Part shown: positions 1 to 64,000 of the stretch, piece by piece
Layout: each line of letters starts with the position of its first letter
Numbering within the stretch: position 1 is the first letter of the stretch
Origin: Escherichia coli
GTDB lineage: Bacteria > Pseudomonadota > Gammaproteobacteria > Enterobacterales > Enterobacteriaceae
NCBI RefSeq assembly: GCF_003334405.1
Contig: NZ_QOWM01000003.1
Reading direction: 5' to 3' (one strand)
Length of the DNA stretch: 64,000 bases
Notes under the pieces: generated by a model
What the model was told of the DNA's origin: nothing
What the model saw: only the letters and a program-made list of their open reading frames with translations
Database searches by the model: none
Translations under genes and position numbers: made by a program

Positions 1-13921: not shown

Positions 13922-15142
13922 GTGGTTGCTGAAAACCAGCCTGGGCACATTGATCAAATAAAGCAGACCAACGCGGGCGCGGTTTATCGCCTGATTGATC
14001 AGCTTGGTCCAGTCTCGCGTATCGATCTTTCCCGTCTGGCGCAACTGGCTCCTGCCAGTATCACTAAAATTGTCCGTGAGATGCTCGAAGCACACCTGGT
14101 GCAAGAGCTGGAAATCAAAGAAGCGGGGAACCGTGGCCGTCCGGCGGTGGGGCTGGTGGTTGAAACTGAAGCCTGGCACTATCTTTCTCTGCGCATTAGT
14201 CGCGGGGAGATTTTCCTTGCTCTGCGCGATCTGAGCAGCAAACTGGTGGTGGAAGAGTCGCAGGAACTGGCGTTAAAAGATGACTTGCCATTGCTGGATC
14301 GTATTATTTCCCATATCGATCAGTTTTTTATCCGCCACCAGAAAAAACTTGAGCGTCTAACTTCGATTGCCATAACCTTGCCGGGAATTATTGATACGGA
14401 AAATGGTATTGTACATCGCATGCCGTTCTACGAGGATGTAAAAGAGATGCCGCTCGGCGAGGCGCTGGAGCAGCATACCGGCGTTCCGGTTTATATTCAG
14501 CATGATATCAGCGCATGGACGATGGCAGAGGCCTTGTTTGGTGCCTCACGCGGGGCGCGCGATGTGATTCAGGTGGTTATCGATCACAACGTGGGGGCGG
14601 GCGTCATTACCGATGGTCATCTGCTACACGCAGGCAGCAGTAGTCTCGTGGAAATAGGCCACACACAGGTCGACCCGTATGGGAAACGCTGTTATTGCGG
14701 GAATCACGGCTGCCTCGAAACCATCGCCAGCGTGGACAGTATTCTTGAGCTGGCACAGCTGCGTCTTAATCAATCCATGAGCTCGATGTTACATGGACAA
14801 CCGTTAACCGTGGACTCATTGTGTCAGGCGGCATTGCGCGGCGATCTACTGGCAAAAGACATCATTACCGGGGTGGGCGCGCATGTCGGGCGCATTCTTG
14901 CCATCATGGTGAATTTATTTAACCCACAAAAAATACTGATTGGCTCACCGTTAAGTAAAGCGGCAGATATCCTCTTCCCGGTCATCTCAGACAGCATCCG
15001 TCAGCAGGCCCTTCCTGCGTATAGTCAGCACATCAGCGTTGAGAGTACTCAGTTTTCTAACCAGGGCACGATGGCAGGCGCTGCACTGGTAAAAGACGCG
15101 ATGTATAACGGTTCTTTGTTGATTCGTCTGTTGCAGGGTTAA
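13922..15142 (+). CDS. mlc: ROK-family global repressor Mlc (DgsA)
   Basis: 406-aa ORF from GTG 13922 (MVAENQPGHIDQIKQ...); ROK zinc motif CYCGNHGCLE. Confidence 0.92.
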   Translation: MVAENQPGHIDQIKQTNAGAVYRLIDQLGPVSRIDLSRLAQLAPASITKIVREMLEAHLVQELEIKEAGNRGRPAVGLVVETEAWHYLSLRISRGEIFLALRDLSSKLVVEESQELALKDDLPLLDRIISHIDQFFIRHQKKLERLTSIAITLPGIIDTENGIVHRMPFYEDVKEMPLGEALEQHTGVPVYIQHDISAWTMAEALFGASRGARDVIQVVIDHNVGAGVITDGHLLHAGSSSLVEIGHTQVDPYGKRCYCGNHGCLETIASVDSILELAQLRLNQSMSSMLHGQPLTVDSLCQAALRGDLLAKDIITGVGAHVGRILAIMVNLFNPQKILIGSPLSKAADILFPVISDSIRQQALPAYSQHISVESTQFSNQGTMAGAALVKDAMYNGSLLIRLLQG

Positions 15143-15266
15143 CATTTTTTAACTGTTCTACCAAAATTTGCGCTATCTCAATTTGGGCCAGGAAAGCATA
15201 ACTTAGACTTTCAAGGTTAATTATTTTCCTGGTTTATATTTGTGAAGCATAACGGTGGAGTTAGTG

Positions 15267-15962
15267 ATGCTGAAGCGTTTCTTTATTACCGGTACAGACA
15301 CTTCTGTAGGGAAAACGGTGGTTTCCCGCGCATTGCTACAAGCGTTAGCCTCCCAGGGAAAAACGGTTGCGGGATATAAACCCGTAGCGAAGGGGAGCAA
15401 AGAGACACCCGAAGGGCTGCGTAATAAAGATGCCCTGGTGTTGCAGAGTGTTTCAACCATCGAACTGCCTTATGAAGCAGTTAATCCTATCGCGTTAAGC
15501 GAAGAAGAAAGTAGCGTGGCGCACAGTTGCCCAATCAATTACACCCTCATTTCAAACGGCCTGGCAAACCTGACCGAAAAAGTCGATCATGTCGTGGTAG
15601 AAGGGACTGGCGGCTGGCGCAGTCTGATGAATGATTTGCGTCCACTCTCTGAATGGGTAGTGCAGGAACAACTGCCGGTGTTGATGGTTGTCGGTATTCA
15701 GGAAGGTTGCATTAACCATGCACTGCTAACAGCTCAGGCGATCGCCAACGACGGGCTGCCGCTCATTGGCTGGGTGGCTAACCGAATCAACCCAGGACTG
15801 GCGCATTATGCGGAAATCATTGATGTGCTGGGTAAAAAACTTCCGGCACCGCTCATTGGTGAACTGCCTTATCTGCCGCGCGCCGAACAGCGTGAACTGG
15901 GGCAATACATCCGCTTAGCTATGCTGCGCAGTGTGCTGGCGGTAGATAGAGTCACGGTGTAA
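15267..15962 (+). CDS. ynfK: Dethiobiotin synthetase paralog (BioD2)
   Basis: Start at ATG 15267 ([18 protein letters not shown]-loop); 231 aa. Confidence 0.85.
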
Positions 15963-17171
15963 CGTCCGCGAAATTACCGACGCAATTACGCAGGCAATCA
16001 ATAAACCGGGGAGTAGCTGATACTCCCCGGTCATTTCACATATCATCAACGTCGACATAATCGGCGCGTGCGTGGTCGCCGCCAACAGTGTCGCCATCCC
16101 GGTCAATCCGAGTAAAAGTGTAATTTCTTCGCCATCAGGGAACCATAATCCCAGGCTACGACCATACAACATGCCAATGGCAAGACCGATAAATAGCGTC
16201 GGTGTAAAGACCCCACCGGGTGCGCCGGAACCGCTACTCGCCAGCACGGCACACAGTTTACAAAGGAAGATCCCGGCAATGATCATTAACAGTGGTGGGG
16301 CGGTTAAAAAGGATTGTACGGTGCTATAGCCGTTGCCCCACACTGCAGGTGTGAACAGGGAAAGCAGACCCACGATCAACCCGCCTAGTGCCAGTTGCCA
16401 GGGCGGCGCAAGTTTGAGACTCACAAATCCACGATGACAGGCGTTCATTAACGTTAACAACAGTGGTCCGCACAGACCTGCCAGCACACCTGTACTGATA
16501 ATCAGCGCATAGTCACGAGCCTGAACCGTCACTGAGAGTTGTACGTTGTAGAGTAACGCGTCGCTATGATTAATCAGATTGCTAACCAGCAATGCCACGA
16601 CGGCGGAAATAATCACCGGGCCGAGAGAGGCCAACATCATAGTGCCAAACAGCACTTCGGCTATAAATAAACTGCCAGCAAGCGGGGCACGATAGGCCGC
16701 AGCCATTCCCGCCGCGGCCCCACAGGCGATCCATAATTTCCACCCCTGGCGTGGCGTAAAACGTTGGGCAAAACAGGAGGCGGCAAGGGCAGCTAAAAGA
16801 ATCATCGCACCTTCGCGACCAATTGCACTGCCGCTGGTTACTACCAGCAGAGAGGCAAGCGATTTAACCAGGCTTGCTGCGTAATCGAACTGTCCATCGG
16901 TTTGCAACGCTTCCATATAATCGGTCGGCGCATGAGGGCGTTGTTGGGTAAATTTCTGCCAGCCCATCAGCAACAAACCCGCCGCCAGTCCGCCGAGCGC
17001 CGGAGTTAGCAACCGTCGCCAGGGGGAAAGGTTTGTCGCTGCATTGACCAGACTGCCGGAGTCATTATTGAGGAACAACCACTCCAGTAGCAGCATCGCA
17101 TGACGAAACCCGGCAACGGCAAAGGCCGCGAGAATACCGACGACTGTTGCGATAAGCAGACGGCGGAACAT
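15915..17171 (-). CDS. clcB: CLC-family voltage-gated chloride channel
   Basis: Start set at internal ATG 17171 ([14 protein letters not shown]...), 418 aa; GREG and GxFxP CLC motifs; 3' end overlaps the ynfK 3' end by 48 bp (convergent). Confidence 0.88.
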
Positions 17172-17365
17172 AGTGCGCAGATCCGGATAGATGTGTAGAT
17201 GATGCATGAGCAGAAATGGGCAATGAAACACGGGCGACTATTTTGCGGCAAAAGAGGCCAGCCGCAAAAGCAGTGCGTGCTTTAAGAGATAAAAAAACGT
17301 GACACTGTAACCTATTATTGCCGGATTGCGCGTAATCGTCACCATCCGGCAATATTACGGTGATC

Positions 17366-17980
17366 CTATCGAAACAGCGGTTTAACCGCGACAGGAATTA
17401 ACAGTTGTGATTGCCATTGCGCCAGCGTTAAGCGAGCCAGTTCACCCAGTGCACGGTAGAAAGGGTGTTCTGCTTTTTCGATAAAAACATCAAGAAAACG
17501 TGTTGACCACGGAAAAAGGTGCCATGCCAGCAATTCTTCGCATTCTGTCTGGCGACCATTCTCCGCCAACCACGCAGCCATCAACAGCAGTGAACCAAAA
17601 TGATCTTCCGGTTCGTTTTGCTTCATTTCAAACTGAATGCCTTTCTCGCGCATCCACTGACGAAGTGCCAATGTTGAATCGCCAAACAGCACAGATTCGC
17701 GATCCAGCCAGACCGACCCCCACGGCGGAGACGGCAGTGCCCACGGGCCGACAAACAAACGCTGCCAGGCCTGGGCGTGAGTCTCTTCACACTGTGTCTG
17801 AAAAGCCGTCACCAGCGGCGCTAATGACGCTTCTGGTAGAGGCCACTGAGTTTCCCAGCCGTCACTGGTGAGTACCGCAACCAGAGGTGCGGCTTCCGCA
17901 CTCTCTGGAGCGTAATAAAACAGCGCGCCCAACACGCGCGCCGCGACAGAAAAATTATCTTGCTGTGAAAAATGGGTCAT
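17366..17980 (-). CDS. dmsD: Tat proofreading chaperone for DmsA/YnfE/YnfF
   Basis: 204-aa ORF from ATG 17980 (MTHFSQQDNFSVAARVLGALFYY...), TorD family. Confidence 0.88.
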   Translation of the reverse strand: MTHFSQQDNFSVAARVLGALFYYAPESAEAAPLVAVLTSDGWETQWPLPEASLAPLVTAFQTQCEETHAQAWQRLFVGPWALPSPPWGSVWLDRESVLFGDSTLALRQWMREKGIQFEMKQNEPEDHFGSLLLMAAWLAENGRQTECEELLAWHLFPWSTRFLDVFIEKAEHPFYRALGELARLTLAQWQSQLLIPVAVKPLFR

Positions 17981-18022
17981 TCCTAACATCCTGAAATGTG
18001 CGGGTTGCCCCGCACCAATTTG

Positions 18023-18877
18023 TTAACCTGCAATAGCCATTCCTACTGTCATGTGCAGGCCATAAAAGAGCACACGCCCGATCATCTCACCGCCAAGTAT
18101 GAGGATTAGCCCCAGAATAAGTCCGGCAACGTGAGGTTCACGGCGACGAATGAGCGGGCAAAGCCAGCATCCAAGACCTGCGCATAACAATACCACACGC
18201 CAGACCTGTAAGGAGGCGTAATCTGGTACCAGTGCGCTGGCTTGTTGCACGGATGAGTGAATAGACGCCAGAGACAAACCTTGCAGCACAATCACCCCGG
18301 CACAAGCGATCAGCGCCAGAACGCTAATGATGGCAAATGGTGTGGTATTAAATGTAACGCGAGCTGCCCGCAGAATTGCGGCAGCAAGTATTGGACCGCT
18401 CAACAATACCGTCAGGAAGAAAGCCAGCGTAGTGTAACCGTTATGCCAGGTTGGCACGGTGTCGATTTGATACACGCAGGTCATCATCCAGACGAAAATG
18501 ACGCCGAGCGCCATGCTGAAAAGTAACCAGAGTTTCCCCAACGCTTGCGGCATTTTACCGATGACTGCCACCAGCCACCATAATCCGCCAACGGCAAAAA
18601 ATATGGAACCGGCAGCAATCTCGTTACTCAGACCAGAAGCTCCGATTCGATTCAGCGAGTTAAACGCCCGCAGTGGCGATCCCAGGTGCATGACAGAGGC
18701 AATAAACCCGACGCCCATCAACAGCCAGAGGAAAAACATGCCACGGACAATACGCTGACGGTCTGCGTCATTTTTGGCGGCGAACCAGCCAATTCCGCTA
18801 ACAATCAGCGCGCCTACTACGCATTGACCCAATACGGTAAAGATAACCAGTGGCCACTCATGCCATCCATTTCCCAT
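18023..18877 (-). CDS. ynfH: DmsC-like membrane anchor subunit
   Basis: Start set at ATG 18877 (MGNGWHEWPLVIF...), 284 aa, 8 TM helices; the track ORF extends upstream through the ynfG stop and is not used. Confidence 0.88.
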   Translation of the reverse strand: MGNGWHEWPLVIFTVLGQCVVGALIVSGIGWFAAKNDADRQRIVRGMFFLWLLMGVGFIASVMHLGSPLRAFNSLNRIGASGLSNEIAAGSIFFAVGGLWWLVAVIGKMPQALGKLWLLFSMALGVIFVWMMTCVYQIDTVPTWHNGYTTLAFFLTVLLSGPILAAAILRAARVTFNTTPFAIISVLALIACAGVIVLQGLSLASIHSSVQQASALVPDYASLQVWRVVLLCAGLGCWLCPLIRRREPHVAGLILGLILILGGEMIGRVLFYGLHMTVGMAIAG

Positions 18878-18878
18878 T

Positions 18879-19496
18879 TTACACTTCCTCCGGATTAGCC
18901 AGATAACCAGTGGTATCGCCGGTCGGGCGGCTGTTGGCGTTAGGTTTGATAACGATATTGGGTTTTGTGAAATGCGCGCGCGGCAGTGGCGCGACGGCAG
19001 CAAGAGTGCCGTGCTTCTGGCGCAGCTCTTCAATTGGACCGAACTCAAGTGCACGCAGCGGGCAGGATTCGACACATATGGGTTGTTTCCCCTCGGCGAC
19101 GCGCGAATAACAACCATCGCACTTCGTCATGTGCCCTTTTTCAGCATTGTACTGTGGCGCGCCGTACGGACAAGCCATGTGGCAGTAGCGGCAGCCGATA
19201 CAAACATCTTCATCAACCACCACAAAGCCATCTTCACGCTTATGCATTGCGCCGCTGGGGCAGACTTTTGTACATGCGGGGTCATCGCAATGGTTACAGG
19301 AGATGGAGAGATAATAAGCGAACACGTTCTGGTGCCAGACGCCATTATCTTCCTGCCAGTCGCCGCCAGCGTATTCATAAATACGGCGGAAACTGACTTC
19401 CGGGCCAAGATCTTTAAAATCTTTGCACGCCAGTTCGCAGGTTTTACAGCCAGTACAGCGGCTGGAATCGATAAAAAATCCATATTGTGTGGTCAT
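18879..19496 (-). CDS. ynfG: DmsB-like 4Fe-4S ferredoxin subunit
   Basis: 205-aa ORF with four CxxCxxCxxxCP cluster motifs. Confidence 0.9.
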   Translation of the reverse strand: MTTQYGFFIDSSRCTGCKTCELACKDFKDLGPEVSFRRIYEYAGGDWQEDNGVWHQNVFAYYLSISCNHCDDPACTKVCPSGAMHKREDGFVVVDEDVCIGCRYCHMACPYGAPQYNAEKGHMTKCDGCYSRVAEGKQPICVESCPLRALEFGPIEELRQKHGTLAAVAPLPRAHFTKPNIVIKPNANSRPTGDTTGYLANPEEV

Positions 19497-19506
19497 GGGC
19501 TACTCC

Positions 19507-21933
19507 TTAAACCTTTTCGATCTGGACAAGATTGCTGTGCGACGGGTTTCCCTTTGCCAGCGGTGAAGGGCGGTGAGAGGTCAGAATATTGATACTGCCG
19601 CCGTGATCGACCCGGTCACCAAACATATCCGCTTTAAGCCACGCACCTTGCCCGATGGCGGTAACGCCAGGCAGAATACGCGGAGTCACTTTTGCGGCAA
19701 TCAGCATTTCTCCATTATTGTTAAATACCCGCACGGTATCGCCATGACGGATACCGCGTGCCTGAGCATCAATGGGGTTGATCCACACCTCTTGTGGGCA
19801 GGCCTGCTGTAACACATCAATATTGCCGTAGCTGGAGTGGGTACGCGCTTTGTAATGGAAGCCCGTTAACTGCAGTGGATAGGTTTTCCGCAGGGGATCG
19901 TCCCAGCCATCAAAACCTGGGGTATACGCAGGAAGGGGATGAATAATTTCATCTTTTTTCAATTCCCAGGTATCTGCAATCTTCGCCAGTCGTTCAGAAT
20001 AAATTTCGATTTTCCCCGAAGGTGTTTTCAACGGGTTTGCCTGTGGATCTTCACGGAATGCGCGGAAAGCGACGTAGTGTTCTTCCGGGCATTTTTTCTT
20101 AAAGATCCCGGTCGTTTTCATCTCCTCGTAGTCGGGCATCTCAGGGTTACGTTCCTTCGTTTTCGCATGGAGATATTTGATCCATTCATGCTGACTGCGA
20201 CCTTCAGTAAAGGTTTGATAAACGTCTGGTCCTAAGCGTTTGGCGACTTCACTCAGCATCCAGTAGATGGGTTTGCGTTCAAATTTTGCTGAGGTTGCGG
20301 GTTGGGCGAGGATCACATAGCCCATATTCCCTGCAGATTCATGAGAGATAAGGTCTTCTTGCTCTGTTGGCATCAGGTCGGGCAACAGGATATCGCAATA
20401 CTTAGCCGAGGCCGTCATGAAGTGGTCAATGCCAACAATCATCTCGCACTTGCTGTCATCCTGAAGCACCTCATGGGTGTGATTGATGTCGCCATGTTGA
20501 TTGATCAATGTGTTACTGGCGTAGCACCATAAAAACTTGATGGGGACATCCAGTTTTTCTTTTCCACGAACACCATCACGGGTCGCGGTCATTTCCGTAC
20601 CATGGTCGATGGCATCTGTCCATGTAAAGACGGAAATCTGCGTTTTAACAGGATTCTCGAGCATCGGGAACCATTCTACCCCCAGATCCCAGCTACCTTC
20701 GCGTACGCCTGAGTTGCCGCCGTTTATGCCGACGTTGCCGGTGAGAACGGAAAGCATGGCAATAGCGCGGGATGTTTGCTCGCCGTTGGAATGTCGTTGT
20801 GGCCCCCAACCCTGACAAATATAAGCAGGTTTTGCTGAACCGATCTCTCGTGCCAACTGGATAATTTTTTCTGCCGGGATGCTGGTGATTTTTGCTGCCC
20901 ATTCCGGCGTTTTAGCTATGCCGTCAGGCCCTTCGCCCAGAATATAGGCTTTATAATGCGCGTTACGTGGTGCGTTGGCGGGCAGCGTTTTTTCATCGTA
21001 ACCAACACAATATTTGTCGAGAAATGGCTGATCGACCATGTTTTCAGTAATCAGTACCCAGGCAATCGCACAGGCCAGTGCGCCATCGGTGCCAGGGCGA
21101 ATGGGCAGCCATTCATCTTCACGCCCGGCAGCAGTGTCGTTATAACGTGGATCGATGACGATCATGCGTGCGTTTGAACGTTCGCGGGCTTGCTCGACGT
21201 AGTAAGTGACACCACCGCCGCTCATCCGCGTTTCTGCCGGGTTATTTCCGAACATAACGACCAGTTTCGTATTGGCGATATCATCCGGGCTGTTGCCATC
21301 ATTGGCACCGAACATATAACTCATTGCGGCACTGATCTGTGCGGTACTGTAGCTGCCATAGCGACTGAGAAAACCACCGCAAGAGTTCATCAGACGGTAC
21401 GGGACGTTTGAGTTGGTGATGTTTCCGCCATCTACGCCTGTTCCGTACAGGACATGTACAGCCTCATTGCCGTAATCTTTCAGGATCCGCCGAAGATTAT
21501 CACTGATGGTATCCAGGGCTTCGTCCCAACTTATCCGTTCAAATTTACCTTCACCGCGCTTGCCGACGCGCTTCATGGGATATTTCAACCTATCAGGATG
21601 ATTCATCCGTCGGCGGATAGAGCGCCCGCGTAAACACGCTCGAACCTGATGATTACCGTAGACGTCGTCACCTGTCGTATCAGACTCCACCCAGTACACG
21701 GTGTCATCTTTCACATGCAAACGTAACAGACAGCGGCTCCCGCAGTTAACGGTGCAGGAACTCCAGACCGCTTTCTCTTCTACCGGAGCCTCTGCCGCCC
21801 GGACCATTTGGGAAAATGGCAGAGTGAAAGCACTGCTTGCCAGCGCAAGACTGCCAAGTGCGGAGGTTTTCATCAGACTTCTACGGCTGATTTCAGCCTT
21901 CATGAGCGCCTCTGTGGTATGGATTTTCATCAT
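19507..21933 (-). CDS. ynfF: DMSO-reductase-family molybdoenzyme catalytic subunit, Tat-exported
   Basis: About 807 aa; twin-arginine signal SRRSLMKTSALGSLALA; tandem paralog of ynfE. Confidence 0.9.
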   Translation of the reverse strand: MMKIHTTEALMKAEISRRSLMKTSALGSLALASSAFTLPFSQMVRAAEAPVEEKAVWSSCTVNCGSRCLLRLHVKDDTVYWVESDTTGDDVYGNHQVRACLRGRSIRRRMNHPDRLKYPMKRVGKRGEGKFERISWDEALDTISDNLRRILKDYGNEAVHVLYGTGVDGGNITNSNVPYRLMNSCGGFLSRYGSYSTAQISAAMSYMFGANDGNSPDDIANTKLVVMFGNNPAETRMSGGGVTYYVEQARERSNARMIVIDPRYNDTAAGREDEWLPIRPGTDGALACAIAWVLITENMVDQPFLDKYCVGYDEKTLPANAPRNAHYKAYILGEGPDGIAKTPEWAAKITSIPAEKIIQLAREIGSAKPAYICQGWGPQRHSNGEQTSRAIAMLSVLTGNVGINGGNSGVREGSWDLGVEWFPMLENPVKTQISVFTWTDAIDHGTEMTATRDGVRGKEKLDVPIKFLWCYASNTLINQHGDINHTHEVLQDDSKCEMIVGIDHFMTASAKYCDILLPDLMPTEQEDLISHESAGNMGYVILAQPATSAKFERKPIYWMLSEVAKRLGPDVYQTFTEGRSQHEWIKYLHAKTKERNPEMPDYEEMKTTGIFKKKCPEEHYVAFRAFREDPQANPLKTPSGKIEIYSERLAKIADTWELKKDEIIHPLPAYTPGFDGWDDPLRKTYPLQLTGFHYKARTHSSYGNIDVLQQACPQEVWINPIDAQARGIRHGDTVRVFNNNGEMLIAAKVTPRILPGVTAIGQGAWLKADMFGDRVDHGGSINILTSHRPSPLAKGNPSHSNLVQIEKV

Positions 21934-21990
21934 TACTCACTTATTGCTTTTCAAACAAAATGTCATGCCAGAATTTATGGTTGTCGTGGG

Positions 21991-24417
21991 TTATATTTTT
22001 TCGATCTCGACCAGATTAGTGTGCTGCGGGTTTCCCTTCGCCAGTGGTGAAGGGCGCAGAGTGGTTAGCGTATTCACACAGCCGCCATGGTCGATTTTAT
22101 CGCCAGACATATTGGCCTCGTGCCAGGCTCCCTGGCCCATAGCGCTAACTCCAGGGAGAATACGTGGTGTTACTTTGGCTGGTAGCCGAACTTCGCCACG
22201 ATGGTTAAACACCCGCACCATATCGCCGTTGGCAATCCCACGTTTCTGCGCATCTATAGGGTTGATCCACACCTCCTGACGGCAGGCAGCCTTCAGGAGA
22301 TCAATATTGCCGTAGGTCGAGTGAGTACGGGATTTGTAATGGAAACCAAACAGTTGCAGTGGGAAGGTTCTACGTTCAGGGGAGTTCCAGCCTTCAAAGG
22401 TTGAGGCATAAACTGGCAATGGGCTTATCACTTCATCTTTTTCCAGTTCCCAGGTACGGGCAATTTCCGCCAGCCTGCTGGAATAAATTTCAATCTTACC
22501 GGAAGGCGTTTTAAGTGGATTTGCCTCGGGGTCGTCACGAAATGCTTTGTAGGCGACAAAATGGCCATTGGGATCTTTACGCTTATAGATACCCATTTTT
22601 TTCAGTTCGTCGTAAGACGGTAACGCCGGATCTTTGGCAAGCATTTTGGCGTACAGATGTTGTAACCATTGTTCCTGCGTGCGACCTTCTGTGAACTTTT
22701 GATAGACGTCAGGTCCAAGACGTTTCGCGACTTCACTCAGGATCCAGTAAATCGGTTTGCGTTCGAATTTTTCGCTGGTGACAGGCTGGAGGAAAATGAG
22801 ATATCCCATGTTACCGGCGTAGTCGTTAGGAATAATATCTTCCTGCTCAACGGTCATCAGGTCTGGCAGCAGAATGTCGGCATATTTTGCCGATGAGGTC
22901 ATAAAGTTTTCGATGACCACAATCATTTCGCATTTCGATTCGTCCTGCAGAATTTCATGCGTTTTGTTGATGTCAGAATGCTGATTAACGAGGGTATTTC
23001 CCGCGTAGTTCCAGATGAACTTAATGGGCACATCCAGTTTATCTTTGCCGCGGACGCCGTCGCGGATTGCCGTCATTTGCGGACCATGATCGATAGCATC
23101 TGTCCAGCTGAAGCAGGAGATTGACGTTTTGACCGGATTATCCAGCACCGGCAGGCGTTCTATGGTAATGGTATAGGTCGATTCACGCGCGCCACTATTT
23201 CCGCCGCTGATGCCGACATTGCCCGTCAAAATAGGTAACATAGCAATAGCGCGTGCAGTCAGTTCGCCGTTTGCCTGGCGTTGTGGCCCCCAGCCCTGGC
23301 AGATATAAGCGGGTTTTGCTGTGCCAATTTCACGCGCCAGTTTGATGATACGGTCCTCCGGGATACCGGTAATTTGCGAAGCCCACTGCGGCGTTTTCGC
23401 TGTTTTATCGTCACCTTCACCAAGAATATAGGCTTTATAGTGACCATTTTTGGGTGCATCTGCGGGTAAGGTTTTTTCGTCATAGCCGACGCAGTATTTA
23501 TCGAGAAAAGGTTGATCAACGAGATTTTCGTTAATCAATACCCAGGCAATACCCGCAACCAGCGCGGCATCGGTGCCCGGGCGAATAGGGAGCCATTCGT
23601 CTTCACGACCGGCAGCCGTATCGGTATATCGCGGATCGATAACAATCATTTTGGCGTTCGATTTCTCGCGCGCTTTTTCAAGAAGATAAGTGATGCCACC
23701 ACCGCTCATGCGGGTTTCTGCCGGGTTGTTACCAAACATCACGACCAGCTTGCTGTTTTCAATATCCGTGGTGCTGTTGCCATCATTACTGCCGTAGGTG
23801 TAGGGCATGGCACAGGAAATTTGCGCAGTGCTGTAGGAGCCATACTGGTTGAGTGAACCGCCGTAGCAGTTCATCAGGCGTTTGACCGCCGAGGCTGATG
23901 GCGAAGAGCGGGTCATATTGCCGCCAACGATCCCCGAAGAGTACTGAATATATACAGCCTCATTGCCATATTGTTCGACGGTTTTCTTCAGGCTACTGGC
24001 GATAGTATCCAGGGCTTCATCCCAGCTAATCCGTTCGAATTTGCCTTCGCCGCGTTTGCCCACGCGTTTCATTGGGTAATTCAAGCGATCGGGATGATTA
24101 ATACGCCGGCGGATGGAGCGACCGCGCAAACAGGCGCGTACCTGATGGTTGCCGTACTCATCGCTGCCGGTATTGTCAGTTTCCACCCAGGTCACTTCAT
24201 TATCTTTAACATGTAGACGAAGTGCACAGCGGCTACCACAGTTGACGGAACAGGCACCCCAGACCACTTTTTCGCGGGCCTGTTGTACCGCTGCTGCTGC
24301 ATTGCGCAGGGTAAACGGCAAAGAAAAACCGCCTGCAGCCAGCGCCAGAGAACCTATCGCGGTAGATTTAACGAGTGTTCTGCGGCTGATGCCCACCATT
24401 CGTTCATTTTTGGACAT
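21991..24417 (-). CDS. ynfE: DMSO-reductase-family molybdoenzyme catalytic subunit (selenate reductase-type), Tat-exported
   Basis: 808 aa; twin-arginine signal SRRTLVKSTAIGSLALAAG; tandem paralog of ynfF. Confidence 0.9.
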   Translation of the reverse strand: MSKNERMVGISRRTLVKSTAIGSLALAAGGFSLPFTLRNAAAAVQQAREKVVWGACSVNCGSRCALRLHVKDNEVTWVETDNTGSDEYGNHQVRACLRGRSIRRRINHPDRLNYPMKRVGKRGEGKFERISWDEALDTIASSLKKTVEQYGNEAVYIQYSSGIVGGNMTRSSPSASAVKRLMNCYGGSLNQYGSYSTAQISCAMPYTYGSNDGNSTTDIENSKLVVMFGNNPAETRMSGGGITYLLEKAREKSNAKMIVIDPRYTDTAAGREDEWLPIRPGTDAALVAGIAWVLINENLVDQPFLDKYCVGYDEKTLPADAPKNGHYKAYILGEGDDKTAKTPQWASQITGIPEDRIIKLAREIGTAKPAYICQGWGPQRQANGELTARAIAMLPILTGNVGISGGNSGARESTYTITIERLPVLDNPVKTSISCFSWTDAIDHGPQMTAIRDGVRGKDKLDVPIKFIWNYAGNTLVNQHSDINKTHEILQDESKCEMIVVIENFMTSSAKYADILLPDLMTVEQEDIIPNDYAGNMGYLIFLQPVTSEKFERKPIYWILSEVAKRLGPDVYQKFTEGRTQEQWLQHLYAKMLAKDPALPSYDELKKMGIYKRKDPNGHFVAYKAFRDDPEANPLKTPSGKIEIYSSRLAEIARTWELEKDEVISPLPVYASTFEGWNSPERRTFPLQLFGFHYKSRTHSTYGNIDLLKAACRQEVWINPIDAQKRGIANGDMVRVFNHRGEVRLPAKVTPRILPGVSAMGQGAWHEANMSGDKIDHGGCVNTLTTLRPSPLAKGNPQHTNLVEIEKI

Positions 24418-24615
24418 AACTCACTCCCTGTTCTTTATCGTTATATAAAAGTTTATATATTGAATATTTAGCGCGCTAACAATAGAGGGAGTCTACCCAT
24501 TTTGGGTTAAGAATTATTAATCCATATCAATAGAAGGGTATGAGTAATAAGGTGGGATTATGTTGTATGTTCAAATCGCCGGATTTGTCATATCCGGCGT
24601 TCAGTCGATAATGTG

Positions 24616-24921
24616 TTACTGCGGTTCGGCAGGCGCGCCATCCTGGCTAGACTGCGCGGGAGCAGAGACGTTACCGCTGGTGGTGCGGGTATAGAGAATT
24701 TTATGCGTATCATTAGCGCAATGGCCGACGACCTGGGAATCAGGCTGATCAACCTGGTCATTGGGTACAATACTTAACGTGAAGCTGCTTTCGGGTACGC
24801 CATTATTGATAATGCGCTGTGATATATCGCTCTGTATGCGCTCACAGGATCCCGGCGCGGCGAGTACCGCGGGTGAGGCGAGGGCGAGCAGAAGCGCGGC
24901 ACAGCAGGTTGAGAGTTTCAT
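24616..24921 (-). CDS. ynfD: DUF1161 periplasmic protein
   Basis: Start at ATG 24921 (MKLSTCCAALLLALASPAVLA signal peptide), 101 aa. Confidence 0.8.
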   Translation of the reverse strand: MKLSTCCAALLLALASPAVLAAPGSCERIQSDISQRIINNGVPESSFTLSIVPNDQVDQPDSQVVGHCANDTHKILYTRTTSGNVSAPAQSSQDGAPAEPQ

Positions 24922-25028
24922 CATAAGCTCCTTACGCGAAGATAACTTCTTTAAGCATAGCATTTAACGTGTAAAGTACTGTATTTGCTACTATGATTGA
25001 GAATCATCTCTACTCTCTGGTGACTGTT

Positions 25029-25739
25029 GTGAAATACAAATTACTACCATGCTTACTCGCGATATTCCTCACAGGATGTGACCGCACAGAGGTAACACTT
25101 TCATTTACCCCTGAGATGGCCAGTTTCTCTAATGAATTCGATTTTGATCCGCTGCGTGGTCCGGTAAAAGATTTCACTCAGACATTAATGGATGAGCAAG
25201 GTGAAGTGACGAAACGTGTTTCTGGGACTTTGTCGGAAGAAGGCTGTTTTGATTCACTCGAATTACTGGATCTGGAAAATAATACCGTGGTCGCTCTGGT
25301 ACTGGACGCCAATTATTACCGTGATGCCGAGACGCTGGAGAAGAGAGTACGTTTACAGGGAAAATGCCAGCTAGCAGAATTACCTTCTGCCGGGGTGAGT
25401 TGGGAAACCGATGATAATGGCTTCGTGATTAAAGCCAGCAGCAAACAAATGCAGATGGAATATCGCTATGATGATCAGGGTTATCCGCTGGGTAAAACCA
25501 CGAAAAGTAACGACAAAACATTATCTGTCAGCGCCACGCCATCAACGGATCCGATCAAAAAATTAGATTACACAGCGGTTACTTTACTGAATAATCAACG
25601 GGTTGGTAATGTAAAACAGAGCTGTGAATATGACAGTCACGCTAATCCGGTGGACTGTCAGCTAATCATTGTTGATGAAGGAGTAAAACCCGCCGTCGAA
25701 CGGGTTTACACCATCAAAAATACGATCGATTATTATTAA
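25029..25739 (+). CDS. ynfC: UPF0257-family lipoprotein
   Basis: Start at GTG 25029 (VKYKLLPCLLAIFLTGC lipobox), 236 aa; upstream ATG in the track is probably not used. Confidence 0.8.
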   Translation: MKYKLLPCLLAIFLTGCDRTEVTLSFTPEMASFSNEFDFDPLRGPVKDFTQTLMDEQGEVTKRVSGTLSEEGCFDSLELLDLENNTVVALVLDANYYRDAETLEKRVRLQGKCQLAELPSAGVSWETDDNGFVIKASSKQMQMEYRYDDQGYPLGKTTKSNDKTLSVSATPSTDPIKKLDYTAVTLLNNQRVGNVKQSCEYDSHANPVDCQLIIVDEGVKPAVERVYTIKNTIDYY

Positions 25740-25741
25740 TG

Positions 25742-26302
25742 CTATTGTGCGGTCGGCTTCAGGAGAGTCTGACCCGGTGTTTTGTGCTCTGCCAGATACT
25801 GATGCTGGAATATACACATGCGAATGGCATTACGATATTGACCATTAATAAAGAACTCGTGCATCAATTCACCTTCAACCGAAAAGCCAAGCTTGCGGTA
25901 AATGTGAATCGCTTTTTCATTCTCTTTATCAACGATCAGATACAGCTTATAGAGATTGAGAACGGTAAAGCCATAGTCCATTGCTAATTTGGCGGCACGG
26001 GTTGCCAGACCTTTCCCCTGATACTCCGGGGAGATAATTATCTGAAATTCTGCGCGGCGATGAACATGGTTAATTTCCACCAGCTCCACCAGACCGGCTT
26101 TTTCGCCGTCACATTCCACCACAAAGCGCCGTTCGCTCTGATCGTGAATATGCTTATCATACAGATCAGAGAGTTCAACAAAGGCTTCGTAGGGTTCCTC
26201 AAACCAGTAACGCATCACACTGGCGTTATTGTCGAGTTGATGTACATAGCGTAAATCTTCACGCTCCAGCGGGCGTAGCTTAACACTGTGGGCGCTTGGC
26301 AT
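25742..26302 (-). CDS. speG: Spermidine N1-acetyltransferase (GNAT)
   Basis: 186-aa ORF, GNAT fold with [22 protein letters not shown] acetyl-CoA motif. Confidence 0.92.
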
Positions 26303-26336
26303 AACGTGTCCTTACATTCCTTAAATCAATAACAGG

Positions 26337-26678
26337 TTAGGGGGTAATAACGCGGCCAGTTCGACGGTCCAGGCAGCGCAAAGTATTGGGCTCCCAGTAG
26401 GCATTGATGTTGGCGCTTTGCTCACATTTATCGCGGTTATCAAAAGCGGCGTCGGCTTTATCCCACTCTTTTTCAGTGCGTTTATTCACTTTCTGGCGCA
26501 GATTGCGCGTGTCATTCCATTGCTCTTTTTCCATAGCGGCGTGCTGGCGGCTTTGTGCACTGTCGCCAGACTCAATCACCAGTTTGTTAGTTTCGGCATG
26601 AACAGTTGTGCTCAATGCCAGTGCGCAAGGCAGCAGAATAGCGAGCAGGCCGATTCGTTTGCTGAGAGTGATTTTCAT
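26337..26678 (-). CDS. ynfB: UPF0482 secreted protein
   Basis: 113-aa ORF with signal peptide. Confidence 0.85.
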
Positions 26679-26812
26679 AATTCATTCCCTGTATGAATGA
26701 TTAAAGGTGATTCTACACCATCCACTGCGGACGCAAAACGTACCAGGAGGGTGTTTATATTGATGATATTATGTCGCCCTATAACTATACATGATGTCAA
26801 TAAGAGACAAAG

Positions 26813-27139
26813 ATGATTAAAACAACGTTACTATTTTTTGCTACTGCGCTGTGTGAAATTATTGGATGCTTTCTGCCCTGGTTGTGGTTAAAACGAAACG
26901 CCAGTATCTGGCTGTTGCTTCCGGCGGGGATTTCACTGGCGCTGTTTGTCTGGTTGTTAACGTTGCATCCAGCGGCGAGTGGGCGTGTTTACGCGGCTTA
27001 TGGTGGCGTTTATGTCTGCACGGCGTTGATGTGGCTGCGCGTTGTGGATGGCGTGAAACTGACTCTTTATGACTGGACGGGTGCGTTGATTGCGCTTTGC
27101 GGCATGTTGATCATTGCTGCGGGCTGGGGGCGCACGTAG
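26813..27139 (+). CDS. ynfA: UPF0060 small membrane protein
   Basis: 108-aa four-helix membrane ORF. Confidence 0.85.
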
Positions 27140-27344
27140 GAACATAAATCCATTTTATCAATAAGATAAGAGGAAGTGTCAGCTGACAAAAGGTATTCTA
27201 TTTCATCTTTTGTCAACCATTCACAGCGCAAATATACGCCTTTTTTTGTGATCACTCCGGCTTTTTTCGATCTTTATACTTGTATGGTAGTAGCTCAGTT
27301 GCGTAGATTTCATGCATCACGACAAGCGATGCAAGGAATCGAAC

Positions 27345-28559
27345 ATGAAGATCGTAAAGGCTGAAGTTTTTGTTACCTGTCCGGGGCGTAATTTCGTCAC
27401 ATTAAAAATCACCACTGAGGACGGTATTACGGGCCTTGGGGATGCCACCCTCAATGGACGTGAGCTTTCCGTGGCCTCTTATTTGCAGGATCACCTTTGT
27501 CCGCAGCTTATTGGTCGCGATGCGCACCGTATCGAAGATATCTGGCAGTTTTTCTATAAAGGTGCTTACTGGCGTCGCGGTCCGGTTACGATGTCGGCCA
27601 TTTCAGCGGTTGATATGGCGCTGTGGGATATTAAAGCCAAAGCTGCCAACATGCCGCTTTACCAGTTACTCGGCGGCGCGTCTCGTGAAGGGGTGATGGT
27701 TTATTGCCATACCACCGGTCACAGTATTGATGAAGCTCTGGATGATTATGCCCGTCATCAAGAGCTTGGATTCAAAGCCATCCGCGTGCAGTGCGGAATC
27801 CCTGGTATGAAAACCACCTACGGCATGTCGAAAGGTAAAGGTCTGGCTTATGAACCCGCAACCAAAGGACAGTGGCCGGAAGAGCAGCTGTGGTCGACGG
27901 AGAAATACCTCGATTTCATGCCGAAATTGTTTGACGCGGTACGTAACAAGTTTGGTTTTAATGAACATTTGCTGCATGACATGCACCATCGCTTAACGCC
28001 TATTGAAGCGGCGCGCTTTGGTAAAAGCATTGAAGATTATCGCATGTTCTGGATGGAAGACCCGACGCCTGCGGAAAACCAGGAATGCTTCCGTCTCATT
28101 CGCCAACATACCGTCACACCCATCGCAGTGGGTGAAGTCTTCAACAGCATCTGGGACTGCAAACAACTGATTGAAGAGCAACTCATCGATTATATCCGCA
28201 CCACGCTGACCCATGCAGGCGGAATTACCGGTATGCGCCGGATTGCCGATTTTGCTTCGCTGTATCAGGTACGTACTGGCTCACACGGTCCTTCCGATTT
28301 GTCACCAGTCTGCATGGCTGCGGCGCTGCACTTTGATCTGTGGGTCCCCAATTTCGGTGTCCAGGAATACATGGGTTATTCCGAACAAATGCTCGAAGTC
28401 TTCCCGCACAACTGGACTTTCGATAACGGCTATATGCATCCGGGAGACAAACCGGGTCTTGGTATCGAATTCGATGAAAAGCTGGCGGCGAAATATCCCT
28501 ATGAACCTGCTTATCTACCAGTCGCACGTCTGGAAGATGGCACGCTGTGGAACTGGTAA
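27345..28559 (+). CDS. rspA: Enolase-superfamily mannonate/altronate dehydratase-like starvation-sensing protein
   Basis: Start at ATG 27345 ([17 protein letters not shown]...), 404 aa. Confidence 0.9.
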
Positions 28560-28570
28560 GGAGTAAGATA

Positions 28571-29590
28571 ATGAAAAGCATATTAATTGAAAAACCGAAT
28601 CAACTGGCGATTGTCGAACGTGAAATACCCACCCCGTCAGCGGGTGAAGTACGAGTAAAAGTGAAACTTGCCGGAATTTGTGGTTCAGATAGCCATATTT
28701 ATCGTGGGCATAATCCTTTTGCGAAATATCCGCGCGTCATTGGTCATGAATTCTTTGGCGTCATTGATGCAGTGGGTGAAGGCGTGGAAAGCGCCAGAGT
28801 CGGTGAACGTGTTGCTGTCGATCCGGTGGTCAGCTGTGGGCATTGCTATCCGTGCTCTATAGGTAAACCGAACGTTTGTACGACACTGGCTGTATTAGGT
28901 GTGCACGCTGACGGTGGTTTCAGTGAATATGCCGTGGTTCCGGCAAAAAATGCGTGGAAAATTCCTGAAGCAGTGGCCGATCAATATGCGGTAATGATCG
29001 AACCTTTTACCATTGCGGCTAACGTAACCGGACATGGTCAACCGACTGAAAATGATACCGTTCTGGTTTATGGTGCCGGTCCAATCGGCCTGACGATCGT
29101 TCAGGTATTAAAAGGCGTCTATAACGTTAAAAATGTGATTGTTGCCGATCGCATTGATGAACGACTGGAAAAAGCGAAAGAGAGCGGGGCTGACTGGGCG
29201 ATTAATAACAGCCAGACACCGCTTGGCGAGATTTTCACTGAAAAAGGCATCAAGCCGACATTAATTATCGATGCGGCTTGTCATCCTTCTATCCTGAAAG
29301 AGGCCGTAACGCTGGCTTCTCCAGCGGCACGTATTGTATTGATGGGGTTCTCCAGTGAACCGTCTGAAGTGATTCAGCAAGGAATTACCGGAAAAGAACT
29401 CTCTATTTTCTCTTCACGCTTAAATGCAAATAAATTCCCGATCGTTATCGACTGGTTAAGTAAAGGGTTAATTAAACCAGAAAAATTAATTACCCATACG
29501 TTTGATTTCCAGCATGTTGCTGATGCCATTAGTTTATTTGAACAGGATCAAAAACATTGCTGCAAAGTCTTACTCACTTTTTCTGAATAA
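28571..29590 (+). CDS. rspB: Zn-dependent alcohol dehydrogenase family starvation-sensing protein
   Basis: Start at ATG 28571 (MKSILIEKPN...), 339 aa; GICGSD and GHEFFG zinc-ADH motifs; start overlaps rspA 3' end region. Confidence 0.9.
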   Translation: MKSILIEKPNQLAIVEREIPTPSAGEVRVKVKLAGICGSDSHIYRGHNPFAKYPRVIGHEFFGVIDAVGEGVESARVGERVAVDPVVSCGHCYPCSIGKPNVCTTLAVLGVHADGGFSEYAVVPAKNAWKIPEAVADQYAVMIEPFTIAANVTGHGQPTENDTVLVYGAGPIGLTIVQVLKGVYNVKNVIVADRIDERLEKAKESGADWAINNSQTPLGEIFTEKGIKPTLIIDAACHPSILKEAVTLASPAARIVLMGFSSEPSEVIQQGITGKELSIFSSRLNANKFPIVIDWLSKGLIKPEKLITHTFDFQHVADAISLFEQDQKHCCKVLLTFSE

Positions 29591-29647
29591 TACCAATAAC
29601 GGCGAGTAAGTAGTACGCATCTTACCTCTTTTTTAGAGATAACCATT

Positions 29648-29758
29648 ATGACAATAGAAAAACACGAAAGAAGCACTAAGGATTTGGTGAAAGCAGCAGT
29701 ATCGGGATGGCTGGGCACTGCGCTTGAATTTATGGATTTCAAGAGTCATGCGTGTTAA
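29648..29758 (+). pseudogene. ydfJ: 5' fragment (about 30 codons) of MFS transporter gene ydfJ, truncated at the prophage junction
   Basis: ATG 29648 gives MTIEKHERSTKDLVKAAVSGWLGTALEFMDF, then diverges into KSHAC-stop at 29756-29758; the integrase 3' end lies 20 bp beyond. Confidence 0.6.
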
Positions 29759-29777
29759 CTATTTGATAAATATTAAA

Positions 29778-31073
29778 TTAATTTTTCATTGCTTCGTTAT
29801 GGGGCATGGTTGGGGCAAACTCGCTTAACTGTGTATTTAACAAAGCTACCTGTGCATTATTGTTTTCAGACATCCATTTTCCGTATACCTGAAATACCAT
29901 TTGCGCATCTGCATGGCCCATCTGGTTTGCTATAAATGCCGGGTTAGCACCAGCTGTCAGCGACCAGCAGGCATAAGTATGTCTCGACTGATATGATTTT
30001 CGATGGCGGAGTCCGGCACGTTTTATCGCTGCGTCCCACATCTGCCTTATTGAGTCAACGGTAAAATGGTCACCATAATTTTTTACTCTCGCTGACACTT
30101 CAGGTTGAAAAACAAAGGTGCATTTTTGTTTTTCTGTTCTGCCATACTCTCTGAGGTGAACATCAATGATATGCTCTTTGCTCAGTCTCGTTAATGTCAT
30201 CTGACTCCGGAGAGCGTCGATTGCTGGCTTAATAAGATGAATGACCCGATTGGTTCCCGCCTGTGTTTTTGGTACCGTGAAACGGTCTTTTGCTAAATTT
30301 CTCCTGATCATCATTGTTCCATTTTTCAGATCTATGTCCTCCCATCCAAGTGCACACAGCTCACCAGGGCGAACTCCAGTATAAACAGAAACACACCATA
30401 AATTTTTTGCTTGCTGATTTCTGCACGCATCGATAAGACGGATAAATTCTTCCCGCGAAAGAGGATCCGGAATGGTTCTTGATTCCTTTAATGGCGAGAT
30501 CCCCTTAAACGGATTATCTGCCAGGTAACCGTTATCAACACCAAACTGGAACACGGCGTTAAGATTTGTCATGTAATTATTTACAGTTACAGCCGATCTC
30601 CCTGGTTGTGTAACAATATAGTTACTTTTGGGGATCTGGTATCCAGTCAGTAACTCTTTACGAACCTCCAGTAATTTTTCTTTATTAATCGATGAGGCAA
30701 GATTTTTTTCACCGATTATGCTCAGGATATTTTTGATGACGGCACGGTATGTGTTGAGTGATGTTTTGGCGACTTCAGTTTCTTTCAGTGCCAGAAATTT
30801 TTCAGCCAGTTCTTTTATGGTTAAATCTTGTCGGGCCTCACCAAATTTTTCCAGATTGCGTGAGGAGGGAAACTGTTTTGCATAGTCGAAAACACCAGTT
30901 TTTATTGCGTAACAAACAGAGGAGCGTAGTTCACCTGCAACGCGCCTGTTTTTTGCTGTGTCAGGAACCCCCAGATTTTCCCTGACTCTTACGTCTTTAT
31001 AAACAAACCAGATACGTAATTTCCCTCCATGGTTTTCCACGCCTGTCGGATATTTCATTTCAACTTCTCTCAT
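29778..31073 (-). CDS. Lambdoid tyrosine integrase (apparently full length)
   Basis: 431-aa ORF with catalytic-domain motifs YTGVRPGELCALGWEDIDL, HTYACW and GHADAQMVFQVYGKW; real start may be the ATG at 31058 (MKYPTGV...) which has a GAGAAG upstream. Confidence 0.85.
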   Translation of the reverse strand: MREVEMKYPTGVENHGGKLRIWFVYKDVRVRENLGVPDTAKNRRVAGELRSSVCYAIKTGVFDYAKQFPSSRNLEKFGEARQDLTIKELAEKFLALKETEVAKTSLNTYRAVIKNILSIIGEKNLASSINKEKLLEVRKELLTGYQIPKSNYIVTQPGRSAVTVNNYMTNLNAVFQFGVDNGYLADNPFKGISPLKESRTIPDPLSREEFIRLIDACRNQQAKNLWCVSVYTGVRPGELCALGWEDIDLKNGTMMIRRNLAKDRFTVPKTQAGTNRVIHLIKPAIDALRSQMTLTRLSKEHIIDVHLREYGRTEKQKCTFVFQPEVSARVKNYGDHFTVDSIRQMWDAAIKRAGLRHRKSYQSRHTYACWSLTAGANPAFIANQMGHADAQMVFQVYGKWMSENNNAQVALLNTQLSEFAPTMPHNEAMKN

Positions 31074-31092
31074 TAGTTAGTGTGGCTTTTAG

Positions 31093-31344
31093 TCAAGTAA
31101 GATGACGTCTTGGTCTCGCTGATGCCTGGCGCTCAATCCAGCGATCAATTTCTTCCAGGTTGTAAAAGCATGGACTGTTATCCCATGGCATACCGTCATG
31201 AGCGACATGCTTATATTCCCTTCCTTCCATAAACGATTTTTCCCGGGCCTTTTTTAACGTACCTTTTTTTATTCCTTTCAGCGCAATTAACTGCTCTTCG
31301 GATACCCATTTGCCGGGAGAGACAATCATGATTACTTCGCTCAT
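31093..31344 (-). CDS. Excisionase-like protein
   Basis: 83-aa ORF immediately upstream of int on the same strand; GREYKHVAHDG resembles the lambda Xis GREYLFHESA region. Confidence 0.55.
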   Translation of the reverse strand: MSEVIMIVSPGKWVSEEQLIALKGIKKGTLKKAREKSFMEGREYKHVAHDGMPWDNSPCFYNLEEIDRWIERQASARPRRHLT

Positions 31345-31416
31345 CGATTTCTTTATCTCTTACATCAGACGAGCGCCGGTTGCAGAATACCAGTCACAAC
31401 CGGCGACAGTTGAACA

Positions 31417-33315
31417 TTAAGAATCAGCCTGACTCGGGATCAGTTTTTGCCAGATAACTGAAACGTATTTTGCCTGGTAACGGGCGTCATCAAGTGCATT
31501 ATGGCGCTCACCTTCGAATGGAATAGCCGTTCTGGCATCGAAGTCTATGGCTTTCCCCAGCTCAACGATTGTGCGTACATCGCGATCGTTGTAGTAACGC
31601 CACGGGCAGGGGATCCCCTGCCGTTCGTATGAACGGCGCAAAATCGTGTTGTCGAAGTTGGCTCCATTTCCCCAAACCTGAACAAAAAATTCACCGGAGT
31701 TTTCGTCGATAAATTCTCGCAATTGTAACAGTGCATCATCTAACGGGATTTCATCGGTCATAATGGCAGATTGCGCTTCGCGTGATTGCTTAAGCCACCA
31801 TTTAATGGTGTCCCGATCAATGACTCCGCCAGCAGTTTCCAGATCGATAGTCTTACTAAATTCCGGTCCCATATCTCCGGTTTGCGGATCGAAAAATATT
31901 GCACCTATTGAGATGATCGGGGCATCAGGATTTTTTCCCATGGTTTCAAGGTCGATCATTAGATGGTCACACGTCCTGCTGGTGGATGTGATTTCGTGAT
32001 GACCGTTCACCTTAATTGGGTGATCTGCCGTCTCGCCAGTTTCATTATCGCTATTGTGATGCTGATTGCCGCCAGTGTTCTCCTTGTGTGGATGTTCAGC
32101 GCCTTCCATTTCCTCCGGATCATCTTCCTGAACTTCAACCTGATACTCTTCATCGAATGTTTCTTGGTATGTTGCGTCGCCCATCACCGCGCCACAATCA
32201 GGGCAGTTGCCGCCGCCGGTCTGACCGCAGGCGGTGCAGACTTTTTCCACTTCCTGTTGCGCTACTGGTTCAGGCTGTTTCGTTTCTGGCTCGTTTTGTA
32301 ACGCATTTGGACTGTTTTGTTCCGCTTTTTGGTAGTTCCGTTCCGATTCATGCTGGTTCTGGTTCACAGAATCGCGGGTCTGGAGCCCCTTAACCCATTT
32401 CGGATCATTCGGGTCACTAATCCCTTCAACAAATTCACCACGTGATGCAGCAAGCAACTTATCGGCGTCAGGCTGGCTGATATTGGCTGCCTGCATAATT
32501 TTGTTTACTTCGTCAGCGGTAACTTTTATCGGCTCTGGTTGTTCTGAATCTTCAGCGGTATCTACATTTTGCGGTAAGCCCGTGTATGTGCCATTTTTTC
32601 GGGCAAAATATTCTTCTTTTGTGATTTCAGTGGCGCCAGCAGCCAGTGCCTTATCCAGACCAGAGAGTTTGTTTGCGCGACCGTATTTTTCTCCGTCCTT
32701 ATCTGCGAAGAGGAAATAGAACGGCCCCTCACGCTCTACAGATGGTTCAGCTTCCGGCGCGGTTTCATTTTTTGGGATATCAGATACCTCAGTTTCCACT
32801 GCATCAGTTTGTGTTTCTGATGACTGGAGAACATCAACAGTGCCCAGGTCTGTTTCTTCATTCTCAAACACGCCCTTTGTCGTCAGGTATTCGCAGATAT
32901 ATTTGTTCAGTGCTACGGGATCTTTGTGAATGTCGATCGGACGCTCACGGACAAGGCCAAAAATAGTTTGGCGGTCGTAGCGAAGGGCATCAGGCTGTTT
33001 GCGCATTGATGCCGAGATACGCTTCCAGTCTTCGCGGTCGTTGTCGATAACTTCTTTTTTTGCCCAGCGATGGATGCTGCCGTCAATGTTTCCGGCATCC
33101 ACATCACTAGGCCAGAGAGCGTAGGCCAGTTCGTCATCCAGTGTTTTCCATGTCTGCTTGTATTCGCGATGAATGGCAGCAATGACCGGGCTGATTTTTC
33201 CTGTTGAATTTTCAGTGTACTGTTGATTGGCTCTGGCGCGGGCGAGATCAACAACAGACGTGTATTTTCCGGTTTCCTTGCGTTCACCTTCGCGACGTTT
33301 TTTCCAGATGCGCAT
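31417..33315 (-). CDS. Phage exonuclease with C-terminal DnaQ-like (DEDDh) 3'-5' exonuclease domain
   Basis: C-terminal MIDLETMG ... WGNGANFD ... HNALDDARY motifs; central CTACGQTGGGNCPDCGA zinc ribbon; long Glu/Asp/Gln-rich linker; 5' end uncertain (first ATG at 33315; the track ORF extends to a TTG at 33450). Confidence 0.6.
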   Translation of the reverse strand: MRIWKKRREGERKETGKYTSVVDLARARANQQYTENSTGKISPVIAAIHREYKQTWKTLDDELAYALWPSDVDAGNIDGSIHRWAKKEVIDNDREDWKRISASMRKQPDALRYDRQTIFGLVRERPIDIHKDPVALNKYICEYLTTKGVFENEETDLGTVDVLQSSETQTDAVETEVSDIPKNETAPEAEPSVEREGPFYFLFADKDGEKYGRANKLSGLDKALAAGATEITKEEYFARKNGTYTGLPQNVDTAEDSEQPEPIKVTADEVNKIMQAANISQPDADKLLAASRGEFVEGISDPNDPKWVKGLQTRDSVNQNQHESERNYQKAEQNSPNALQNEPETKQPEPVAQQEVEKVCTACGQTGGGNCPDCGAVMGDATYQETFDEEYQVEVQEDDPEEMEGAEHPHKENTGGNQHHNSDNETGETADHPIKVNGHHEITSTSRTCDHLMIDLETMGKNPDAPIISIGAIFFDPQTGDMGPEFSKTIDLETAGGVIDRDTIKWWLKQSREAQSAIMTDEIPLDDALLQLREFIDENSGEFFVQVWGNGANFDNTILRRSYERQGIPCPWRYYNDRDVRTIVELGKAIDFDARTAIPFEGERHNALDDARYQAKYVSVIWQKLIPSQADS

Positions 33316-33373
33316 CTCTGCCTGAATTTCGGGCCATTTAGCACCAGGAATACATTTATGCTTAACCCACCCA

Positions 33374-33640
33374 ATGGCGTGCAACTTAAGCTCCGGATAC
33401 GGGTTATTCCCCTCTGAACAGGCGCGTAAGGACTGGCAAAACGCCCGCAAAAAACTCTCGAGGGCAAAGGTGAAGAAACCTGCTGTGGTTGATCCGGACC
33501 TTATCTGGTCATCACCTGACGGAGAAATACGTCGCTACGACAGTCGCCTAAACATAATCTGTCGCGAGTGCCGGAAGAGCGAAGTTATGCAGCGCATACT
33601 GGCTTTCTATCAGGGTAATTTTCAGGACGTGGCGCAGTGA
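33374..33640 (+). CDS. Hypothetical small basic protein
   Basis: 88-aa ORF; stop overlaps the GTG start of the downstream methyltransferase fragment (GTGA); no recognisable SD. Confidence 0.3.
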   Translation: MACNLSSGYGLFPSEQARKDWQNARKKLSRAKVKKPAVVDPDLIWSSPDGEIRRYDSRLNIICRECRKSEVMQRILAFYQGNFQDVAQ

Positions 33641-33993
33641 GTGCACCGGCAACCATTCTTGATATGTGCTGTGGCAGCCGCATGTTCTGGTTCGATAAGT
33701 CTGACGAACGGGCGATATTCAGCGATATCAGAAAAGAAGGATACACATTACGCAATGGGAGACGCTTGATTATCAGCCCTGACATTATCGCAGATTTTCG
33801 TGCATTATCATTTGCAGACGCATCTTTTTCGATGGTTGTATTAGACCCTCCGCATCTTGAGAGTGTTGGTGATAACGCCTGGATGGGAAAGAAATATGGA
33901 CGGCTGAATAAAGATGCCTGGCGTGATGATTCGCGACAGAGATTTAAAGAAGCCTTTCGGGTGTTGAGGCCGCACGGCGTTCTGATTTTTTAA
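33637..33993 (+). pseudogene. DNA methyltransferase, probably 3'-truncated
   Basis: 118-aa ORF with ILDMCCGS (SAM-binding motif I-like) and VVLDPPHLES (DPPH, catalytic motif IV of N6A/N4C methyltransferases); ends shortly after motif IV. Confidence 0.45.
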
Positions 33994-34255
33994 TGGAATG
34001 AAACGCAAATACCGGTAAGCCAGATTCTGGCACTGACAGACAGAAAACCTGTTATCTGTCAACGAACAGGGAAAAAACGATAAAACCCACTGGATTATTT
34101 TTATGAAAGAGGCATCCAGTGAGTAGATTCGTAAGGCTACAGATACGTATATCTGAATAATTAAATTCAGTTCTGTAAATAAAATTTAATCCTTAACCGG
34201 ATGGATTTCTGCACCCTCAGAACATCAGGAGGCCGCCCGAAAGGGCGGTAGTGAA

Positions 34256-34890
34256 ATGCGAAAGTTCAAAATTATTATTGAAACGGGAATAGCTGGTGGA
34301 GATTTTGAGGATGTATTCGAAGTGGACGATGACGCAACACCTGAGGAAATTCATGACGGAGCATAAGAAATTTTCTTTAACTACTGCAATTACTCATACC
34401 ACGAAATAAAAGACGATGAGGAAGAACAAAGTGGCTGATTTTTGTTCAGCTAAATATAACATCAGTTTTGAAGAGCGGGATGAACTATTAATGGACTATG
34501 GTGAGTTACGCGGTGGAAGTGCTGCTGATGTCGAATCCTAGCGTGATGACTATGAAGCGGGAAAAACTCCGGTCGAAGCATATTGTGATGAGTGGGGCGA
34601 TGAATGAGCGAGATTAATTATCAGGAAGGGCATGAAACGGCGGGGCAAGCAAAACCAGTGGCATGGCGATATCGCTACGTGAAAAAAGGCGTTACGGACT
34701 TTCAGGGGAAGTAGTGGTCTGGTGACTGGAAATATGTACCGAAAAAAGAGGATTGTAACGACAGGCCGAACTATCAAATTCAGGCCTTATTCACTGCCTC
34801 ACCAGTCCCAGTTACATCAGAAGAACTGGTTAAAGCTGTGCACTTTTATGAACAACTAAAACGCGAAAATCCACCAACATCCGGCAACTA
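34256..34890 (+). pseudogene. Decayed run of small early-region ORFs interrupted by in-frame stop codons
   Basis: Three consecutive reading frames each continue in-frame across a single stop (TAA 34364-34366, TAG 34539-34541, TAG 34710-34712); the second and third are linked by an ATGA overlap. Confidence 0.3.
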
Positions 34891-35145
34891 GATTAATGGA
34901 TTAACTATGTCGGTTAAACGACCAGCCAACTGAAAAAGCGGAAACCTGATTACAGGTTGCCAGATAAGGCAATGAGCTACCTGGCGCGGAACGGACTGAT
35001 AAGTATGGGGAATGTTTTACGATGAACCTTTAGACTAAAGAGTTTGTAACGCTATGTAAGTGATTTTTTCTGGTTTAGATATTTATATGTCCGGCCAAAT
35101 TGAGGTGTGTTTAAATGTAATTGCACATTGATTGTAGGAGGAATA

Positions 35146-46037: not shown

Positions 46038-46193
46038 ATGCGTGAATATCCAAATGGCGAAAAAACACACCTTACTGTAATGGCCGCAGGGTTTCCATCT
46101 CTGACCGGAGATCATAAAGTCATTTATGTAGCCGCGGATCGACATGTTACTTCAGAAGAAATTCTGGAAGCAGCAATAAGGCTCTTGAGTTGA
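46038..46193 (+). CDS. ynfN: 51-aa small prophage protein (YnfN-like)
   Basis: MREYPNGEKTHLTVMAAGFPSLTGDHKVIYVAADRHVTSEEILEAAIRLLS; symbol assignment is from memory and uncertain. Confidence 0.4.
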   Translation: MREYPNGEKTHLTVMAAGFPSLTGDHKVIYVAADRHVTSEEILEAAIRLLS

Positions 46194-46364
46194 TTTGATG
46201 CTATTGCATTGATAATTCAGGAAAATTCTCTTTGTCTGTTTGTGTAAAATTTAGACTATCGTATGTTGATTATTGCGATGTTTCATCTTATCTTTTACAC
46301 GTTTGCACCATATAATCGACTTACTGTGTAACTGGAAAGTCATAACAGACTAAAAGAGGAAATG

Positions 46365-46538
46365 ATGAATATTGAAAACTTAAAAACAAAAGCAGAAGCA
46401 GATATTTCTGAATATATAACAAAAAAAATTATTGAACTTAAGAAAAAGACCGGGAAAGAAGTTACCAGTATTCAGTTTACCGCACGGGAAAAAATGACGG
46501 GTCTTGAAAGCTATGATGTCAAGATTAATTTAATCTGA
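46365..46538 (+). CDS. gnsB: GnsA/GnsB-family small protein
   Basis: 57-aa ORF MNIENLKTKAEADISEYITKKIIELKKKTGKEVTSIQFTAREKMTGLESYDVKINLI. Confidence 0.75.
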   Translation: MNIENLKTKAEADISEYITKKIIELKKKTGKEVTSIQFTAREKMTGLESYDVKINLI

Positions 46539-46689
46539 TGTATTCAATAATAAAATTTATCCATAAACCTCGTTTTTACGGGGTTTTGTTATATTTGAAT
46601 GGTTCCGAATATCTAAATCACAATTGTTGATGGTTTTTATTAAACCAATGCAGTCCGGCTCAGGAGTGAGAGAAGCCGGACGTTATGGT

Positions 46690-47100
46690 TTAGCGTGGTA
46701 AGATCTGTGTAGTTTTCTGGATGCTTTCAGTAAATAGTAATGAATTATCAAAGGTATAGTAATATCTTTTTTGTTCGTGGATATTTGTAACCCACCGAAA
46801 AACTCCTGCTTTAGCAAGGTTTCTTCTGTATTCCTGAAATGTGATCTCTCTGGATTTCAGCTTATTAGAGGTCGTTTCTATAAGATGCCTATCCTTTGAA
46901 AATTTGACAGACACAATGTTTTTTAGGCCCTTTAATAACACTGTATTATCATTTTTTAATACAATATGAACATTCTCTGTGGCTAAATAGTAAATGTAAT
47001 GTGAGACATTGTGACGTTTTAGCTCAGAATAAAACCATTGATAGTTTAAATCGTTTCGAACTTTATCAAATATTTGTTTAAAAATGACTACCTGATCCAT
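46690..47100 (-). CDS. ydfO: DUF1398 prophage protein
   Basis: 136 aa from ATG 47100 ([30 protein letters not shown]...). Confidence 0.7.
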
Positions 47101-47157
47101 AGATAAACCTTCCATGTGATATGAGGGGGCGTAGTCTGCACGATTATCTAAATTGCT

Positions 47158-47391
47158 TCAATCTGGTCTGACCTGTTTTCTGAGCAATTCAGTAATGTCA
47201 CTCTTTTCTTTGTTTGCTTCAGAAGAAACTCTTTTTTCTGAGCACAGTCTCCGGCGGCAGGCTTCAATGACCCAGGCTGAGAAATTCCCGGACCCTTTTT
47301 GCTCAAGAGCGATGTTAATTTGTTCAATCATTTGGTTAGGAAAGCGGATGTTGCGGGTTGTTGTTCTGCGGGTTCTGTTCTTCGTTGACAT
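47158..47391 (-). CDS. ynfO: Small basic prophage protein (YnfO-like)
   Basis: 77-aa ORF MSTKNRTRRTTTRNIRFPNQMIEQINIALEQKGSGNFSAWVIEACRRRL...; ribbon-helix-helix-like. Confidence 0.5.
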   Translation of the reverse strand: MSTKNRTRRTTTRNIRFPNQMIEQINIALEQKGSGNFSAWVIEACRRRLCSEKRVSSEANKEKSDITELLRKQVRPD

Positions 47392-47779
47392 GAGGTTGCC
47401 CCGTATTCAGTGTCGCTGATTTGTATTGTCTGAAGTTGTTTTTACGTTAAGTTGATGCAGATCAATTAATACGATACCTGCGTCATAATTGATTATTTGA
47501 CGTGGTTTGATGGCCTCCACGCACGTTGTGATATGTAGATGATAATCATTATCACTTTACGGGTCCTTTCCGGTGATCCGACAGGTTACGGGGCGGCGAC
47601 CTCGCGGGTTTTCGCTATTTATGAAAATTTTCCGGTTTAAGGTGTTTCCGTTCTTCTTCGTCGTAACTTAATGTTTTTATTTAAAATACCCCCTGAAAAG
47701 AAAGGAAACGACAGGTGCTGAAAGCGGGCTTTTTGGCCTTTGTCGTTTCCTTTCTCTGTTTTTGTCCGTGGAATGAACA

Positions 47780-48325
47780 ATGGAAGTCAACAAAAAGCAG
47801 CTGGCTGACATTTTCGGTGCGAGTATCCGTACCATTCAGAACTGGCAGGAACAGGGAATGCCCGTTCTGCGAGGCGGTGGCAAGGGTAATGAGGTGCTTT
47901 ATGATTCTGCCGCCGTCATAAAATGGTATGCCGAAAGGGATGCTGAAATTGAGAACGAAAAGCTGCGCCGGGAAGTTGAAGAACTGCGGCAGGCCAGCGA
48001 GACAGATCTCCAGCCAGGGACTATTGAGTACGAACGCCATCGACTTACGCGTGCGCAGGCCGACGCACAGGAGCTGAAAAATGCCAGAGACTCCGCTGAA
48101 GTGGTGGAAACCGCATTCTGTACTTTCGTGCTGTCGCGGATCGCAGGTGAAATTGCCAGTATTCTCGACGGGATCCCCCTGTCGGTGCAGCGGCGTTTTC
48201 CGGAACTGGAAAACCGACATGTTGATTTCCTGAAACGGGATATCATCAAAGCCATGAACAAAGCAGCCGCGCTGGATGAACTGATAACGGGGCGCACTTT
48301 GACGGTGACCAGAGCGGCACGGTGA
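47780..48325 (+). CDS. nohA: Terminase small subunit Nu1 homolog, C-terminus replaced at a deletion junction
   Basis: First ~168 aa match lambda Nu1 (MEVNKKQLADIFGASIRTIQNWQEQGMPVLRGGGKGNEVLYDSAAVIKWYAERD...ALDELI), then an unrelated tail TGRTLTVTRAAR-stop. Confidence 0.75.
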   Translation: MEVNKKQLADIFGASIRTIQNWQEQGMPVLRGGGKGNEVLYDSAAVIKWYAERDAEIENEKLRREVEELRQASETDLQPGTIEYERHRLTRAQADAQELKNARDSAEVVETAFCTFVLSRIAGEIASILDGIPLSVQRRFPELENRHVDFLKRDIIKAMNKAAALDELITGRTLTVTRAAR

Positions 48326-48609
48326 ATGGTGTCACGCCGCCAGCAGTTCAGCACCTGACCGCAGAAGTCACCGCAGACAGCGGGGAATACCAGGTGCTGG
48401 CGCGCTGGGACACGCCGAAGGTGGTGAAGGGGGTGAGCTTTATGCTTCGCCTGACCGTGGCAGCGGACGACGGCAGTGAGCGGTTGGTCAGCACGGCCCG
48501 GACGACGGAAACCACATATCGCTTCACGCAGCTGGCGCTGGGAAATTACAGGCTGACAGTCCGGGCGGTAAATGCATGGGGACAGCCGGTGCACATACCC
48601 ATTCGATGA
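48322..48609 (+). pseudogene. Fragment of tail tip/host specificity protein J (fibronectin-III-like region)
   Basis: ...[25 protein letters not shown] matches the lambda J C-terminal region; only about 95 codons present. Confidence 0.5.
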
Positions 48610-48884
48610 CATTTGTTTCAGGTGGTTCCAGTGGTGCTCCGGGAAGTGGATCACCTGATTATTCTAAATACAGTGTTAACACTTCTTCTGCAGGCGCTCA
48701 TACGCACTCTGTATCGGGTACTGCTGCAAGCGCAGGTGCACACGCACATACTGTCGGTATTGGTGCTCATACGCACTCCGTTGCGATTGGTTCACATGGA
48801 CATACCATCACCGTTAACGCTGCTGGTAACGCGGAAAACACCGTCAAAAACATCGCATTTAACTATATTGTGAGGCTTGCATAA
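48576..48884 (+). pseudogene. C-terminal fragment of side tail fibre protein Stf
   Basis: Gly/Ser/Thr-rich sequence with repeated GAHTHS motifs ([36 protein letters not shown]) typical of lambdoid Stf C-termini; no N-terminal part. Confidence 0.6.
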
Positions 48885-49459
48885 TGGCATTCAGAATGAG
48901 TGAACAACCACGGACCATAAAAATTTATAATCTGCTGGCCGGAACTAATGAATTTATTGGTGAAGGTGATGCATATATTCCGCCTCATACAGGTCTGCCA
49001 GCAAACAGTACCGATATTGCACCGCCAGATATTCCGGCAGGCTTCGTGGCTGTTTTCAACAGTGATGAGGCATCGTGGCATCTCGTTGAAGATCATCGGG
49101 GTAAAACGGTTTATGACGTAGCGTCAGGGGACGCGTTATTTATTTCTGAACTCGGTCCGTTACCGGAAAATGTTACCTGGTTATCGCCGGAAGGGGAGTT
49201 TCAGAAGTGGAACGGCACAGCCTGGGTGAAGGATACGGAAGCAGAAAAACTGTTCCGGATCCGGGAGGCGGAAGAAACAAAAAACAGCCTGATGCAGATA
49301 GCCAGTGAGCATATAGCGCCGCTTCAGGATGCTGTGGATCTGGAGATCGCAACGGAGGAAGAAACCTTGTTGCTGGAAGCCTGGAAAAAGTATCGGGTGT
49401 TGCTGAACCGTGTTGATACATCAACTGCACCGGATATTGAATGGCCAGCACTGCCGTAG
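48884..49459 (+). CDS. tfa: Tail fibre assembly protein
   Basis: 191-aa ORF; start overlaps the stf fragment stop. Confidence 0.8.
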
Positions 49460-49556
49460 GGTAAAACATATAAATTCTATAATTAGATGTATCTCTCCAT
49501 TTACGGCAAGGAAGGGGGCTTGGAAGACGTAAAGCATCTCACACCGAGATTATTTT

Positions 49557-50147
49557 TTATATGTCAGGTGTCTGACGTTTTGCTTTGGCTCTTAAAATGG
49601 TTTGCCGCGAGGTTTTGAATTCCCGGGCAATGGCACTTATACTTACACCTGACTTAATTCGTTCGAATACCACCTGTTTCTGTTCTTCATTTAACACAGG
49701 TGGTCGACCAAAACGTTTCCCTGCGCCGCGGGCTCTTACTATCCCGGAATGAGTGCGTTCAAGTAAAAGGTCTCGTTCAAATTCAGCGACTGCTGAAATT
49801 ACGTGCATCATCATTTTTCCTGTTGGACTGGTCAGGTCAATGCCCCCCAATGCTAAGCAATGCACTCTGATACCTGTTTCGGTCAGTTGTTCCACTGTTT
49901 TCCTGATATCCATTGCATTACAACCAAGGCGATCCAGTTTTGTCACAATCAATTGATCACCACATTTCAGGCGAGCAAGCAACCGGTTAAAACCAGGACG
50001 CTCACTGGTTGCTGCTGAGCCGCTAATGTGTTCTTCGATTATTTGCTGAGGTTTGATTTTAAAACCTGCACTTTCGATTTCCCGGCGTTGATTTTCGGTG
50101 GTCTGATCCAGCGTTGATATCCGACAGTAAGCAAAAATTCGAGACAT
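49557..50147 (-). CDS. pin: Serine recombinase, Hin/Gin/Pin DNA-invertase family
   Basis: 196-aa [23 protein letters not shown]... with catalytic Ser in RISTLDQ and C-terminal HTH. Confidence 0.88.
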
Positions 50148-50463
50148 AGTGAGACTCTATACGAAATTGGTGTTCATATCATAATGCATCTCAGAAAATA
50201 ATTTTGATTATTTTTGTGCATATTTGTATGTACACGTTCGAAAATAAACGAATGCGTATGCAACCCCGTAACTTTGGTGAGACCCAAAATCGATTTTGTG
50301 AAAAATGGCTTTAACTCGGTTTGTTTTTCGAGTTCCGGGCGGACTCAAGGAAGAAGAATAGTGTTGCGTGTTATTTTAACCAGATTTCAAGTTGTTTGGT
50401 CGTGGAAAAGTGGAGCAAAATGTTGTTAAAGTGGAAAAATGATAAAAAAGTAAGTTTATTATA

Positions 50464-50697
50464 TTACATTTTACCATTTAAATTTTGGTTGTCTTTAAGA
50501 ACTGATATCGCTGTTTGTAATAATTCTTTGTTATCCAGCCATGATTTTTTCTTTATGTTTCCTTCAATGTAATCAAGCAATGTTCTGGTATTGATAGGTC
50601 TTCCCTGTTTTGCTACTTCCACTACAGCATCCCCTAGGATAATTCTGACTTCAGGAAGCTGCGCAGGGAACCACTTTAGGGTGTCTTTTGATTTCAT
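50464..50697 (-). CDS. ynaE: DUF1737-like prophage small protein (YnaE/YdfK family)
   Basis: 77 aa from ATG 50697 (MKSKDTLKWFPAQLPEVRIILGDAVVEVAKQGRPINTRTLLDYIEGNIKKK...). Confidence 0.75.
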   Translation of the reverse strand: MKSKDTLKWFPAQLPEVRIILGDAVVEVAKQGRPINTRTLLDYIEGNIKKKSWLDNKELLQTAISVLKDNQNLNGKM

Positions 50698-51657
50698 GAA
50701 TATATTCCTTAAAATATTATTGATTTTCATTGCGATATTGTATGTCTGATTCAGGATATGTTGACTTATACATCGGTTTTGTCTGGGTTATTGGATATGC
50801 CAATCCCTAATTTTATTAGGGCATGACTAAAAATGCTGAATATGATAAGGAGCGAAGTGATTATCAGTATGCTGTTCATATAGCCTCGAATTAGTAATGT
50901 GTTATATATGATATAGTTGACAATTTTTATCCTGGGTGTTCTTAAAGTTCGTAGATAAACATTGTCGTTTCAGGTATACAGGAATGCTAACAGATGGCGG
51001 CAAAAATCAGGCGGTTTATGGCGCAAGCTGAAGTGGCAACTGCAAACTATCTTATGCAGAGACTCTACACGGATTGGGTTTAAAAGTATACATAGATAAC
51101 AGTTTTTATCTGAAGAAGAAAAATATCAAGGTGATATAGCCTATATGCCTTTGATGTGGAGGAATGAATGTGATGGGAGTGATGTATCTGAATAGTTGAA
51201 AAACCGCAGTCACGTCGTATGCAAGAACGTGCTGCGGTTGGTTTGACTTTGATTGAGACGTTTTGGAATTTTTTTTTGTGGCAAAAATGGGGCAAAACGC
51301 TGCAAAAGGGGCAAAAAAGGGGCAAAAAAAGAGTGGATTATCGTAGTTTATTGTTCTCGCTGATGATGTTTAACACATTGAAAAATAAGTAAAACACTTA
51401 TGAGTCAGATAGTTGTGATTTTTGCCCTTACTTGTTCAGATTGTATTGTTCTTTCTTACTAATTTCTTGATTTTGCGACATTTAAAAGCGACTCAATTCG
51501 TTATATGGCATCAGAAGAGTATGCGTCATGCCGGAACGCCCAGCATAAGAAATCTGATATAAAAAACTGTGGCGTGTATGGTACGGATTAGAGGGGAAAA
51601 TGTCAGCACATTTGCGAAATGAATCAAAAAGCCCGCAGCAATGTGCGGGCGTTAGTG

Positions 51658-52173
<516 letters not shown>

Positions 52174-52232
52174 TTAGATCAAAGGAGGAAGAATAAGCAG
52201 AAAAAGCCCGCCATAACAGCGGGCAGGAGGAT

Positions 52233-53366
52233 TTAGAACTGATAAACCAGACCTAAAGCGACAATATCATCGGTAGAGATGCCATTGGCAGCGTAGAAGC
52301 TGTCATCTTCATCCAACAGGTTGATTTTATAGTCAACGTAGGTGGACATGTTTTTATTGAAATAGTAAGTCGCGCCAATATCGGCGTATTTAACCAGATC
52401 TTTATCATCAACACCTGCCGGGTTGTCTGCACCACCCGCAGCGTGCAGGTCACGGCCTTTAGACATCAGGAAAGAGACTGCCGGACGCAGACCAAAATCA
52501 AACTGGTACTGTGCAGTGACTTCAAAATTCTGGGTTTTGTTTGCCACAGCATAATCGCTGTCGCCAAACGGGGTCATATTACGCGTTTCTGAATACATGG
52601 TTGCCAGGTAAATATTGTTAGCATCGTATTTTAGCCCAGCAGTCCACGCGTCTGCTTTATCACCACCCGCCGCAGTATGGTTAACCTGGTCATTGGTGCG
52701 GTCAGAAGAGGTGTATGCCGCACCAGCGCTAAAGCCCATGCCTAAATCATATGTTGTGGAAAGACCCCAGCCGTCACCGTTTTCATGGCGAACATCACGT
52801 CCGTTGTTGGTGCCTTCCTGACCATTACTGGCTCCTTCGTTGTTACCTTGATACTGCACCGCGAAGTTCAGACCATTTACCAGACCGAAGAAATCAGTAT
52901 TACGATAAGTCGCGACGCCATTGGCTCGACCAGTCATAAAGTTGTCTGCATTGGTATAAGAGTCACCGCCAAATTCAGGCAGCATATCGGTCCAGCCTTC
53001 GATGTCGTACATTACGCCATAATTACGTCCGTAATCGAAAGAACCGTAATCTGCAAATTTCAGCCCGGCAAATGCCAGACGGGTCCATGACTGGTTTTTT
53101 GAAGATTCAGTGTTGTTTGCCTGAATATTGTATTCCCATTGACCGTAGCCAGTGAGTTGATCGTTAATTTGGGTTTCGCCTTTAAAACCCAGACGCGCAT
53201 AGCTCTGGTCGCCATCTTTCGCTGAATTATCAGAAAAATAATGCAGGCCATCAACTTTGCCATACAGATCTAATTTGTTGCCGTCTTTATTATAAACTTC
53301 GGCTGCATGTGCAGCACCTGCGGCGAGCAGGGCAGGAATTAAAAGTGCCAGTACTTTGCTTTTCAT
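52233..53366 (-). CDS. ompN: General porin (OmpC/OmpF/PhoE family), OmpN-like
   Basis: 377-aa ORF with signal peptide, N-terminal [25 protein letters not shown] and C-terminal Phe; position between uspF and ydbK. Confidence 0.85.
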
Positions 53367-53732
53367 TGAATAAATCCTTTAGTTATTTTATTTGCCTTTT
53401 ATCCCCATTTCGGGGAGTGAAAACATCCTAAAGGAGAAGTTCAGTTAGCCGATAAATATCATTTGTTACGCCTTAAGTAAAACCTTAATCAAATAATTTC
53501 TCTGAAATGATAATAAGTCTGGTGAATGTATCGAAGATAATGCATACAAAATAAAAATTATACTTTTAATTTGCTATACGTTATTCTGCGCGGGTTATAT
53601 GCCTTTATTGTCACAGATTTTATTTTCTGTTGGGCCATTGCATTGCCACTGATTTTCCAACATATAAAAAGACAAGCCCGAACAGTCGTCCGGGCTTTTT
53701 TTTTAGAATTGGATAATCCTTATCCAGAGCAT

Positions 53733-56700
53733 TTAATCGGTGTTGCTTTTTTCCGCTTTTCCGGCCATTTGTGCCAGGAAGTCATAGCGTTTTTGCAAAT
53801 CAGCTGCAGCATCTTTCCATAACTGTTCTGCCACTTCTGGCTGCTGCGAATTCAGCCGACGGAAACGTTGCTCGTGAAGTAACGTTTCTTCCAGTGCTTC
53901 TGACGGCGGGCGTGAATCCAAGGCCAGCGGCAGTTTGCCTTCATCGGCACGACGCGGATCAAAGCGATATAGCGGCCAGAAGCCGGTAGCTGTGAGTTGG
54001 CGCATCTGGTCGTGGCTGAGTGCCAGATCGTAACCATGCTCTTCACACGGGCTATAAGCAATGATCAGCGATGGCCCCGGATACGCTTCCGCTTCCTGAA
54101 TCGCTTTCACCGTCTGGTTCAGCTGCGCGCCGAGAGAAATCTGCGCCACATAAACATGACCGTACATCATCATACTGACGCCAAGATCTTTACGCGCTTT
54201 ACGTTTGCCGTGCTCGCCAAATTTAGTTACTGCACCCAGCGGTGTCGCTTTCGACGCCTGACCACCGGTGTTGGAATAGCATTGCGTATCCAGCACCAGA
54301 ATGTTGACGTTTTCCGTCAAACTCAATACATGATCCAGACCGCCAAAGCCGATATCGTAAGCCCAGCCATCACCACCAATCAGCCAGATTGATTTTTCCA
54401 CCAGTGCATCTGCATCACGTAGCAGTTCATGTGCTTCGGCAACATCGTTGAGTTGCTGGCGTAAAGCTGCAACCTGTTCACGACGAACCTCTGGCGTGGC
54501 GTCTGATTTCAACGCCGTCAGTAATTCCGCCGGGATTTTATCGGCAAATTGATCCAGCAGACGCAGCACGCGGACACGGTGTTGATCGACCGTCAGGCGG
54601 AAACCAAGGCCAAATTCGGCATTATCTTCAAATAGAGAGTTCGCCCATGCCGGCCCACGACCGTTGGCATCGGTGGTATACGGTGTAGAGGGCAGGTTAC
54701 CGCCATAAATTGAAGAACAGCCAGTGGCGTTAGCGATCAACATCCGGTCGCCATAGAGCTGAGTCAGTAATTTAATATACGGCGTCTCGCCACAACCGGA
54801 GCAAGCACCTGAATATTCAAACAGCGGTGTAATCAGCTGCGATGTACGAATATCAATACGTTCCAGTTTGCTACGGTCGATTTCTGGCAGGTTGAGGAAG
54901 AAATCGTAATTGATTTTCTCTTCTTCGACATGTTCCAGGCGAGACATCATATTGATGGCTTTAATCTCTGGATTCTGACGGTCTTTCGCCGGGCAAACTT
55001 CGACGCACAGGTTACAACCGGTGCAATCTTCCGGTGCCACCTGCAAGACATATTTCTGCCCGCGCATATCACGCGATTTCACATCCAGCGAATGCAGGCT
55101 GGCAGGGGCGTTTTCCATCGCTTCAGGCGGCACCACTTTTGCGCGAATAGCTGAGTGTGGGCAAGCGGCAACGCAGTGGTTACATTGGGTACAGAGTTCC
55201 TCTTTCAAGATGGGGATCTCTTCGGCGATATTGCGTTTTTCCCAGCGCGTAGTGCCCATCGGCCAGGTGCCGTCTGGCGGCAGCGCCGAAACGGGGAGGG
55301 CGTCACCAAGCCCGGCGAGCATCGCAGCGGTTACGGTTTTCACGAAATCAGGGGCGGCATCGGAAACCACTGGCGGTCGATTGGCGCTGTGCGGATTTAC
55401 CGGTTGCAACGGAACTTCTTCTACGGATTCACGCGCCAGCGCCAGAGCCTGCCAGTTGCGTTCCACCAGATCCTGGCCTTTGCTACTGTAACTTTTGGCA
55501 ATCGCACCCTGCAATTCTGCGAGGGCGCTATCGCCAGGCAGAATTTGCGTCAGATGGAAAAAAGCCATCTGCATGACGGTATTAATACGGGCCGCCAGGC
55601 CACATTCGCGGGCGATTTTCGCCGCGTTAATCACATAGAAGCGCGCTTTTTTCTGGTTTAACACGGCCTGAACTTCTTGCGGCAAGCGCGACCACACTTC
55701 ATCTGTGCTGTACGGCGTGTTGAGCAGGAAAATGCCGCCAGGTTTTAAACGCTCAGCCATCTGATATTTATCGATAAACTGCAACTGGTGGCAGCCAACA
55801 AAATCAGCCTGGGAAATGAGATAAGCGGAACGAATCGGCTGTTCGCTCACTCGAAGGTGAGAAACCGTCAGGCCGCCCGCCTTTTTGGAGTCGTAAACAA
55901 AATAGCCCTGTGCGTACCACGGCGTGGAATTACCGATAATCTTGATATTGTTTTTGGTCGCGGAAACGCTGCCATCACTACCAAGGCCATAAAACAAGGC
56001 TTCCAGTTTCGCCGAGTTTGGCAGGGTGTTTTCCGGCAACGGCAGTGACAGATTGGTCACATCATCGTAAATACCAACCGTAAAGCGCGCTTTCGGTTTA
56101 GCCGCGTTGAGCTCGGCAAATACCGCCAGTACACAGTCTGGGCCAAATTCTTTGGATGAAAGACCATAGCGCCCACCAATGACACGGGGCAGAGTTTCGC
56201 GCTCGCCATTATTAAAGGCTTCTGCCAGTGCGGTCATTACATCCAGATAGAGCGGTTCTGCCTGGGCACCGGGTTCTTTGGTTCTGTCCAGTACCGCCAC
56301 GCTGCGTACGGATCCCGGCAGAGCTTGCAGTAAATGTTTAGCGGAGAAGGGGCGGTACAGGCGAACTTTCAGCACGCCAACTTTTTCGCCACGGGTTAGC
56401 AATTCATCAACCACTTCTTCACAGGTGCCAATGGCAGAGCCCATCAGGATAATCACCCGTTCCGCTTGCGGATGCCCGTAATATTCAAACGGCTGATACT
56501 GACGACCTGTCGCGGCAGAGAAATCATTCATCGCCTGTTCAACATGGTCATAGACCGCGTTGTACCATGGGTTGGTGGCTTCGCGAGACTGGAAATAAGT
56601 GTCAGGATTGGCGGACGTACCGCGGATCACCGGATGTTCCGGGTTGAGTGCCCGGGCGCGATGAGCATCAATTTCGACCTGCGGCATGAGATCAAGAATC

Positions 56701-57257
56701 GTGTCATCGGCCAGCGGGACAATTTTATTGATTTCGTGGGACGTGCGGAAACCATCAAAGAAATGAATAAATGGCACGCGGCTTTTCAGCGTCGCGATTT
56801 GCGAAATGAGAGCAAAGTCTTGCGCTTCCTGGACGTTTGCTGCACACAACATCGCGCAACCCGTCTGGCGCACCGCCATAACGTCGGAATGATCGCCAAA
56901 AATAGAGAGTGCATGTGTGGCAACGGTACGTGCCGCTACATGCAGGACAAACGGTGTTAGTTCGCCTGCCAGTTTGTACAGCGTCGGGATCATCAGCAGC
57001 AAACCCTGCGATGACGTAAACGATGTTGAAAGGGCACCCGTCTGCAAAGCGCCATGCACGGTAGCGATAGCACCCGCTTCCGACTGCATTTCAACCACGC
57101 GTGGTGTGTCTCCCCAAACGTTCTTTAAGCCGTTTCCGGCCCAGGCATCAGCCTGTTCTGCCATCGTGGAACTGGGGGTAATAGGGTAGATGGCGATAAC
57201 TTCACTGGTGCGAAATGCGACCGAAGCAACCGCGCCATTACCGTCAATAGTAATCAT
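53733..57257 (-). CDS. ydbK: Pyruvate:flavodoxin/ferredoxin oxidoreductase (NifJ-like)
   Basis: 1174-aa ORF with two ferredoxin-type CxxCxxCxxxCP motifs and a TPP-binding GGDGW region. Confidence 0.92.
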   Translation of the reverse strand: MITIDGNGAVASVAFRTSEVIAIYPITPSSTMAEQADAWAGNGLKNVWGDTPRVVEMQSEAGAIATVHGALQTGALSTSFTSSQGLLLMIPTLYKLAGELTPFVLHVAARTVATHALSIFGDHSDVMAVRQTGCAMLCAANVQEAQDFALISQIATLKSRVPFIHFFDGFRTSHEINKIVPLADDTILDLMPQVEIDAHRARALNPEHPVIRGTSANPDTYFQSREATNPWYNAVYDHVEQAMNDFSAATGRQYQPFEYYGHPQAERVIILMGSAIGTCEEVVDELLTRGEKVGVLKVRLYRPFSAKHLLQALPGSVRSVAVLDRTKEPGAQAEPLYLDVMTALAEAFNNGERETLPRVIGGRYGLSSKEFGPDCVLAVFAELNAAKPKARFTVGIYDDVTNLSLPLPENTLPNSAKLEALFYGLGSDGSVSATKNNIKIIGNSTPWYAQGYFVYDSKKAGGLTVSHLRVSEQPIRSAYLISQADFVGCHQLQFIDKYQMAERLKPGGIFLLNTPYSTDEVWSRLPQEVQAVLNQKKARFYVINAAKIARECGLAARINTVMQMAFFHLTQILPGDSALAELQGAIAKSYSSKGQDLVERNWQALALARESVEEVPLQPVNPHSANRPPVVSDAAPDFVKTVTAAMLAGLGDALPVSALPPDGTWPMGTTRWEKRNIAEEIPILKEELCTQCNHCVAACPHSAIRAKVVPPEAMENAPASLHSLDVKSRDMRGQKYVLQVAPEDCTGCNLCVEVCPAKDRQNPEIKAINMMSRLEHVEEEKINYDFFLNLPEIDRSKLERIDIRTSQLITPLFEYSGACSGCGETPYIKLLTQLYGDRMLIANATGCSSIYGGNLPSTPYTTDANGRGPAWANSLFEDNAEFGLGFRLTVDQHRVRVLRLLDQFADKIPAELLTALKSDATPEVRREQVAALRQQLNDVAEAHELLRDADALVEKSIWLIGGDGWAYDIGFGGLDHVLSLTENVNILVLDTQCYSNTGGQASKATPLGAVTKFGEHGKRKARKDLGVSMMMYGHVYVAQISLGAQLNQTVKAIQEAEAYPGPSLIIAYSPCEEHGYDLALSHDQMRQLTATGFWPLYRFDPRRADEGKLPLALDSRPPSEALEETLLHEQRFRRLNSQQPEVAEQLWKDAAADLQKRYDFLAQMAGKAEKSNTD

Positions 57258-57530
57258 ATGACACCCTTACATTGCGCAAATGAGGGGCGCACGAAATTGC
57301 TGCGCGCCCAGTAGTAATCTTTCAATTTTAGCAAATGGCTTTCTTCTGCATTTTCGCTTTTGTGTCCCCCACATCAGCGTAATGAATGTTTTGATCAAAC
57401 AGAGGGCAAAAAAATAGCCATAAAAAAGTAAAAATGCGGGGCAACGCGCAGGACAGCTCTCGACGCCGCCCTCTGTGCTGCCTATTATTTATGGCGGTGT
57501 CGTTTGGCTTGAAGATCAGAGGAAGAAAAG

Positions 57531-57797
57531 ATGCGAGCAGCGTTTTGGGTAGGGTGTGCCGCTTTATTGTTGTCGGCGTGTAGTAGTGAACCTGTTCAGC
57601 AGGCGACTGCCGCGCACGTAGCGCCAGGTTTAAAAGCGTCGATGTCCAGTAGTGGAGAAGCAAATTGTGCAATGATCGGCGGTTCGCTTTCTGTTGCCCG
57701 TCAACTGGATGGTACGGCGATTGGGATGTGTGCATTACCCAACGGCAAACGCTGTAGCGAACAGTCACTTGCCGCCGGGAGCTGTGGCAGCTATTAA
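57531..57797 (+). CDS. ydbJ: DUF333 lipoprotein
   Basis: 88-aa ORF with lipobox LLSAC. Confidence 0.8.
   Translation: MRAAFWVGCAALLLSACSSEPVQQATAAHVAPGLKASMSSSGEANCAMIGGSLSVARQLDGTAIGMCALPNGKRCSEQSLAAGSCGSY

Positions 57798-64000: not shown

Follow-up and report, generated by a model that had tools for sequence, protein, structure and literature searches.

The closest described relative of the locus analyzed here is the ynfEFGH-dmsD operon of Escherichia coli K-12 MG1655, in whose annotation YnfE and YnfF are both 'putative' selenate reductases. Salmonella enterica, a member of a different genus, has an operon made up of these same five genes, both ynfE and ynfF included; its DmsD is 77% identical to that of E. 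coli, and its YnfE has selenate reductase function and carries a Tat signal peptide that is bound by DmsD (PMC5203670). The FNR-controlled, Tat-dependent srnABCD operon of Enterobacter cloacae SLD1a-1 encodes the same kinds of product – a molybdoenzyme, an iron-sulfur subunit, an anchor and a chaperone – and SrnA shares 86.2% identity with YnfE of E. coli. An E. coli ynfEF deletion mutant, which has lost selenate reduction, regains it when given srnA (PMC12724226). Unlike the operon described here, srnABCD consists of four genes, only one of them catalytic, and so lacks a tandem paralogue.

Within E. coli itself, DmsABC has the same three-subunit architecture and protein families (TIGR02166, TIGR02951 and Pfam DmsC) as the ynf products, shares the DmsD chaperone with them and is likewise FNR-activated (PMC3688515, PMC12096835), but its locus is a different one, which has a single catalytic gene and does not encode a chaperone, whereas ynf has two catalytic genes and dmsD. 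A distant relative, with a different substrate, is the polysulfide reductase PsrABC of Thermus thermophilus (PDB 2vpw), whose catalytic chain matches YnfE residues 11-807 with 163 bits. Among solved membrane-bound complexes built of three subunits in this way, we take PsrABC to be the nearest; cysteine, not serine, serves as its molybdenum ligand.

Locus identity and gene organization

The DNA analyzed is a 64,000-nucleotide stretch of an E. coli genome (contig NZ_QOWM01000003.1), referred to below as the window, and the segment considered here is an ordinary, intact E. coli ynfEFGH-dmsD operon in its reference form, which is already known and holds nothing new. All five genes lie on the minus strand: ynfE (24417..21991; 808 aa), ynfF (21930..19507; 807 aa), ynfG (19496..18879; 205 aa), which starts 10 nt past the ynfF stop, ynfH (18877..18023; 284 aa), which starts 1 nt past the ynfG stop, and dmsD (17980..17366; 204 aa). 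The operon had been named by a previous sequence-only reading, with which the gene order, the NCBIfam and Pfam families and the RefSeq gene names all agree, and we found nothing that contradicts the identification. That reading placed it at 18023-24417, an interval that does span ynfE to ynfH; dmsD (17366-17980), although named as part of the operon, falls outside it because 18023 is the ynfH stop codon. It also described two tandem catalytic subunits of 808 aa, which is correct as to the tandem arrangement and the length of YnfE, but YnfF has 807 aa by its curated start, the second ATG being used in both the K-12 and RefSeq annotations; translation from the first ATG, at 21933, gives 808 aa. 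Two other mechanically called reading frames differ from the operon genes, one extending dmsD to 207 aa (17366..17989) and the other, of 364 aa (18023..19117), over-extending ynfH into ynfG beyond its real start at 18877.

Gene order, flanking genes and proteins are those of MG1655, with ynfD, ynfC and speG on one side of the operon and clcB, bioD and mlc on the other. The five proteins do not differ from their MG1655 counterparts (b1587-b1591), with agreement at 808 of 808 residues between YnfE and b1587 and 807 of 807 between YnfF and b1588, and across the 7.5 kb from 17200 to 24700 only one base differs, a synonymous change in Ser74 of ynfH at window position 18656. RefSeq-annotated E. coli genomes with 100% identical DNA bear the same gene names. 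Both catalytic genes had been called full length and undecayed, and a search of each for a frameshift or premature stop found none; more generally, the region from 17.3 to 24.6 kb proved free of decay, rearrangement and hidden elements, and Rfam searches of 17000-25000 returned no RNA family at E values up to 1, nor any at the gathering threshold.

The description of the locus as a known K-12 feature thus holds for the operon, whose proteins are those of K-12, but not for the window as a whole. The window departs from MG1655 beyond rspB, some 6.5 kb past ynfE, inside a Qin-type prophage; because this prophage differs, the window itself is not MG1655.

Catalytic subunits and their partners

The Pfam domains of YnfE are PF04879 Molybdop_Fe4S4 (residues 49-108), PF00384 Molybdopterin (111-566) and PF01568 Molydop_binding (687-800), the succession of N-terminal Fe4S4, molybdopterin oxidoreductase and C-terminal dinucleotide-binding domains by which the DMSO reductase family is recognized. 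Each of the two catalytic proteins passes the curated NCBIfam model for its own name and fails that of the other: YnfE scores 1796.1 bits against selenate_YnfE (NF041885, cut-off 1675), where YnfF scores 1482.7, and YnfF scores 1774.7 bits against selenate_YnfF (NF041884, cut-off 1650), where YnfE scores 1474.8. The NCBI curated models name both as selenate/tellurate reductase subunits. Both proteins also pass the TIGR02166 dmsA_ynfE subfamily model (1401 and 1286 bits, cut-off 778), and it is this match, together with the common architecture and domain content, that would speak for the locus being dmsABC, the DMSO reductase operon, or a recent duplicate of that operon. That reading is refuted, and we give it essentially no credence: neither protein is DmsA proper, because both fall under the cut-off of 1600 of the DmsA-specific model NF011566 (1342.6 bits for YnfE and 1321.0 for YnfF), the YnfE and YnfF models pass for their own proteins, and the neighboring genes show the synteny of ynf and not of dms.

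The twin-arginine signals attributed to both subunits are present, as SRRTLVK at residue 11 of YnfE, followed by the hydrophobic h-region STAIGSLALAAGGFSLPF, and as SRRSLMK at residue 15 of YnfF, followed by the hydrophobic h-region TSALGSLALASSAFTLPF, so that both proteins carry the motif of Tat substrates and are predicted to be exported. The YnfE motif is the same as that of E. cloacae SrnA (PMC12724226), and two residues of the DmsD-binding epitope reported in Salmonella, L24 and A28, also occur in the YnfE of the window (PMC5203670). The proximal [4Fe-4S] cysteines of YnfE are arranged as C56-x3-C60-x3-C64-x31-C96, and YnfF has the same motif at C59, C63, C67 and C99 (807-aa numbering). 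Ser196 of YnfE lies in the motif GSYSTAQ and pairs in the alignment with residue 147 of the Rhodobacter sphaeroides DMSO reductase (1eu1; DYSTAAAQ), the molybdenum-ligand serine of that enzyme; the GSYSTAQ serine motif is kept in YnfF too. Judged by these family and motif matches, YnfE is a predicted Tat-exported Mo-bisPGD catalytic subunit of a selenate/tellurate reductase, and YnfF a predicted paralogous catalytic subunit. Among solved structures there is none for the DmsA/YnfE/YnfF group, the nearest by sequence being the soluble Rhodobacter DMSO reductase (260 bits).

The remaining genes encode the single ferredoxin subunit, single anchor and DmsD chaperone that had been recognized downstream of the catalytic pair. 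YnfG passes TIGR02951 DMSO_dmsB (264.8 bits, cut-off 214.1) and has 16 cysteines in four groups (residues 14-24, 67-79, 99-109 and 126-145), consistent with an electron-transfer subunit with four predicted [4Fe-4S] clusters. YnfH matches Pfam DmsC (PF04976) over model positions 1-275 of 275 with E = 4.7e-128, and a hydropathy scan shows about eight hydrophobic segments; no NCBIfam model matched it at 1e-10. By family it is a DmsC-type membrane anchor, and it is predicted to be the quinol-oxidizing subunit. DmsD passes NF008632, the NCBIfam model of the TorD/DmsD/NarJ chaperones (347.4 bits, cut-off 162), and is matched over residues 1-204, with 462.6 bits, by the solved DmsD structures 3u41, 3efp and 3cw0; it is predicted to act as a chaperone that binds the Tat signal peptide.

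Promoter, spacers and probable terminator

An FNR site had been suspected upstream of ynfE, within 24,420-24,615, and sequence inspection together with a pattern search identifies one on the minus strand at 24530..24517, TTGATatggATTAA, which matches 9 of the 10 specified positions of TTGAT-N4-ATCAA and is the single FNR-like match in the ynfD-ynfE spacer. Its half-sites, TTGAT and ATTAA, are the same as those of the E. cloacae srnA site, ttgatgaggattaa (PMC12724226). Published ChIP-seq data support it, reporting one FNR site at -40.5 for ynfEFGH-dmsD and classing the operon as directly activated (PMC3688515); this position and the 9/10 motif are those of a predicted Class II FNR-activated promoter. 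The center of the site, at 24523.5, precedes the ATG of ynfE by 106.5 nt, and if it does lie at -40.5, the implied transcription start is near 24483. A candidate -10 hexamer, TAGACT (24490..24495, minus strand), was picked from the sequence with its spacing inferred from the same -40.5 position (PMC3688515). A generic scan for sigma-70 promoters upstream of ynfE returned no pair of hexamers on the coding strand, as expected if the promoter depends on an activator and has no -35 element; this is not counted against a promoter. Over the 283 nt upstream of ynfE the window does not differ from MG1655, and the FNR site is unchanged in MG1655, E. coli C and the B2 strain JJ1887, even though JJ1887 has 13 substitutions in the rest of that 283-nt stretch.

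FNR activation and NarL repression of the ynfE promoter are mentioned in PMC6561318, which cites Xu et al. 2009 for the repression. A candidate NarL 7-2-7 site, TAACCCAaaATGGGTA, with two mismatches to TACYYMT-NN-AKRRGTA, may lie at 24494..24509 on the minus strand, a placement of our own, in the interval that separates the FNR site from the -10 hexamer. NarL-like sites number 4 in the whole window against 3.45 expected, which is not significant, so only position argues for this candidate. FNR-like sites are not enriched in the window either (6 against 3.9 expected), and it is position and independent evidence alone that give weight to both motifs.

The five genes are separated by gaps of 60, 10, 1 and 42 nt, from ynfE to dmsD. 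A fold in the ynfE-ynfF spacer was considered as a structured element and rejected, being no better than shuffled sequence (z = +1.34). The 42-nt ynfH-dmsD spacer contains a 7-bp G+C-rich hairpin, GUGCGGG-GCAA-CCCGCAC (17998..18015, minus strand), which has no U-run after it and folds at -18.5 kcal/mol (z = -2.96); the 56-nt region around this spacer is invariant among MG1655, JJ1887, APEC O1 and EC958, despite a synonymous divergence of 4-10%. Right after the dmsD stop a long hairpin followed by a U7 run (17297..17291) forms the probable operon terminator (17291..17370, minus strand), with a fold of -28.3 kcal/mol (z = -4.2) that none of 200 shuffled sequences equaled; a generic scan reports several terminator-like sites on the coding strand within the operon genes as well.

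Proposed working model

Taken as a whole, the locus is almost certainly explained as an intact operon with the same proteins as that of K-12, a predicted FNR-activated unit that encodes YnfE and YnfF as alternative selenate/tellurate reductase subunits. Gene order, integrity, families, motifs, duplication age, purifying selection and the FNR motif are contributed to this model by the sequence, and substrates, Tat export, DmsD binding and regulation by FNR and NarL by the literature. The ynfEFGH-dmsD genes would be transcribed as a single unit from the FNR-activated promoter upstream of ynfE, which according to the literature would be on without oxygen and repressed by NarL with nitrate. YnfE and YnfF would serve as alternative catalytic subunits, each predicted to contain a serine-held molybdenum bis-pyranopterin guanine dinucleotide and one N-terminal [4Fe-4S] cluster. 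DmsD would bind the twin-arginine signal peptide of either protein during cofactor insertion, and the Tat system would then export the folded subunit, probably together with YnfG. The catalytic subunit would dock on YnfH, a putative heme-free, DmsC-type anchor that oxidizes menaquinol, and electrons would pass from menaquinol by way of YnfH and YnfG to the catalytic subunit, be it YnfE or YnfF, and on to selenate, tellurate and probably some S- and N-oxides.

The discovery value of the locus is small: descriptions of the operon, of its paralogous catalytic genes and chaperone and of its control by FNR go back to 2003-2013, and the main use of the present check is as a clean negative for 17.3-24.6 kb.

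Duplication of ynfE and ynfF and the roles of the two copies

A pairwise alignment of YnfE and YnfF, of the kind that the sequence-only reading had suggested, gives 71% protein identity, with 70% identity at the DNA level. Synonymous sites are saturated (pS 0.70, or dS of about 2, with dN 0.21), and the DNA identity stays level along the genes, at 61-77% when taken in 60-codon windows, with a longest identical run of only 17 nt; recent gene conversion is ruled out by these last two observations. The duplication is old, because synonymous sites are saturated and gene-conversion tracts are absent. Comparison of the window with APEC O1 yields orthologue dN/dS values of 0.065 for ynfE and 0.038 for ynfF, and strong purifying selection is acting on both genes.

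Selection this strong, acting separately on two copies with 29% of their residues different, suits distinct roles, and on one rival reading the main job of the enzymes is the reduction of other oxyanions or of S- or N-oxides, and not selenate respiration, with YnfE and YnfF specialized by substrate. Both proteins are close paralogues of DmsA, as their scores of 1343 and 1321 bits against the DmsA model reflect. Over-expressed YnfFGH reportedly supports growth on DMSO, a finding ascribed to Lubitz and Weiner in 2003. In addition, hypochlorite induces ynfE, for which a role as a backup to DmsABC has been put forward (PMC12096835), and the same paper cites Fujita et al. 2021 as linking ynfEF to tellurate reduction. 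However, E. coli deleted for ynfEF no longer reduces selenate (PMC12724226), and the NCBI curated models call both proteins selenate/tellurate reductase subunits; we therefore consider a principal role away from selenate possible but doubtful. We would also advance, tentatively and with less than even confidence, that YnfE and YnfF are not interchangeable, each being kept for a different substrate while competing for a single YnfGH and DmsD, and that YnfF is niche-dependent and hence was recently discarded in ST131. This idea is not peculiar to the window, which has the ordinary intact form.

The alternative subunits of our working model may also be set against the proposal that YnfF is a redundant spare copy heading for loss and that only YnfE is physiologically relevant. 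Salmonella YnfF 'does not contribute greatly' to selenate reductase activity (PMC5203670), and ynfF has been lost from some E. coli: in the ST131 strains JJ1887 and EC958 a frameshift and two internal deletions have made it a pseudogene, and the junction of a 580-bp ynfF deletion occurs in 546 of 5,426 complete E. coli genomes, or about a tenth, these two strains among them. We nonetheless regard this proposal as improbable, since in the window ynfF is intact and does not differ from its K-12 counterpart, its Tat motif, cluster cysteines and molybdenum-ligand serine all being retained, since its dN/dS across the split between phylogroups A and B2 is below that of ynfE, and since the paralogues have stood side by side long enough for synonymous saturation. 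The loss in ST131 is recent, because most of the differences that separate the ynfF remnant there from the window sequence (29 of 40) are still at third codon positions. The deleted form of ynfF, which lies outside the window, may interest specialists and is relevant to work on ynfF expression or function in those strains.

Identity of the ynfEFGH-dmsD operon

Five co-oriented genes on the minus strand, at 17.3-24.6 kb of the window, make up the operon: ynfE (24417..21991, 808 aa), ynfF (21930..19507, 807 aa from its curated start), ynfG (19496..18879, 205 aa), ynfH (18877..18023, 284 aa) and dmsD (17980..17366, 204 aa), with intergenic gaps in that order of 60, 10, 1 and 42 nt. The sequence-only reading had placed the operon at 18023-24417, which encloses ynfEFGH but, ending at the end of ynfH, excludes the dmsD gene of its title. 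It also described two catalytic subunits of 808 aa, which is correct for YnfE; YnfF would reach 808 residues only by starting at 21933, where the ynfF open reading frame has another ATG, one codon ahead of the curated start. A 364-aa open reading frame at 18023..19117 was dismissed as ynfH mechanically over-extended into ynfG.

Both catalytic genes are full length, as that reading had maintained. YnfE (808/808 residues) and YnfF (807/807) are identical to their MG1655 counterparts, and the stretch from 17200 to 24700 differs from MG1655 at one base only, at 18656, where the third position of the ynfH Ser74 codon carries a synonymous substitution; there is therefore no frameshift or premature stop in either gene. 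In its proteins the locus cannot be told from the K-12 operon, a known feature as had been said. A megablast search with 17300-25000 against 5,426 complete E. coli genomes had matches in 5,421, many of them 100% identical and with features annotated as ynfE, ynfF, ynfG, ynfH and dmsD. We note that the annotated start of clcB (15915-17207, minus strand) varies, giving 1,293 nt in E. coli C (RefSeq) versus 1,257 nt in MG1655, and that its 3' end overlaps the opposite-strand bioD/bidA by 48 nt in both annotations.

Family models separate the two paralogues. YnfE scores 1796 bits on the NCBIfam YnfE model (cut-off 1675) and YnfF 1775 bits on the YnfF model (cut-off 1650); among the YnfE, YnfF and DmsA models each passes only its own, with scores on the NCBIfam DmsA model (1343 and 1321 bits, respectively) below the cut-off of 1600, and both pass the NCBIfam dmsA_ynfE subfamily model. 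The Pfam domains Fe4S4, Molybdopterin and Molydop_binding are present in YnfE, and YnfH is a full-length match to Pfam DmsC. The Fe-S subunit YnfG, with 16 cysteines in four groups, scores above the cut-off of the DmsB equivalog model, and the chaperone DmsD above that of its own, with solved DmsD structures matching along its full length. The twin-arginine signals ascribed to the catalytic subunits were recovered as SRRTLVK in YnfE and SRRSLMK in YnfF, and both proteins also carry the proximal-cluster motif C-x3-C-x3-C...C and the conserved serine of GSYSTAQ. This serine, Ser196 of YnfE, falls opposite residue 147 in an alignment with Rhodobacter DMSO reductase (1eu1), where Ser147 is the molybdenum ligand; the PDB copy searched contained no solved structure for any member of the DmsA/YnfE/YnfF group.

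The identity of the operon's parts comes from this analysis, and their functions from the literature. On the published account of the selenate reductase (PMC5203670; PMC12724226; PMC10609526), anaerobiosis would lead FNR to switch on a single promoter, which nitrate would close through NarL; DmsD would grip the signal peptide of YnfE or YnfF during cofactor insertion, after which the catalytic subunit would be exported by the Tat pathway, probably together with YnfG, and dock on the membrane anchor YnfH. Menaquinol would supply the electrons, which YnfH and YnfG would relay to the molybdenum site for the reduction of selenate to selenite. Tellurate and S- and N-oxides are reported or proposed as further substrates (PMC12096835). 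The operon is the same system as ynfEFGH-dmsD of Salmonella and the two-catalytic-gene version of srnABCD of Enterobacter, and is a paralogue, not a copy, of dmsABC.

Duplication, maintenance and loss of the catalytic genes

YnfE and YnfF share 71% protein identity and their genes 70% DNA identity, with the same codon used at 52% of the identical residues. Synonymous sites are saturated, as pS is 0.70, corresponding to a dS of about 2, and dN is 0.21. Gene conversion homogenising the pair is ruled out by an identity that is flat across the gene length and a longest identical run of 17 nt; together with the saturation these observations indicate that the duplication is old. Such an age fits the presence of both ynfE and ynfF in Salmonella (PMC5203670) and of a single srnA in Enterobacter cloacae (PMC12724226). 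The heptamer AGTGAGT lies one base 5' of the ynfE ATG (24418-24428, minus strand) and of the first ynfF ATG (21931-21941, minus strand), the curated ynfF start being the second ATG, which has the more favourable spacing; this shared heptamer suggests that the duplicated unit took in the ribosome-binding region.

Comparison with the B2 strain APEC O1 gives dN/dS values of 0.065 for ynfE and 0.038 for ynfF, indicative of strong purifying selection on both genes, and these selection data favour maintained, distinct roles for the two proteins. In JJ1887 (2501-4070 of its own sequence) and EC958 (5264-6833 of its own sequence), ynfF is a 1,570-nt frameshifted pseudogene with internal deletions corresponding to window positions 19589-19862 (274 bp) and 20637-21216 (580 bp), and ynfE, ynfG, ynfH and dmsD are intact. 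EC958 is labelled O25b:H4-ST131, and JJ1887 is an ST131 strain too; with ynfF lost in this lineage, there are evidently settings in which YnfF can be dispensed with. A probe of 120 nt spanning the junction of the 580-bp deletion matched end to end in 546 of the 5,426 complete genomes. PMC12096835, a study of 2025, reports measurements of ynfF expression in EC958 in passages that make no mention of the pseudogene.

A handful of genomes among the numbered matches in our search (H1-H3, H11, H19 and H30) carry IS5, IS3, IS1 or an IS26-flanked aph(3')-Ia segment inside the ynfEF region, and the annotated features of H1, H11, H19 and H30 show ynfE in two fragments and ynfF intact. Approximately 100 genomes have no ynfEF match.

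Promoter and transcript structure

The FNR site sought upstream of ynfE is present in the ynfD-ynfE spacer as the predicted site TTGATatggATTAA (24530..24517, minus strand), which matches 9/10 of the consensus and is centred 106.5 nt upstream of the ynfE ATG. The motif alone is weak proof, because its count across the window is not enriched (6 versus 3.9 expected), and the site is supported by three independent facts. Firstly, the 283 nt upstream of ynfE equal MG1655 exactly, and the 13 substitutions in JJ1887 (phylogroup B2) spare the site and the 26 nt preceding it. Secondly, genome-wide FNR ChIP-seq in K-12 shows direct activation of ynfEFGH-dmsD from one site at -40.5 (PMC3688515). Thirdly, the orthologous Enterobacter cloacae operon carries ttgatgaggattaa upstream (PMC12724226), in which both half-sites, including the non-consensus ATTAA, are the same as in the window and the spacer differs. 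With FNR at -40.5, transcription of ynfE would start near 24483, and the -10 hexamer would be TAGACT (24495..24490, minus strand).

Between the FNR site and this hexamer lies TAACCCAaaATGGGTA (24509..24494, minus strand), which departs from the NarL 7-2-7 consensus at two positions. NarL-like motifs occur at chance level; since the ynf promoter is reported to be NarL-repressed (PMC6561318, summarising Xu et al. 2009), TAACCCAaaATGGGTA is a plausible candidate operator. The region's best sigma-70-like match, by consensus only, is TTGTCA-16-GATAAT (10/12; 24585-24612, plus strand), which overlies the ynfD terminator hairpin on the opposite strand and is directed antisense into ynfD, towards ynfC.

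Just upstream of the operon, ynfD ends in a hairpin followed by AUUUG (24599..24577), and a strong hairpin with a U7 run after dmsD (17370..17291; -28.3 kcal/mol, z = -4.2) is likely the operon terminator. Within the operon, the 42-nt ynfH-dmsD spacer (17981-18022) contains a 7-bp G+C-rich hairpin at 17998-18015 with no U-run (z = -2.96). The 56 nt around this spacer are invariant in MG1655, APEC O1, JJ1887 and EC958, representing phylogroups A and B2, beside synonymous divergence of 4-10% between A and B2 strains in the flanking genes, and the hairpin could act in transcript stabilisation or in attenuation before dmsD. The fold test found no structure in the ynfE-ynfF spacer, and Rfam gave no match in 17000-25000. 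A simple scan of 17000-25100 returned 17 terminator-like sites versus 9.0 +/- 3.4 expected, mostly within coding sequence.

The flanking prophage

The window is not MG1655, being colinear with it (at 99.97%) over 10486-30937 only. Beyond 30937 it continues in a Qin-type prophage (29600-51241) that is less degraded and fuller than that of MG1655, with an intact integrase open reading frame (29778-31073) and without MG1655's IS2 remnant or the dicC-dicA-dicF-dicB segment. The closest relatives, NCTC9087, H3 and ML35 (99.9%), carry an additional IS30 insertion, which is absent from the window. At its far end, tfa (48884-49459) and pin (49557-50147) are followed from approximately 51.2 kb by uspF, ompN (52233-53366), MicC (53591-53711) and nifJ/ydbK (53733-57257), genes whose place in MG1655 is beside the Rac prophage, at a distance of roughly 220 kb. 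The junction, at approximately 49000-57300, looks like an inversion or deletion arising by recombination between homologous ends of the Qin-type and Rac prophages. Among the complete E. coli genomes in the collection none is colinear across the prophage-uspF junction, and none covers more than 89% of 29001-54000. In the part of the prophage absent from MG1655's Qin there is a match to the sok antitoxin RNA (Rfam, 104 bits; 35415-35586, plus strand), at a place where NCTC9087 has no annotated feature, and this may represent an unannotated hok/sok locus.

Follow-up and report, generated by a model that had tools for sequence, protein, structure and literature searches.

An interrupted ydfJ gene at a Qin-type attL and a Rac-type right end in a cryptic Escherichia coli prophage

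The ydfJ stump and the adjoining prophage

The window, a 64-kb stretch of Escherichia coli DNA, contains the junction between the host rspAB region and a prophage. The last intact host gene before the junction is rspB, which encodes a Zn-dependent oxidoreductase (28571..29590, plus strand; RefSeq annotation transferred by offset from collinear loci, with the ORF ending at 29590). An ORF for 36 amino acids (29648..29758, plus strand; MTIEKHERSTKDLVKAAVSGWLGTALEFMDFKSHAC) begins 58 bp downstream of the rspB stop codon, as found both in the ORF listing and by direct reading of the window. Its first 31 codons (29648..29740) agree in DNA and protein sequence with intact ydfJ, and residues 1-31 are identical at all 31 positions to the 455-aa YdfJ of strain EC2001; the remainder, KSHAC and a stop codon, comes from phage DNA. 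The earlier note, made from the letters alone, had likewise read the ORF as the start of YdfJ followed by KSHAC and a stop. The resemblance to YdfJ is confirmed as real and not due to chance. Intact ydfJ follows rspAB immediately and reads in the same direction, as does the stump, which bears out the claim that a transporter gene co-oriented with rspAB was disrupted.

The ynfB-ynfA-rspA-rspB-ydfJ locus of EC2001 is 99.6% identical to window positions 26300-29743 over 3444 nt, and the match ends there. The intact EC2001 protein continues after residue 31 with QLYSLGAALV..., placing the break between GTALEFMDF and QLYS. Full-length YdfJ scores 462.9 bits over residues 23-418 against TIGR00883, a metabolite/H+ symporter family with a curated cut-off of 443.45 bits. 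Since the profile starts at residue 23, the break falls nine residues into the conserved transporter core. With ydfJ cut inside its first conserved transmembrane motif, away from the promoter-proximal end, the YdfJ transporter is almost certainly inactive in this genome, as far as can be judged from sequence. A sequence search of the PDB with full-length YdfJ as query gave no solved relative at E<=1e-5, and a literature search found no paper on the substrate or function of YdfJ.

The stop codon of the 36-aa ORF is separated by 19 bases (29759-29777) from that of a converging integrase ORF, in agreement with the 20 bp given before. The longest form of this tyrosine integrase is 431 aa (29778..31073, minus strand), and the RefSeq start gives 426 aa (29778-31058). 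Pfam recognises Arm-DNA-bind_2 and Phage_integrase domains in it, and RefSeq calls it a 'site-specific integrase' in the collinear NCTC9100 locus. Upstream of it lies an excisionase ORF (xis, 31093..31344, minus strand), annotated as such in the NCTC9100 locus and in phages. The int-xis region is identical to that of PhiR42_1 over 1660 nt and 99.0-99.6% identical to those of HannyBb, Tritos and mEp460_ev081; with attP included, the region in these four lambda-like siphoviruses is 99.0-100% identical to the window.

Beyond the junction extends a defective prophage of 21.7 kb (29741..51431), consisting of a Qin-type body, assigned by its identity to Qin of NCTC9100, and a Rac-type arm. Window positions 29000-51241 are 99.9-100% identical to the NCTC9100 Qin prophage, except for an IS30 inserted in NCTC9100. 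By transfer of the NCTC9100 annotation, the body contains int, xis, a truncated exo, a methyltransferase gene, an ISNCY transposase remnant, flxA, relBE, hokD, rem, ydfU, the antiterminator Q gene, cspF/cspB, essD-ydfR-rrrQ-rzpQ, cspI, gnsB, ydfO, nohA, remnants of J and stf, tfa, pin, ydfK and ynfT/ynaM. In the window, nohA occupies 47780-48325.

K-12 Qin, in which ydfJ is split into b4600 and b1543 and the integrase gene is intQ, shares with the window its host locus, its attL sequence and the order rspA-rspB-ydfJ'-int. Both also have a common body of relBE, hokD, ydfU, cspBFI, essD, rrrQ, nohA, tfaQ, pinQ and ydfK. The two differ in three respects. The K-12 intQ gene is interrupted by IS2, whereas int and xis of the window are intact; the window variant, unlike K-12 Qin, is without the dicA/dicB/ydfD block between the truncated exo and the DUF977/methyltransferase genes; and the distal end of K-12 Qin is an attR in ydfJ, whereas that of the window is the attR of Rac.

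The phage relatives are complete genomes of 45-49 kb with full head and tail gene sets (PhiR42_1 measures 48.7 kb), and like the window they have a tfa-pin-ynaE end module. Compared with them, the element in the window has lost the interval from nohA to the 3' end of stf and part of the early region, and the head and tail genes of PhiR42_1 are absent from it. Neither the directly repeated cognate attL and attR nor the full set of lytic and structural genes expected of an active prophage was found. To judge from its gene content, the prophage is a widespread cryptic deletion remnant of the Qin type. Lacking a directly repeated partner att site, the element would have no means of excision, and the intact-looking Int and Xis are presumably unable to excise it. 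The shared integrase and attP link the cryptic Qin prophage to the living phages mEp460, Tritos and PhiR42_1.

The attL junction and its 11-bp core

We compared four att sites: the attL of the window, the attB of EC2001 with its intact ydfJ, the attR of a canonical Qin lysogen in another strain (NCTC9100), and the attP of three phages (mEp460_ev081, Tritos and PhiR42_1). An 11-bp core, TTATGGATTTC, at window positions 29730..29740 is exactly identical in all four. An imperfect extension of it, TGAATTTATGGATTTC, i.e. TGAATT(T)ATGGATTTC, spans 29725-29740. Read across the break, attB has GCGCTTGAATTTATGGATTTC followed by CAGTTATATTCG, and attP has ACACCTGTGAATTATGGATTTC followed by AAGAGTCATGCGTGTTAAC. 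In the four-way alignment, attL is composed of the left part of attB, the core and the right part of attP, and attR of the left part of attP, the core and the right part of attB. Immediately left of the core, a single T distinguishes attB and attL (AATTTATGG) from attP and attR (GAATTATGG), and because of this difference strand exchange can be placed to the right of that T, within the 11 bp.

The core covers ydfJ codons 28-31 (F-M-D-F), the last of which is TTC at 29738-29740. The insertion, previously put at about 30 codons into the gene, thus lies exactly after codon 31. Comparison with the uninterrupted ydfJ of EC2001, which the earlier note had proposed as a check, showed identity through 29740 and located the core exactly. 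The core had been expected at 29735-29760; six of those bases do fall within it, but the core itself runs from 29730 to 29740, and positions 29741-29760 belong to the phage arm only. This phage P' arm extends from the core to the int stop codon (29741..29777) and continues into the 3' end of int. It is identical to the attP of PhiR42_1, near-identical to those of mEp460_ev081 and Tritos, and unrelated to attB; in all phages whose attP was compared, the core is the same and the right arm corresponds to the window from 29741 onward. The tail codons of the 36-aa ORF, AAG AGT CAT GCG TGT TAA, are likewise identical to the right arm of the PhiR42_1 attP.

On the attR side of canonical lysogens the sequence reads CTG TGA ATT ATG GAT TTC, which leaves Met29 as the sole possible restart of ydfJ. 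This agrees with the 427-aa truncated YdfJ called on very many contigs and with the published account of Qin, by which integration at the 5' end costs ydfJ its promoter and 28 N-terminal codons (PMC6379469).

These data support the assignment of the region 29648-29758 as attL, the att junction on the integrase side of a prophage inserted after ydfJ codon 31. A lambdoid phage of the Qin/mEp460 type would have integrated by means of its tyrosine integrase, with exchange inside the core, leaving host rspAB and ydfJ codons 1-31 on the left and the phage P' arm, int and xis on the right. The organisation resembles that of the lambda Int/attP/attB system, in which an arm-binding tyrosine integrase adjoins attL (BOP'), xis lies upstream and the common core is short. 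Lambda differs in having another core and a target between gal and bio, as opposed to a coding region here. We assign a probability of about 0.93 to the reading as a whole, namely that the ydfJ stump lies at a Qin/mEp460-type attL and that the distal end of the same prophage is a Rac attR, most likely owing to Qin/Rac recombination.

The left junction is common. In a megablast search of 5426 complete E. coli genomes with positions 29300-30300, the whole kilobase, including the rspB-ydfJ'-int junction, was matched in 2663. Many of the other genomes match the query over positions 1-441/444 only and are annotated there with rspB followed by 'ydfJ: MHS family MFS transporter YdfJ'. For E. coli W, K-12, B and Crooks, a published list gives ydfJ as the site of Qin (PMC3032704). 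This attL is already known as a feature of about half of E. coli genomes, and the sole aspect here that is not routine is the non-cognate right end at the Rac site in ttcA.

A Rac attR at the right end

The earlier note had proposed that a matching core repeat would lie at about 51,000-51,650. It does not: the core was found only in its attL copy when the 64-kb window was searched for the 16-mer (with up to two mismatches) and for the exact 11-mer, a direct-repeat search over 29500-64000 gave no relevant second copy, and when the intact ydfJ-ydfI-ydfZ region was compared with the window by BLAST, no match lay beyond 29743. The window thus contains no cognate attR in which the same core is joined to the rest of ydfJ. 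Nor does an intact ydfJ continue in frame elsewhere, which would have spoken against a disruption; the 3' part of the gene is absent from the window.

Instead, homology to Qin and mEp460 stops at 51241. Beyond the equivalent point, phage mEp460 and canonical Qin have a 236-bp P arm followed by the attR core. In the window its place is taken by a Rac-specific phage arm, the P arm of the Rac attR (51242..51431), which corresponds in sequence to the right end of Rac in K-12 and in Z1323CEC0013. The Rac att core, TTGTTCAGATTGTATTGTTCTTTCTT, follows at 51432..51457, as established by alignment with a Rac-free attB and with the K-12 Rac attL, the ttcA-intR junction. This 26-bp core can be written TTGTTCAG(A/G)TTGTATTGTTCTTTCTT, with one mismatch to K-12 at 51440. 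Positions 51432..51481 (minus strand) constitute the ancestral 5' end of ttcA, the 'ttcC' remnant, with its start codon at 51481-51479, and are identical to the ttcA start in the Rac-free strain DETEC-E223. The same right arm, 26-bp core and displaced ttcA start as at 51242-51481 are found at the Rac attR/ttcC of K-12.

The host genes that follow are uspF (51658-52092, minus strand) and ompN (52233-53366, minus strand), both placed by ORF and by annotation transferred by offset, and then ydbK/nifJ, ldhA and ydbH. Both uspF and ompN normally flank Rac and not Qin. By the sequence of its arm and core, its ttcA remnant and its neighbours, the right end of the prophage is the attR of Rac in ttcA. 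In Rac lysogens this attR is joined to the Rac body (recE, kilR and stfR, among others) and paired with an attL beside intR, whereas in the window its neighbour is a Qin body and its counterpart a non-cognate attL. Such mismatched ends are a caution that prophage boundaries cannot always be recovered by searching for a repeated core.

Origin of the hybrid and competing accounts

The orientation of the flanking genes bears on how the two ends came together. In a K-12-type genome (g83), the minus strand carries both ompN (at 1.4366 Mb) and rspB (at 1.6562 Mb), 218 kb apart, and Rac and Qin lie between these genes and the terminus in opposite orientations. In the window, rspB (plus) and ompN (minus) are 22.6 kb apart. 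Flanks on opposite strands exclude a deletion, and can be produced by an inversion ending in both prophages. The junction itself lies in sequence common to the two, the shared pin-ydfK-ynfT/ynaM module, within which the window switches from Qin type to Rac type. Diagnostic SNPs confine the switch to 49442..51209: the last position distinguishing Qin from Rac on the Qin side is 49441, and Rac-type SNPs begin at 51210, followed by 51215 and 51217. Within this interval the Qin and Rac copies of other strains are identical or mosaic, and since, from strain to strain, each module is a mosaic of the other, the crossover can be narrowed no further.

We screened the 5426 complete genomes for a Qin-specific nohA region joined to uspF/ompN. 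This gave two candidates, C600 (NZ_CM132660.1) and AP027850, of which one shows the hybrid arrangement. AP027850 was rejected: it has an ordinary prophage at the Rac site, with late genes resembling those of Qin. In C600 the order is rspA-rspB-intQ...Qin...tfaQ-pin-ydfK-ynaM-uspF-ompN-nifJ-ldhA-ydbH, as in the window. SNPs that tell the Qin copy of K-12 from the Rac copy confine the C600 crossover to an interval of ~70 bp, equivalent to window positions 50932-50999.

These arrangements suggest that the inversely oriented, near-identical tfa-pin-ydfK-ynfT/ynaM modules of Qin and Rac recombined homologously. Such an exchange would invert a terminus-proximal segment of roughly 200 kb between the two prophages, and the 3' part of ydfJ would then be expected about 200 kb away, beside the Rac body. 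RecA-type homologous recombination between the inverted modules is the most likely cause of the hybrid, and is favoured because gene conversion between the same segments, the ydfK and ynaE regions of Qin and Rac, has been documented in K-12 ER2796 (PMC4444293). It is slightly better than an even bet that a real inversion of ~200 kb across the terminus occurred in nature and is captured in the window, having arisen once in a wild-type-like strain and separately in a K-12 C600 stock. A literature search found no paper describing a Rac/Qin inversion, and a look-up of the 427-aa truncated YdfJ for the reciprocal junction returned canonical contexts only.

The event would have relatives. In large chromosomal inversions such as those of E. 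coli O157:H7, near-identical prophage segments in inverse orientation flank the terminus, serve as substrates for recombination and give rise to hybrid prophages whose ends are swapped (Iguchi et al. 2006, as cited in PMC6379469). The partners here differ, being the cryptic Qin and Rac prophages in a commensal-type background, and the event is deduced from one contig and one other assembly. It would be a known kind of event, though one seldom observed between Qin and Rac. A real inversion would have produced two hybrid prophages with non-cognate att ends, the Qin attL and the displaced attR would be inverted repeats ~200 kb apart, and Int/Xis could only re-invert the segment between them and not excise the prophage.

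Alternatively, the attL may be genuine and the combination of a Qin left end with a Rac right end a misassembly, in which the assembler crossed from Qin to Rac at the ~2.7-kb near-identical tfa-pin-ydfK-ynfT/ynaM repeat and the true attR lies in ydfJ ~22 kb downstream. We regard this as possible but doubtful. The window comes from a draft WGS contig (GCA_003334405.1 QOWM01000003.1), and a mis-join within 49442-51209, where Qin and Rac copies are indistinguishable, would leave no trace. The exact Tfa protein of the window occurs in ten contexts. Nine are canonical, ending in YnaE, the 427-aa YdfJ, YdfI, YdfZ and RspR; the tenth, GCA_003334405.1, has the arrangement of the window and is base-identical across the junction. 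A single occurrence of the hybrid among the complete genomes screened also fits an artefact, and assemblers have been reported to misplace the Rac/Qin repeats (PMC3045373). Yet the contig is 496 kb long and extends past the module by ~400 kb on the left and 95 kb on the right, and short-read assemblers usually stop at kb-scale repeats of this kind instead of bridging them. The C600 chromosome-level assembly, moreover, is independent and has this arrangement too, with its crossover at another point, and inversions between inversely oriented prophages of the terminus region are established in E. coli, according to the citation of Iguchi et al. 2006 in PMC6379469. Whether it took place in the cell or in the assembler, an exchange of Rac and Qin ends affects synteny, terminus organisation and predictions of excision.

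Catalysis of the exchange by the PinQ/PinR serine invertase, acting at gix/pix-like sites of both prophages, would also be conceivable, as the pin gene (49557-50147) falls inside the crossover interval. Invertases of the PinQ/PinR family normally require closely spaced sites in cis. PinQ and PinR are active invertases in K-12, but the study of PinQ, which queried Qin and Rac, found inversions in e14 only (PMC12529663). A search of 49442-51241 for a gix/hix-like AAACCNNGGTTT core, admittedly a crude test, found none, and the crossover in C600 lies downstream of ynaM/ynfT and away from pin. For these last two reasons a Pin-catalysed event is unlikely, and we give it very little weight beside homologous recombination between the modules.

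At the left end, the 36-aa ORF could be taken for a functional small membrane peptide born of the insertion, since the native start region of ydfJ is preserved in it and about half of E. coli genomes carry it without change. This is highly improbable. Its conservation is accounted for by descent of the prophage, and its tail varies among phages, reading KSHTCQ... in mEp460. The ORF has no family match in an NCBIfam search, and RefSeq calls no gene there in the loci inspected. A promoter and terminator scan of 29300-30000 gave no signal at the junction, and an Rfam search of 27000-54000 at the gathering threshold placed no RNA family there. We take the ORF to be a pseudogene stump and not a gene.

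An event independent of phage integration (a deletion, a frameshift or an IS), with the integrase merely adjacent, would explain the bare truncation of ydfJ and nothing else, and is refuted by the four-way att alignment, since the break matches the common core of attP and attB to the base, what follows on the right recurs as the attP arm in three sequenced phages, and canonical lysogens carry the reciprocal attR with the remainder of ydfJ. The analysis of this junction narrows the Qin att core to 11 bp, which is useful for annotation.

Exchange between the Qin and Rac modules

The right portion of the defective Qin-type prophage was compared with four other loci over 48583-51241: L003 (the Qin locus of NCTC9100), L004 and L010 (in which uspF and ompN are annotated) and L013. 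Single-nucleotide differences diagnostic for Qin versus Rac in one strain were reversed in others, for example at 50820 and across 49123-49200. This swapping between strains implies that the two modules have exchanged sequence repeatedly, in line with gene conversion described in ER2796; because of this repeated exchange the exact Qin/Rac crossover is not mappable. Within the Rac att core at the right end of the prophage, the window carries A at position 51440, whereas K-12 Rac attL, the Rac-free attB and Z1323CEC0013 all have G; the substitution alters only the codon 14 region of the ttcA remnant. The adjoining Rac P arm (51242-51431), in which some annotations place a 57-aa ORF (WP_001157925.1), carries a series of GGGGCAAAA(A) repeats (GGGGCAAAACGCTGCAAAAGGGGCAAAAAAGGGGCAAAAAAAG), which are candidate arm-type binding sites for the integrase IntR.

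The integrase end and its neighbors

About 15 records labeled 'Stx2a-converting phage' close with ~327 nt that match the 3' end of int and the P' arm (29741-30068) at 90% identity, and the match extends to 1152 nt at 93% in the Stx2a_EH1535 record. These alignments suggest that some Stx2a prophages may encode a related integrase and possibly also use the ydfJ site. On the other side of int, xis is adjoined by an N-terminally truncated exonuclease gene (31417-33450), an ORF of 677 codons with a TTG start; the counterpart in PhiR42_1 and mEp460, complete lambda-like phages, is 823 aa. In the closest Qin relatives, an IS30 and a transposase fragment occupy exactly this point; both are missing from the window, where the BLAST pieces share a 13-bp overlap (33011-33023).

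RNA elements of the prophage and its host flank

The cold-shock genes cspB and cspI of the prophage are each preceded by a cspA-type thermoregulator 5' leader (42432-42824 and 45334-45719; Rfam RF01766, 159 and 113 bits), and the pair was also detected as a 200-nt direct repeat of 73% identity (42593-42792 and 45480-45679). A sok antitoxin RNA match (35415-35586; RF01794, 104 bits) adjoins the ISNCY transposase ORF (35660-36973) and is located upstream of the annotated relBE-hokD block, ~3.3 kb away, a position that suggests a second hok/sok-type locus or the remnant of one. The IS009 RNA is matched over its full length at 49227-49425 (RF02111, 221 bits), within the tail-fibre assembly gene tfa (48884-49459). 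Beyond the right end, in the host flank, the MicC sRNA (53591-53711; RF00121, 125 bits) is found in the interval from ompN to ydbK/nifJ, the same placement as in K-12.

Follow-up and report, generated by a model that had tools for sequence, protein, structure and literature searches.

The 677-codon open reading frame (ORF) studied here, on the minus strand of a 64,000-nt stretch of DNA (hereafter the window), is very probably what a Qin-type lambdoid prophage, integrated beside rspB, has left of its exonuclease gene: a 5'-truncated dead end. The initial annotation had taken it for a complete and unusually large gene, but the ORF retains only 660 of the 823 codons of its intact relatives. It is an ordinary pseudogene and does not represent a new enzyme architecture. 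In the RefSeq/PGAP annotation, both the exonuclease remnant and the neighboring DUF977 gene are already listed as pseudogenes ("incomplete... missing N-terminus").

The open reading frame and its locus

The ORF is hosted by an E. coli chromosome with a Qin-type cryptic prophage adjoining rspB. It runs in an uninterrupted frame from a TTG codon at 33450 to a stop codon at 31417-31419, and codon 46, at 33315, is the earliest in-frame ATG, from which a 632-aa product would be made. The ORF, this ATG, and the nuclease motifs discussed below were all confirmed in frame as initially annotated. The overlap with a divergent plus-strand ORF at 33374 is also real; the ATG and five codons of that listed ORF (33374-33640) come from the antisense strand of the exonuclease gene. 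Between the exonuclease remnant and xis in the window, no gene for a RecT/Bet-type annealing protein was found. None of the alternative-frame or antisense ORFs of at least 100 aa within 31417-33467 retrieved a PHROG match, and for this reason they were treated as chance ORFs rather than as genes. The features of the locus are listed in Table 1.

Table 1. Features of the exonuclease remnant and its surroundings, in window coordinates.
Feature	Position	Strand	Details
Exonuclease-derived DNA (true extent of the remnant)	31417..33400	-	823-aa Qin-type prophage exonuclease (ydfE family of K-12), codons 164-823 with the stop
Leader of 17 codons, with the TTG "start"	33401..33450	-	Antisense strand of the DUF977 gene, not exonuclease
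Deletion junction	33391..33400	.	Window reads GTATCCGGAG; 4,610 bp missing
Predicted DEDDh (DnaQ-like, T4 DexA-like) 3'-5' exonuclease domain, intact	31450..31965	-	PF16473, DexA alignment, AF2 fold
RecE-like region, homologous to RecE 278-592 (in the non-catalytic N-terminal part of the Rac protein)	32008..33105	-	BLASTP and NCBIfam NF007259
Conserved 40-aa box (DADKLLAASRGEFVEGISDPNDPKWVKGLQTRD...)	32374..32493	-	Common to RecE and relatives with other nuclease heads
Cys4 knuckle CxxC-x9-CxxC (putative zinc ribbon), then acidic tail	32191..32238	-	Near-identical to RecE 519-534 and onward
Acidic, mostly disordered linker	31969..32853	-	Net charge -37; contains the box, the Cys4 knuckle, and a small folded domain (ORF codons 242-286)
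DUF977/Ren-like gene, 3' fragment	33391..33640	+	C-terminal 82 codons and stop; phrog_142 positions 59-115 of 116
Excisionase gene, directly downstream of the exonuclease remnant	31093..31344	-	
Prophage integrase	29778..31073	-	Adjoins chromosomal rspB, the attachment-site end of the Qin-type prophage

A single deletion truncates the gene

Codons 18-677 of the ORF correspond to codons 164-823 of the intact exonuclease WP_000048342.1 with 0 amino-acid differences (100%), and mismatches to the full-length exonuclease are limited to ORF codons 1-17, which are unrelated sequence. The DNA of these 17 codons aligns to the DUF977 side of an intact locus (L004), and the exonuclease-derived DNA is collinear with L004 16921-23320 at 99.98% identity. 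An intact parent was found in strain USDA-ARS-USMARC-51408, which is collinear and 99.98% identical across 18.7 kb flanking both sides and has 4,610 bp extra at the junction. The profile of PHROG 2082 (823 positions) matches the ORF only from profile position 156 onward.

One deletion of 4,610 bp accounts for the junction. On one side it cut in the middle of DUF977, an early-right operon gene on the other strand; on the other side it cut at codon 163/164 of the exonuclease gene, which closes the early-left dicB operon. The parental copies of the junction read GTAGCCGGAG in DUF977 and GTATCCGGAG in the exonuclease gene, and the breakpoint microhomology is 3 bp when perfect and 9/10 bp when imperfect (GTA[G/T]CCGGAG). 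Lost with it were the O-like and YdaT-like genes, dicC, dicA, ydfA-C, dicB, ydfD and, judged by position, the dicF locus, together with the 5' part of DUF977. Gone from the exonuclease gene are its native start, ribosome-binding site, promoter, and codons 1-163. When a 551-bp junction probe was compared to 5426 complete E. coli genomes, it was split at window 33391/33400 in about 4,500 of them and contiguous in only 81. Strains 300709 and BUCT2930 are examples that have the junction.

The 5' end had initially been called ambiguous between the TTG and the ATG; both positions are correct, but the ambiguity is caused by the deletion junction rather than by a choice of start codon. The 660 leftover codons stay open and, by chance, continue into 17 antisense codons starting with TTG; the result looks like a gene of 677 aa whose 5' end is peculiar. 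One point against a dead remnant is that all 677 codons are open and that the undamaged catalytic domain matches its counterpart in a live phage exactly; the deletion is therefore recent and has left no decay by which disuse could be proven.

The nuclease domain

Sequence and structural predictions assign the C-terminal 180 aa, initially described as DnaQ-like, to the DEDDh 3'-5' exonuclease domains with an RNase H-like DEDD fold. The motifs DLETMG (codons 500-505, nt 31953-31936), WGNGANFD (codons 593-600, nt 31674-31651), and HNALDDARY (codons 650-658, nt 31503-31477) all lie in frame. Codons 496-667 match the Pfam family PF16473 (Rv2179c-like 3'-5' exoribonuclease) from model position 2 to 177, out of 177, with an E-value of 3.7e-67, far beyond chance, and the full-length 823-aa protein gives the same result. 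The catalytic residues are D500, E502, D600, H650, and D655 in ORF numbering (D646, E648, D746, H796, and D801 in the full-length protein); none of the five varies among six relatives of 51-99% identity, and the Exo I (DxE), Exo II (D), and Exo III (Hx4D) motifs are present. A phmmer comparison to T4 DexA (8KEL) yielded an E-value of 1.5e-6, with D, E, and D aligned to DexA D7, E9, and D119. Residues 640-823 of the AF2 model have pLDDT values of 70-93, and Foldseek searches with this model retrieved DexA (8KEL) as the best PDB match (E 9e-10), followed by RNase T, a Cas-associated DnaQ domain, Cap18, and Orn. Judging by these similarities, the intact 823-aa protein most likely degrades DNA from 3' ends.

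We would like to note that PF16473 is named after an exoribonuclease, which makes an RNA substrate possible for the 823-aa family. PADLOC returned only a weak, generic CRISPR-associated DEDDh match (E 1.8e-5), leaving membership in a catalogued defence system unsupported.

Expression of the remnant

The native start of the full-length exonuclease has a GAGG ribosome-binding site. No Shine-Dalgarno sequence was found upstream of TTG 33450, and a promoter scan upstream of the ORF detected 4 promoter-like sites versus 7.2 expected in shuffled sequence, i.e. no excess. From these sequence signals we infer a remnant without meaningful expression. It nevertheless could be proposed that expression of the shortened ORF persists, through read-through or initiation at ATG 33315, and gives the host a working DexA-like 3'-5' exonuclease that possibly acts against phages with modified DNA as EcD does. 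In favor of this, the DEDDh domain and all of the RecE-like linker are undamaged and match a functional phage copy exactly, the in-frame ATG could yield the 632-aa product if a transcript crosses it, and EcD, a plasmid-borne E. coli homologue of T4 DexA (the nearest solved structure), protects against T4 (PMC12153337). However, the promoter, operators, and ribosome-binding site are deleted, and the upstream DNA is antisense to convergent genes. EcD is furthermore a different, short protein with other termini, D90, whose loss defines EcD-like behavior, is still Asp in the exonuclease, the 5hmC-stacking Trp152 aligns with Tyr, and the PADLOC match is the weak and generic one given above. We consider expression of this kind improbable.

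The linker and its relation to RecE

The region upstream of the nuclease had been described as an acidic low-complexity linker, and it is indeed acidic and mostly disordered, but it is not uniformly low-complexity. ORF codons 200-494, between the helical part and the nuclease, contain 20.7% D+E, 6.8% Q, and 6.1% P, and pLDDT is below 50 for full-length residues 502-637. Within the linker are a small domain predicted with confidence (full-length 388-432), the conserved 40-aa box, and a Cys4 knuckle, CTACGQTGGGNCPDCG (codons 405-420, nt 32238-32191), which is the CxxC...CPDC motif noted in the initial annotation. All four Cys are conserved in every relative with the Cys4 module, RecE included; the module is missing from some DEDDh-bearing relatives (P0122, P0142, P0242). 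The AF2 confidence of this segment is low (about 45-53), and the spacing of its cysteines suggests a putative zinc ribbon.

The N-terminal part of the 823-aa protein (about residues 1-340) yields a confident AF2 fold prediction that matches no assignable family. BLASTP aligned full-length residues 262-627 to RecE 278-592 with an E-value of 2e-61 and 39% identity, and the NCBIfam model for RecE (NF007259) matched with 282.9 bits at model positions 271-600 of 877, its cut-off of 1269 not being reached. Consequently, the earlier statement that this is not a RecE/RecT architecture is only half right: the nuclease head differs and RecT is absent, but the region aligned by BLASTP is shared with RecE. 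The predicted architecture of the 823-aa protein comprises the N-terminal part, a RecE-type acidic linker with box and Cys4 knuckle, and a T4 DexA-like DEDDh head.

Distribution and context of the 823-aa family

Far from being unusual, as initially thought, this architecture is found among the most widespread E. coli prophage genes, with DNA related to the exonuclease gene present in 4825 of 5426 complete E. coli genomes. The fused 823-aa protein has 23,183 member sequences in one 90%-identity cluster, and Escherichia phage PhiR42_1 encodes the full-length protein with 100% identity. RefSeq names the family "exonuclease" or "3'-5' exoribonuclease domain-containing protein" (intact forms WP_000048342.1 and WP_000048363.1), and the protein database lists the Pfam accessions PF27430 and PF27432 for it.

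These data bear on two further readings of the ORF. The first, that it is a complete, unusually large early-region exonuclease of new architecture with the start codon alone in doubt, draws on the long uninterrupted frame and its coherent domains, and we regard it as very improbable: full-length homologues have 823 aa, the copy here is missing codons 1-163 and starts within the antisense strand of a different gene, RefSeq lists it as a pseudogene, and the architecture is ubiquitous and its scaffold common to RecE. The alignment to the intact locus refutes this reading. The second, that the long ORF is an artefact of two genes fused by a frameshift or indel, or of a chimeric assembly, is likewise refuted and has next to no probability even though relatives are mosaic and the DEDDh domain also occurs stand-alone in other phages (e.g. 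epsilon34 gp34), given that the fused protein is standard in thousands of E. coli genomes and a completely sequenced phage, that the identical deletion junction occurs in 81 independent complete genomes, and that the linker joining the parts is itself conserved with RecE; the fusion reported in the initial annotation is genuine.

The intact family probably consists of 3'-5' DNA exonucleases encoded in the early-left operon. The 823-aa protein is transcribed from this operon in the slot that recombination (Rec) modules occupy in other lambdoid phages, and its DexA-like 3'-5' head is delivered by a scaffold that in RecE carries a 5'-3' nuclease head. No biochemical characterisation of the 823-aa exonuclease was found in the literature searched.

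No recT or other annealing-protein gene adjoins the exonuclease gene: xis comes directly after it in the window and likewise in intact prophages and phage PhiR42_1. The missing annealing-protein neighbor in Qin-type phages weakens a classical recombination role.

A possible exchangeable scaffold

It is conceivable, and we offer it tentatively as a reading that is rather doubtful at present, that the ~640-aa non-catalytic part held in common with RecE is an autonomous, exchangeable scaffold on which lambdoid prophages mount nuclease heads of either polarity, exchanging them through recombination within the box and Cys4 linker, and that the DEDDh variant is no classical recombination exonuclease. 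Three C-terminal heads were seen: one of RecE type (5'-3'), one DexA-like (3'-5'), and at least one more domain without a Pfam-A match. Pfam-A searches on relatives with other C-terminal tails (P0210 and P0126) gave no significant match, and the third and fourth head types are left unnamed here.

The N-terminal region of RecE is still described as of unknown function (PMC11611040). If the scaffold reading is true, the function of this region could be studied through the DEDDh variant carried by most E. coli, and that variant might serve DNA scavenging or exclusion, like DexA. The role of the scaffold, once known, would explain both RecE and the 823-aa exonuclease. At the level of the family, what matters is an 823-aa exonuclease in about nine of every ten E. 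coli genomes, with a RecE scaffold, a nuclease of opposite polarity, and no annealing partner. At the level of the window the meaning is small, that of a recent deletion remnant in a decayed prophage which RefSeq had already flagged. The deletion itself is a case of textbook prophage grounding, in which the immunity switch was lost together with the toxic dicB and ydfD and, by position, dicF.

Comparison with known systems

The K-12 gene ydfE (b1577; Qin, PHROG 2082) is the same gene at the same position, after ydfD and before xis-int-rspB. It keeps the opposite, 5' end of the gene (about the first 256 codons), with IS2 interrupting it, whereas codons 1-163 and all expression signals are missing from the window copy.

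T4 DexA, a 3'-5' DNA exonuclease (PMC12153337), is the nearest solved structure (PDB 8KEL/8KEN) by both sequence and fold, and the Hx4D motif is present. It differs in being a stand-alone protein of 227 aa with extra loops and helices, and its identity to the exonuclease domain is only ~20%. DexA W152 aligns with Tyr in the exonuclease and S87 with Pro, the D90 equivalent is still Asp (PLDDALL), and D169 falls outside the alignable region. The DexA homologue EcD protects against T4 by the HREX strategy, and the marks taken to define the EcD type are loss of the equivalent of DexA D90 (a tetramer contact) and retention of those of W152 and D169 for 5hmC recognition (PMC12153337). We rejected the identification of the exonuclease domain with EcD (HREX), as the primer-inferred termini of EcD are MIDTET.../...TIPETYD and those found here are LMIDLETMG.../...IPSQADS.

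Rv2179c of Mycobacterium tuberculosis, which gives PF16473 its name, is an exoribonuclease by the Pfam description and belongs to the same Pfam family, to which the exonuclease has a full-length model match; a PDB sequence search retrieved no Rv2179c chains at E 0.01. Salmonella phage epsilon34 gp34 is 56% identical to the C-terminal domain of the exonuclease, but it has 182 aa and lacks the RecE-type scaffold. Its early-left operon gene lies between those for SSB and Abc2, beside a putative annealing protein, and it has been described as a likely genuine member of a Rec module (PMC12315714). None of the partners of gp34 (annealing protein, SSB, anti-RecBCD) accompanies the Qin-type gene.

The RecE protein of the Rac prophage has a scaffold in common with the exonuclease (helical segment, box, Cys4 knuckle, and acidic tail), the box and knuckle being nearly identical, and occupies the same slot of the early-left operon, upstream of xis-int. 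The two differ in their heads, a PD-(D/E)XK 5'-3' nuclease in RecE and a DEDDh 3'-5' nuclease in the Qin-type exonuclease, and in that Rac has recE-recT while the Qin-type exonuclease is without a recT partner. Residues 1-261 of the full-length exonuclease and 1-277 of RecE are unrelated by BLASTP in this pairing. The RecE catalytic module (about 564/606-866) has no match in the exonuclease, the alignment stopping at RecE 592; this module does match the relatives P0143 and P0234. Finally, a natural hybrid, P0128, combines the N-terminus of RecE (100% over residues 1-277) and RecE-like sequence into the linker with a DEDDh head that is 99% identical.

Origin of the truncated exonuclease ORF

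The 677-codon ORF, described in the initial annotation as an unusually large exonuclease, is a truncated pseudogene member of the Qin/ydfE family of prophage exonucleases, and as such is real but ordinary. The pseudogene call is already public in RefSeq, as is the family, in PHROGs and under the Pfam accessions PF27430, PF16473, and PF27432; DnaQ-like nucleases in lambdoid early-left operons were likewise already known (PMC12315714). Every motif originally listed for the ORF, the Cys4 knuckle, and the in-frame ATG were located in it (see table).

Features of the ORF, its surroundings, and the DNA missing at its 5' end (nucleotide positions are those of the window)
Feature	Position	Strand	Details
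ORF	TTG 33450 to stop 31417-31419	-	677 codons
In-frame ATG	33315	-	
Acidic stretch	ORF codons 200-494	-	D+E 20.7%, net charge -37
CTACGQTGGGNCPDCG (Cys4 knuckle)	ORF codons 405-420	-	
PF16473 (Rv2179c-like 3'-5' exoribonuclease domain)	ORF codons 496-667	-	whole model covered, E 3.7e-67 (Pfam)
DLETMG	ORF codons 500-505	-	
WGNGANFD	ORF codons 593-600	-	
HNALDDARY	ORF codons 650-658	-	
Chimeric ORF	33374-33640	+	ATG + five codons, exonuclease antisense; other 82 codons, C-terminal DUF977/Ren-like gene
sok antitoxin RNA (Rfam RF01794)	35415-35586	+	104 bits vs gathering score 59
Missing 4,610 bp			DUF977 5' part, O-like replication gene, YdaT-family gene, dicC, dicA, ydfA, ydfB, ydfC, dicB, ydfD, first 163 codons of the 823-codon exonuclease gene

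The start of the ORF had been considered ambiguous between the TTG and the ATG, but comparison with an intact parent identified a 4.6-kb deletion that fully explains the 5' end. Alignment of the ORF to PHROG 2082 (an exonuclease family of 823 positions) begins only at profile position 156. A 551-bp probe spanning the 5' end was contiguous in only 81 genomes and fell into two halves in about 4,500, one being DUF977 DNA up to window position 33391 and the other exonuclease DNA from 33400. The intact parent, USDA-ARS-USMARC-51408, is 99.98% identical and collinear on both sides and carries an additional 4,610 bases at the junction. By position, the missing piece also includes the dicF sRNA, which is annotated between ydfC and dicB in MG1655. 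Codons 18-677 of the ORF are identical to codons 164-823 of the intact 823-aa protein (WP_000048342.1), and codons 1-17, being DUF977 sequence read on the antisense strand, are unrelated to the exonuclease. The breakpoints share the sequence GTA[G/T]CCGGAG (3 bp of perfect and 9/10 bp of imperfect microhomology), consistent with an illegitimate deletion mediated by microhomology.

The native exonuclease start has a GAGG ribosome-binding site; none was found at TTG 33450, and promoter-like sites upstream of the ORF were not enriched over shuffled sequence. Judging from this anatomy, the window copy most likely does nothing, since it has no promoter, operator, or ribosome-binding site, and the DNA upstream of it is antisense. 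The ORF on the opposite strand is chimeric as the mirror image of the exonuclease ORF, and its DUF977/Ren-like part matches phrog_142 at positions 59-115 of 116. K-12 retains the complementary 5' fragment of this exonuclease gene, cut by IS2, as the pseudogene ydfE (b1577).

Genomic context

Of 5,426 complete E. coli genomes, 4,825 contain a match to the DNA of the ORF (2,034 bases), with many matches at 100% identity, and RefSeq labels the matching genes “3'-5' exoribonuclease domain-containing protein” or “exonuclease.” In strain 300709 the corresponding region is the Qin cryptic prophage adjoining rspB, with the order rspB, integrase, excisionase, and the ORF, followed on the opposite strand by genes for a DUF977 protein and a methyltransferase; in PGAP the ORF and its DUF977 neighbor both carry the label “incomplete... 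missing N-terminus.” The RF01794 match in the window points to a hok/sok-type toxin-antitoxin locus adjoining the prophage's ISNCY transposase remnant.

At the far prophage end, pinQ, ydfK, and ynfT-like DNA (about 48283-51241) is joined to uspF-ompN-nifJ-ldhA-ydbH-feaR (51241-64000), which in K-12 flanks the Rac prophage; ydfJ and ydfI, the genes at the Qin flank of K-12, are absent there. The arrangement suggests that inversion or recombination between the homologous ends of the two prophages produced a Rac/Qin hybrid junction. The late region is more gutted than that of 300709, with terminase, portal, head, and tail remnants amounting to about 4 kb gone, and at about 48283-48293 a remnant of the host-specificity protein J gene lies almost directly against terminase small-subunit DNA.

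The intact protein

The 823-aa form is the norm, with 23,183 member sequences in a single 90%-identity cluster, and Escherichia phage PhiR42_1, from ECOR13, encodes an identical protein in its complete genome, with the gene order of the prophage (ydfD, exonuclease, xis, int). The domain fusion is thus ancestral and conserved; a pair of genes fused by an indel is ruled out by the same two observations. All five catalytic residues are invariant among relatives down to 51% identity. The only solved structures matched by sequence were those of T4 DexA (8KEL and 8KEN, E 1.5e-6), whose D7, E9, and D119 correspond in the alignment to the DxE and FD aspartates of the C-terminal nuclease domain, or head. 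In an AF2 model of residues 440-823 the DEDDh domain is predicted with confidence; the closest fold in the PDB is that of DexA (E 9e-10), ahead of RNase T, a Cas-associated DnaQ domain, Cap18, and oligoribonuclease.

The stretch preceding the head is acidic, as first described, and mostly disordered by prediction, but it contains conserved modules and is therefore a structured linker rather than plain low-complexity sequence.

A scaffold shared with RecE

The view that this is not a RecE architecture holds only in part. The feature is not a RecE (the Rac exodeoxyribonuclease VIII): of three defining features looked for, none was found. The NCBIfam RecE model matched only positions 271-600, scoring far under the cut-off. 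Nevertheless, residues 278-592 of Rac RecE align with residues 262-627 of the 823-aa protein (E 2e-61), and the two proteins have nearly the same 40-aa box (DKLLAASRGEFVxGISDPNDPKWVKG...), Cys4 knuckle, and acidic tail. The homology stops just ahead of the RecE nuclease domain, which one review puts at residues 564-866, describing the N-terminal part as “of unknown function” (PMC11611040).

We searched 1.84 billion representative proteins with the non-catalytic scaffold (residues 1-640) and mapped the modules of the relatives. One relative, P0128, is 100% identical to K-12 RecE over its first 277 residues and carries a C-terminal DEDDh domain 99% identical to the Qin-type head, switching just downstream of the conserved box and ahead of the Cys4 knuckle; this hybrid is direct evidence that nuclease heads have been exchanged by recombination within the conserved linker. 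Two others (P0143 and P0234) join the helical segment and box of the 823-aa protein to a RecE-type head. Many relatives of about 730 aa (PHROG 2489; P0210, P0129, P0134, P0135, and P0187) share the scaffold and form a third class with a C-terminal phrog_7838-type “exonuclease” domain or tail, which has no Pfam-A match, and P0126 has yet another tail, phrog_26058. Proteins with these two tails may be the “RecE-2” proteins reported without a recognizable nuclease (PMC12315714). Only a subset of the family has the Cys4 knuckle.

Likely function and comparison with known systems

The intact protein would most likely be a 3'-5' exonuclease that requires metal and acts on the ends of DNA. One observation bearing on this is that its closest characterized relative, T4 DexA, is a DNA exonuclease (PMC12153337). 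A DexA-like role in DNA scavenging is possible, as is participation in exclusion in the manner of EcD, a short E. coli DexA homologue of the HREX antiphage strategy, although EcD is a different protein and the residues defining its behavior are not clearly present. RNA is a conceivable substrate. Against a classical recombination role weigh the lack of an annealing protein in Qin-type phages and a 3'-5' polarity opposite to that required for strand annealing.

Two further observations bear on the proposed activity. A stand-alone homologue, epsilon34 gp34 (56% identical), is encoded with SSB on one side and the anti-RecBCD gene abc2 on the other, beside a putative annealing protein. A 2025 survey lists DnaQ-like 3'-5' nucleases among the four types of nuclease reported for lambdoid Rec modules and remarks that such enzymes usually inhibit recombination (PMC12315714).

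Follow-up and report, generated by a model that had tools for sequence, protein, structure and literature searches.

The two overlapping ORFs at positions 33374-33993 of the window, the 64,000-nucleotide stretch of Escherichia coli DNA analysed here, are very probably non-functional gene remnants left by ordinary decay in a Qin-type defective lambdoid prophage beside rspAB. Both lie on the plus strand: an 88-aa ORF with an ATG start (33374-33640) and a 118-aa ORF with a GTG start (33637-33993), with an AGGA 9 nt 5' of this GTG. The stop of the first overlaps the start of the second by 4 nt (GTGA, 33637-33640), and the ORF list places int (29778-31073), xis (31093-31344) and a long exo ORF (31417-33450) on the opposite strand. 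In the ORF pair, its overlap and orientation, and the ILDMCCGS and DPPH motifs of the longer ORF, the locus is as the original prediction described it. Because the 88-aa ORF matches PHROG 142 (E=3e-20) and the 118-aa ORF matches PHROG 954, 'DNA methyltransferase' (E=7e-58), both are judged to hold true coding sequence, far above chance.

By its gene content, the locus is the Qin prophage site of E. coli, occupied by a Qin-type defective lambdoid prophage adjoining rspAB. At the identical locus of PK6, the RefSeq order is rspA, rspB, integrase, excisionase, partial 3'-5' exonuclease, partial DUF977 and class I SAM-dependent methyltransferase, followed by a DUF7167 pseudogene, a frameshifted hypothetical gene, an ISNCY transposase, ydfW, flxA, ydfV, relBE, hokD and rem. 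The Qin prophage of K-12 (rspB-intQ-ydfE ... dicB-dicA-dicC-ydfX-ydfW-flxA-ydfV-relBE-hokD) has the same insertion site beside rspAB and agrees with the window on the flxA-ydfV-relBE side, and the exo DNA that ydfE and the window have in common is 100% identical. In contrast to the window, K-12 Qin still has the dicB-dicA-dicC immunity region but, owing to IS2, no xis and only a small part of exo, and it carries neither lygF nor a methyltransferase, whereas in the window int, xis and most of exo are kept and the immunity region is deleted. A megablast search returned one near-identical relative among phage records, PhiR42_1 (PV340562.1, host ECOR13), which has the same int, xis, exo and lygF, and a methyltransferase gene with the same two lesions as the window copy. 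Its annotation lists a 'LygF protein' of 140 aa and a 'methyltransferase protein' of 118 aa, 3' of cI, cro, cII and the replication O gene. Unlike the window, it keeps 4,610 bp at its positions 4688-9297.

The 118-aa ORF (33637-33993, +) corresponds to the N-terminal 118 codons of a methyltransferase pseudogene and ends at a premature TAA. Its residues 5-118 align with positions 52-165 of the 229 of the PHROG 954 profile (E=6.7e-58), with ILDMCCGS at residues 7-14 (motif I, LDMCCGS) and DPPH at residues 70-73 (motif IV), and L8, D9, C12, G13, D70, P71, P72 and H73 are all kept. This match and the alignments to intact alleles bear out the proposal of a truncated SAM-dependent methyltransferase, although a profile search of the ORF against Pfam gave only non-significant hits to Methyltransf_11/25. 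Intact E. coli alleles of the family share 85-90% DNA identity with the window copy, together with the same N-terminus, motif I (LDxCCGS) and DPPH, and they occupy the same place after DUF977 with the same 4-nt overlap. What sets the window copy apart is its premature stop (codon 119), its +1 frameshift and the replacement of four conserved residues.

A DNA alignment with two intact alleles showed exactly two disabling changes in the window allele. The first is a nonsense mutation at codon 119 (33991-33993, +), where TAA replaces the AAA of intact alleles, coding for a lysine (K119) that is kept in 98% of the family alignment. The second is a +1 insertion at 34069-34071 (+), where intact alleles have GG and the window has GGG. 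The C-terminus that the original prediction had expected to find further 3' is indeed there: its remains (33994-34126, +) read WNETQIPVSQILALTDRKPVICQRTGK in the same frame after the TAA and, with a one-base shift, NDKTHWIIFMKEASSE up to a stop codon. When conceptually repaired in this way, the window methyltransferase aligns end to end with the intact allele of P0001. Comparison with intact homologues, which translate to 157-163 aa in the alleles examined, confirmed that the window copy is short by virtue of its stop and frameshift, with approximately 44 C-terminal residues missing from the ORF. The expectation that a full enzyme would need more was correct for these residues and mistaken for a target-recognition region, which the intact homologues (~155-170 aa) do not have.

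If the stop and frameshift were assembly errors, or were bypassed by programmed recoding, a full-length enzyme would result. The frameshift does lie in a short homopolymer context (GGGAAAAAA), but identical lesions are present in hundreds of independent complete genomes and in the phage record, recoding would need TAA read-through plus a -1 shift 78 nt later, and a conserved residue further downstream is mutated as well (G141C). We regard the probability of such an explanation as negligible.

A weak terminator-like hairpin (33959-33982, +, with a T-run to 33992) overlaps the nonsense codon, and the change from AAA to TAA lengthens its T-run from five to six. We judged it to be a chance feature and not a real terminator, given its weak stem and the presence of four such sites in the region against 1.3 ± 1.4 expected.

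The stop removes a conserved part of the protein. In a search of representatives at 50% identity, the conserved core extended from query residue ~6 to ~158; the 118-aa ORF does not span it, and the remainder lies past the stop and out of frame. Beyond the stop are K119, W120, P138, G141, W152, F155 and K157, all invariant or nearly so in a 60-sequence family alignment. The intact E. coli protein was modelled by AF2 with a pLDDT of 94.7; in the model, the stop lies within the strand formed by residues 110-121, before a helix (127-131) and two further strands (138-144 and 150-156). A product that ends there would be cut off within one beta strand and would have neither the helix nor the two final strands that follow, and would probably be inactive because the C-terminal part of the Rossmann-like sheet is absent. 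The window allele also carries P58S, F69L, G102R and G141C, each at a column where 88-95% of family members agree. Nonsynonymous and synonymous changes number 18:17 in the window lineage as opposed to 8:25 in the intact lineages (Fisher p=0.026; parsimony over three sequences, the window and two intact alleles, and hence small counts), an excess that is consistent with relaxed selection on the window allele.

These data bear on whether the 118-aa fragment might be a maintained, functional short protein that, for instance, binds SAM, acts in regulation or forms half of a split enzyme. Alleles at least 95% identical to it occur in ~480 of 5426 E. coli genomes, its 118 codons are kept open behind a plausible ribosome-binding site, and it is both a PGAP CDS and part of a deposited phage genome. 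Nevertheless, the fragment is missing seven residues that are invariant or nearly so, together with at least three secondary-structure elements of the Rossmann-like core, and has accumulated four further substitutions at conserved columns as well as the nonsynonymous excess. A second, independent lesion lies 3', and the C-terminal piece is covered by no ORF. The adjoining genes have decayed too, no promoter-like site is left upstream after the deletion described below, and vertical inheritance of the Qin prophage explains the wide distribution of the allele. We consider a maintained function quite unlikely.

Several further observations concern the DNA 3' of the methyltransferase. Decayed genes lie at 34256-34366 and 34416-34860; at the identical locus of PK6, PGAP annotates DUF7167 with an internal stop and a hypothetical gene with a frameshift and an internal stop, and the ORF list of the window shows short fragments only at 34256-34860. 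No RNA family falls within the ORF pair at 33374-33993 in an Rfam scan that covered 29000-38500. The scan did detect the sok antitoxin RNA (RF01794, 104 bits, E=2e-23) at 35415-35586 (+), directly 5' of an ISNCY-family transposase gene. No intact hok-like ORF was seen beside this match, and the insertion element may have disrupted the partner toxin gene, or the gene may have been lost. The transposase ORF itself (35660-36973, +, 437 aa) is intact in the window, whereas its PK6 counterpart is annotated as partial, missing the C-terminus.

The original prediction had pointed to the opposite orientation of the ORF pair relative to int-xis-exo. The orientation is real, as those genes do lie on the other strand, but it is not a design feature of the locus: it is the product of a deletion that fused two operon remnants. 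By blastn, window positions 29725-33400 correspond to PhiR42_1 1013-4687 (99.97% identity) and the window from 33391 onward corresponds to PhiR42_1 from 9298 onward (99.7% identity), and the 4,610 bp of PhiR42_1 in between (4688-9297) are absent from the window. The overlap of the two blastn segments defines the junction as a 10-bp microhomology, CTCCGGATAC, at 33391-33400. A three-way alignment of the window, K-12 ydfE and PhiR42_1 lygF showed that CTCCGGATAC is present in exo and has one mismatch in the phage lygF (CTCCGGCTAC). On the PhiR42_1 annotation, the DNA missing from the window comprises the first ~163 codons of exo, ydfD, ydfC/ydfB-like genes, cI (dicA), cro (dicC), cII, O and the first 58 codons of lygF. 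The identical junction was found in 90 of the 5426 complete E. coli genomes. The head-to-head orientation is a deletion scar, where the remnant of a leftward operon (exo-xis-int) abuts that of a rightward one (cro-cII-O-lygF-methyltransferase).

Both ORFs that cross the scar have artificial starts, because these were created by the junction. On the minus strand, the Rac/Qin-type, 'exodeoxyribonuclease VIII'-like exo remnant (31417-33400) is without its first ~163 codons; the exo CDS of PhiR42_1 occupies 2704-5175, PGAP marks the PK6 exo at the identical locus as 'incomplete; missing N-terminus', and the TTG 'start' (33450) of the 677-aa exo ORF of the window sits in lygF-derived DNA. On the plus strand, the 88-aa ORF (33374-33640) is a chimera whose codons 1-6 are antisense exo and whose remainder is LygF residues 59-140. 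Its ATG is a fortuitous start, because this codon and the next five are antisense exo DNA. The ORF is indeed small and basic (K or R in 16 of 88 residues, with a basic patch at residues 17-35), and its residues ~7-88 are truly coding. However, these are only the C-terminal 82 residues (3' 60%) of lygF/DUF977, and not an intact partner gene.

Full-length LygF (140 aa) matches DUF977 (PF06163) over positions 1-134 of 134 (E=9.5e-29) and PHROG 142, 'Ren-like exclusion protein' (E=1.6e-47), whereas the 88-aa ORF covers only positions 59-115 of the PHROG 142 profile and does not contain the full-length domain. The 58 N-terminal LygF residues that were deleted also match phrog_2391, annotated as 'DNA binding protein'. 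PGAP describes the PK6 counterpart as 'DUF977 family protein, partial, missing N-terminus'. On these sequence comparisons, the 88-aa ORF is a gene fragment. Our literature search found no functional study of LygF/DUF977; the name lygF occurs there solely to label an ORF in genome notes on Salmonella.

The overlap between the two genes is older than this damage. The 4-nt GTGA overlap that led to the proposal of translational coupling is present in the window, where the upstream gene is without its own start, and also in PhiR42_1 and in E. coli 2014C-3599, and agrees with that proposal as far as layout goes. It is the native arrangement in intact relatives, and by this comparison the DUF977/methyltransferase overlap is ancestral. 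Nevertheless, each gene can occur without the other: in E. coli, DUF977 is mostly followed by other genes, and the methyltransferase is found without DUF977, behind unrelated genes, in an Stx2c phage and in Enterobacter, Enterococcus, Listeria and Salmonella phages.

This variation also weighs on the suggestion that the pair could belong to a restriction-modification or anti-restriction module as its modification half, in which the small basic protein would be a controller or specificity partner. The tight 4-nt overlap does recur in several E. coli prophages, and the intact enzyme itself lacks a target-recognition domain. In contrast, no endonuclease gene adjoins the pair in the window or in the intact relatives examined, neighbours vary among phages, most DUF977 genes of E. 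coli stand before other genes and the methyltransferase occurs without DUF977 in the phages named above. The label 'Ren-like exclusion protein' of PHROG 142 is annotation only, and in the window the small gene is itself truncated. With no partner gene and a variable neighbourhood, we reject such a module as very improbable. The other possibility offered by the original prediction, the remnant of an orphan phage methyltransferase, is borne out.

In 2014C-3599, the DNA 3' of the intact DUF977-methyltransferase pair encodes a 'sce7726 family protein' and a convergent 'beta family protein' (2297-3488 of the piece examined), which might form a phage-carried accessory or defence cassette.

The distribution of the gene gives a relative order for the decay. 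The methyltransferase gene is present in 901 of 5426 E. coli genomes, ~480 of which carry the allele of the window (at least 95% identity) and ~420 alleles that are 80-95% identical. All five of the latter that were checked (Stx2c_EH0430, 2014C-3599, P0001, P0003 and P0004) are intact. The C11 allele (98.8%) has both lesions and lies behind an intact DUF977 gene and replication genes; PGAP describes it as 'frameshifted; internal stop'. Likewise, the methyltransferase of PhiR42_1 has both lesions and no deletion. The lesions would thus predate the 4.6-kb deletion, because they are common to prophages that still have their immunity region and because the junction occurs in 90 genomes as opposed to ~480 for the allele. 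The RefSeq treatment of the doubly mutated gene is inconsistent: it is a CDS, WP_001310834.1 (118 aa), in many genomes and a pseudogene in others.

The intact relatives indicate what was lost. Members of PHROG 954 are minimal class I SAM-dependent enzymes of ~155-170 aa with no target-recognition domain, such as those of Enterobacter phage Mulvp2 (gp5, 155 aa), Enterococcus phage phiEf11 (ORF50, ~153 aa), E. coli 2014C-3599 (157 aa) and the Stx2c_EH0430 phage (~163 aa for the homologous part of an intact reading frame). By tblastn, relatives occur in 252 phage records that span many phyla, with hosts that include Streptococcus, Vibrio, Acinetobacter, Porphyromonas, Listeria, Gordonia and Enterococcus, as well as in a haloarchaeal virus. 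A search of 5.8 billion proteins yielded 5,683 clusters (90% identity) at E<=1e-5, of which the close ones are 155-170 aa long, with some 248-aa forms. The AF2 model of the intact 161-aa E. coli protein consists of a catalytic core only.

Other members of the family are shortened as well. The 'putative DNA methyltransferase' of Salmonella phage vB_SosS_Oslo (1489-1960 of the piece examined) is apparently frameshifted independently after about residue 92, its annotated product being 125 aa long and its tblastn match falling in two pieces, and lengths of 110-130 aa are seen in several further database representatives. This gene may have decayed repeatedly.

As regards the assignment to DNA methyltransferases, the class I methyltransferase part is sound, whereas the DNA substrate comes from annotation: the family is labelled 'DNA methyltransferase' by PHROG and by depositors only. 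In Pfam, the truncated and the intact protein gave only non-significant matches to Methyltransf_11/25 and none to N6_N4_Mtase, N6_Mtase or MethyltransfD12. NCBIfam had nothing over its cut-off for the methyltransferase, and a PDB sequence search with the single protein gave no match. A 60-sequence profile returned weak, generic PDB matches, to PH0226 (E=8e-5) and, at E>0.2, to the RsmD-like HI0767 and to Trm11. M.TaqI, Trm11, TrmN/TrmM, RsmC/RsmD and PrmC are among the structural neighbours, and share a class I fold, a motif I that precedes motif IV, and a DPPx tetrapeptide following strand 4. Taken together, the searches of Pfam, NCBIfam, PDB sequences and folds support an assignment to the generic class I fold and nothing more specific; the intact family has no Pfam model and no solved structure, and our literature search found no functional study of it and no paper on DNA methylation by its members.

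The (D/N/S)PP(Y/F/W/H) motif is characteristic of enzymes that methylate exocyclic or amide nitrogens. By analogy, the invariant DPPH after strand 4, with motif I before it, points to N-methylation of a nucleic-acid base as the most probable activity of the intact enzyme. We give only a slim chance to the intact family acting on something other than sequence-specific DNA, be it through non-specific DNA methylation, an RNA or protein target, or the need for a partner. In a weaker version of this reading, the common 118-aa fragment would keep a SAM-binding role; the window copy lends no support to activity.

The history that best accommodates these observations would start from an ancestral phage resembling PhiR42_1, with a rightward early operon cro(dicC)-cII-O-lygF(DUF977)-methyltransferase in which the lygF stop overlapped the methyltransferase GTG (GTGA). 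The methyltransferase of this ancestor would have been a minimal (~160 aa) class I SAM-dependent enzyme with the invariant DPPH and no target-recognition domain. Decay would have begun with the change of K119 from AAA to TAA, the +1 frameshift at 34069-34071 and several substitutions of conserved residues. Subsequently, a 4,610-bp deletion between the 10-bp microhomologies would have brought codon 59 of lygF up to the middle of exo. It would have taken the 5' ends of exo and lygF and the repressor/cro region, the presumed site of both early promoters by analogy with lambdoid phages. A simple-consensus scan found no sigma-70-like site on either strand of 31300-33650, a result with which weak promoters or read-through remain compatible, and we infer that the ORF pair is not expressed.

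The reading of the pair as dead remnants agrees with the PGAP pseudogene flags on the neighbouring exo, DUF977, DUF7167 and hypothetical genes. Against it stand the PGAP CDS WP_001310834.1 in many genomes, the good AGGA-N9-GTG start that is kept, and the frequency of the allele, which also occurs in a phage record submitted as a complete genome. The sequence would still be compatible with residual expression, or with a function for the N-terminal fragment.

Most of the pieces are flagged in public annotation as partial or as pseudogenes. The locus is a textbook case of prophage decay, with point lesions followed by a microhomology-mediated deletion of the immunity region, and carries little biological weight of its own. 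Its wider interest is confined to the substrate of the intact, very widespread family of minimal methyltransferases.

Follow-up and report, generated by a model that had tools for sequence, protein, structure and literature searches.

Nonsense codons in a three-gene cassette of a Qin-type prophage of Escherichia coli and their probable origin by ordinary gene decay

The Qin (Kim) element of Escherichia coli is a cryptic lambdoid prophage defined by its site between rspB and the ydfJ side and by a set of marker genes that comprises dicA/dicC/dicB, relBE, hokD, rem and ydfU/ydfT, together with cspB/F/I and essD-rrrQ-rzpQ. In annotated copies the gene order runs from int, xis, an exonuclease gene, ydfD, dicB, ydfC/B/A, dicA and dicC, through a YdaT-like gene, an O-like gene, DUF977 and a SAM-dependent methyltransferase, to a region of three small ORFs. 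This region is followed by an ISNCY-family insertion, ydfW, flxA, ydfV, relBE, hokD, rem and ydfU, and the order ends with ydfT (the Q antiterminator), the csp genes and the lysis genes. To our knowledge, the K-12 copies of Qin do not contain the segment with the three ORFs. In other lambdoid phages and prophages the same three genes form an intact cassette, at 88-93% nucleotide identity, with sizes of 183, 177 and 315-516 nt (loci L003-L005, L007, L010, L017 and L032-L035). The disruption of two of the three genes in the Qin-type element, the first and the third, is already known, as both are annotated in RefSeq as pseudogenes of this classical cryptic prophage. Several in-frame TAG codons across consecutive ORFs are also encountered in phages that read TAG as glutamine (genetic code 15). 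Here we analyse the cassette as it occurs in a stretch of 64,000 nucleotides of E. coli DNA (contig NZ_QOWM01000003.1), hereafter the window, for which a preliminary description had reported three consecutive small ORFs, each broken by exactly one in-frame stop codon.

At 100% identity, the segment 33600-35000 recurs in many complete genomes of E. coli from diverse sources, and 503 records match it at 99% identity or more; the 635-nt stretch with the three ORFs alone finds 505 such records, and the band of 90-95% identity holds 930 E. coli records. The annotation of the 100% identical genomes covers the window and assigns it to a Qin-type lambdoid prophage adjoining rspB, so that the prophage context given in the preliminary description is upheld by both gene order and site. 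The window agrees with the Qin (Kim) prophage in its site by rspB and in its gene set, including int/xis and cspF/B/I. It differs from other Qin copies, which retain ydfD-dicB-dicA-dicC, in that the dicB-immunity region has been lost through a deletion of about 4.6 kb. This deletion takes out ydfD, dicB, ydfC/B/A, dicA, dicC, the YdaT-like and O-like genes and the 5' part of DUF977, leaving the exonuclease gene joined to mid-DUF977, and its junction is common to 90 complete E. coli genomes. It covers the immunity region and the dicC side, whence, judging from gene order, the three genes would be transcribed, and it probably explains why DicF was absent from the Rfam results. The three ORFs belong to a nin-like region on the rightward side of the prophage, with the O-like and DUF977 replication genes before it and ydfT (Q) after it. 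The coordinates of the cassette and of the elements around it are collected in Table 1.

Table 1. Positions in the window of the three-gene cassette and of neighbouring elements, with the basis of each assignment
Feature	Positions	Strand	Basis
Junction of the ~4.6-kb deletion, 10-bp overlap	33391..33400		blastn against L001 (other Qin copies)
DNA methyltransferase pseudogene (PHROG 954 family)	33637..34126	+	alignment to L006 and L017, PHROG match
7-bp GAAA-tetraloop hairpin, between an AGGAGG motif and the gene 1 ATG	34232..34249	+	alignment and fold
Gene 1 pseudogene, 60 codons	34256..34438	+	Pfam DUF7167, PHROG 1997, PGAP 'internal stop'
Gene 2 pseudogene, 58 codons	34431..34607	+	PHROG 519 match, orthologue alignments
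Gene 3 pseudogene, 171 codons if intact	34604..35025	+	alignment to intact L017 gene, PHROG 660, PGAP
A6 run in gene 3	34682..34687	+	alignment; A7 or A8 in 640R1-type prophages (L003, L007, L010)
sok antisense RNA of hok/sok locus	35415..35586	+	Rfam RF01794, 104 bits
ISNCY-family (IS1202/ISEsa1-like) transposase gene, full-length	35660..36973	+	ORF list, annotations

The first ORF is as the preliminary description had it: the frame opens with ATG 34256, is interrupted by an in-frame TAA at 34364-34366 and is then open as far as TGA 34436-34438. Its only lesion is a single nonsense change of AAA (Lys37) to TAA, with no indels, and 9 of 9 intact orthologues encode lysine here. The repaired product matches the Pfam model DUF7167 (PF23768) across model positions 1-60 of 60 with an E-value of 1.3e-13, and PHROG 1997 with an E-value of 1.6e-29; in identical genomes RefSeq/PGAP labels the gene 'DUF7167 family protein, internal stop'. 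For the second ORF, the reported TAG at 34539-34541 and TGA at 34605-34607 were recovered, with an open frame between them, but the reported start was not. The ATG at 34491 is the internal Met21 of gene 2, which begins at 34431 and overlaps the stop of gene 1; the start codon is GTG in the window and ATG in every orthologue, where the overlapping start and stop read ATGGCTGA. Gene 2 likewise carries a single nonsense lesion and no indels, namely a change of TGG (Trp37) to TAG, at a tryptophan that is nearly invariant among 20 family members. This stop is one of 5 substitutions clustered in the 10 nt of 34531-34540 (GCTGAAGCATGG > GTCGAATCCTAG), which may be a multi-nucleotide event, and no donor for the cluster was found in a protein search or in DNA-pattern scans of genomes and metagenomes. 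Unlike genes 1 and 3, gene 2 is left wholly unannotated by PGAP in Qin-type genomes. Gene 2 and gene 3 had no match in Pfam, none of the three genes had a match in NCBIfam, and their PHROG families are annotated as 'unknown function'.

The third ORF begins at ATG 34604, which overlaps the stop of gene 2 as ATGA. The preliminary description was right in this respect, but placed the first premature TAG at 34710-34712 instead of 34712-34714, and took as the end of the gene a TAG at 34888-34890 that in fact lies at 34889-34891 and is itself premature. The reference for this gene is a full-length orthologue of 171 aa in metagenome locus L017, which matches PHROG 660 up to the end of the profile (E = 1.8e-73). 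Alignment to it places the native stop of gene 3 at TGA 35023-35025, in agreement with the PGAP coordinates, and shows CAG in place of the second TAG. Relative to L017, gene 3 of the window has further suffered a 90-nt in-frame deletion at about 34876-34880, between AAYCCACCAG repeats, and a frameshifting deletion of 4 nt (TGGT) after 34922. Thus the earlier characterization of one stop per gene without frameshifts fits genes 1 and 2, which are free of indels, and does not fit gene 3, with its two TAG codons and its deletions of 90 and 4 nt. RefSeq/PGAP annotates 34604-35025 accordingly as 'hypothetical protein, frameshifted; internal stop'. At 34712 the codon is hypervariable, with CAG, CCG, ATG or TCG (Gln, Pro, Met or Ser) in different alleles, and the length of the gene ranges from 105 to 171 codons across intact copies through swaps of C-terminal modules. 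It should be noted that the true end of a degraded gene is not readable from its sequence alone, as what passed for the natural stop of the third ORF is a second premature stop. As a side observation, the A6 run of gene 3 is a homopolymer hotspot for frameshifts, and in its A8 variant the shifted frame skips the TAG and yields an annotated ORF of 85 aa.

The decay extends to the neighbouring methyltransferase gene. Using as references the orthologue from a Stx2c phage (L006) and the intact metagenomic orthologue of L017, we identified in it a premature TAA at 33991-33993, where the orthologues have AAA for lysine, and a 1-nt insertion in the G-run 34069-34071. PGAP describes this gene in L008 and L009 as 'frameshifted; internal stop', and in some other records its truncated form is called as an intact protein of 118 aa. 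Taken together, the four genes carry 5 nonsense codons, 2 frameshifting indels and 1 in-frame deletion, which is an ordinary mixture of lesions. The claim that adjacent genes bear nonsense lesions exclusively does not survive this extension, as both gene 3 and the methyltransferase gene also carry indels.

Alignment with intact orthologues, which had been proposed as a check, places sense codons at all the stop positions of the cassette: AAA in gene 1, TGG in gene 2 and CAG, CCG, ATG or TCG in gene 3. The orthologues do not terminate at the same stops, as genuinely short genes would, but read on through them. The cassettes of vB_EcoS-689R5, vB_Apl-pPE4, the ABU 83972 prophage and L017 share with the window the order of the genes, the overlapping junctions (ATGGCTGA and ATGA) and the hairpin upstream of gene 1, and they differ from it in having sense codons at the stop positions, without indels. 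Beyond the stops, the open frames of the window match the intact orthologues almost residue for residue, and they are true coding remnants. Among intact alleles of genes 1 and 2, dN/dS is 0.02-0.07, which points to strong purifying selection and hence to real, constrained genes; both genes are intact in every other prophage sampled. In comparisons that include the window allele, dN/dS rises to 0.10-0.21, with extra amino-acid changes on the window branch, which indicates relaxed constraint on genes 1 and 2 in this allele. Sequencing error, the other way in which the stops might have been spurious, does not account for them, given that they recur with 100% identity in many independent complete genomes and, more broadly, across hundreds of independent assemblies.

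The preliminary description treated the three stops as one pattern. Our comparisons instead assign them separate histories. The TAG at 34712 is common to the 640R1-type prophages L003, L007 and L010, which are about 98-99% identical to the window from about 34560 onward, apart from one or two additional A residues in the run at 34682-34687. Across genes 1 and 2 the same prophages are only about 90% identical to the window, and both genes are intact. Conversely, L017 and L023 contain the block of genes 1 and 2 (about 34190-34640) with both stops and with at most one mismatch to the window, set in a background that is about 10% divergent; in the background of L017 the methyltransferase gene and gene 3 are intact. 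Thus the stops of genes 1 and 2 travel together as a single recombination module of about 450 bp, also in other phage backgrounds. A Qin-type DNA pattern spanning both stops was found at 18 loci in genomes and metagenomes, and TAA and TAG were present in all 18, so that no intact Qin-type ancestor of genes 1 and 2 was seen among these loci. The protein search did recover an intact gene 2 (P0001). We rejected it as the intact ancestor, as its contigs (L036 and L038) have the Qin context and keep the TAA of gene 1, and TGG is restored by a patch of 640R1-type sequence, which begins no later than 34531 and is over by about 34613; this looks like repair by gene conversion. More generally, conversion has exchanged patches between Qin-type and 640R1-type alleles in L036, L037 and L038, the breakpoints falling within genes 1 and 2. 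Gene 3 has been broken in other ways elsewhere, by a different TAG in L023 and by a 1-nt deletion in L019. In mosaic phage DNA of this kind, neighbouring lesions may have separate histories.

The age of the lesions can be gauged from the contrast between the prophage and its flank. Over the chromosomal flank at 17387-29554, the window differs from E. coli 042 and IAI39 by 1.5-2.5% up to position 29554, which lies inside rspB. From 29555 to about 47640, in the prophage, there are 8 differing sites relative to 042, or 0.04%, and the IAI39 copy is about as close (~0.04%), so that divergence falls from about 2% to 0.04% right at the rspB/int edge of the prophage. This contrast implies that the prophage, with its lesions and its insertion sequence, is far younger than the split of the phylogroups and has spread horizontally, and this recent spread explains why the lesions are identical everywhere. 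As judged from these sequence comparisons, the prophage must have passed between phylogroups recently, with the pseudogenes and the insertion sequence already in place. The copy in 042 has a full int-to-capsid gene set, and PhiR42_1 (ECOR13), a record of 48.7 kb with the same stops, was deposited as a phage genome; we found no literature on PhiR42 or on DUF7167. In an unrelated observation, a 5.5-kb contig assigned to a 'Collinsella sp.' MAG (L014, JAIJJM010000167.1) equals the window at every compared position in 34256-34891; it almost certainly derives from an E. coli prophage and was mis-binned.

We also asked how often such a set of stops would arise by chance. Stop-creating changes constitute 5.8% of the possible substitutions in genes 1 and 2, in which we counted 27 window-specific substitutions. 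In simulations with 20-30 neutral substitutions, both genes acquired at least one stop with a probability of 0.07-0.29. In bacteria, base substitutions are 4 to 23 times as numerous as small indels, with indels found mainly in repeats (PMC6330053). At a substitution to indel ratio of 10, two disabling lesions are both nonsense with a probability of 0.13, and the probability of at least 5 nonsense codons among the 8 lesions of the four genes is 0.01, 0.13 and 0.53 at ratios of 4, 10 and 23, respectively. Given that it was chosen after the fact, the pattern is not significant, and in very short genes stops without frameshifts are to be expected fairly often by chance. Three observations nevertheless run against ordinary decay. 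The 5 nonsense codons in 1.4 kb are on the high side, as seen in the P of 0.01 at the lowest of these ratios, and the stop of gene 2 falls among the clustered substitutions of 34531-34540. In comparisons with the window allele, gene 1 shows a dN/dS of about 0.1 and thus little trace of prolonged neutral evolution; its stop may have been an early or first lesion, and not one of many neutral changes.

An alternative reading is that the stops were selected, the cassette or one of its genes being detrimental in E. coli, either to the lysogen or to the phage, and nonsense mutation being the available route to inactivation. The concentration of damage is in keeping with this, with four neighbouring genes broken as against no internal stops in 39 annotated intact CDS of the 042 prophage copy. 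So are the independent disruptions of gene 3, by TAG 34712 and the additional one or two A residues in L003, L007 and L010, by the TAG of L023 and by the deletion of L019, as well as the low dN/dS of gene 1 ahead of its stop. However, every other prophage sampled has intact, strongly conserved copies of genes 1 and 2, with 930 E. coli records in the 90-95% band. Gene 2 has been repaired by a conversion patch in some Qin copies (L036 and L038), which would be unexpected if its intact form were harmful. In a repressed lambdoid prophage the genes on the pR side are in any case expected to be silent. The more specific suggestion of the preliminary description, that toxic kil-like early genes had been silenced, conflicts with the nin-like position of the cassette, away from the early-left location under pL that is seen in lambda kil and Rac kilR. 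It also conflicts with the conservation of genes 1 and 2 elsewhere and with the state of dicB and ydfD, proven toxic genes that remain intact in Qin copies with these same stops; none of the three genes showed homology to any named toxin in NCBIfam. On balance we consider selective silencing unlikely. A special mutational process is a still weaker candidate, and in our estimate quite improbable: a multi-nucleotide event in a cluster, mutation from a template or patchy gene conversion with a diverged or defective copy as donor would suit the 5 changes in 10 nt around the stop of gene 2, the conversion patches with breakpoints inside genes 1 and 2 (L036, L037 and L038) and the fact that 2 of the 5 stops arose by an identical A>T change in an AAA codon. 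Yet the five stops arose through differing changes, A>T twice, G>A once and C>T at 34889, with the ancestral codon at 34712 uncertain, and the searches of proteins and of DNA patterns in genomes and metagenomes supplied no donor for the gene 2 cluster. Moreover, a process of this type bears on the origin of the lesions and leaves the nature of the feature unchanged. Deamination or any other single mutational signature was rejected on account of the same diversity of changes.

The least probable of the alternatives, to the point that we give it almost no credence, is that expression persists through suppression, recoding or read-through of the stops, either in a suppressor host, as the preliminary description had entertained, or in a phage with reassigned TAG. 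What might be said for it is that the frame is kept after each stop in genes 1 and 2, and that three database proteins (P0003, P0004 and P0026) have glutamine at the TAG, which suggests that a gene caller picked a code in which TAG is read as Gln. We rejected these variants as real alleles, given that the sole retrievable contig, that of P0004, has a plain TAG and does not give P0004 when translated with table 11. Most simply, the proteins with glutamine at TAG are artefacts of gene callers that apparently assigned a recoded code to short contigs. In these predictions, and at L039 (205-725), in-frame TAG codons are translated straight through as Gln, which makes the pseudogenes look like recoded genes; where phage pseudogenes have several in-frame TAG codons, gene callers can apparently be misled toward a recoded genetic code. 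The locus also departs from the code 15 phages, which it otherwise resembles in its several in-frame TAG codons across consecutive ORFs: TAA accounts for 2 of the 5 in-frame stops, the conserved residue at the TAG of gene 2 is Trp and not Gln, TAG is used as a terminator elsewhere and there are frameshifts. The 39 intact CDS of the 042 copy end in TAA (21), TGA (16) and TAG (2), and in the prophage TAG terminates ydfC and the Rz gene; this use of all three codons as ordinary terminators in intact genes speaks against both reassignment and propagation in a suppressor background. Gene 3 is additionally frameshifted and carries a deletion. The involvement of both TAA and TAG, and the fixation of the stop alleles in hundreds of wild isolates, are further difficulties for a suppressor background. 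ARAGORN, run over the 64-kb window, found no tRNA gene there, so that the window itself offers no suppressor tRNA.

We therefore favor, with a good deal of confidence, the view that the locus represents ordinary decay of dispensable accessory genes, in a three-gene cassette of a Qin-type prophage next to rspB. Under ordinary decay, the cassette (DUF7167/PHROG 1997, PHROG 519 and PHROG 660) would be dispensable for this phage lineage and would have been lost to common mutation; the decay was presumably neutral and the genes are probably not expressed. The impression of one stop per gene would then stem from the shortness of the genes and from the continuation of gene 3 being hidden past its second premature stop. 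The mosaic structure would contribute to the same impression, with the stops of genes 1 and 2 lying on the module of about 450 bp and the first stop of gene 3 on the module shared with 640R1. The lesions are older than the spread of the prophage through E. coli, and as its copies are only about 0.04% divergent there has been almost no time for further decay, so that the pattern is frozen. A related reading, to which we would give somewhat less than an even chance, is that the genes did not decay where they now lie, in a grounded prophage, but that a recently mobile Qin-type phage entered several phylogroups at the same site with the lesions aboard. The dead block of genes 1 and 2 would then be a module that moves into other phage backgrounds and now and then undergoes repair through gene conversion, with prophages in the same cell as donors. 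In a weaker variant of this reading, loss of the cassette was itself selected.

The elements adjoining the cassette deserve brief mention. The hairpin upstream of gene 1 has a predicted free energy of -17.1 kcal/mol (z = -2.6) and shows no variation in any homologue sampled. Its role may be to place a remote Shine-Dalgarno sequence near the start codon, or it may be a processing or stability element. In the promoter and terminator scan, promoters were not above the shuffled expectation. The Rfam scan of the window detected nothing under the three ORFs, and elsewhere found sok, cspA leaders, MicC and IS009. The sok RNA lies directly upstream of the ISNCY-family insertion, which all Qin copies examined have at this position, and from this arrangement the hok/sok locus appears to have been cut by the insertion.

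Follow-up and report, generated by a model that had tools for sequence, protein, structure and literature searches.

Among described elements, the closest relative of the locus reported here is the Qin prophage of Escherichia coli K-12. Its ydfJ is truncated at the same site as in our sequence, the flanks are 96-99% identical, and both elements share the gene order cspI, ymcF, ynfN, gnsB, ydfO, ynfO, cos, nohA ... tfaQ, pinQ, ydfK. The difference lies in the scar. K-12 Qin has a single joint, leading from nu1 at lambda position 719 (NohA of 189 aa) to a 702-bp stf fragment with no J piece, and this stf fragment is longer than ours and comes from a different stf allele. A near-identical cos-nu1 module is also present in the nohD region of DLP12 (K-12, E. 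coli B and relatives), which belongs to another prophage, inserted elsewhere in the chromosome; in K-12 DLP12, nohD is intact and the break lies in gene A (query nt 828). A complete Qin occupies the same chromosomal site in strain 0H18 (nohA, A ... J, lom, a 1116-aa stf, tfa, pinQ, ydfJ') and was used as the undeleted reference. Our search for literature on nohA or Qin decay, or on a deletion hot spot in nu1, returned nothing specific.

We analysed a 64-kb stretch of E. coli DNA (the window). It carries a decayed Qin (lambda-like) prophage in which pieces of three genes are fused by two internal deletions. The truncated ydfJ insertion site and the flanking gene order both match Qin (K-12, RM10410 and 0H18; 96-99.7% identity, collinear). 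The scar as such is ordinary: it is already annotated, with both gene fragments (J and Stf) listed as pseudogenes in RefSeq, and it represents one more allele of a well-known decayed prophage. What is unexpected is its left joint, which falls on a two-base spot in nu1 where about 30 independent prophage deletions begin. The features of the locus are as follows.

47591-47779, plus strand: cos region of Qin, intact (lambda match), with cosN GGGCGGCGACCT at 47591-47602 followed by cosB
47780-48325, plus strand: nohA, chimeric ORF of 181 aa, Nu1 residues 1-168/169 plus 12 residues from out-of-frame J DNA (tblastn, alignment)
48283-48286, no strand: joint 1 (nu1/J), shared tetranucleotide GATA; nu1 unambiguous to 48282, J unambiguous from 48287
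48287-48582, plus strand: J fragment with codons ~600-701, an Ig_J domain, not in the nohA reading frame (alignment, Pfam)
48583-48586, no strand: joint 2 (J/stf), shared tetranucleotide CAGC (alignment)
48587-48884, plus strand: Qin-type Stf C-terminus, last ~98 codons (ORF 48576-48884)
48884-49459, plus strand: tfaQ, tail fibre assembly gene, intact, 191 aa (95% identity to lambda Tfa residues 1-191)
49557-50147, minus strand: pinQ, serine DNA invertase, intact ORF of 196 aa (ORF and annotation)

At the DNA level, 47591-48292 corresponds to lambda 1-703 with 98.2% identity, and lambda cos together with nu1 up to codon 168/169 accounts for 47591-48286; in tblastn, nohA matches lambda Nu1 residues 1-171 at 98%. 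Position 48287 carries an A, where lambda, K-12 Qin and the intact 0H18 Qin have a C, and because this base distinguishes the parents, nu1 must end at or before 48286 (codon 169). The preliminary description had read nohA as lambda Nu1 for about 168 residues followed by unrelated sequence, and this is indeed the case, the remainder being J DNA in the wrong frame (the last 12 residues, TGRTLTVTRAAR; the J frame is +1 relative to nohA). Homology to the Nu1 family (Phage_Nu1, PF07471, found in all close homologues) extends over the N-terminal wHTH and self-association regions, and the complete Nu1 C-terminus (residues ~170-181) is absent. The chimeric ORF retains the portions of Nu1 for DNA binding and self-assembly and lacks the very C-terminal end. 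RefSeq names the identical sequence nohA, DNA-packaging protein.

Beyond joint 1, positions 48283-48589 match lambda 17302-17608 (91.9%, E=7e-126), and a remnant ORF of 95 codons (48322-48609) begins at an internal GTG within the J fragment. The earlier reading of about 95 codons of an FN3-like region of J was correct as to origin (codons 600-701) and imprecise as to family, as Pfam assigns Ig_J (PF24421, E=3e-36) and fn3 only at E=0.003; “FN3-like” is loosely right in the sense of an Ig-like fold. PGAP labels the fragment “phage tail tip protein J-related protein”, incomplete. It is best regarded as J-derived and not as a J gene, as it comprises one Ig_J domain of a ~1132-aa protein, and codons 600-701 do not include the C-terminal receptor-binding domain of full-length J. 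Beyond joint 2, 48583-51241 matches 41924-44582 of the intact 0H18 Qin (L006) at 98.6%. The ORF at 48576-48884 (102 aa) takes its ATG from J-derived DNA, its stop overlaps the tfaQ start (TAATG), and its product matches the C-terminus of 0H18 Stf (1116 aa) and residues 235-314 of lambda orf-314. What remains is the last ~98 codons of 1116, in line with the roughly 100 codons noted before; the N-terminal tail-attachment domain and the long shaft are gone, and PGAP calls the fragment “tail fiber protein”, missing N-terminus.

Alignment to lambda nu1, J and stf, proposed in the preliminary description as a means of locating the breakpoints, places both joints to the nucleotide (GATA at 48283-48286, CAGC at 48583-48586), and the downstream ORFs prove to derive from J and Stf, contrary to what would have spoken against that description. 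The E-values exclude chance matches, as does the recurrence of the double joint, at 100% identity, in many independent complete genomes. Assembly errors at the joints are excluded in practice, as more than 50 independent complete genomes carry them.

No match to lambda A, W, B, C, D, E, FI, FII, Z, U, V, G, H, M, L, K, I or lom was found at E<=1e-3 by tblastn in the whole 64-kb window, which bears out the earlier statement that terminase large subunit, portal, head, tail and lom are absent; because every head and tail gene is missing, the element can neither form particles nor package DNA. The preliminary description had also suggested illegitimate or microhomology-mediated deletions, and our alignments support this: each joint is gene-internal and has a microhomology of 4 nt (GATA and CAGC), and the flanks of both are collinear with gene-internal parts of the 0H18 Qin and with lambda. 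Although mosaic joints do occur naturally in Nu1 homologues (for example, alternative C-terminal halves from residue 101), the view that Nu1-J-Stf is a working mosaic, assembled through module-boundary recombination of the kind known from the evolution of lambdoid phages, is refuted by frame and coordinates and retains next to no probability, as both joints are within domains and out of frame, the pieces comprise only 102 and 98 codons of 1132- and 1116-aa proteins, the particle genes are all missing, and PGAP treats both fragments as incomplete pseudogenes.

The left joint deserves closer attention. About 30 distinct scars, found in Qin, DLP12 and other lambdoid prophages, begin on the left at one and the same TA, lambda 696-697 (nu1 codon 169; 48285-48286 in the window), which is preceded by ...GAACTGA and followed by CCGGGG. 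In DLP12 of E. coli B/INSC1002, EC6563 and FDAARGOS_433 the deletion begins at this same TA, and the Qin elements of F829 and 21EVA have the same nu1 breakpoint as the window; 21EVA keeps C, D and part of E, with joints nu1/portal and E/stf. The right partners vary widely (portal, capsid, U, V, I, L, J, lom, stf, tfa and an integrase). At the protein level, 48 Nu1-fusion clusters among the best 120 hits diverge at residue 168/169 with ~30 distinct tails, as against ~9 distinct junctions elsewhere in nu1 codons 145-181 (binomial P = 1e-30 for the excess at 168/169, best 120 hits). A protein search with Nu1 residues 1-97, which returned mostly short, frameshifted and partial ORFs, served as a rough control for breakpoint spread. 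Sixteen scars at the nu1 TA were read directly in DNA, 8 of them chosen from in-frame fusions, and the flank pattern holds in 16 out-of-frame cases. All junctions fall within lambda 694-697 (4 nt), bounded by T|G on one side and A|C on the other. Deletions extend rightward over 53 bp to more than 20 kb, with microhomologies of 0-4 nt inside imperfect matches of 6-9 nt. In a spread sample, a 120-bp probe centred on the TA gave partial matches on the left side only (5 of 5). The hot-spot survey detects only junctions retaining the left part of nu1.

The sites to which the TA becomes joined are not arbitrary either. They are enriched for C.G.TA.C.G: among 26 partner sites, T696 is matched in 23, A697 in 20, G701 in 17, C692 in 15, G694 in 15 and C699 in 14 (each P < 0.005), while positions 693, 695, 698 and 700 are at background. 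Unlike nu1 itself, partners favour G693 and C700. Compared with other sequences centred on TA, single partner sites show no significant palindromy (P = 0.17), so that the palindrome is a property of the population of sites only. Most partner sites are not the best consensus matches within lambda. Where the cores mismatch, the scar has the partner's dinucleotide in 5 cases and that of nu1 in 2, and several junctions combine A695 from nu1 with 696-697 from the partner.

From these comparisons, the left joint of the window is not random but sits at a strongly recurrent breakpoint, and nested deletions of a complete Qin, with the left joint at this recurrent TA, very probably explain the scar as a whole. 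The most likely cause of the clustering would be a sequence-specific DNA-end or strand-exchange event at the TA, followed by joining at similar short sequences. More specifically, we tentatively propose that the TA of nu1 codon 169 is a site-specific deletion hot spot of lambdoid prophages, at which a sequence-reading activity of the host or of a mobile element would create or capture a DNA end and join it to downstream sites resembling C-S-G-R-TA-Y-C-S-G. Candidates would be an enzyme exchanging strands with a 2-bp stagger (for instance a type IA topoisomerase), a recombinase or transposase that has escaped recognition, or a strong site of replication pausing and template switching.

One possible, if doubtful, form of this is that a nascent or resected 3' end at ...GAACTGATA(CC), before the CCGGGG run, switches template or anneals at short imperfect downstream homologies; in a variant, RecBCD resection arriving from the right would be attenuated by the Chi-like GCTGGATG (lambda 682-689). 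A pausing or resected end would account for the one-sided behaviour, with the left part kept and rightward deletions of such different lengths, and for the short microhomologies embedded in imperfect matches, and the octamer matches Chi at 6 of 8 positions, 5-8 nt left of the site and in active orientation. We know of no documented activity for a Chi variant with two mismatches. On the other hand, annealing predicts contiguous matches, whereas those observed alternate (692, 694, 696, 697, 699 and 701), the preference for G693 and C700 departs from the nu1 bases, and the local hairpin or quasi-palindrome (lambda 673-708) folds no better than shuffled sequences (z -0.68 to +0.70).

Rather doubtful is a strand-exchange enzyme acting at a 2-bp TA core, be it a type IA topoisomerase (Topo I or III, both of which require C at -4) or an activity on pseudo-sites like that of a serine recombinase or transposase. 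Restriction of the crossover to TA and resolution of the core dinucleotide to either parent would both be expected of such an enzyme, and the conserved C692 and G701 are placed exactly 4 nt 5' of the cuts flanking TA, one per strand. E. coli Topo I has been reported to cleave at TA and to require a C four nucleotides upstream, with the published motif TCNTTA cut inside TA (PMC9352719). However, a cut inside TA puts nu1 C692 at -5 on the top strand, so that only the bottom strand fits (C-G-G-T|A), and four of the five partner-type junctions lack a C at 692'. Moreover, partners show an excess of C692 and of G701, yet the two are not combined as the junction types would lead one to expect of a type IA enzyme, and no IS element remains in any scar.

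It is also conceivable, although unlikely, that the cluster reflects selection instead of a mutational hot spot, with only those deletions surviving or spreading that leave Nu1 residues 1-168, for example as a small terminase which binds DNA, fails to bind gpA and protects, as a decoy, against superinfection by lambdoid phages. All scars at the TA do retain the wHTH and self-association parts and drop the extreme C-terminus, truncated-nu1 alleles are widespread, and the C-terminal ~40 residues of Nu1 reportedly bind gpA (Frackman, Siegele and Feiss in 1985 and later domain work of the Catalano laboratory). Nevertheless, a 2-bp precision is not obtainable from selection on a protein, the sequence bias of the deleted partner sites would be left unexplained, tails occur both in frame and out of frame, and other forms persist too (intact NohD, K-12 NohA with 176 native residues, and truncations at nt 237 and 393).

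A type II topoisomerase cleavage site, with deletions arising by subunit exchange of DNA gyrase or topo IV as in Ikeda's model, is very unlikely, even though gyrase-mediated illegitimate recombination is established in E. coli and lambda and a four-nucleotide interval with fixed flanks would suit such an enzyme. In the accessible part of the W3110 Topo-Seq data, no gyrase cleavage site lies at nohD 580559-580563, the only nearby one being a weak site seen with oxolinic acid, at 580520. The type IIA determinants -4G/+8C, -2A/+6T and -1T/+5A misfit the symmetry centre between T696 and A697 (topo IV is likewise unmatched), and the gyrase consensus GGTAT/NNNN/ATACC aligns only in a register incompatible with the junctions. 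Furthermore, junctions with A695 from nu1 and 696-697 from the partner are impossible by simple segregation of a 4-bp heteroduplex.

Several known systems were also considered and rejected. The recombination site of Pin-type enzymes spans 26 bp and has AAACC NN GGTTT as its inner core; no such core, with one mismatch allowed, occurs in 46.6-64 kb (the nu1 site and stf/tfaQ/pinQ), and the junction is not centred in any half-site alignment, which discards a Pin/Hin/Gin pseudo-site. IS30 has a 2-bp target duplication, palindromic hot spots and a known hot spot in lambda, but the latter is at 33244-33498 and not in nu1, the centre of that hot spot bears only half a resemblance to the motif found here, and the scars contain no IS. 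As for a secondary site of lambda Int, GAACTGATA agrees with the core-type site CAACTTNNT in 4 positions out of 7, but this would imply an overlap of 4 bp and not 7. Type I-E CRISPR/Cas3 nicking, FokI-like GGATG(9/13), EcoBI/EcoKI, XerCD/dif and cosN-like TAC(C)GGGG failed on geometry or sequence when inspected by eye. The nearest mechanistic precedents are Int-promoted b deletions of lambda, Cin/Gin recombination at quasi-sites and topoisomerase-associated illegitimate recombination. Like the nu1 site, these have one fixed end with many weakly similar partners and a crossover of a few bp whose core dinucleotide converts to either parent. The nu1 site differs from them in that no att, pix/gix or topoisomerase consensus fits.

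If the hot spot is real, particle genes would have been removed repeatedly and directionally, with cos and a C-terminally truncated small terminase kept, which would be a stereotyped inactivation of prophages and not random decay. The usual model of prophage decay invokes random deletion and a selection filter, whereas the ~30 independent events described here, which come from at least three prophage families, begin at one dinucleotide and involve biased partners. Should a specific enzyme or stall be responsible, it would offer a testable in vivo handle on illegitimate recombination and would explain the many E. coli nohA/nohD genes with 169 native codons followed by assorted phage fragments. 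It would also predict how lambdoid prophages, including those of the Stx type, turn defective while cos and nu1 are kept as recombination substrates for incoming phages (PMC3945230).

The scar itself is of value only as part of a clean, datable nested series, from an intact Qin, through loss of the J end, lom and stf, to several independent nu1-to-J removals. Among 5426 complete genomes, the J/stf joint is present in 91, the exact double scar (that is, with the window's nu1/J joint) in 52, and the K-12 Qin joint (nu1 nt 529 to stf) in 372. The Qin alleles of NCTC10973/BUCT2930, 160-11H1 and F829 share the J/stf joint of the window to the base and differ on the left: NCTC10973/BUCT2930 break at nu1 nt 237 and keep 1260 bp of J, 160-11H1 breaks at nt 393 and keeps ~1.9 kb, and F829 leads from nt ~506 to J 16727, where the window leads from nt ~506 to J 17303. 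The comparison with the K-12 nohA-stfQ junction suggested in the preliminary description shows a different joint, so the scar is lineage-specific and not common to K-12; because neither allele is derivable from the other, the K-12 and window scars are independent products of different lineages. The direct parent is not 0H18, as its J, like that of lambda, has only ~92% identity to the J fragment of the window. The intact J of H135 is 99.6% identical to the longer F829 J fragment, in which that of the window is contained, and the alignment stops at the joint.

Starting from a complete, lambda-like Qin inserted in ydfJ, at least two successive intrachromosomal deletions produced the present state; the first is shown by comparison, and the later ones we infer. 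The first removed ~5.2 kb between J codon ~701 and the last ~98 stf codons via CAGC, and with it lom, the part of J that binds the receptor and the greater part of stf. Because the J/stf joint is common to at least four different left joints, it should be older than the nu1/J joint; this order depends on shared versus unshared joints, and the J/stf joint could also have spread by recombination between Qin alleles. One or two further deletions, ~16.6 kb in total, would then have joined nu1 codon 169 to J codon 600 via GATA, at the cost of the nu1 3' end, A and all head and tail genes. This may have proceeded in two stages, first to an intermediate like F829, with nu1 joined to J codon ~408, and then by deletion of 579 bp between two GATAACGG repeats. 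The F829-intermediate and the independent-origin routes to joint 1 use the same GATA. What remains is cos, the chimeric nohA ORF, the dead fragments of two genes, and tfaQ and pinQ, both intact, and the only role that the element can have is that of a donor of cos, nu1 and tfa to infecting lambdoid phages via homologous recombination.

The region is the Qin prophage's right arm. From left to right, the ORF listing and direct reading of the window give cspI, gnsB, ydfO, ynfO, cos, nohA, two remnant ORFs, tfaQ and pinQ. Chromosomes of K-12-type and wild E. coli are annotated with an identical gene order, adjoining the prophage-truncated ydfJ. The same two sources gave these features:

Between ynfO and nohA: cos, lambda-type
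47780-48325: nohA ORF, 181 aa
48322-48609: J-frame ORF, 95 codons
48576-48884: Stf-frame ORF, 102 codons
48884-49459: tfaQ
49557-50147, minus strand: pinQ

The preliminary description had read this locus as a compound deletion scar, in which a Nu1 match gives way to unrelated sequence and is followed by about 95 codons of J and about 100 codons of the Stf C-terminus, with the late genes absent. This reading proved correct. A tblastn search of the 64 kb with all lambda late proteins found only Nu1 1-171, J 600-710, the Stf C-terminus and Tfa; the frame is shifted between nohA and J, and the C-terminal 12 residues of NohA are unrelated to Nu1. In Pfam, the J piece belongs to Ig_J (E=3e-36) and its fn3 match is weak, so the wording "FN3-like" is only loosely right. 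The pieces thus come from Nu1, J and Stf, but none counts as those genes; the J-frame and Stf-frame ORFs are remnants, labeled by PGAP/RefSeq as "phage tail tip protein J-related protein" and "tail fiber protein", both incomplete. The Stf-frame ORF takes its ATG from J-derived DNA just upstream of the J/stf joint and ends in a stop codon overlapping the start of tfaQ (TAATG); the encoded 102-aa C-terminal peptide, rich in GAHTHS repeats, could therefore be translated. It needs to be mentioned that the closest genome, RM10410 (L002 5116-6323), carries an IS3-family element between tfaQ and pinQ which is absent from the window (cf. 49460-49480).

Alignment to lambda by BLAST matched window 47591-48292 to lambda 1-703 (98.2%), 48283-48589 to J at 17302-17608 (91.9%) and 48735-49449 to stf/tfa at 21824-22538 (92.9%), so both downstream ORFs are indeed J- and Stf-derived. 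Strain 0H18 has, at the same site, a complete Qin (nohA, A, W, B, C, D, E, FI, FII, Z, U, V, G, T, H, M, L, K, I, J, lom, stf of 1116 aa, tfa, pinQ), which the window matches at 98.6-99.0% on the left up to 48292 and on the right from 48583. On the nu1 side of the first joint, the sequence is GATACCGGGG in lambda and in the Qin copies of K-12 and 0H18, while the window reads GATAACGGGG and J reads GTGGATAACGGGG; the A at 48287 is therefore J-derived, and the joint lies in the GATA common to nu1 and J (48283-48286). The second joint is the CAGC common to J and stf (48583-48586; parents J ...GGGGGCAGC/AGG and stf ...GCTTCAGC/CGGTGCACAT). Outside the late region, the two Qin copies are substantially different: window 28370-39546 and 43767-45145 lack a megablast match above 300 bp in the fetched 0H18 locus (L006), and the left arm of 0H18 Qin contains insertions of IS30, IS3 and a group II intron, its lysis region one of IS1.

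The scar is not common to K-12 Qin. There, nu1 is kept to lambda 719, whereas the window joint lies at GATA 48283-48286, and nu1 is followed directly, with no J DNA, by a longer stf fragment from a different allele; neither scar could have given rise to the other. The window locus is a member of the Qin cryptic prophage carrying a new allele of the well-known nohA-stf scar, a real but ordinary finding. Probes of 120 bp spanning the junctions were matched by 91 of 5426 complete genomes for the J/stf joint, by 52 for the window's nu1/J joint and by 372, most of them laboratory derivatives, for the K-12 joint. Three further left joints accompany the J/stf joint: nu1 nt 237 with 1260 bp of J (NCTC10973, BUCT2930), nu1 nt 393 with ~1.9 kb of J (160-11H1), and nu1 ~506 to J 16727 (F829). 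This suggests that the J/stf deletion came first and that the nu1-to-J stretch was lost several times later. In F829 (L004), GATAACGG occurs twice, at 3084-3091 (its joint) and at 3661-3668, 579 bp apart, and a deletion between the copies would yield the exact window sequence. Three steps may thus have produced the window allele, with F829 as a surviving intermediate; it is equally possible that the window's joint arose independently from the same two GATA-containing sites. Strain 21EVA (L009) has another compound Qin scar, with joints at 2555/2556 and 4912/4913, where nu1 continues as the portal C-terminus, genes C and D are kept along with part of E, and E passes to the stf C-terminus through TAT/GGATAT-like microhomology.

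The main interest lies in a recurrent nu1 breakpoint rather than in the window's scar itself. Comparison of alleles at the DNA level revealed that unrelated scars break off nu1 at one position, ...GATGAACTGA(TA), beyond which the sequence is that of the partner; this TA, which we call the hot spot, lies in nu1 codon 169 (lambda 696-697, window 48285-48286).

Scars joined at the nu1 hot spot
21EVA, Qin: to portal 4241
LWY6, another prophage: to L 13502
FDAARGOS_433 and EC6563, DLP12-type: to tail-fibre DNA
INSC1002/E. coli B, DLP12: to J 16142
F829 and window, Qin: to J

The loci compared were window 48281-48290 (lambda 692-701) and fetched loci L004, L009-L013, L017-L024 and L027. Among the best 120 clusters of a protein search with intact NohA, 48 were Nu1 fusion ORFs diverging after residue 168/169, with ~30 distinct tails, against ~9 distinct junctions elsewhere in codons 145-181 (binomial P = 1e-30). 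The tails come from portal (two sites), C, E (three sites), FI, the Z/U boundary, V, K/I, J (several sites), lom (two sites), stf, tfa, gene A and a foreign integrase; nine of these junctions were verified on fetched DNA. In a rough control with the N-terminal 97 residues of Nu1, breaks and frameshifts were thin over codons 58-136, at no more than 4-5 alleles per codon. A 120-bp probe centred on the hot spot gave, in a spread sample, partial matches that all kept the left side (5/5). Deletions from the hot spot span 53 bp to >20 kb, and about 30 independent ones start there. We found no report of this cluster in the searchable literature, whose coverage ends short of subscription journals, and this is weak evidence of novelty.

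Every scar has nu1 up to lambda T693 and partner from 698, the switch being at or adjacent to the TA; when the partner dinucleotide is not TA, the scar carries the partner version (AA, AA, TG, TG, TC) or, in two cases, that of nu1. One allele (P0066/L024) joins the window's nu1 and J sites with one extra G, placing Nu1 in frame with J. We aligned 26 parental partner sites in the register set by the scars. They matched nu1 at T696 (23/26), A697 (20/26), G701 (17/26), C692 and G694 (15/26 each) and C699 (14/26), each at P < 0.005, and at background level at 693, 695, 698 and 700, with a preference for G at 693 and C at 700. The population consensus is a palindrome, C-S-G-R-TA-Y-C-S-G, still present in the 16 out-of-frame cases. 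Palindromy of single partner sites was not significant (P = 0.17), and the partner sites are mostly not those that score best against the consensus in lambda.

The breakpoint is thus very narrow, recurrent and one-sided, with a non-contiguous partner bias, and as its cause we infer a site-specific mutational hot spot, which is likely, though each agent that can be named is unproven. One lead is type IA topoisomerase cleavage at TA. E. coli Topo I cleaves at TA and requires a C four nucleotides upstream (PMC9352719); the enriched C692 and G701 lie 4 nt 5' of cuts flanking the TA, one per strand, and the nu1 bottom strand reads CGGT/A. However, the detailed junction types depart from the prediction, and the model is therefore only a lead. 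The one-sidedness would be accounted for either by a replication pause at the CCGGGG run with a switch of template, or by attenuation of RecBCD at the Chi-like GCTGGATG located 5-8 nt left of the hot spot, but both models are unproven and leave the alternating pattern unexplained. Selection may favour the persistence of alleles with a C-terminally truncated Nu1, but it is incapable of 2-bp precision and does not account for the bias in the deleted DNA. Several other candidates were rejected: gyrase (wrong motif register, and no site at the hot spot in the accessible part of the Topo-Seq tables), topo IV (motif unmatched), Pin invertase (no core sequence within 46.6-64 kb of the window), IS30 (known lambda hot spot located elsewhere, and none of the scars retains an IS) and a local hairpin (not better than shuffled controls).

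The Qin, Rac and DLP12 remnants of K-12 have been shown to act as recombination substrates for infecting lambdoid phages (PMC3945230), and the window's Qin remnants can still be used in this way. Some hot-spot alleles are unusual. In locus L023 (1501-3499), Nu1 1-169 continues in frame as the last 117 aa of a tyrosine integrase; next come an AlpA-like gene and one with a TIR domain (CAP12-PCTIR_TIR). A defence-island-like element here abuts the hot spot. In locus L027 (3001-5600), the hot spot leads into an immunity region with S24 repressor, YdaS/Cro-like and CP76/cII-like genes, oriented opposite to lambda's; hence, the hot spot may also serve inversions or inter-prophage rearrangements.

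Other nu1 boundaries were also seen. Two lambda-type Nu1 fragments labeled "Bacillus thuringiensis" (P0140) and "Cloning vector pMUT13" (P0198) probably owe these labels to cos-vector sequence or contamination, not biology. Natural Nu1 homologues P0144-P0151 share residues 1-101 with lambda Nu1 and then have two unrelated C-terminal halves (AREEGLVLETELF... and ERDRGDVIDTEFC...), a switch with the look of a genuine mosaic boundary that separates the DNA-binding domain from the remainder of Nu1. At nu1 codon 81 (~window 48020-48022), four different fusion partners directly follow I81 (...GGGACTATT) in P0169, P0171, P0180, P0182 and P0186, and this smaller cluster may be a second, weaker breakpoint.

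Follow-up and report, generated by a model that had tools for sequence, protein, structure and literature searches.

The prophage gene pinQ as a probable resolvase relic of a small Tn3-family transposon rather than a remnant of a tail-fibre switch

Comparison with mobile elements indicates that pinQ, annotated as a DNA invertase gene in the cryptic prophage Qin, is probably a resolvase gene left over from a decayed Tn3-type transposon and not a Hin/Gin/Pin-type invertase. The locus would then be what survives of a small Tn3-family element, its right half, and is unlikely to be a degenerate tail-fibre switch. The ancestry of the gene, the anatomy of its surroundings and the absence of paired crossover sites are matters of direct observation in the 64-kb stretch of DNA analysed here (the window). 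A gene left behind by a transposon would have no flippable tail-fibre segment beside it, because it is a resolvase leftover.

The gene is identified by sequence as the known pinQ, at the nohA-stf'-tfaQ-pinQ-ydfK end of Qin (Table 1). Many genomes have annotated nohA, J', stf', tfaQ, pinQ and ydfK genes that match the locus at 99.7% identity. Over positions 36789-48292 the identity to K-12 Qin is 99.9%, and the window has the gene order of that prophage, including its lysis and cold-shock genes on the left. Qin is visibly decayed in the window, J and stf being present as fragments; the J fragment is labelled a partial 'J-related protein' in the FORC 064 annotation, and the 102-aa open reading frame at 48576-48884(+) results from an incidental start, with Stf homology beginning near 48583. 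Only one copy each of pin, tfa and the stf C-terminus was found by tblastn across the whole window. The sequence-only reading had noted a single stf C-terminal fragment and a single tfa about 100 bp from pin, which agrees with the open reading frames and the tblastn results, the gap (49460-49556) being 97 nt and pin being convergent with tfa. This simple arrangement appears to be native, as the layout J-lom-stf-tfa-pin-ydfK with a single stf and a single tfa is found in the intact phage Turner and in Rac, which has a full-length stf and yet the same layout around pin. A single stf-tfa-pin layout was also found in 21 viral contigs.

Table 1. Features of the pinQ locus and its surroundings, in positions of the window.
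Feature	Position	Strand	Basis
nohA, Qin DNA-packaging gene, left neighbour (context only)	47780..48325	+	ORF; annotated nohA in 99.7%-identical genomes
J-gene (tail tip) internal fragment, fused with stf remnant	48322..48583	+	NCBIfam lambda_TipJ positions 612-699, E 3.6e-46
stf (side tail-fibre gene) 3' remnant	48583..48884	+	collinear with end of full-length stf in L002 from 48583
Rac/Qin common module (stf 3' end, tfa, pin, ydfK, ynaM), 2.66 kb	48583..51241		blastn map and SNP table
tfaQ, tail-fibre assembly gene, intact, 191 aa	48884..49459	+	ORF, annotation in relatives, tblastn
38-bp terminal inverted repeat (IR) relic, Tn3-family	49511..49548		alignment with exact repeat GGGGTCCGCTTGGAAAACGGAAAATATCCCACGCTAAG of complete elements
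pinQ, 196-aa small serine recombinase, tnpR-type resolvase gene	49557..50147	-	Pfam Resolvase and HTH_7
Degenerate res, directly upstream of pinQ ATG (50147)	50159..50260	-	alignments against three complete transposons and three plasmid half-elements
Stretch upstream of res, common only to tnpA-less half-element of plasmid pS84 (L031)	50261..50336	-	blastn to 50336
ydfK/ynaE-type gene, part of module common to Rac and Qin	50464..50730	-	ORF, annotation in relatives

PinQ has the resolvase architecture, with the Pfam domains PF00239 Resolvase (6.7e-36) and PF02796 HTH_7 (7.5e-11), and shows 84% protein identity to the TnpR of a complete Tn3-family element compared with 38-40% to PinE and 36-39% to Gin or Cin-type proteins. 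PinE and Gin are 79% identical to each other, a degree of mutual identity that PinQ does not share. Family membership was defined through a protein database and a plasmid search; a scan of viral_contigs gave near-identical copies and one at 85%, from which the family could not be defined, and an NCBIfam search of PinQ gave sub-threshold matches only (Mpi, XisF) and no family assignment. The nearest TnpR relatives fall into three lineages (P0014, P0073 and P0100) with 77-84% identity to PinQ, and in nine out of ten places a 994-aa transposase with DUF4158 and DDE_Tnp_Tn3 domains is encoded divergently at a distance of 160 bp, the tenth place having just a DUF4158 fragment of the transposase. 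Relatives were found on 1858 plasmids, 1499 of these at 60-80% identity. The complete element is a minimal Tn3-family transposon of 3815 bp with the order IR - tnpA - res - tnpR - IR, bounded by exact 38-bp inverted repeats and located on replicons of E. coli, Shewanella and Hafnia; its copies are 72-82% identical to the window at the DNA level. The recognition helix of PinQ, with (S/T)RQTILR in its sequence, is common to the TnpR relatives and unlike that of PinE, and does not match the Hin/Gin/Cin/Pin helix ...VA(L/I)IYDV(A/G)(L/V)STLYK....

Relics of the transposon were also found on both sides of the gene. The inverted repeat has its tip 51 nt past the stop codon of tfa, and 8 nt separate its inner end from the stop codon of pin, the same distance as in complete elements. 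Although the tip is degenerate, 20 of 25 positions in the core match the intact repeat, and a continuous 82% blastn match to a complete element (50243-49518) runs from res through the gene into the repeat. K-12 Rac and phage Turner carry this repeat relic too. On the other side of pinQ, the three subsites of res (III at ~50159-50176, II at 50189-50220 and I at 50235-50260) align one by one with the intact res of transposons and plasmid half-elements, of which the half-site is TGT(C/A)CGAAA. The arms in the window are poor matches, with 3-7 bits on the half-site model where intact arms reach 10-16 bits, and promoter-like hexamers overlap the relic. Homology to the complete elements ends near 50243, within res site I. 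No TnpA remnant was found by tblastn anywhere in the 64-kb window, nor was a second inverted repeat; the pinQ locus is a transposon remnant and not a complete transposon.

These features are best explained by a transposon half that was fixed some 50 bp beyond the end of tfa in the ancestor of Rac/Qin-type lambdoid phages. What remains would be the inverted repeat, tnpR (now pinQ) and a mutated three-subsite res, with tnpA replaced by the ydfK side. An invertible segment would never have been present beside pinQ, stf' and tfa would not have been flipped, and the sole cognate site of PinQ would be the single res relic upstream of it.

The searches for crossover sites are in keeping with this. 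The sequence-only reading had recognised no paired crossover sites and proposed that gix/pix-like sites be sought; none that was convincing was found in the window or in the stfR-tfaR-pinR region of K-12 Rac. The degenerate 26-bp consensus of the Hin/Gin/Cin/Pin family gave no match with up to three mismatches in the whole window, and the e14 pix core gave chance matches only, none close to the locus. An inverted-repeat search of 47600-50400 and of K-12 Rac stfR-tfaR-pinR gave weak pairs only, with 70-88% complementarity and mostly within coding regions, whereas as positive controls the same search recovered the pix pair of e14 (21 nt, 95%, 1797 nt apart), the gix pair of Mu (41 nt, 93%, 3002 nt apart) and a gix-like pair in a Rac variant. 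A search of the window for another intact res site I, as a possible partner, found none.

Two candidates were considered and rejected. A palindrome, CCCAAAATCGATTTTG, near 50285-50302 upstream of pin looks hix-like by eye but was dropped, as the res conserved among complete transposons does not include it and plasmid pS84 shares it only loosely. The pair 48560-48574 / 49498-49512 (15 nt, 80%) brackets stf'-tfa, and was rejected since dozens of chance pairs are as good and one of its arms lies in the J fragment.

It had been suggested from the sequence that a Hin/Gin/Cin/Pin-family invertase was retained here after its switch decayed, the alternative stf/tfa genes and both crossover sites having been lost. 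The position of pinQ next to stf and tfa, its historical name and 'DNA invertase' annotation, and the decay of Qin in the window (J and stf fragments) would all suit such a history. We nevertheless regard it as scarcely credible and have abandoned it. The same layout occurs in the intact phage Turner and in Rac with its full-length stf, and the identity of PinQ to Gin and PinE is 37-40% compared with 79% within that family. The orientation is also wrong, as pinE starts 62 bp from pixR and gin 55 bp from gixR, both with their 5' ends towards the switch, while pinQ has its 3' end towards tfa and its 5' end towards ydfK. Moreover, inverted-repeat and res relics flank the gene, and the true G-like switch present in Rac variants comes with a Gin-type gene of its own.

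If pinQ is a transposon relic, it appears to be a catalytically impaired one. PinQ keeps Y7, R9, S11 and R73, but Cys76 aligns with the catalytic R71 of the Tn3 and gamma-delta resolvases, so that the catalytic set (Y6, R8, S10, D36, R68 and R71 in Tn3) is incomplete. Cysteine occupies this position in every phage-borne PinQ/PinR copy examined, including the 85%-identical variant. Among the 120 transposon and plasmid relatives listed, the DRLG motif was readable in 112 and the arginine is kept in all 112. The substitutions R71A and R71K abolish recombination by Tn3 resolvase and lower cleavage by about 1000-fold or more (PMC2794168), and strand exchange by PinQ is thus expected to be weak at best. 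Such substitutions reduce the activity of Tn3 resolvase without making it inert (PMC2794168), so that strongly overexpressed PinQ could still catalyse exchange. Constraint on the gene is relaxed, with a dN/dS of 0.37 between phage-borne copies compared with 0.08 between transposon copies; this value is still below 1 and the open reading frame is intact in thousands of genomes, suggesting that some function is kept.

Kirigo et al. (2025; PMC12529663) reported that PinQ, acting in trans, stimulates inversion of the e14 P segment, and regarded it as the active invertase. T2 survivors carry the 1797-bp P inversion, overproduction of PinQ gave 88% inversion and protection against T2, and protection was lost on deletion of stfP or stfE (PMC12529663). 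PinQ would accordingly, on their model, be a fully competent invertase that has no local substrate and acts in trans on Hin-type sites such as those of the e14 P segment, with tail-fibre switching serving as an anti-phage defence. In line with this, the outer half-site of pix, TCTCCCAAAC, scores 4.9 bits on the TnpR half-site model, within the top 0.12% of 10-mers. On balance we consider full competence possible but unlikely, given that the catalytic arginine is replaced by cysteine in all PinQ/PinR and that R71 mutants of Tn3 resolvase show no recombination (PMC2794168). The recognition helix also differs from that of PinE, and carriage of e14 by the source strain is not visible from the 64-kb window. 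A simple invertase should equilibrate near 50:50. PinE overproduction gave 49% inverted (PMC12529663), and in our view the 88% seen with PinQ would suggest selection or bias over plain catalysis. The inverted fraction of 30% in the wild type fell to 22% without pinQ and to 1.5% when pinE alone was deleted, despite the presence of pinQ and pinR (Table S4, PMC12529663). It is therefore doubtful whether PinQ is itself the catalyst of P inversion, since deletion of pinE nearly abolishes the reaction.

The effect on e14 is most likely exerted in trans and dependent, at native expression, on a true invertase such as PinE. The sequence-only reading had supposed that the enzyme may be orphaned or act in trans on the partner prophage. 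The first part and the action in trans are both supported, there being no local invertase-type substrate and a published trans effect (PMC12529663), but the reported target is e14, a third prophage, and not the Rac/Qin partner. As the recognition helix of the transposon resolvase is kept, PinQ should still bind TGTCCGAAA-like half-sites, its own res relic included, and the e14 half-site TCTCCCAAAC scores about equal to the arms of that relic. By analogy with Tn3, binding at its own res would suggest autoregulation. A more tentative idea, which we put forward as a minority view, is that PinQ and PinR are exapted resolvases which have lost normal catalysis (R71C) but kept site recognition, and act at Hin-type sites as a binding partner or bias factor that orients switches cut by PinE or a Gin-type invertase. 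Candidate targets would be the e14 P segment and, in Rac variants, the G-like segment next to the truncated gin. If true, PinQ and PinR would be domesticated regulators of phase variation and anti-phage defence, not invertases.

These Rac variants have a segment flanked by gix sites beside a truncated Gin-type gene, with some 470 bp between it and the 3' end of an intact pinR, and the segment was found in both orientations across strains (the TUM9868 / 1217KP pair). A flipping segment next to a dead gin and an intact pinR favours the model of a competent invertase; an active PinR fits the two orientations as well as any other invertase acting in trans. Counts of 133 and 131 genomes for the two junction types were set aside as proof of ongoing switching because the FORC_082 type is a deletion derivative, and only the TUM9868 / 1217KP pair was relied on.

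It was also observed that the window consists of Qin on the left joined through the 2.66-kb common module to the right flank of Rac, with uspF, ompN and ydbK to the right of 51242. Such a recombinant junction implies a chromosomal inversion of roughly 0.2 Mb. By proxy SNPs the breakpoint lies within 49441-51210, which takes in pin and res, and it was not narrowed within this interval because the proxy copies of Qin and Rac do not differ between 49495 and 51209. As the hybrid passes exactly through the common pin module, PinQ or PinR might have acted on the partner prophage, recombining pin-associated sites of Rac and Qin to leave this junction. This seems very unlikely. In an independent C600 inversion the reciprocal junctions place the exchange at 50932-50999 on the scale of the window. 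This distance of about 700 bp to res site I suggests homologous recombination, and the 2.66-kb inverted repeat of 98-99.9% identity is ample for RecA-dependent recombination. The catalytic arginine is missing, and res-type resolvases act on directly repeated sites. The identical, opposite-facing pin modules of Rac and Qin are substrates for inversions of about 0.2 Mb across the replication terminus, of which the window provides one case.

The locus itself, without a local invertible segment, and its reported trans target in e14 are already known in print. Added here is the proposal, drawn from sequence comparison, that pinQ and pinR are Tn3-family resolvase relics with recognisable inverted-repeat and res remains and with cysteine fixed in the phage-borne copies examined; a literature search found no paper describing them as Tn3-family resolvase relics with a substitution of the catalytic arginine. 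It follows that the labels "Pin" and "DNA invertase from prophage Rac" are not evidence of a tail-fibre switch, and annotation pipelines carry the invertase label over to plasmid TnpR genes. A concrete and testable doubt is also raised over PinQ as the catalyst in the proposed recombinase-activated phage defence.

Compared with known systems, the locus is closest to pinQ and pinR of K-12, with the same order nohA - stf' - tfaQ - pinQ - ydfK - ynfT. The PinQ of the window differs from K-12 PinR at two residues and from K-12 PinQ at four, and the published trans effect on e14 P applies to the window protein too. K-12 Qin differs in having a 320-aa stfQ in place of the J-fragment/stf-3' fusion, and in that its module is joined to ydfJ instead of the Rac right flank. 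The Hin/Gin/Cin/PinE systems (e14 P, Mu G) share with PinQ the small serine recombinase fold, a place beside stf/tfa and a reported influence on the same switch, and their half-sites are distantly like those of TnpR (TCTCCCAAA compared with TGTCCGAAA). They differ in their low identity to PinQ, in having a pair of 26-bp sites, in the 5' end of the gene facing the tail-fibre genes and in the recognition helix.

The tnpA - res - tnpR modules of the Tn3/gamma-delta type resemble pinQ in the Resolvase and HTH_7 domains and the homologous three-subsite res upstream, and the TnpR of the 3815-bp element has the same helix. This element also has the homologue of the repeat relic, a 38-bp GGGG...ACGCTAAG-type terminal inverted repeat 8 nt beyond the stop codon. 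In contrast to Tn3-family systems, pinQ is without tnpA and a second inverted repeat, has a degenerate repeat tip and res arms, carries Cys for Arg71, is situated in a phage tail-fibre region and is under relaxed constraint. The res-resolvase modules without tnpA on plasmids, for example in Erwinia pEA29 next to ParA/ParG or in IncI pS84, belong to the same clade (72-84% identity) and are in the same 'half element' state, and pS84 has sequence upstream of res site I in common with the window. These plasmid half-elements keep intact res arms and the catalytic arginine, presumably resolving multimers, whereas the phage-borne copy is without both.

Many E. coli chromosomes contain a counterpart of the interval 47600-51000 at 99.7% identity, with the annotations nohA, a J-related fragment, a tail-fibre fragment, tfaQ, pinQ and ydfK, and 36789-48292 showed 99.9% identity to Qin of K-12. 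On these identities, the locus is the known end of the cryptic prophage Qin. The tfa and pin genes are convergent with a gap of 97 nt, and pin, tfa and the stf C-terminus each occur as a single copy in the whole 64-kb window. The recombinase differs from K-12 PinR, its Rac counterpart, at two residues. A deletion scar, in which J residues about 612-699 are joined straight to the last ~100 stf codons near 48576-48583, is unlike K-12 stfQ and common to FORC 064-type Qin copies. The window's Qin also retains, unlike that of K-12, an intact integrase of 431 aa (29778-31073) and a RecE-like exonuclease of 677 aa (31417-33450). An IS transposase insertion lies at 35660-36973.

Features of the pinQ locus and of the transposon relics around it (window positions)
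Feature	Coordinates	Strand	Remarks
nohA	47780-48325		directly left of stf remnant
J internal fragment (tail-tip gene)	48322-48609, including stf fusion		left of stf remnant; lambda_TipJ positions 612-699
stf 3' remnant (side tail-fibre gene)	48576-48884	+	102-aa ORF
tfa (tfaQ)	48884-49459	+	ORF
Terminal inverted repeat relic	49511-49548		core matched at 20/25 positions, tip degenerate
pinQ, serine recombinase	49557-50147	-	ORF, 196 aa
res relic subsite III	about 50159-50176		upstream of pinQ ATG
res relic subsite II	50189-50220		upstream of pinQ ATG
res relic subsite I	50235-50260		upstream of pinQ ATG
ydfK	50464-50730		right of pinQ

The sequence-only reading had taken the recombinase for a Hin/Gin/Cin/Pin invertase, a premise contradicted by its relationships as well as by the native layout and the inverted-repeat and res relics described below. 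PinQ, which comprises Resolvase and HTH_7 domains, shares only 36-40% identity with Gin, Cin-type proteins and the e14 invertase PinE, whereas PinE and Gin are 79% identical within that family. Database searches recovered a large PinQ-related clade (60-84% identity) on plasmids, 1858 in number, and on chromosomes of Enterobacterales, Shewanella and others. Three lineages (77-84% identity) carry the gene 160 bp away from a divergently oriented 994-aa DUF4158 + DDE_Tnp_Tn3 transposase, within an element of 3815 bp bounded by exact 38-bp inverted repeats (GGGGTCCGCTTGGAAAACGGAAAATATCCCACGCTAAG). The adjacent Tn3 transposase and the exact repeats identify these relatives as the TnpR resolvases of a minimal transposon of the Tn3 family. 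PinQ shares 84% identity with one such TnpR, and its recognition helix is essentially as in the TnpRs and unlike that of PinE.

Parts of this transposon were still recognizable in the window. A continuous DNA match to the complete element (82% over 728 nt, window 50243 to 49518) spans the inside of res, pinQ and the transposon end. The inner end of the inverted-repeat relic is 8 nt from the pin stop codon, the same as in intact elements, and this relic was also found in K-12 Rac and in the isolated 48-kb phage Turner. Each subsite of the res relic could be aligned with its counterpart in the transposons and in plasmid half-elements; the TnpR-family half-site is TGT(C/A)CGAAA, and the window arms have drifted to 3-7 bits compared with 10-16 bits for intact arms. 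Homology to complete elements ends within res site I; from there to 50336 the window is similar only to a half-element on plasmid pS84, which lacks tnpA. A perfect 14-bp palindrome with extended arms (CAAAATCGATTTTG, about 50285-50302, upstream of res site I) falls in this stretch common only to the two. Neither a TnpA remnant nor a second intact res site I was found in the window.

The observation of one stf fragment and one tfa near pin without paired crossover sites was borne out. Four matches to the e14 pix core, all at chance level, turned up in the window, none near the locus, and the degenerate 26-bp Hin/Gin/Cin/Pin consensus gave no match at ≤3 mismatches in the entire window. Inverted-repeat searches around the locus, and across the full-length stfR-tfaR-pinR region of K-12 Rac, the partner prophage, returned weak pairs only, so that no site of the Hin/Gin/Cin/Pin kind was detected in either. 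Genuine sites were recovered by this tool without difficulty: the pix pair of e14 at a spacing of 1797 nt, the gix pair of Mu at 3002 nt and, in a Rac variant, a gix-like pair. K-12 Rac carries a full-length stfR and a single tfaR followed by convergent pinR; Turner has the order J-lom-stf-tfa-pin-ydfK with a 99% identical recombinase; and each of the 21 viral contigs that PinQ retrieved has ydfK-pin followed by opposed tfa. Judging from these gene orders, the single stf-tfa-pin arrangement is the native layout and not a result of decay. It is highly probable that pinQ is a fossil tnpR with its own inverted repeat and res, that it never stood beside an invertible segment, and that it does not flip stf'/tfa.

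The protein itself carries a catalytic change: Cys76, in the KLDRLGR motif, aligns with Arg71 of gamma-delta/Tn3. Cysteine was present in every phage-borne copy examined, including K-12 PinQ and PinR, Turner and an 85%-identical variant; arginine was present in 112/112 transposon or plasmid relatives with a readable DRLG motif (120 listed). In Tn3 resolvase, R71A and R71K abolished recombination and lowered cleavage about 1000-fold or more, and R71 mutants were described as "not inert" (PMC2794168). The dN/dS ratio was 0.08 among transposon copies, 0.15-0.16 between the window copy and transposon copies, and 0.31-0.37 among phage-borne copies, values indicating that constraint on the phage-borne gene is relaxed, yet not absent. 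One viral-contig copy (L014:1-591) has, on top of Cys76, R73H at a second catalytic arginine (Tn3 R68 equivalent), consistent with relaxed constraint on catalysis.

Some Rac-site prophages do carry a segment with Mu-G-like stf/tfa, with sites 3011 nt apart (Rac variants L024:1644-5095, L028, L047 and L049), in the order pinR, inverted-repeat relic, 31-aa tfa 3' fragment, Gin-type invertase gene cut to 72 aa, gix-like site and segment. Going by this order, the genuine tail-fibre switch in this phage group comes with its own Gin-type enzyme. TUM9868 (L047) and 1217KP (L049) have identical PinR and truncated-Gin proteins with the segment in opposite orientations, so the switch flipped after its own enzyme broke, and some invertase, PinR or another, acted in trans.

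The window is a Qin/Rac recombinant (26486-62473), running from Qin and its rspAB-side flank through the shared module (48583-51241) to the Rac right flank (ttcC', uspF, ompN, ydbK) beyond 51241. This arrangement implies that roughly 0.2 Mb spanning the terminus region has been inverted. Among 5426 complete genomes, only two contain the junction. One is a C600 assembly in which the two reciprocal junctions are both present, separated by about 200 kb; with the Rac and Qin alleles of K-12 itself taken as the parents, its exchange maps to window-equivalent 50932-50999. Action of pin on the partner prophage was considered as the cause and judged very unlikely, since this exchange is about 700 bp off res site I and homologous recombination in the inverted module of 2.66 kb is enough to explain it. 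For the window itself, the breakpoint could be narrowed no further than 49441-51210.

An orphaned gene that may act in trans, as also proposed from sequence alone, agrees with a reported e14 effect, and only the idea of a decayed invertase system falls away. Kirigo et al. (NAR 2025; PMC12529663) described PinQ as lacking a local target, found no inversions inside Qin or Rac in public genomes, and reported that PinQ overproduction raised the inverted fraction of the 1797-bp P segment of e14 to 88%, creating StfE2, a protein that blocks T2 adsorption. The inverted fraction fell from 30% in wild type to 22% on deletion of pinQ and to 1.5% on deletion of pinE alone (PMC12529663, Table S4); at native expression, then, inversion needs PinE, and PinQ/PinR do not suffice, which fits poorly with the paper's statement that PinQ/PinR are the dominant invertases. 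Together with R71C, the deletion data allow two roles: PinQ may be a weak catalyst visible only on overexpression, or a binding or bias factor. Scored against the TnpR half-site model, the pix half-site TCTCCCAAAC does about as well as the arms of PinQ's own relic, making PinQ binding at pix plausible. We give an even chance or slightly less to PinQ being mainly a DNA-binding derivative, probably autoregulating at the res relic and affecting switches of the Hin type in trans only in concert with a true invertase.

In the canonical switches of e14 and Mu, one crossover site is found 55-62 bp from the 5' end of the invertase gene, whereas pinQ turns its 3' end towards tfa. Tn3 and TnpR are nowhere mentioned by Kirigo et al. 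(PMC12529663), and our literature search found no paper linking PinQ/PinR to either. The locus is already known; its descent from a transposon and the fixed substitution at a catalytic residue add to it modestly, in ways open to testing.

Follow-up and report, generated by a model that had tools for sequence, protein, structure and literature searches.

A cluster of short direct repeats lies between a ydfK/ynaE-like gene and uspF in Escherichia coli, and it raises the question which process these repeats serve. The original prediction placed a triple repeat here, near the right boundary of a prophage; both statements are correct. It further supposed that the region probably contains the att core of a Rac prophage or, alternatively, that the repeats could be protein-binding iterons. 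We analyzed the repeats within a window, by which we mean the whole 64-kb stretch of DNA under study, and in their counterparts in other genomes and phages.

The repeat array and its genomic setting

The sequence originally quoted corresponds to 51288-51333 and contains three exact copies of GGGGCAAAA. The triple repeat within about 40 bp is present and non-random, but it had been undercounted, as the full register comprises five units, three of them exact, at spacings of approximately 10, 10, 9, and 11 bp (Table 1). A single further exact copy of GGGGCAAAA was found in the 64 kb, at 45793, and is unrelated. The whole-window count is weak evidence alone (4 observed versus 1.04 expected, with at least four copies in 5 of 100 shuffles). 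Two copies within 40 bp were obtained in none of 600 simulated 64-kb sequences (Markov-1 model, whole-window or local composition). It is the clustering, rather than the window-wide count, that carries the non-randomness of GGGGCAAAA.

Comparison of positions 50750-51660 across 5,426 complete E. coli genomes divided the region into three parts. The first part (50750-51241) is common to the Qin prophage, where it includes ynfT, and Qin-type genomes match only up to 51241. The second part (51242-51431) was found only with Rac-type ends in these genomes. Sequence from 51432 onward occurs in genomes with ttcA directly beside uspF, i.e., in unoccupied sites, and a BLAST comparison of an empty ttcA-uspF site with the window also let the host homology start at 51432. 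The 26 bp that follow are common to attB, attP, attL, and attR and represent the att core. Its consensus, TTGTTCAG(G/A)TTGTATTGTTCTTTCTT, contains no GGGGCA, and the Rac-SA53 phage record annotates the same 26 bp (labeled attB there). A search allowing up to three mismatches revealed no second core copy in the 64-kb window. The array spans 101-153 bp from the core, and because it ends 101 bp before it, the array is not the crossover site. The expectation that the att core would lie within 51240-51340 was consequently not confirmed. Core position 51440 carries a private G-to-A change, with G in all 21 other copies examined (attR, attB, attL, and attP). If this position falls in the strand-exchange overlap, the A would hinder recombination with a G-type partner.

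In the empty site, the position matching 51432 lies 50 nt inside ttcA from its start codon, and therefore the duplicated piece is the ttcA 5′ end together with its promoter. This corrects the earlier description of ttcC as a 3′ fragment of ttcA: the duplicate consists of the first 50 nt, including the start codon, plus the promoter. As ttcA itself is absent from the window, the alignment with the ttcA 3′ end that was originally proposed is impossible here, and it started from a wrong premise. That ttcC is the ttcA 5′ end is also stated in PMC4632033 (Fig. 4 legend) and in PMC6379469.

The body of the prophage, originally regarded as Rac, turned out to be different. The segment 27000-51241 is 99.9% identical to a Qin-like prophage that resides beside rspA/rspB in hundreds of genomes, and only the last 190 bp before the core are Rac-specific, with the junction at 51241/51242. 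Both ttcA and intR are absent from the whole 64-kb window, and the attL and intR cognate to the array were not found within 51 kb upstream. As read from the sequence, the prophage in the window is a hybrid, in which a Qin-like body with its own integrase is joined to the Rac attR arm, ttcC, and uspF. The Rac and Qin prophages of K-12 carry the homologous pin-ydfK/ynaE-ynaM/ynfT block in opposite orientation. The simplest reading of the hybrid would be a Rac-Qin inversion through the shared pin-ydfK-ynaM block, and this suggests that the putative inversion left the Rac attR separated from intR and attL. The Rac arm is orphaned in this genome, and its function here is doubtful because the cognate IntR is absent from the window.

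Just before the point of Rac/Qin divergence, at 51202-51239, a hairpin is found (AACCGCAG…CTGCGGTT, with the loop …GTATGCAAGAAC…). The loop sequence recurs upstream of the P arms of Qin, of an O169 prophage, and of phage CharmingMan, and a sub-threshold Rfam match to CssrB (51099-51236; 27.9 bits versus 76) overlaps the hairpin. The other Rfam matches, IS009 (221 bits) and MicC (125 bits) at 49227-49425 and 53591-53711, are both expected here.

Table 1. Features of the repeat locus and of related att sites. Positions refer to the window unless marked as locus positions.
Feature	Position	Strand	Remark
pin-type recombinase gene	49557-50147	-	upstream of array
ydfK/ynaE-like gene	50464-50730	-	upstream of array
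ynaM/ynfT	50766-50879	-	upstream of array
Rac-type attP P arm in attR form, 190 bp	51242..51431	+	Rac-specific segment between ynaM/ynfT module and core
Array of five phased (G)GGGCAAAA units	51279..51330	+	proposed IntR arm-type sites of P arm; also phased A-tract run
Unit U1, GTGGCAAAAA	51279	+	repeat finder
Unit U2, GGGGCAAAA	51289	+	repeat finder, exact
Unit U3, GCTGCAAAA	51299	+	repeat finder
Unit U4, GGGGCAAAA	51308	+	repeat finder, exact
Unit U5, GGGGCAAAA	51319	+	repeat finder, exact
IHF-consensus-like site TTTCAATGTGTTA, 1 mismatch to WATCAANNNNTTR	51371..51383	-	predicted bending site between array and core
Single inverted motif copy, TTTTTGCCC (= GGGCAAAAA on - strand)	51419-51427	-	repeat finder; 4 bp from core
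26-bp att core TTGTTCAGATTGTATTGTTCTTTCTT	51432..51457	+	common to attB, attP, attL, attR; sequence comparison
ttcC, original ttcA 5′ end, first 50 nt, start codon 51481-51479 (MSQNQEISKKEQYNLNK)	51432..51481	-	left at attR on phage insertion
Perfect IHF consensus AATCAAGAAATTA	51460..51472	-	bacterial (B′) side
uspF	51658-52092	-	downstream of array, with ompN
Perfect IHF consensus	29756-29768		between 29801-29817 pair and host junction
IntR-family (Qin-type) integrase gene of the window	29778-31073	-	42.8% identical to IntR; 3′ end holds pair
Tandem TGGGGCA pair GGGGCATGGTTGGGGCA	29801..29817	+	proposed P′ arm sites of Qin-type attL
Klebsiella KPP5665-2	int-stop pair 2121, second pair 2328 (locus positions)		separation 207 bp
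Enterobacter CobraSix	int-stop pair 2145, second pair 2353 (locus positions)		separation 208 bp
E. coli CharmingMan	int-stop pair 2133, second pair 2342 (locus positions)		separation 209 bp
Aeromonas pAEv1818	int-stop pair 2106, second pair 2314 (locus positions)		separation 208 bp
Qin-type junction, another E. coli	int-stop pair 1703, second pair 1496 (locus positions)		separation 207 bp

The arms of the Rac att site

IntR of K-12 contains an Arm-DNA-bind_2 domain (PF12167, residues 5-69, E 4e-26) and a Phage_integrase domain (residues 205-391). Since an N-terminal arm-binding domain precedes the catalytic domain, IntR is an integrase of the kind that needs arm sites. We found the repeat motif in both phage-derived arms of Rac, on the same strand. 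In K-12 attL, the 26-bp core is followed by TAATTTGTTGATT, ATGGGGCAAATTGGGGGCAAACTTTGCAAC, and the intR stop codon; resolved further, the order is core, TGTAATTTGTTGATT, 40 bp, ATGGGGCAAATTGGGGGCAAACTTTGCAAC, and stop codon. Between the core and the stop codon of intR the motif appears two more times, and the P′ arm holds two to three copies in all, 49-76 bp from the core, which carry only A3.

An exact search for the predicted P-core-P′ junction recovered five viral contigs with an intact attP, in which the Rac-type P arm is joined to the core, the P′ arm, and intR, in the order repeats, approximately 100 bp, core, P′ repeats, and intR. A search of the phage collection with the P-arm DNA returned only two records, both prophage ends. 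One phage record containing IntR was considered as a source of attP and rejected, as it is a prophage with host flanks, and the IMG/VR loci retrieved with IntR mostly end 3 bp after the int stop codon and are uninformative on the arms.

In total, 11 P arms were aligned, namely those of the window, K-12, two other E. coli prophage types, two phage records, and the five viral contigs. At least four unrelated families are represented among the flanks upstream of them. The 11 arms are homologous from the first repeat unit as far as the core, and the repeats rank with the best-conserved blocks. The inverted motif copy close to the core is kept in 10 of the 11. Among Rac-type arms the number of units varies from 2 to 5, and hence not every unit can be essential. 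One intact Rac-type attP (L211) contains two units instead of five owing to a clean 31-bp loss that is consistent with slippage, and the loci L210 and L212 display point changes in single units.

Between array and core we noticed a candidate IHF site, a conserved match to the consensus with one mismatch; consensus matches are not enriched across the window. The block TTAAC..TTGAAAAATAA is kept in 11/11 P arms. On the other side of the core, the base-resolution map in PMC8407004 has an IHF GeF-seq peak at TAAnnnnTTGATW (TAATTTGTTGATT), between the K-12 core and the P′ copies. The same work reports that ttcC holds an IHF consensus but no IHF peak there (PMC8407004).

The array is also predicted to be strongly curved. 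Using an AA-wedge model (our own implementation), we obtained a predicted 37.7 degrees per 30 bp, the second highest value in the 64 kb, compared to a median of 8.3 and a 99.9th percentile of 32.6 degrees per 30 bp for the window. Its five A4-A7 tracts follow each other at about 10 bp, as phased A-tracts do. The sole locus predicted to be more curved lies near 13805.

The motif among relatives of IntR and in other phages

Tandem GGGGCA pairs occur at two places only in the 64 kb, in the array and at the 3′ end of the window's own integrase gene. The second place provides a control within the window itself. For integrases that are 35-43% identical to IntR, TGGGGCA pairs were found at seven attP or att junctions. 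A second pair lies 207-209 bp from the pair at the int stop codon, in the same orientation, in phages of different hosts (Table 1); in every case int is on one strand and both pairs are on the other. The near-constant distance between P′ and P, about 20 helical turns, suggests a fixed intasome geometry. The Shiga toxin (Stx) phage Min27 carries two copies next to int and, in its far arm, eight, which are followed by TGTAACAGATTGAAAAATA; this element lies at the place equivalent to 51371-51383 and matches the conserved Rac element TTTAACACATTGAAAAATAAG. Min27 is annotated with a different core, and its match group includes wrbA-named prophages. Distant members keep the same layout with an altered motif, TAGGGCA in Pseudomonas KT1 and TGGGAACA in phiCTX. 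Downstream of int in Citrobacter phiNP (Int 29% identical) no motif was found, and the att site of this phage is probably located elsewhere.

Relatives replace the A-tracts by TGGA, TATA, CTAT, and similar sequences while keeping GGGGCA. Because GGGGCA is kept and the A-tracts are dropped, the conserved part is the recognition sequence and not the curvature. The conserved function is recognition, and the curvature is a Rac-specific addition that probably helps in Rac, alongside Int binding rather than in its place. Across relatives with different cores, the motif is conserved and changes together with the integrase. A conserved position combined with co-variation with a protein is the classic signature of a protein-binding site.

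The P′ pair of the Qin-type and related integrases falls within the 3′ coding end of the gene, where the arm sites, read as their reverse complement, specify the C-terminal tail (…FAPTMPHN…). One piece of DNA appears to code for the protein tail and to double as a putative binding site. In E. coli SCPM-O-B-9504 (locus 1390-1760), a Qin-type right end is followed directly by a P arm, then by a core-like sequence and a P′ pair, and finally by a second integrase gene, an arrangement that looks like an attP-like junction between tandem prophages.

An exact scan for two adjacent GGGGCAAAA units identified at least 120 viral-contig loci, none of them Rac-like. In 28 of the 60 assessable loci a tyrosine integrase gene ends 0-280 bp from the motif, with the same geometry, and a Phage_integrase domain was present in all 11 representative proteins scanned. 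Most of these integrase-adjacent tandem loci belong to streptococcal phages, and phages of other Firmicutes are represented too. The attP of the pneumococcal phage phiARI0131-1, for instance, has the motif in both arms and contains AAGGGGCAAAAAAGGGGCAAAAG and, 215 bp on, AAAGGGGCAACCAAGGGGCAGAA beside the int stop codon. The N-termini of the IntR family and of the pneumococcal integrases shared no detectable homology in a profile-profile comparison (hhalign, probability 0.4%).

Proposed arm-type sites and alternative explanations

We consider it likely that the array constitutes the IntR arm-type sites in the P arm, i.e., the integrase-distal arm, of a Rac-family att site in its attR form. This reading builds on what the sequences show: how the site is laid out, which domains IntR contains, that both arms carry the motif, and that the motif is conserved and co-varies across the integrase family. 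From these we infer that the N-terminal domain of IntR would be the binder and that the sites would be needed for integration or excision. The array differs in sequence from core-type sites, lies outside the core, and has its motif in both the P and the P′ arm. Some points speak against arm-type sites: the orientation of the motif is the same in both arms, the unit number varies, and the inverted copy lies 4 bp from the core, an unexpected place for an arm-type site.

According to the proposed mechanism, IntR would act as a heterobivalent tyrosine recombinase whose small N-terminal domain holds the GGGGCA(AA) arm sites, with the C-terminal domains binding and cutting the 26-bp core approximately 100-150 bp away. 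IHF, bound to the conserved TTGAAA site (51371-51383), and the five phased A-tracts would fold the intervening ~100 bp. The P′ copies beside the intR stop codon would act likewise on the other side of the core, and both arms together would assemble the integrative or excisive intasome in the manner of lambda.

One alternative would be intrinsically bent DNA, in which the array acts purely through its shape or by attracting a host protein that seeks curvature, for example H-NS or Fis, with no sequence-specific phage protein taking part. The five A4-A7 tracts about 10 bp apart and the second most curved position in the 64 kb (AA-wedge model) would fit, and the array resembles kinetoplast-type bent DNA in the spacing of its tracts and in its strong predicted curvature. 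However, relatives conserve GGGGCA without A-tracts, the Rac P′ copies have only A3, and, in contrast to kinetoplast-type DNA, Rac combines each A-tract with a conserved GGGGC recognition block within a recombination site, where the curvature is a predicted one. We regard bending as sole function as very unlikely. Very unlikely, too, in our view, is that the repeats are sites of the excisionase XisR (YdaQ), acting only in excision. In lambda, the Xis sites X1-X1.5-X2 are head-to-tail direct repeats in the P arm, and the Rac repeats share this arrangement in the integrase-distal arm where lambda Xis binds. XisR itself is a recognizable excisionase (phrog_539). In published EMSA experiments XisR shifted AttR, a fragment of 294 bp, and left AttM, a fragment of 291 bp, unshifted (Liu et al., 2015). 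We mapped the primers of these fragments to 51262-51555 (AttR) and 51141-51431 (AttM). The shifted attR fragment does include the repeats; however, AttM contains every repeat and was left unbound. Moreover, the motif occurs in the P′ arm beside int throughout the family, where Xis sites are not expected, and unlike lambda Xis sites it is thus found in both arms. The mapped primers show that XisR requires the core or what lies beyond it (51432-51555) in order to bind, which differs from lambda Xis binding inside the P arm.

Simple sequence prone to slippage and free of function, or part of a small protein-coding gene, would account for the varying unit number (two units in one attP) and for a 57-aa hypothetical protein that RefSeq places over the array in some genomes (WP_001157925.1, 51219-51392, plus strand). 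Against this, the array is kept across arms with unrelated flanks, and in many lineages its location follows that of integrase genes. The original statement that no credible ORF covers the repeats has held up: the two mechanical ORFs over the array matched no PHROG family, and their start region is missing in relatives. We attach very little probability to either version of this explanation. WP_001157925.1 is lysine/glycine-rich only from translating the repeats and is probably spurious. Over the array, Rfam at a permissive threshold detected no family, and a promoter/terminator scan detected nothing. That the repeats are the att core or crossover region itself, as their closeness to the prophage end might suggest, has practically no likelihood left, given that the homology to the unoccupied ttcA-uspF site begins at 51432 and that the array is without counterpart in attB or on the bacterial side of attL. 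Of the iterons that had been offered as a fallback, the idea of protein-binding repeats survives and fits best, but the replication sense fails, as there is no adjacent replication gene and the motif is tied to integrase genes. Replication iterons were accordingly rejected as a candidate; the neighbors of the array are ynaM/ynfT, the hairpin, the att core, and ttcC.

IntR arm-type sites, as the favored explanation, can be compared with well-studied systems. The attP of lambda contains P1 and P2 in the P arm, P′1-P′3 in the P′ arm, and the IHF sites H1, H2, and H′, and its arm-type motif is C/AAGTCACTAT. Like lambda, Rac has a heterobivalent tyrosine integrase whose N-terminal domain is of the arm-binding kind; in both, short direct repeats occupy the two arms at 70-150 bp from a short core, and the P′ sites, separated from the core by an IHF site (in Rac, that of the published peak), adjoin the int gene. 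The order in K-12 attL matches the lambda P′ layout of core, H′, and P′1-3. In contrast, the Rac motif GGGGCA(AA) is unrelated to that of lambda, and the arm-binding domain belongs to another Pfam family, PF12167. Rac has five contiguous, helically phased putative P-arm sites instead of two separated by H1, both its arms have the same orientation, and an A-tract is fused to each site. The 933W-type Stx phage Min27 and other PF12167 phages share with Rac homologous integrases (35-43% identity) and TGGGGCA pairs at the int stop codon and in the far arm; in addition, the TAACA.ATTGAAAAATA element of Rac recurs in Min27. Unlike Rac, these relatives use different cores and insertion sites, lack the A-tracts, and mostly have one pair per arm at a fixed separation of ~207 bp; furthermore, their P′ pair overlaps the coding end of int, whereas the Rac pair is intergenic.

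In the open-access literature we found no experiments on IntR binding or on att-site mutants and no description of the Rac, Qin, or 933W arm sites. Nor did it yield anything relevant on 933W attP repeats, on phiCTX attP, or on the motif as an arm-type site. Measured against this literature, the proposed Rac arm sites represent the ordinary lambda-type principle with a different integrase family and a different word, unmapped before for this phage family; earlier papers on related att sites may have reported the motif. As a mechanism, this is lambda-type recombination of the textbook kind, useful to know for annotation, and will not surprise specialists.

For one of the best-studied bacteria, the analysis supplies the anatomy of the Rac att site that had been missing, comprising proposed arm sites, a likely IHF site, the core, and the duplicated ttcA 5′ end, and it corrects the position of the crossover. 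It also provides a signature, since tandem TGGGGCA pairs at the int stop codon and ~207 bp away locate attP arms, including those of Shiga-toxin phages. This signature would be of use for delimiting prophages, for predicting excision-competent ends, and for building integration vectors. More tentatively, and with rather more doubt than confidence, GGGGCA pairs ~207 bp apart could be an "arm code" of the whole PF12167 family (Rac, Qin, and 933W-type Stx phages), with the recurrence in Firmicutes phages arising by old conservation or by convergence. If this were true, co-resident prophages could compete for, or borrow, each other's integrase arm contacts.
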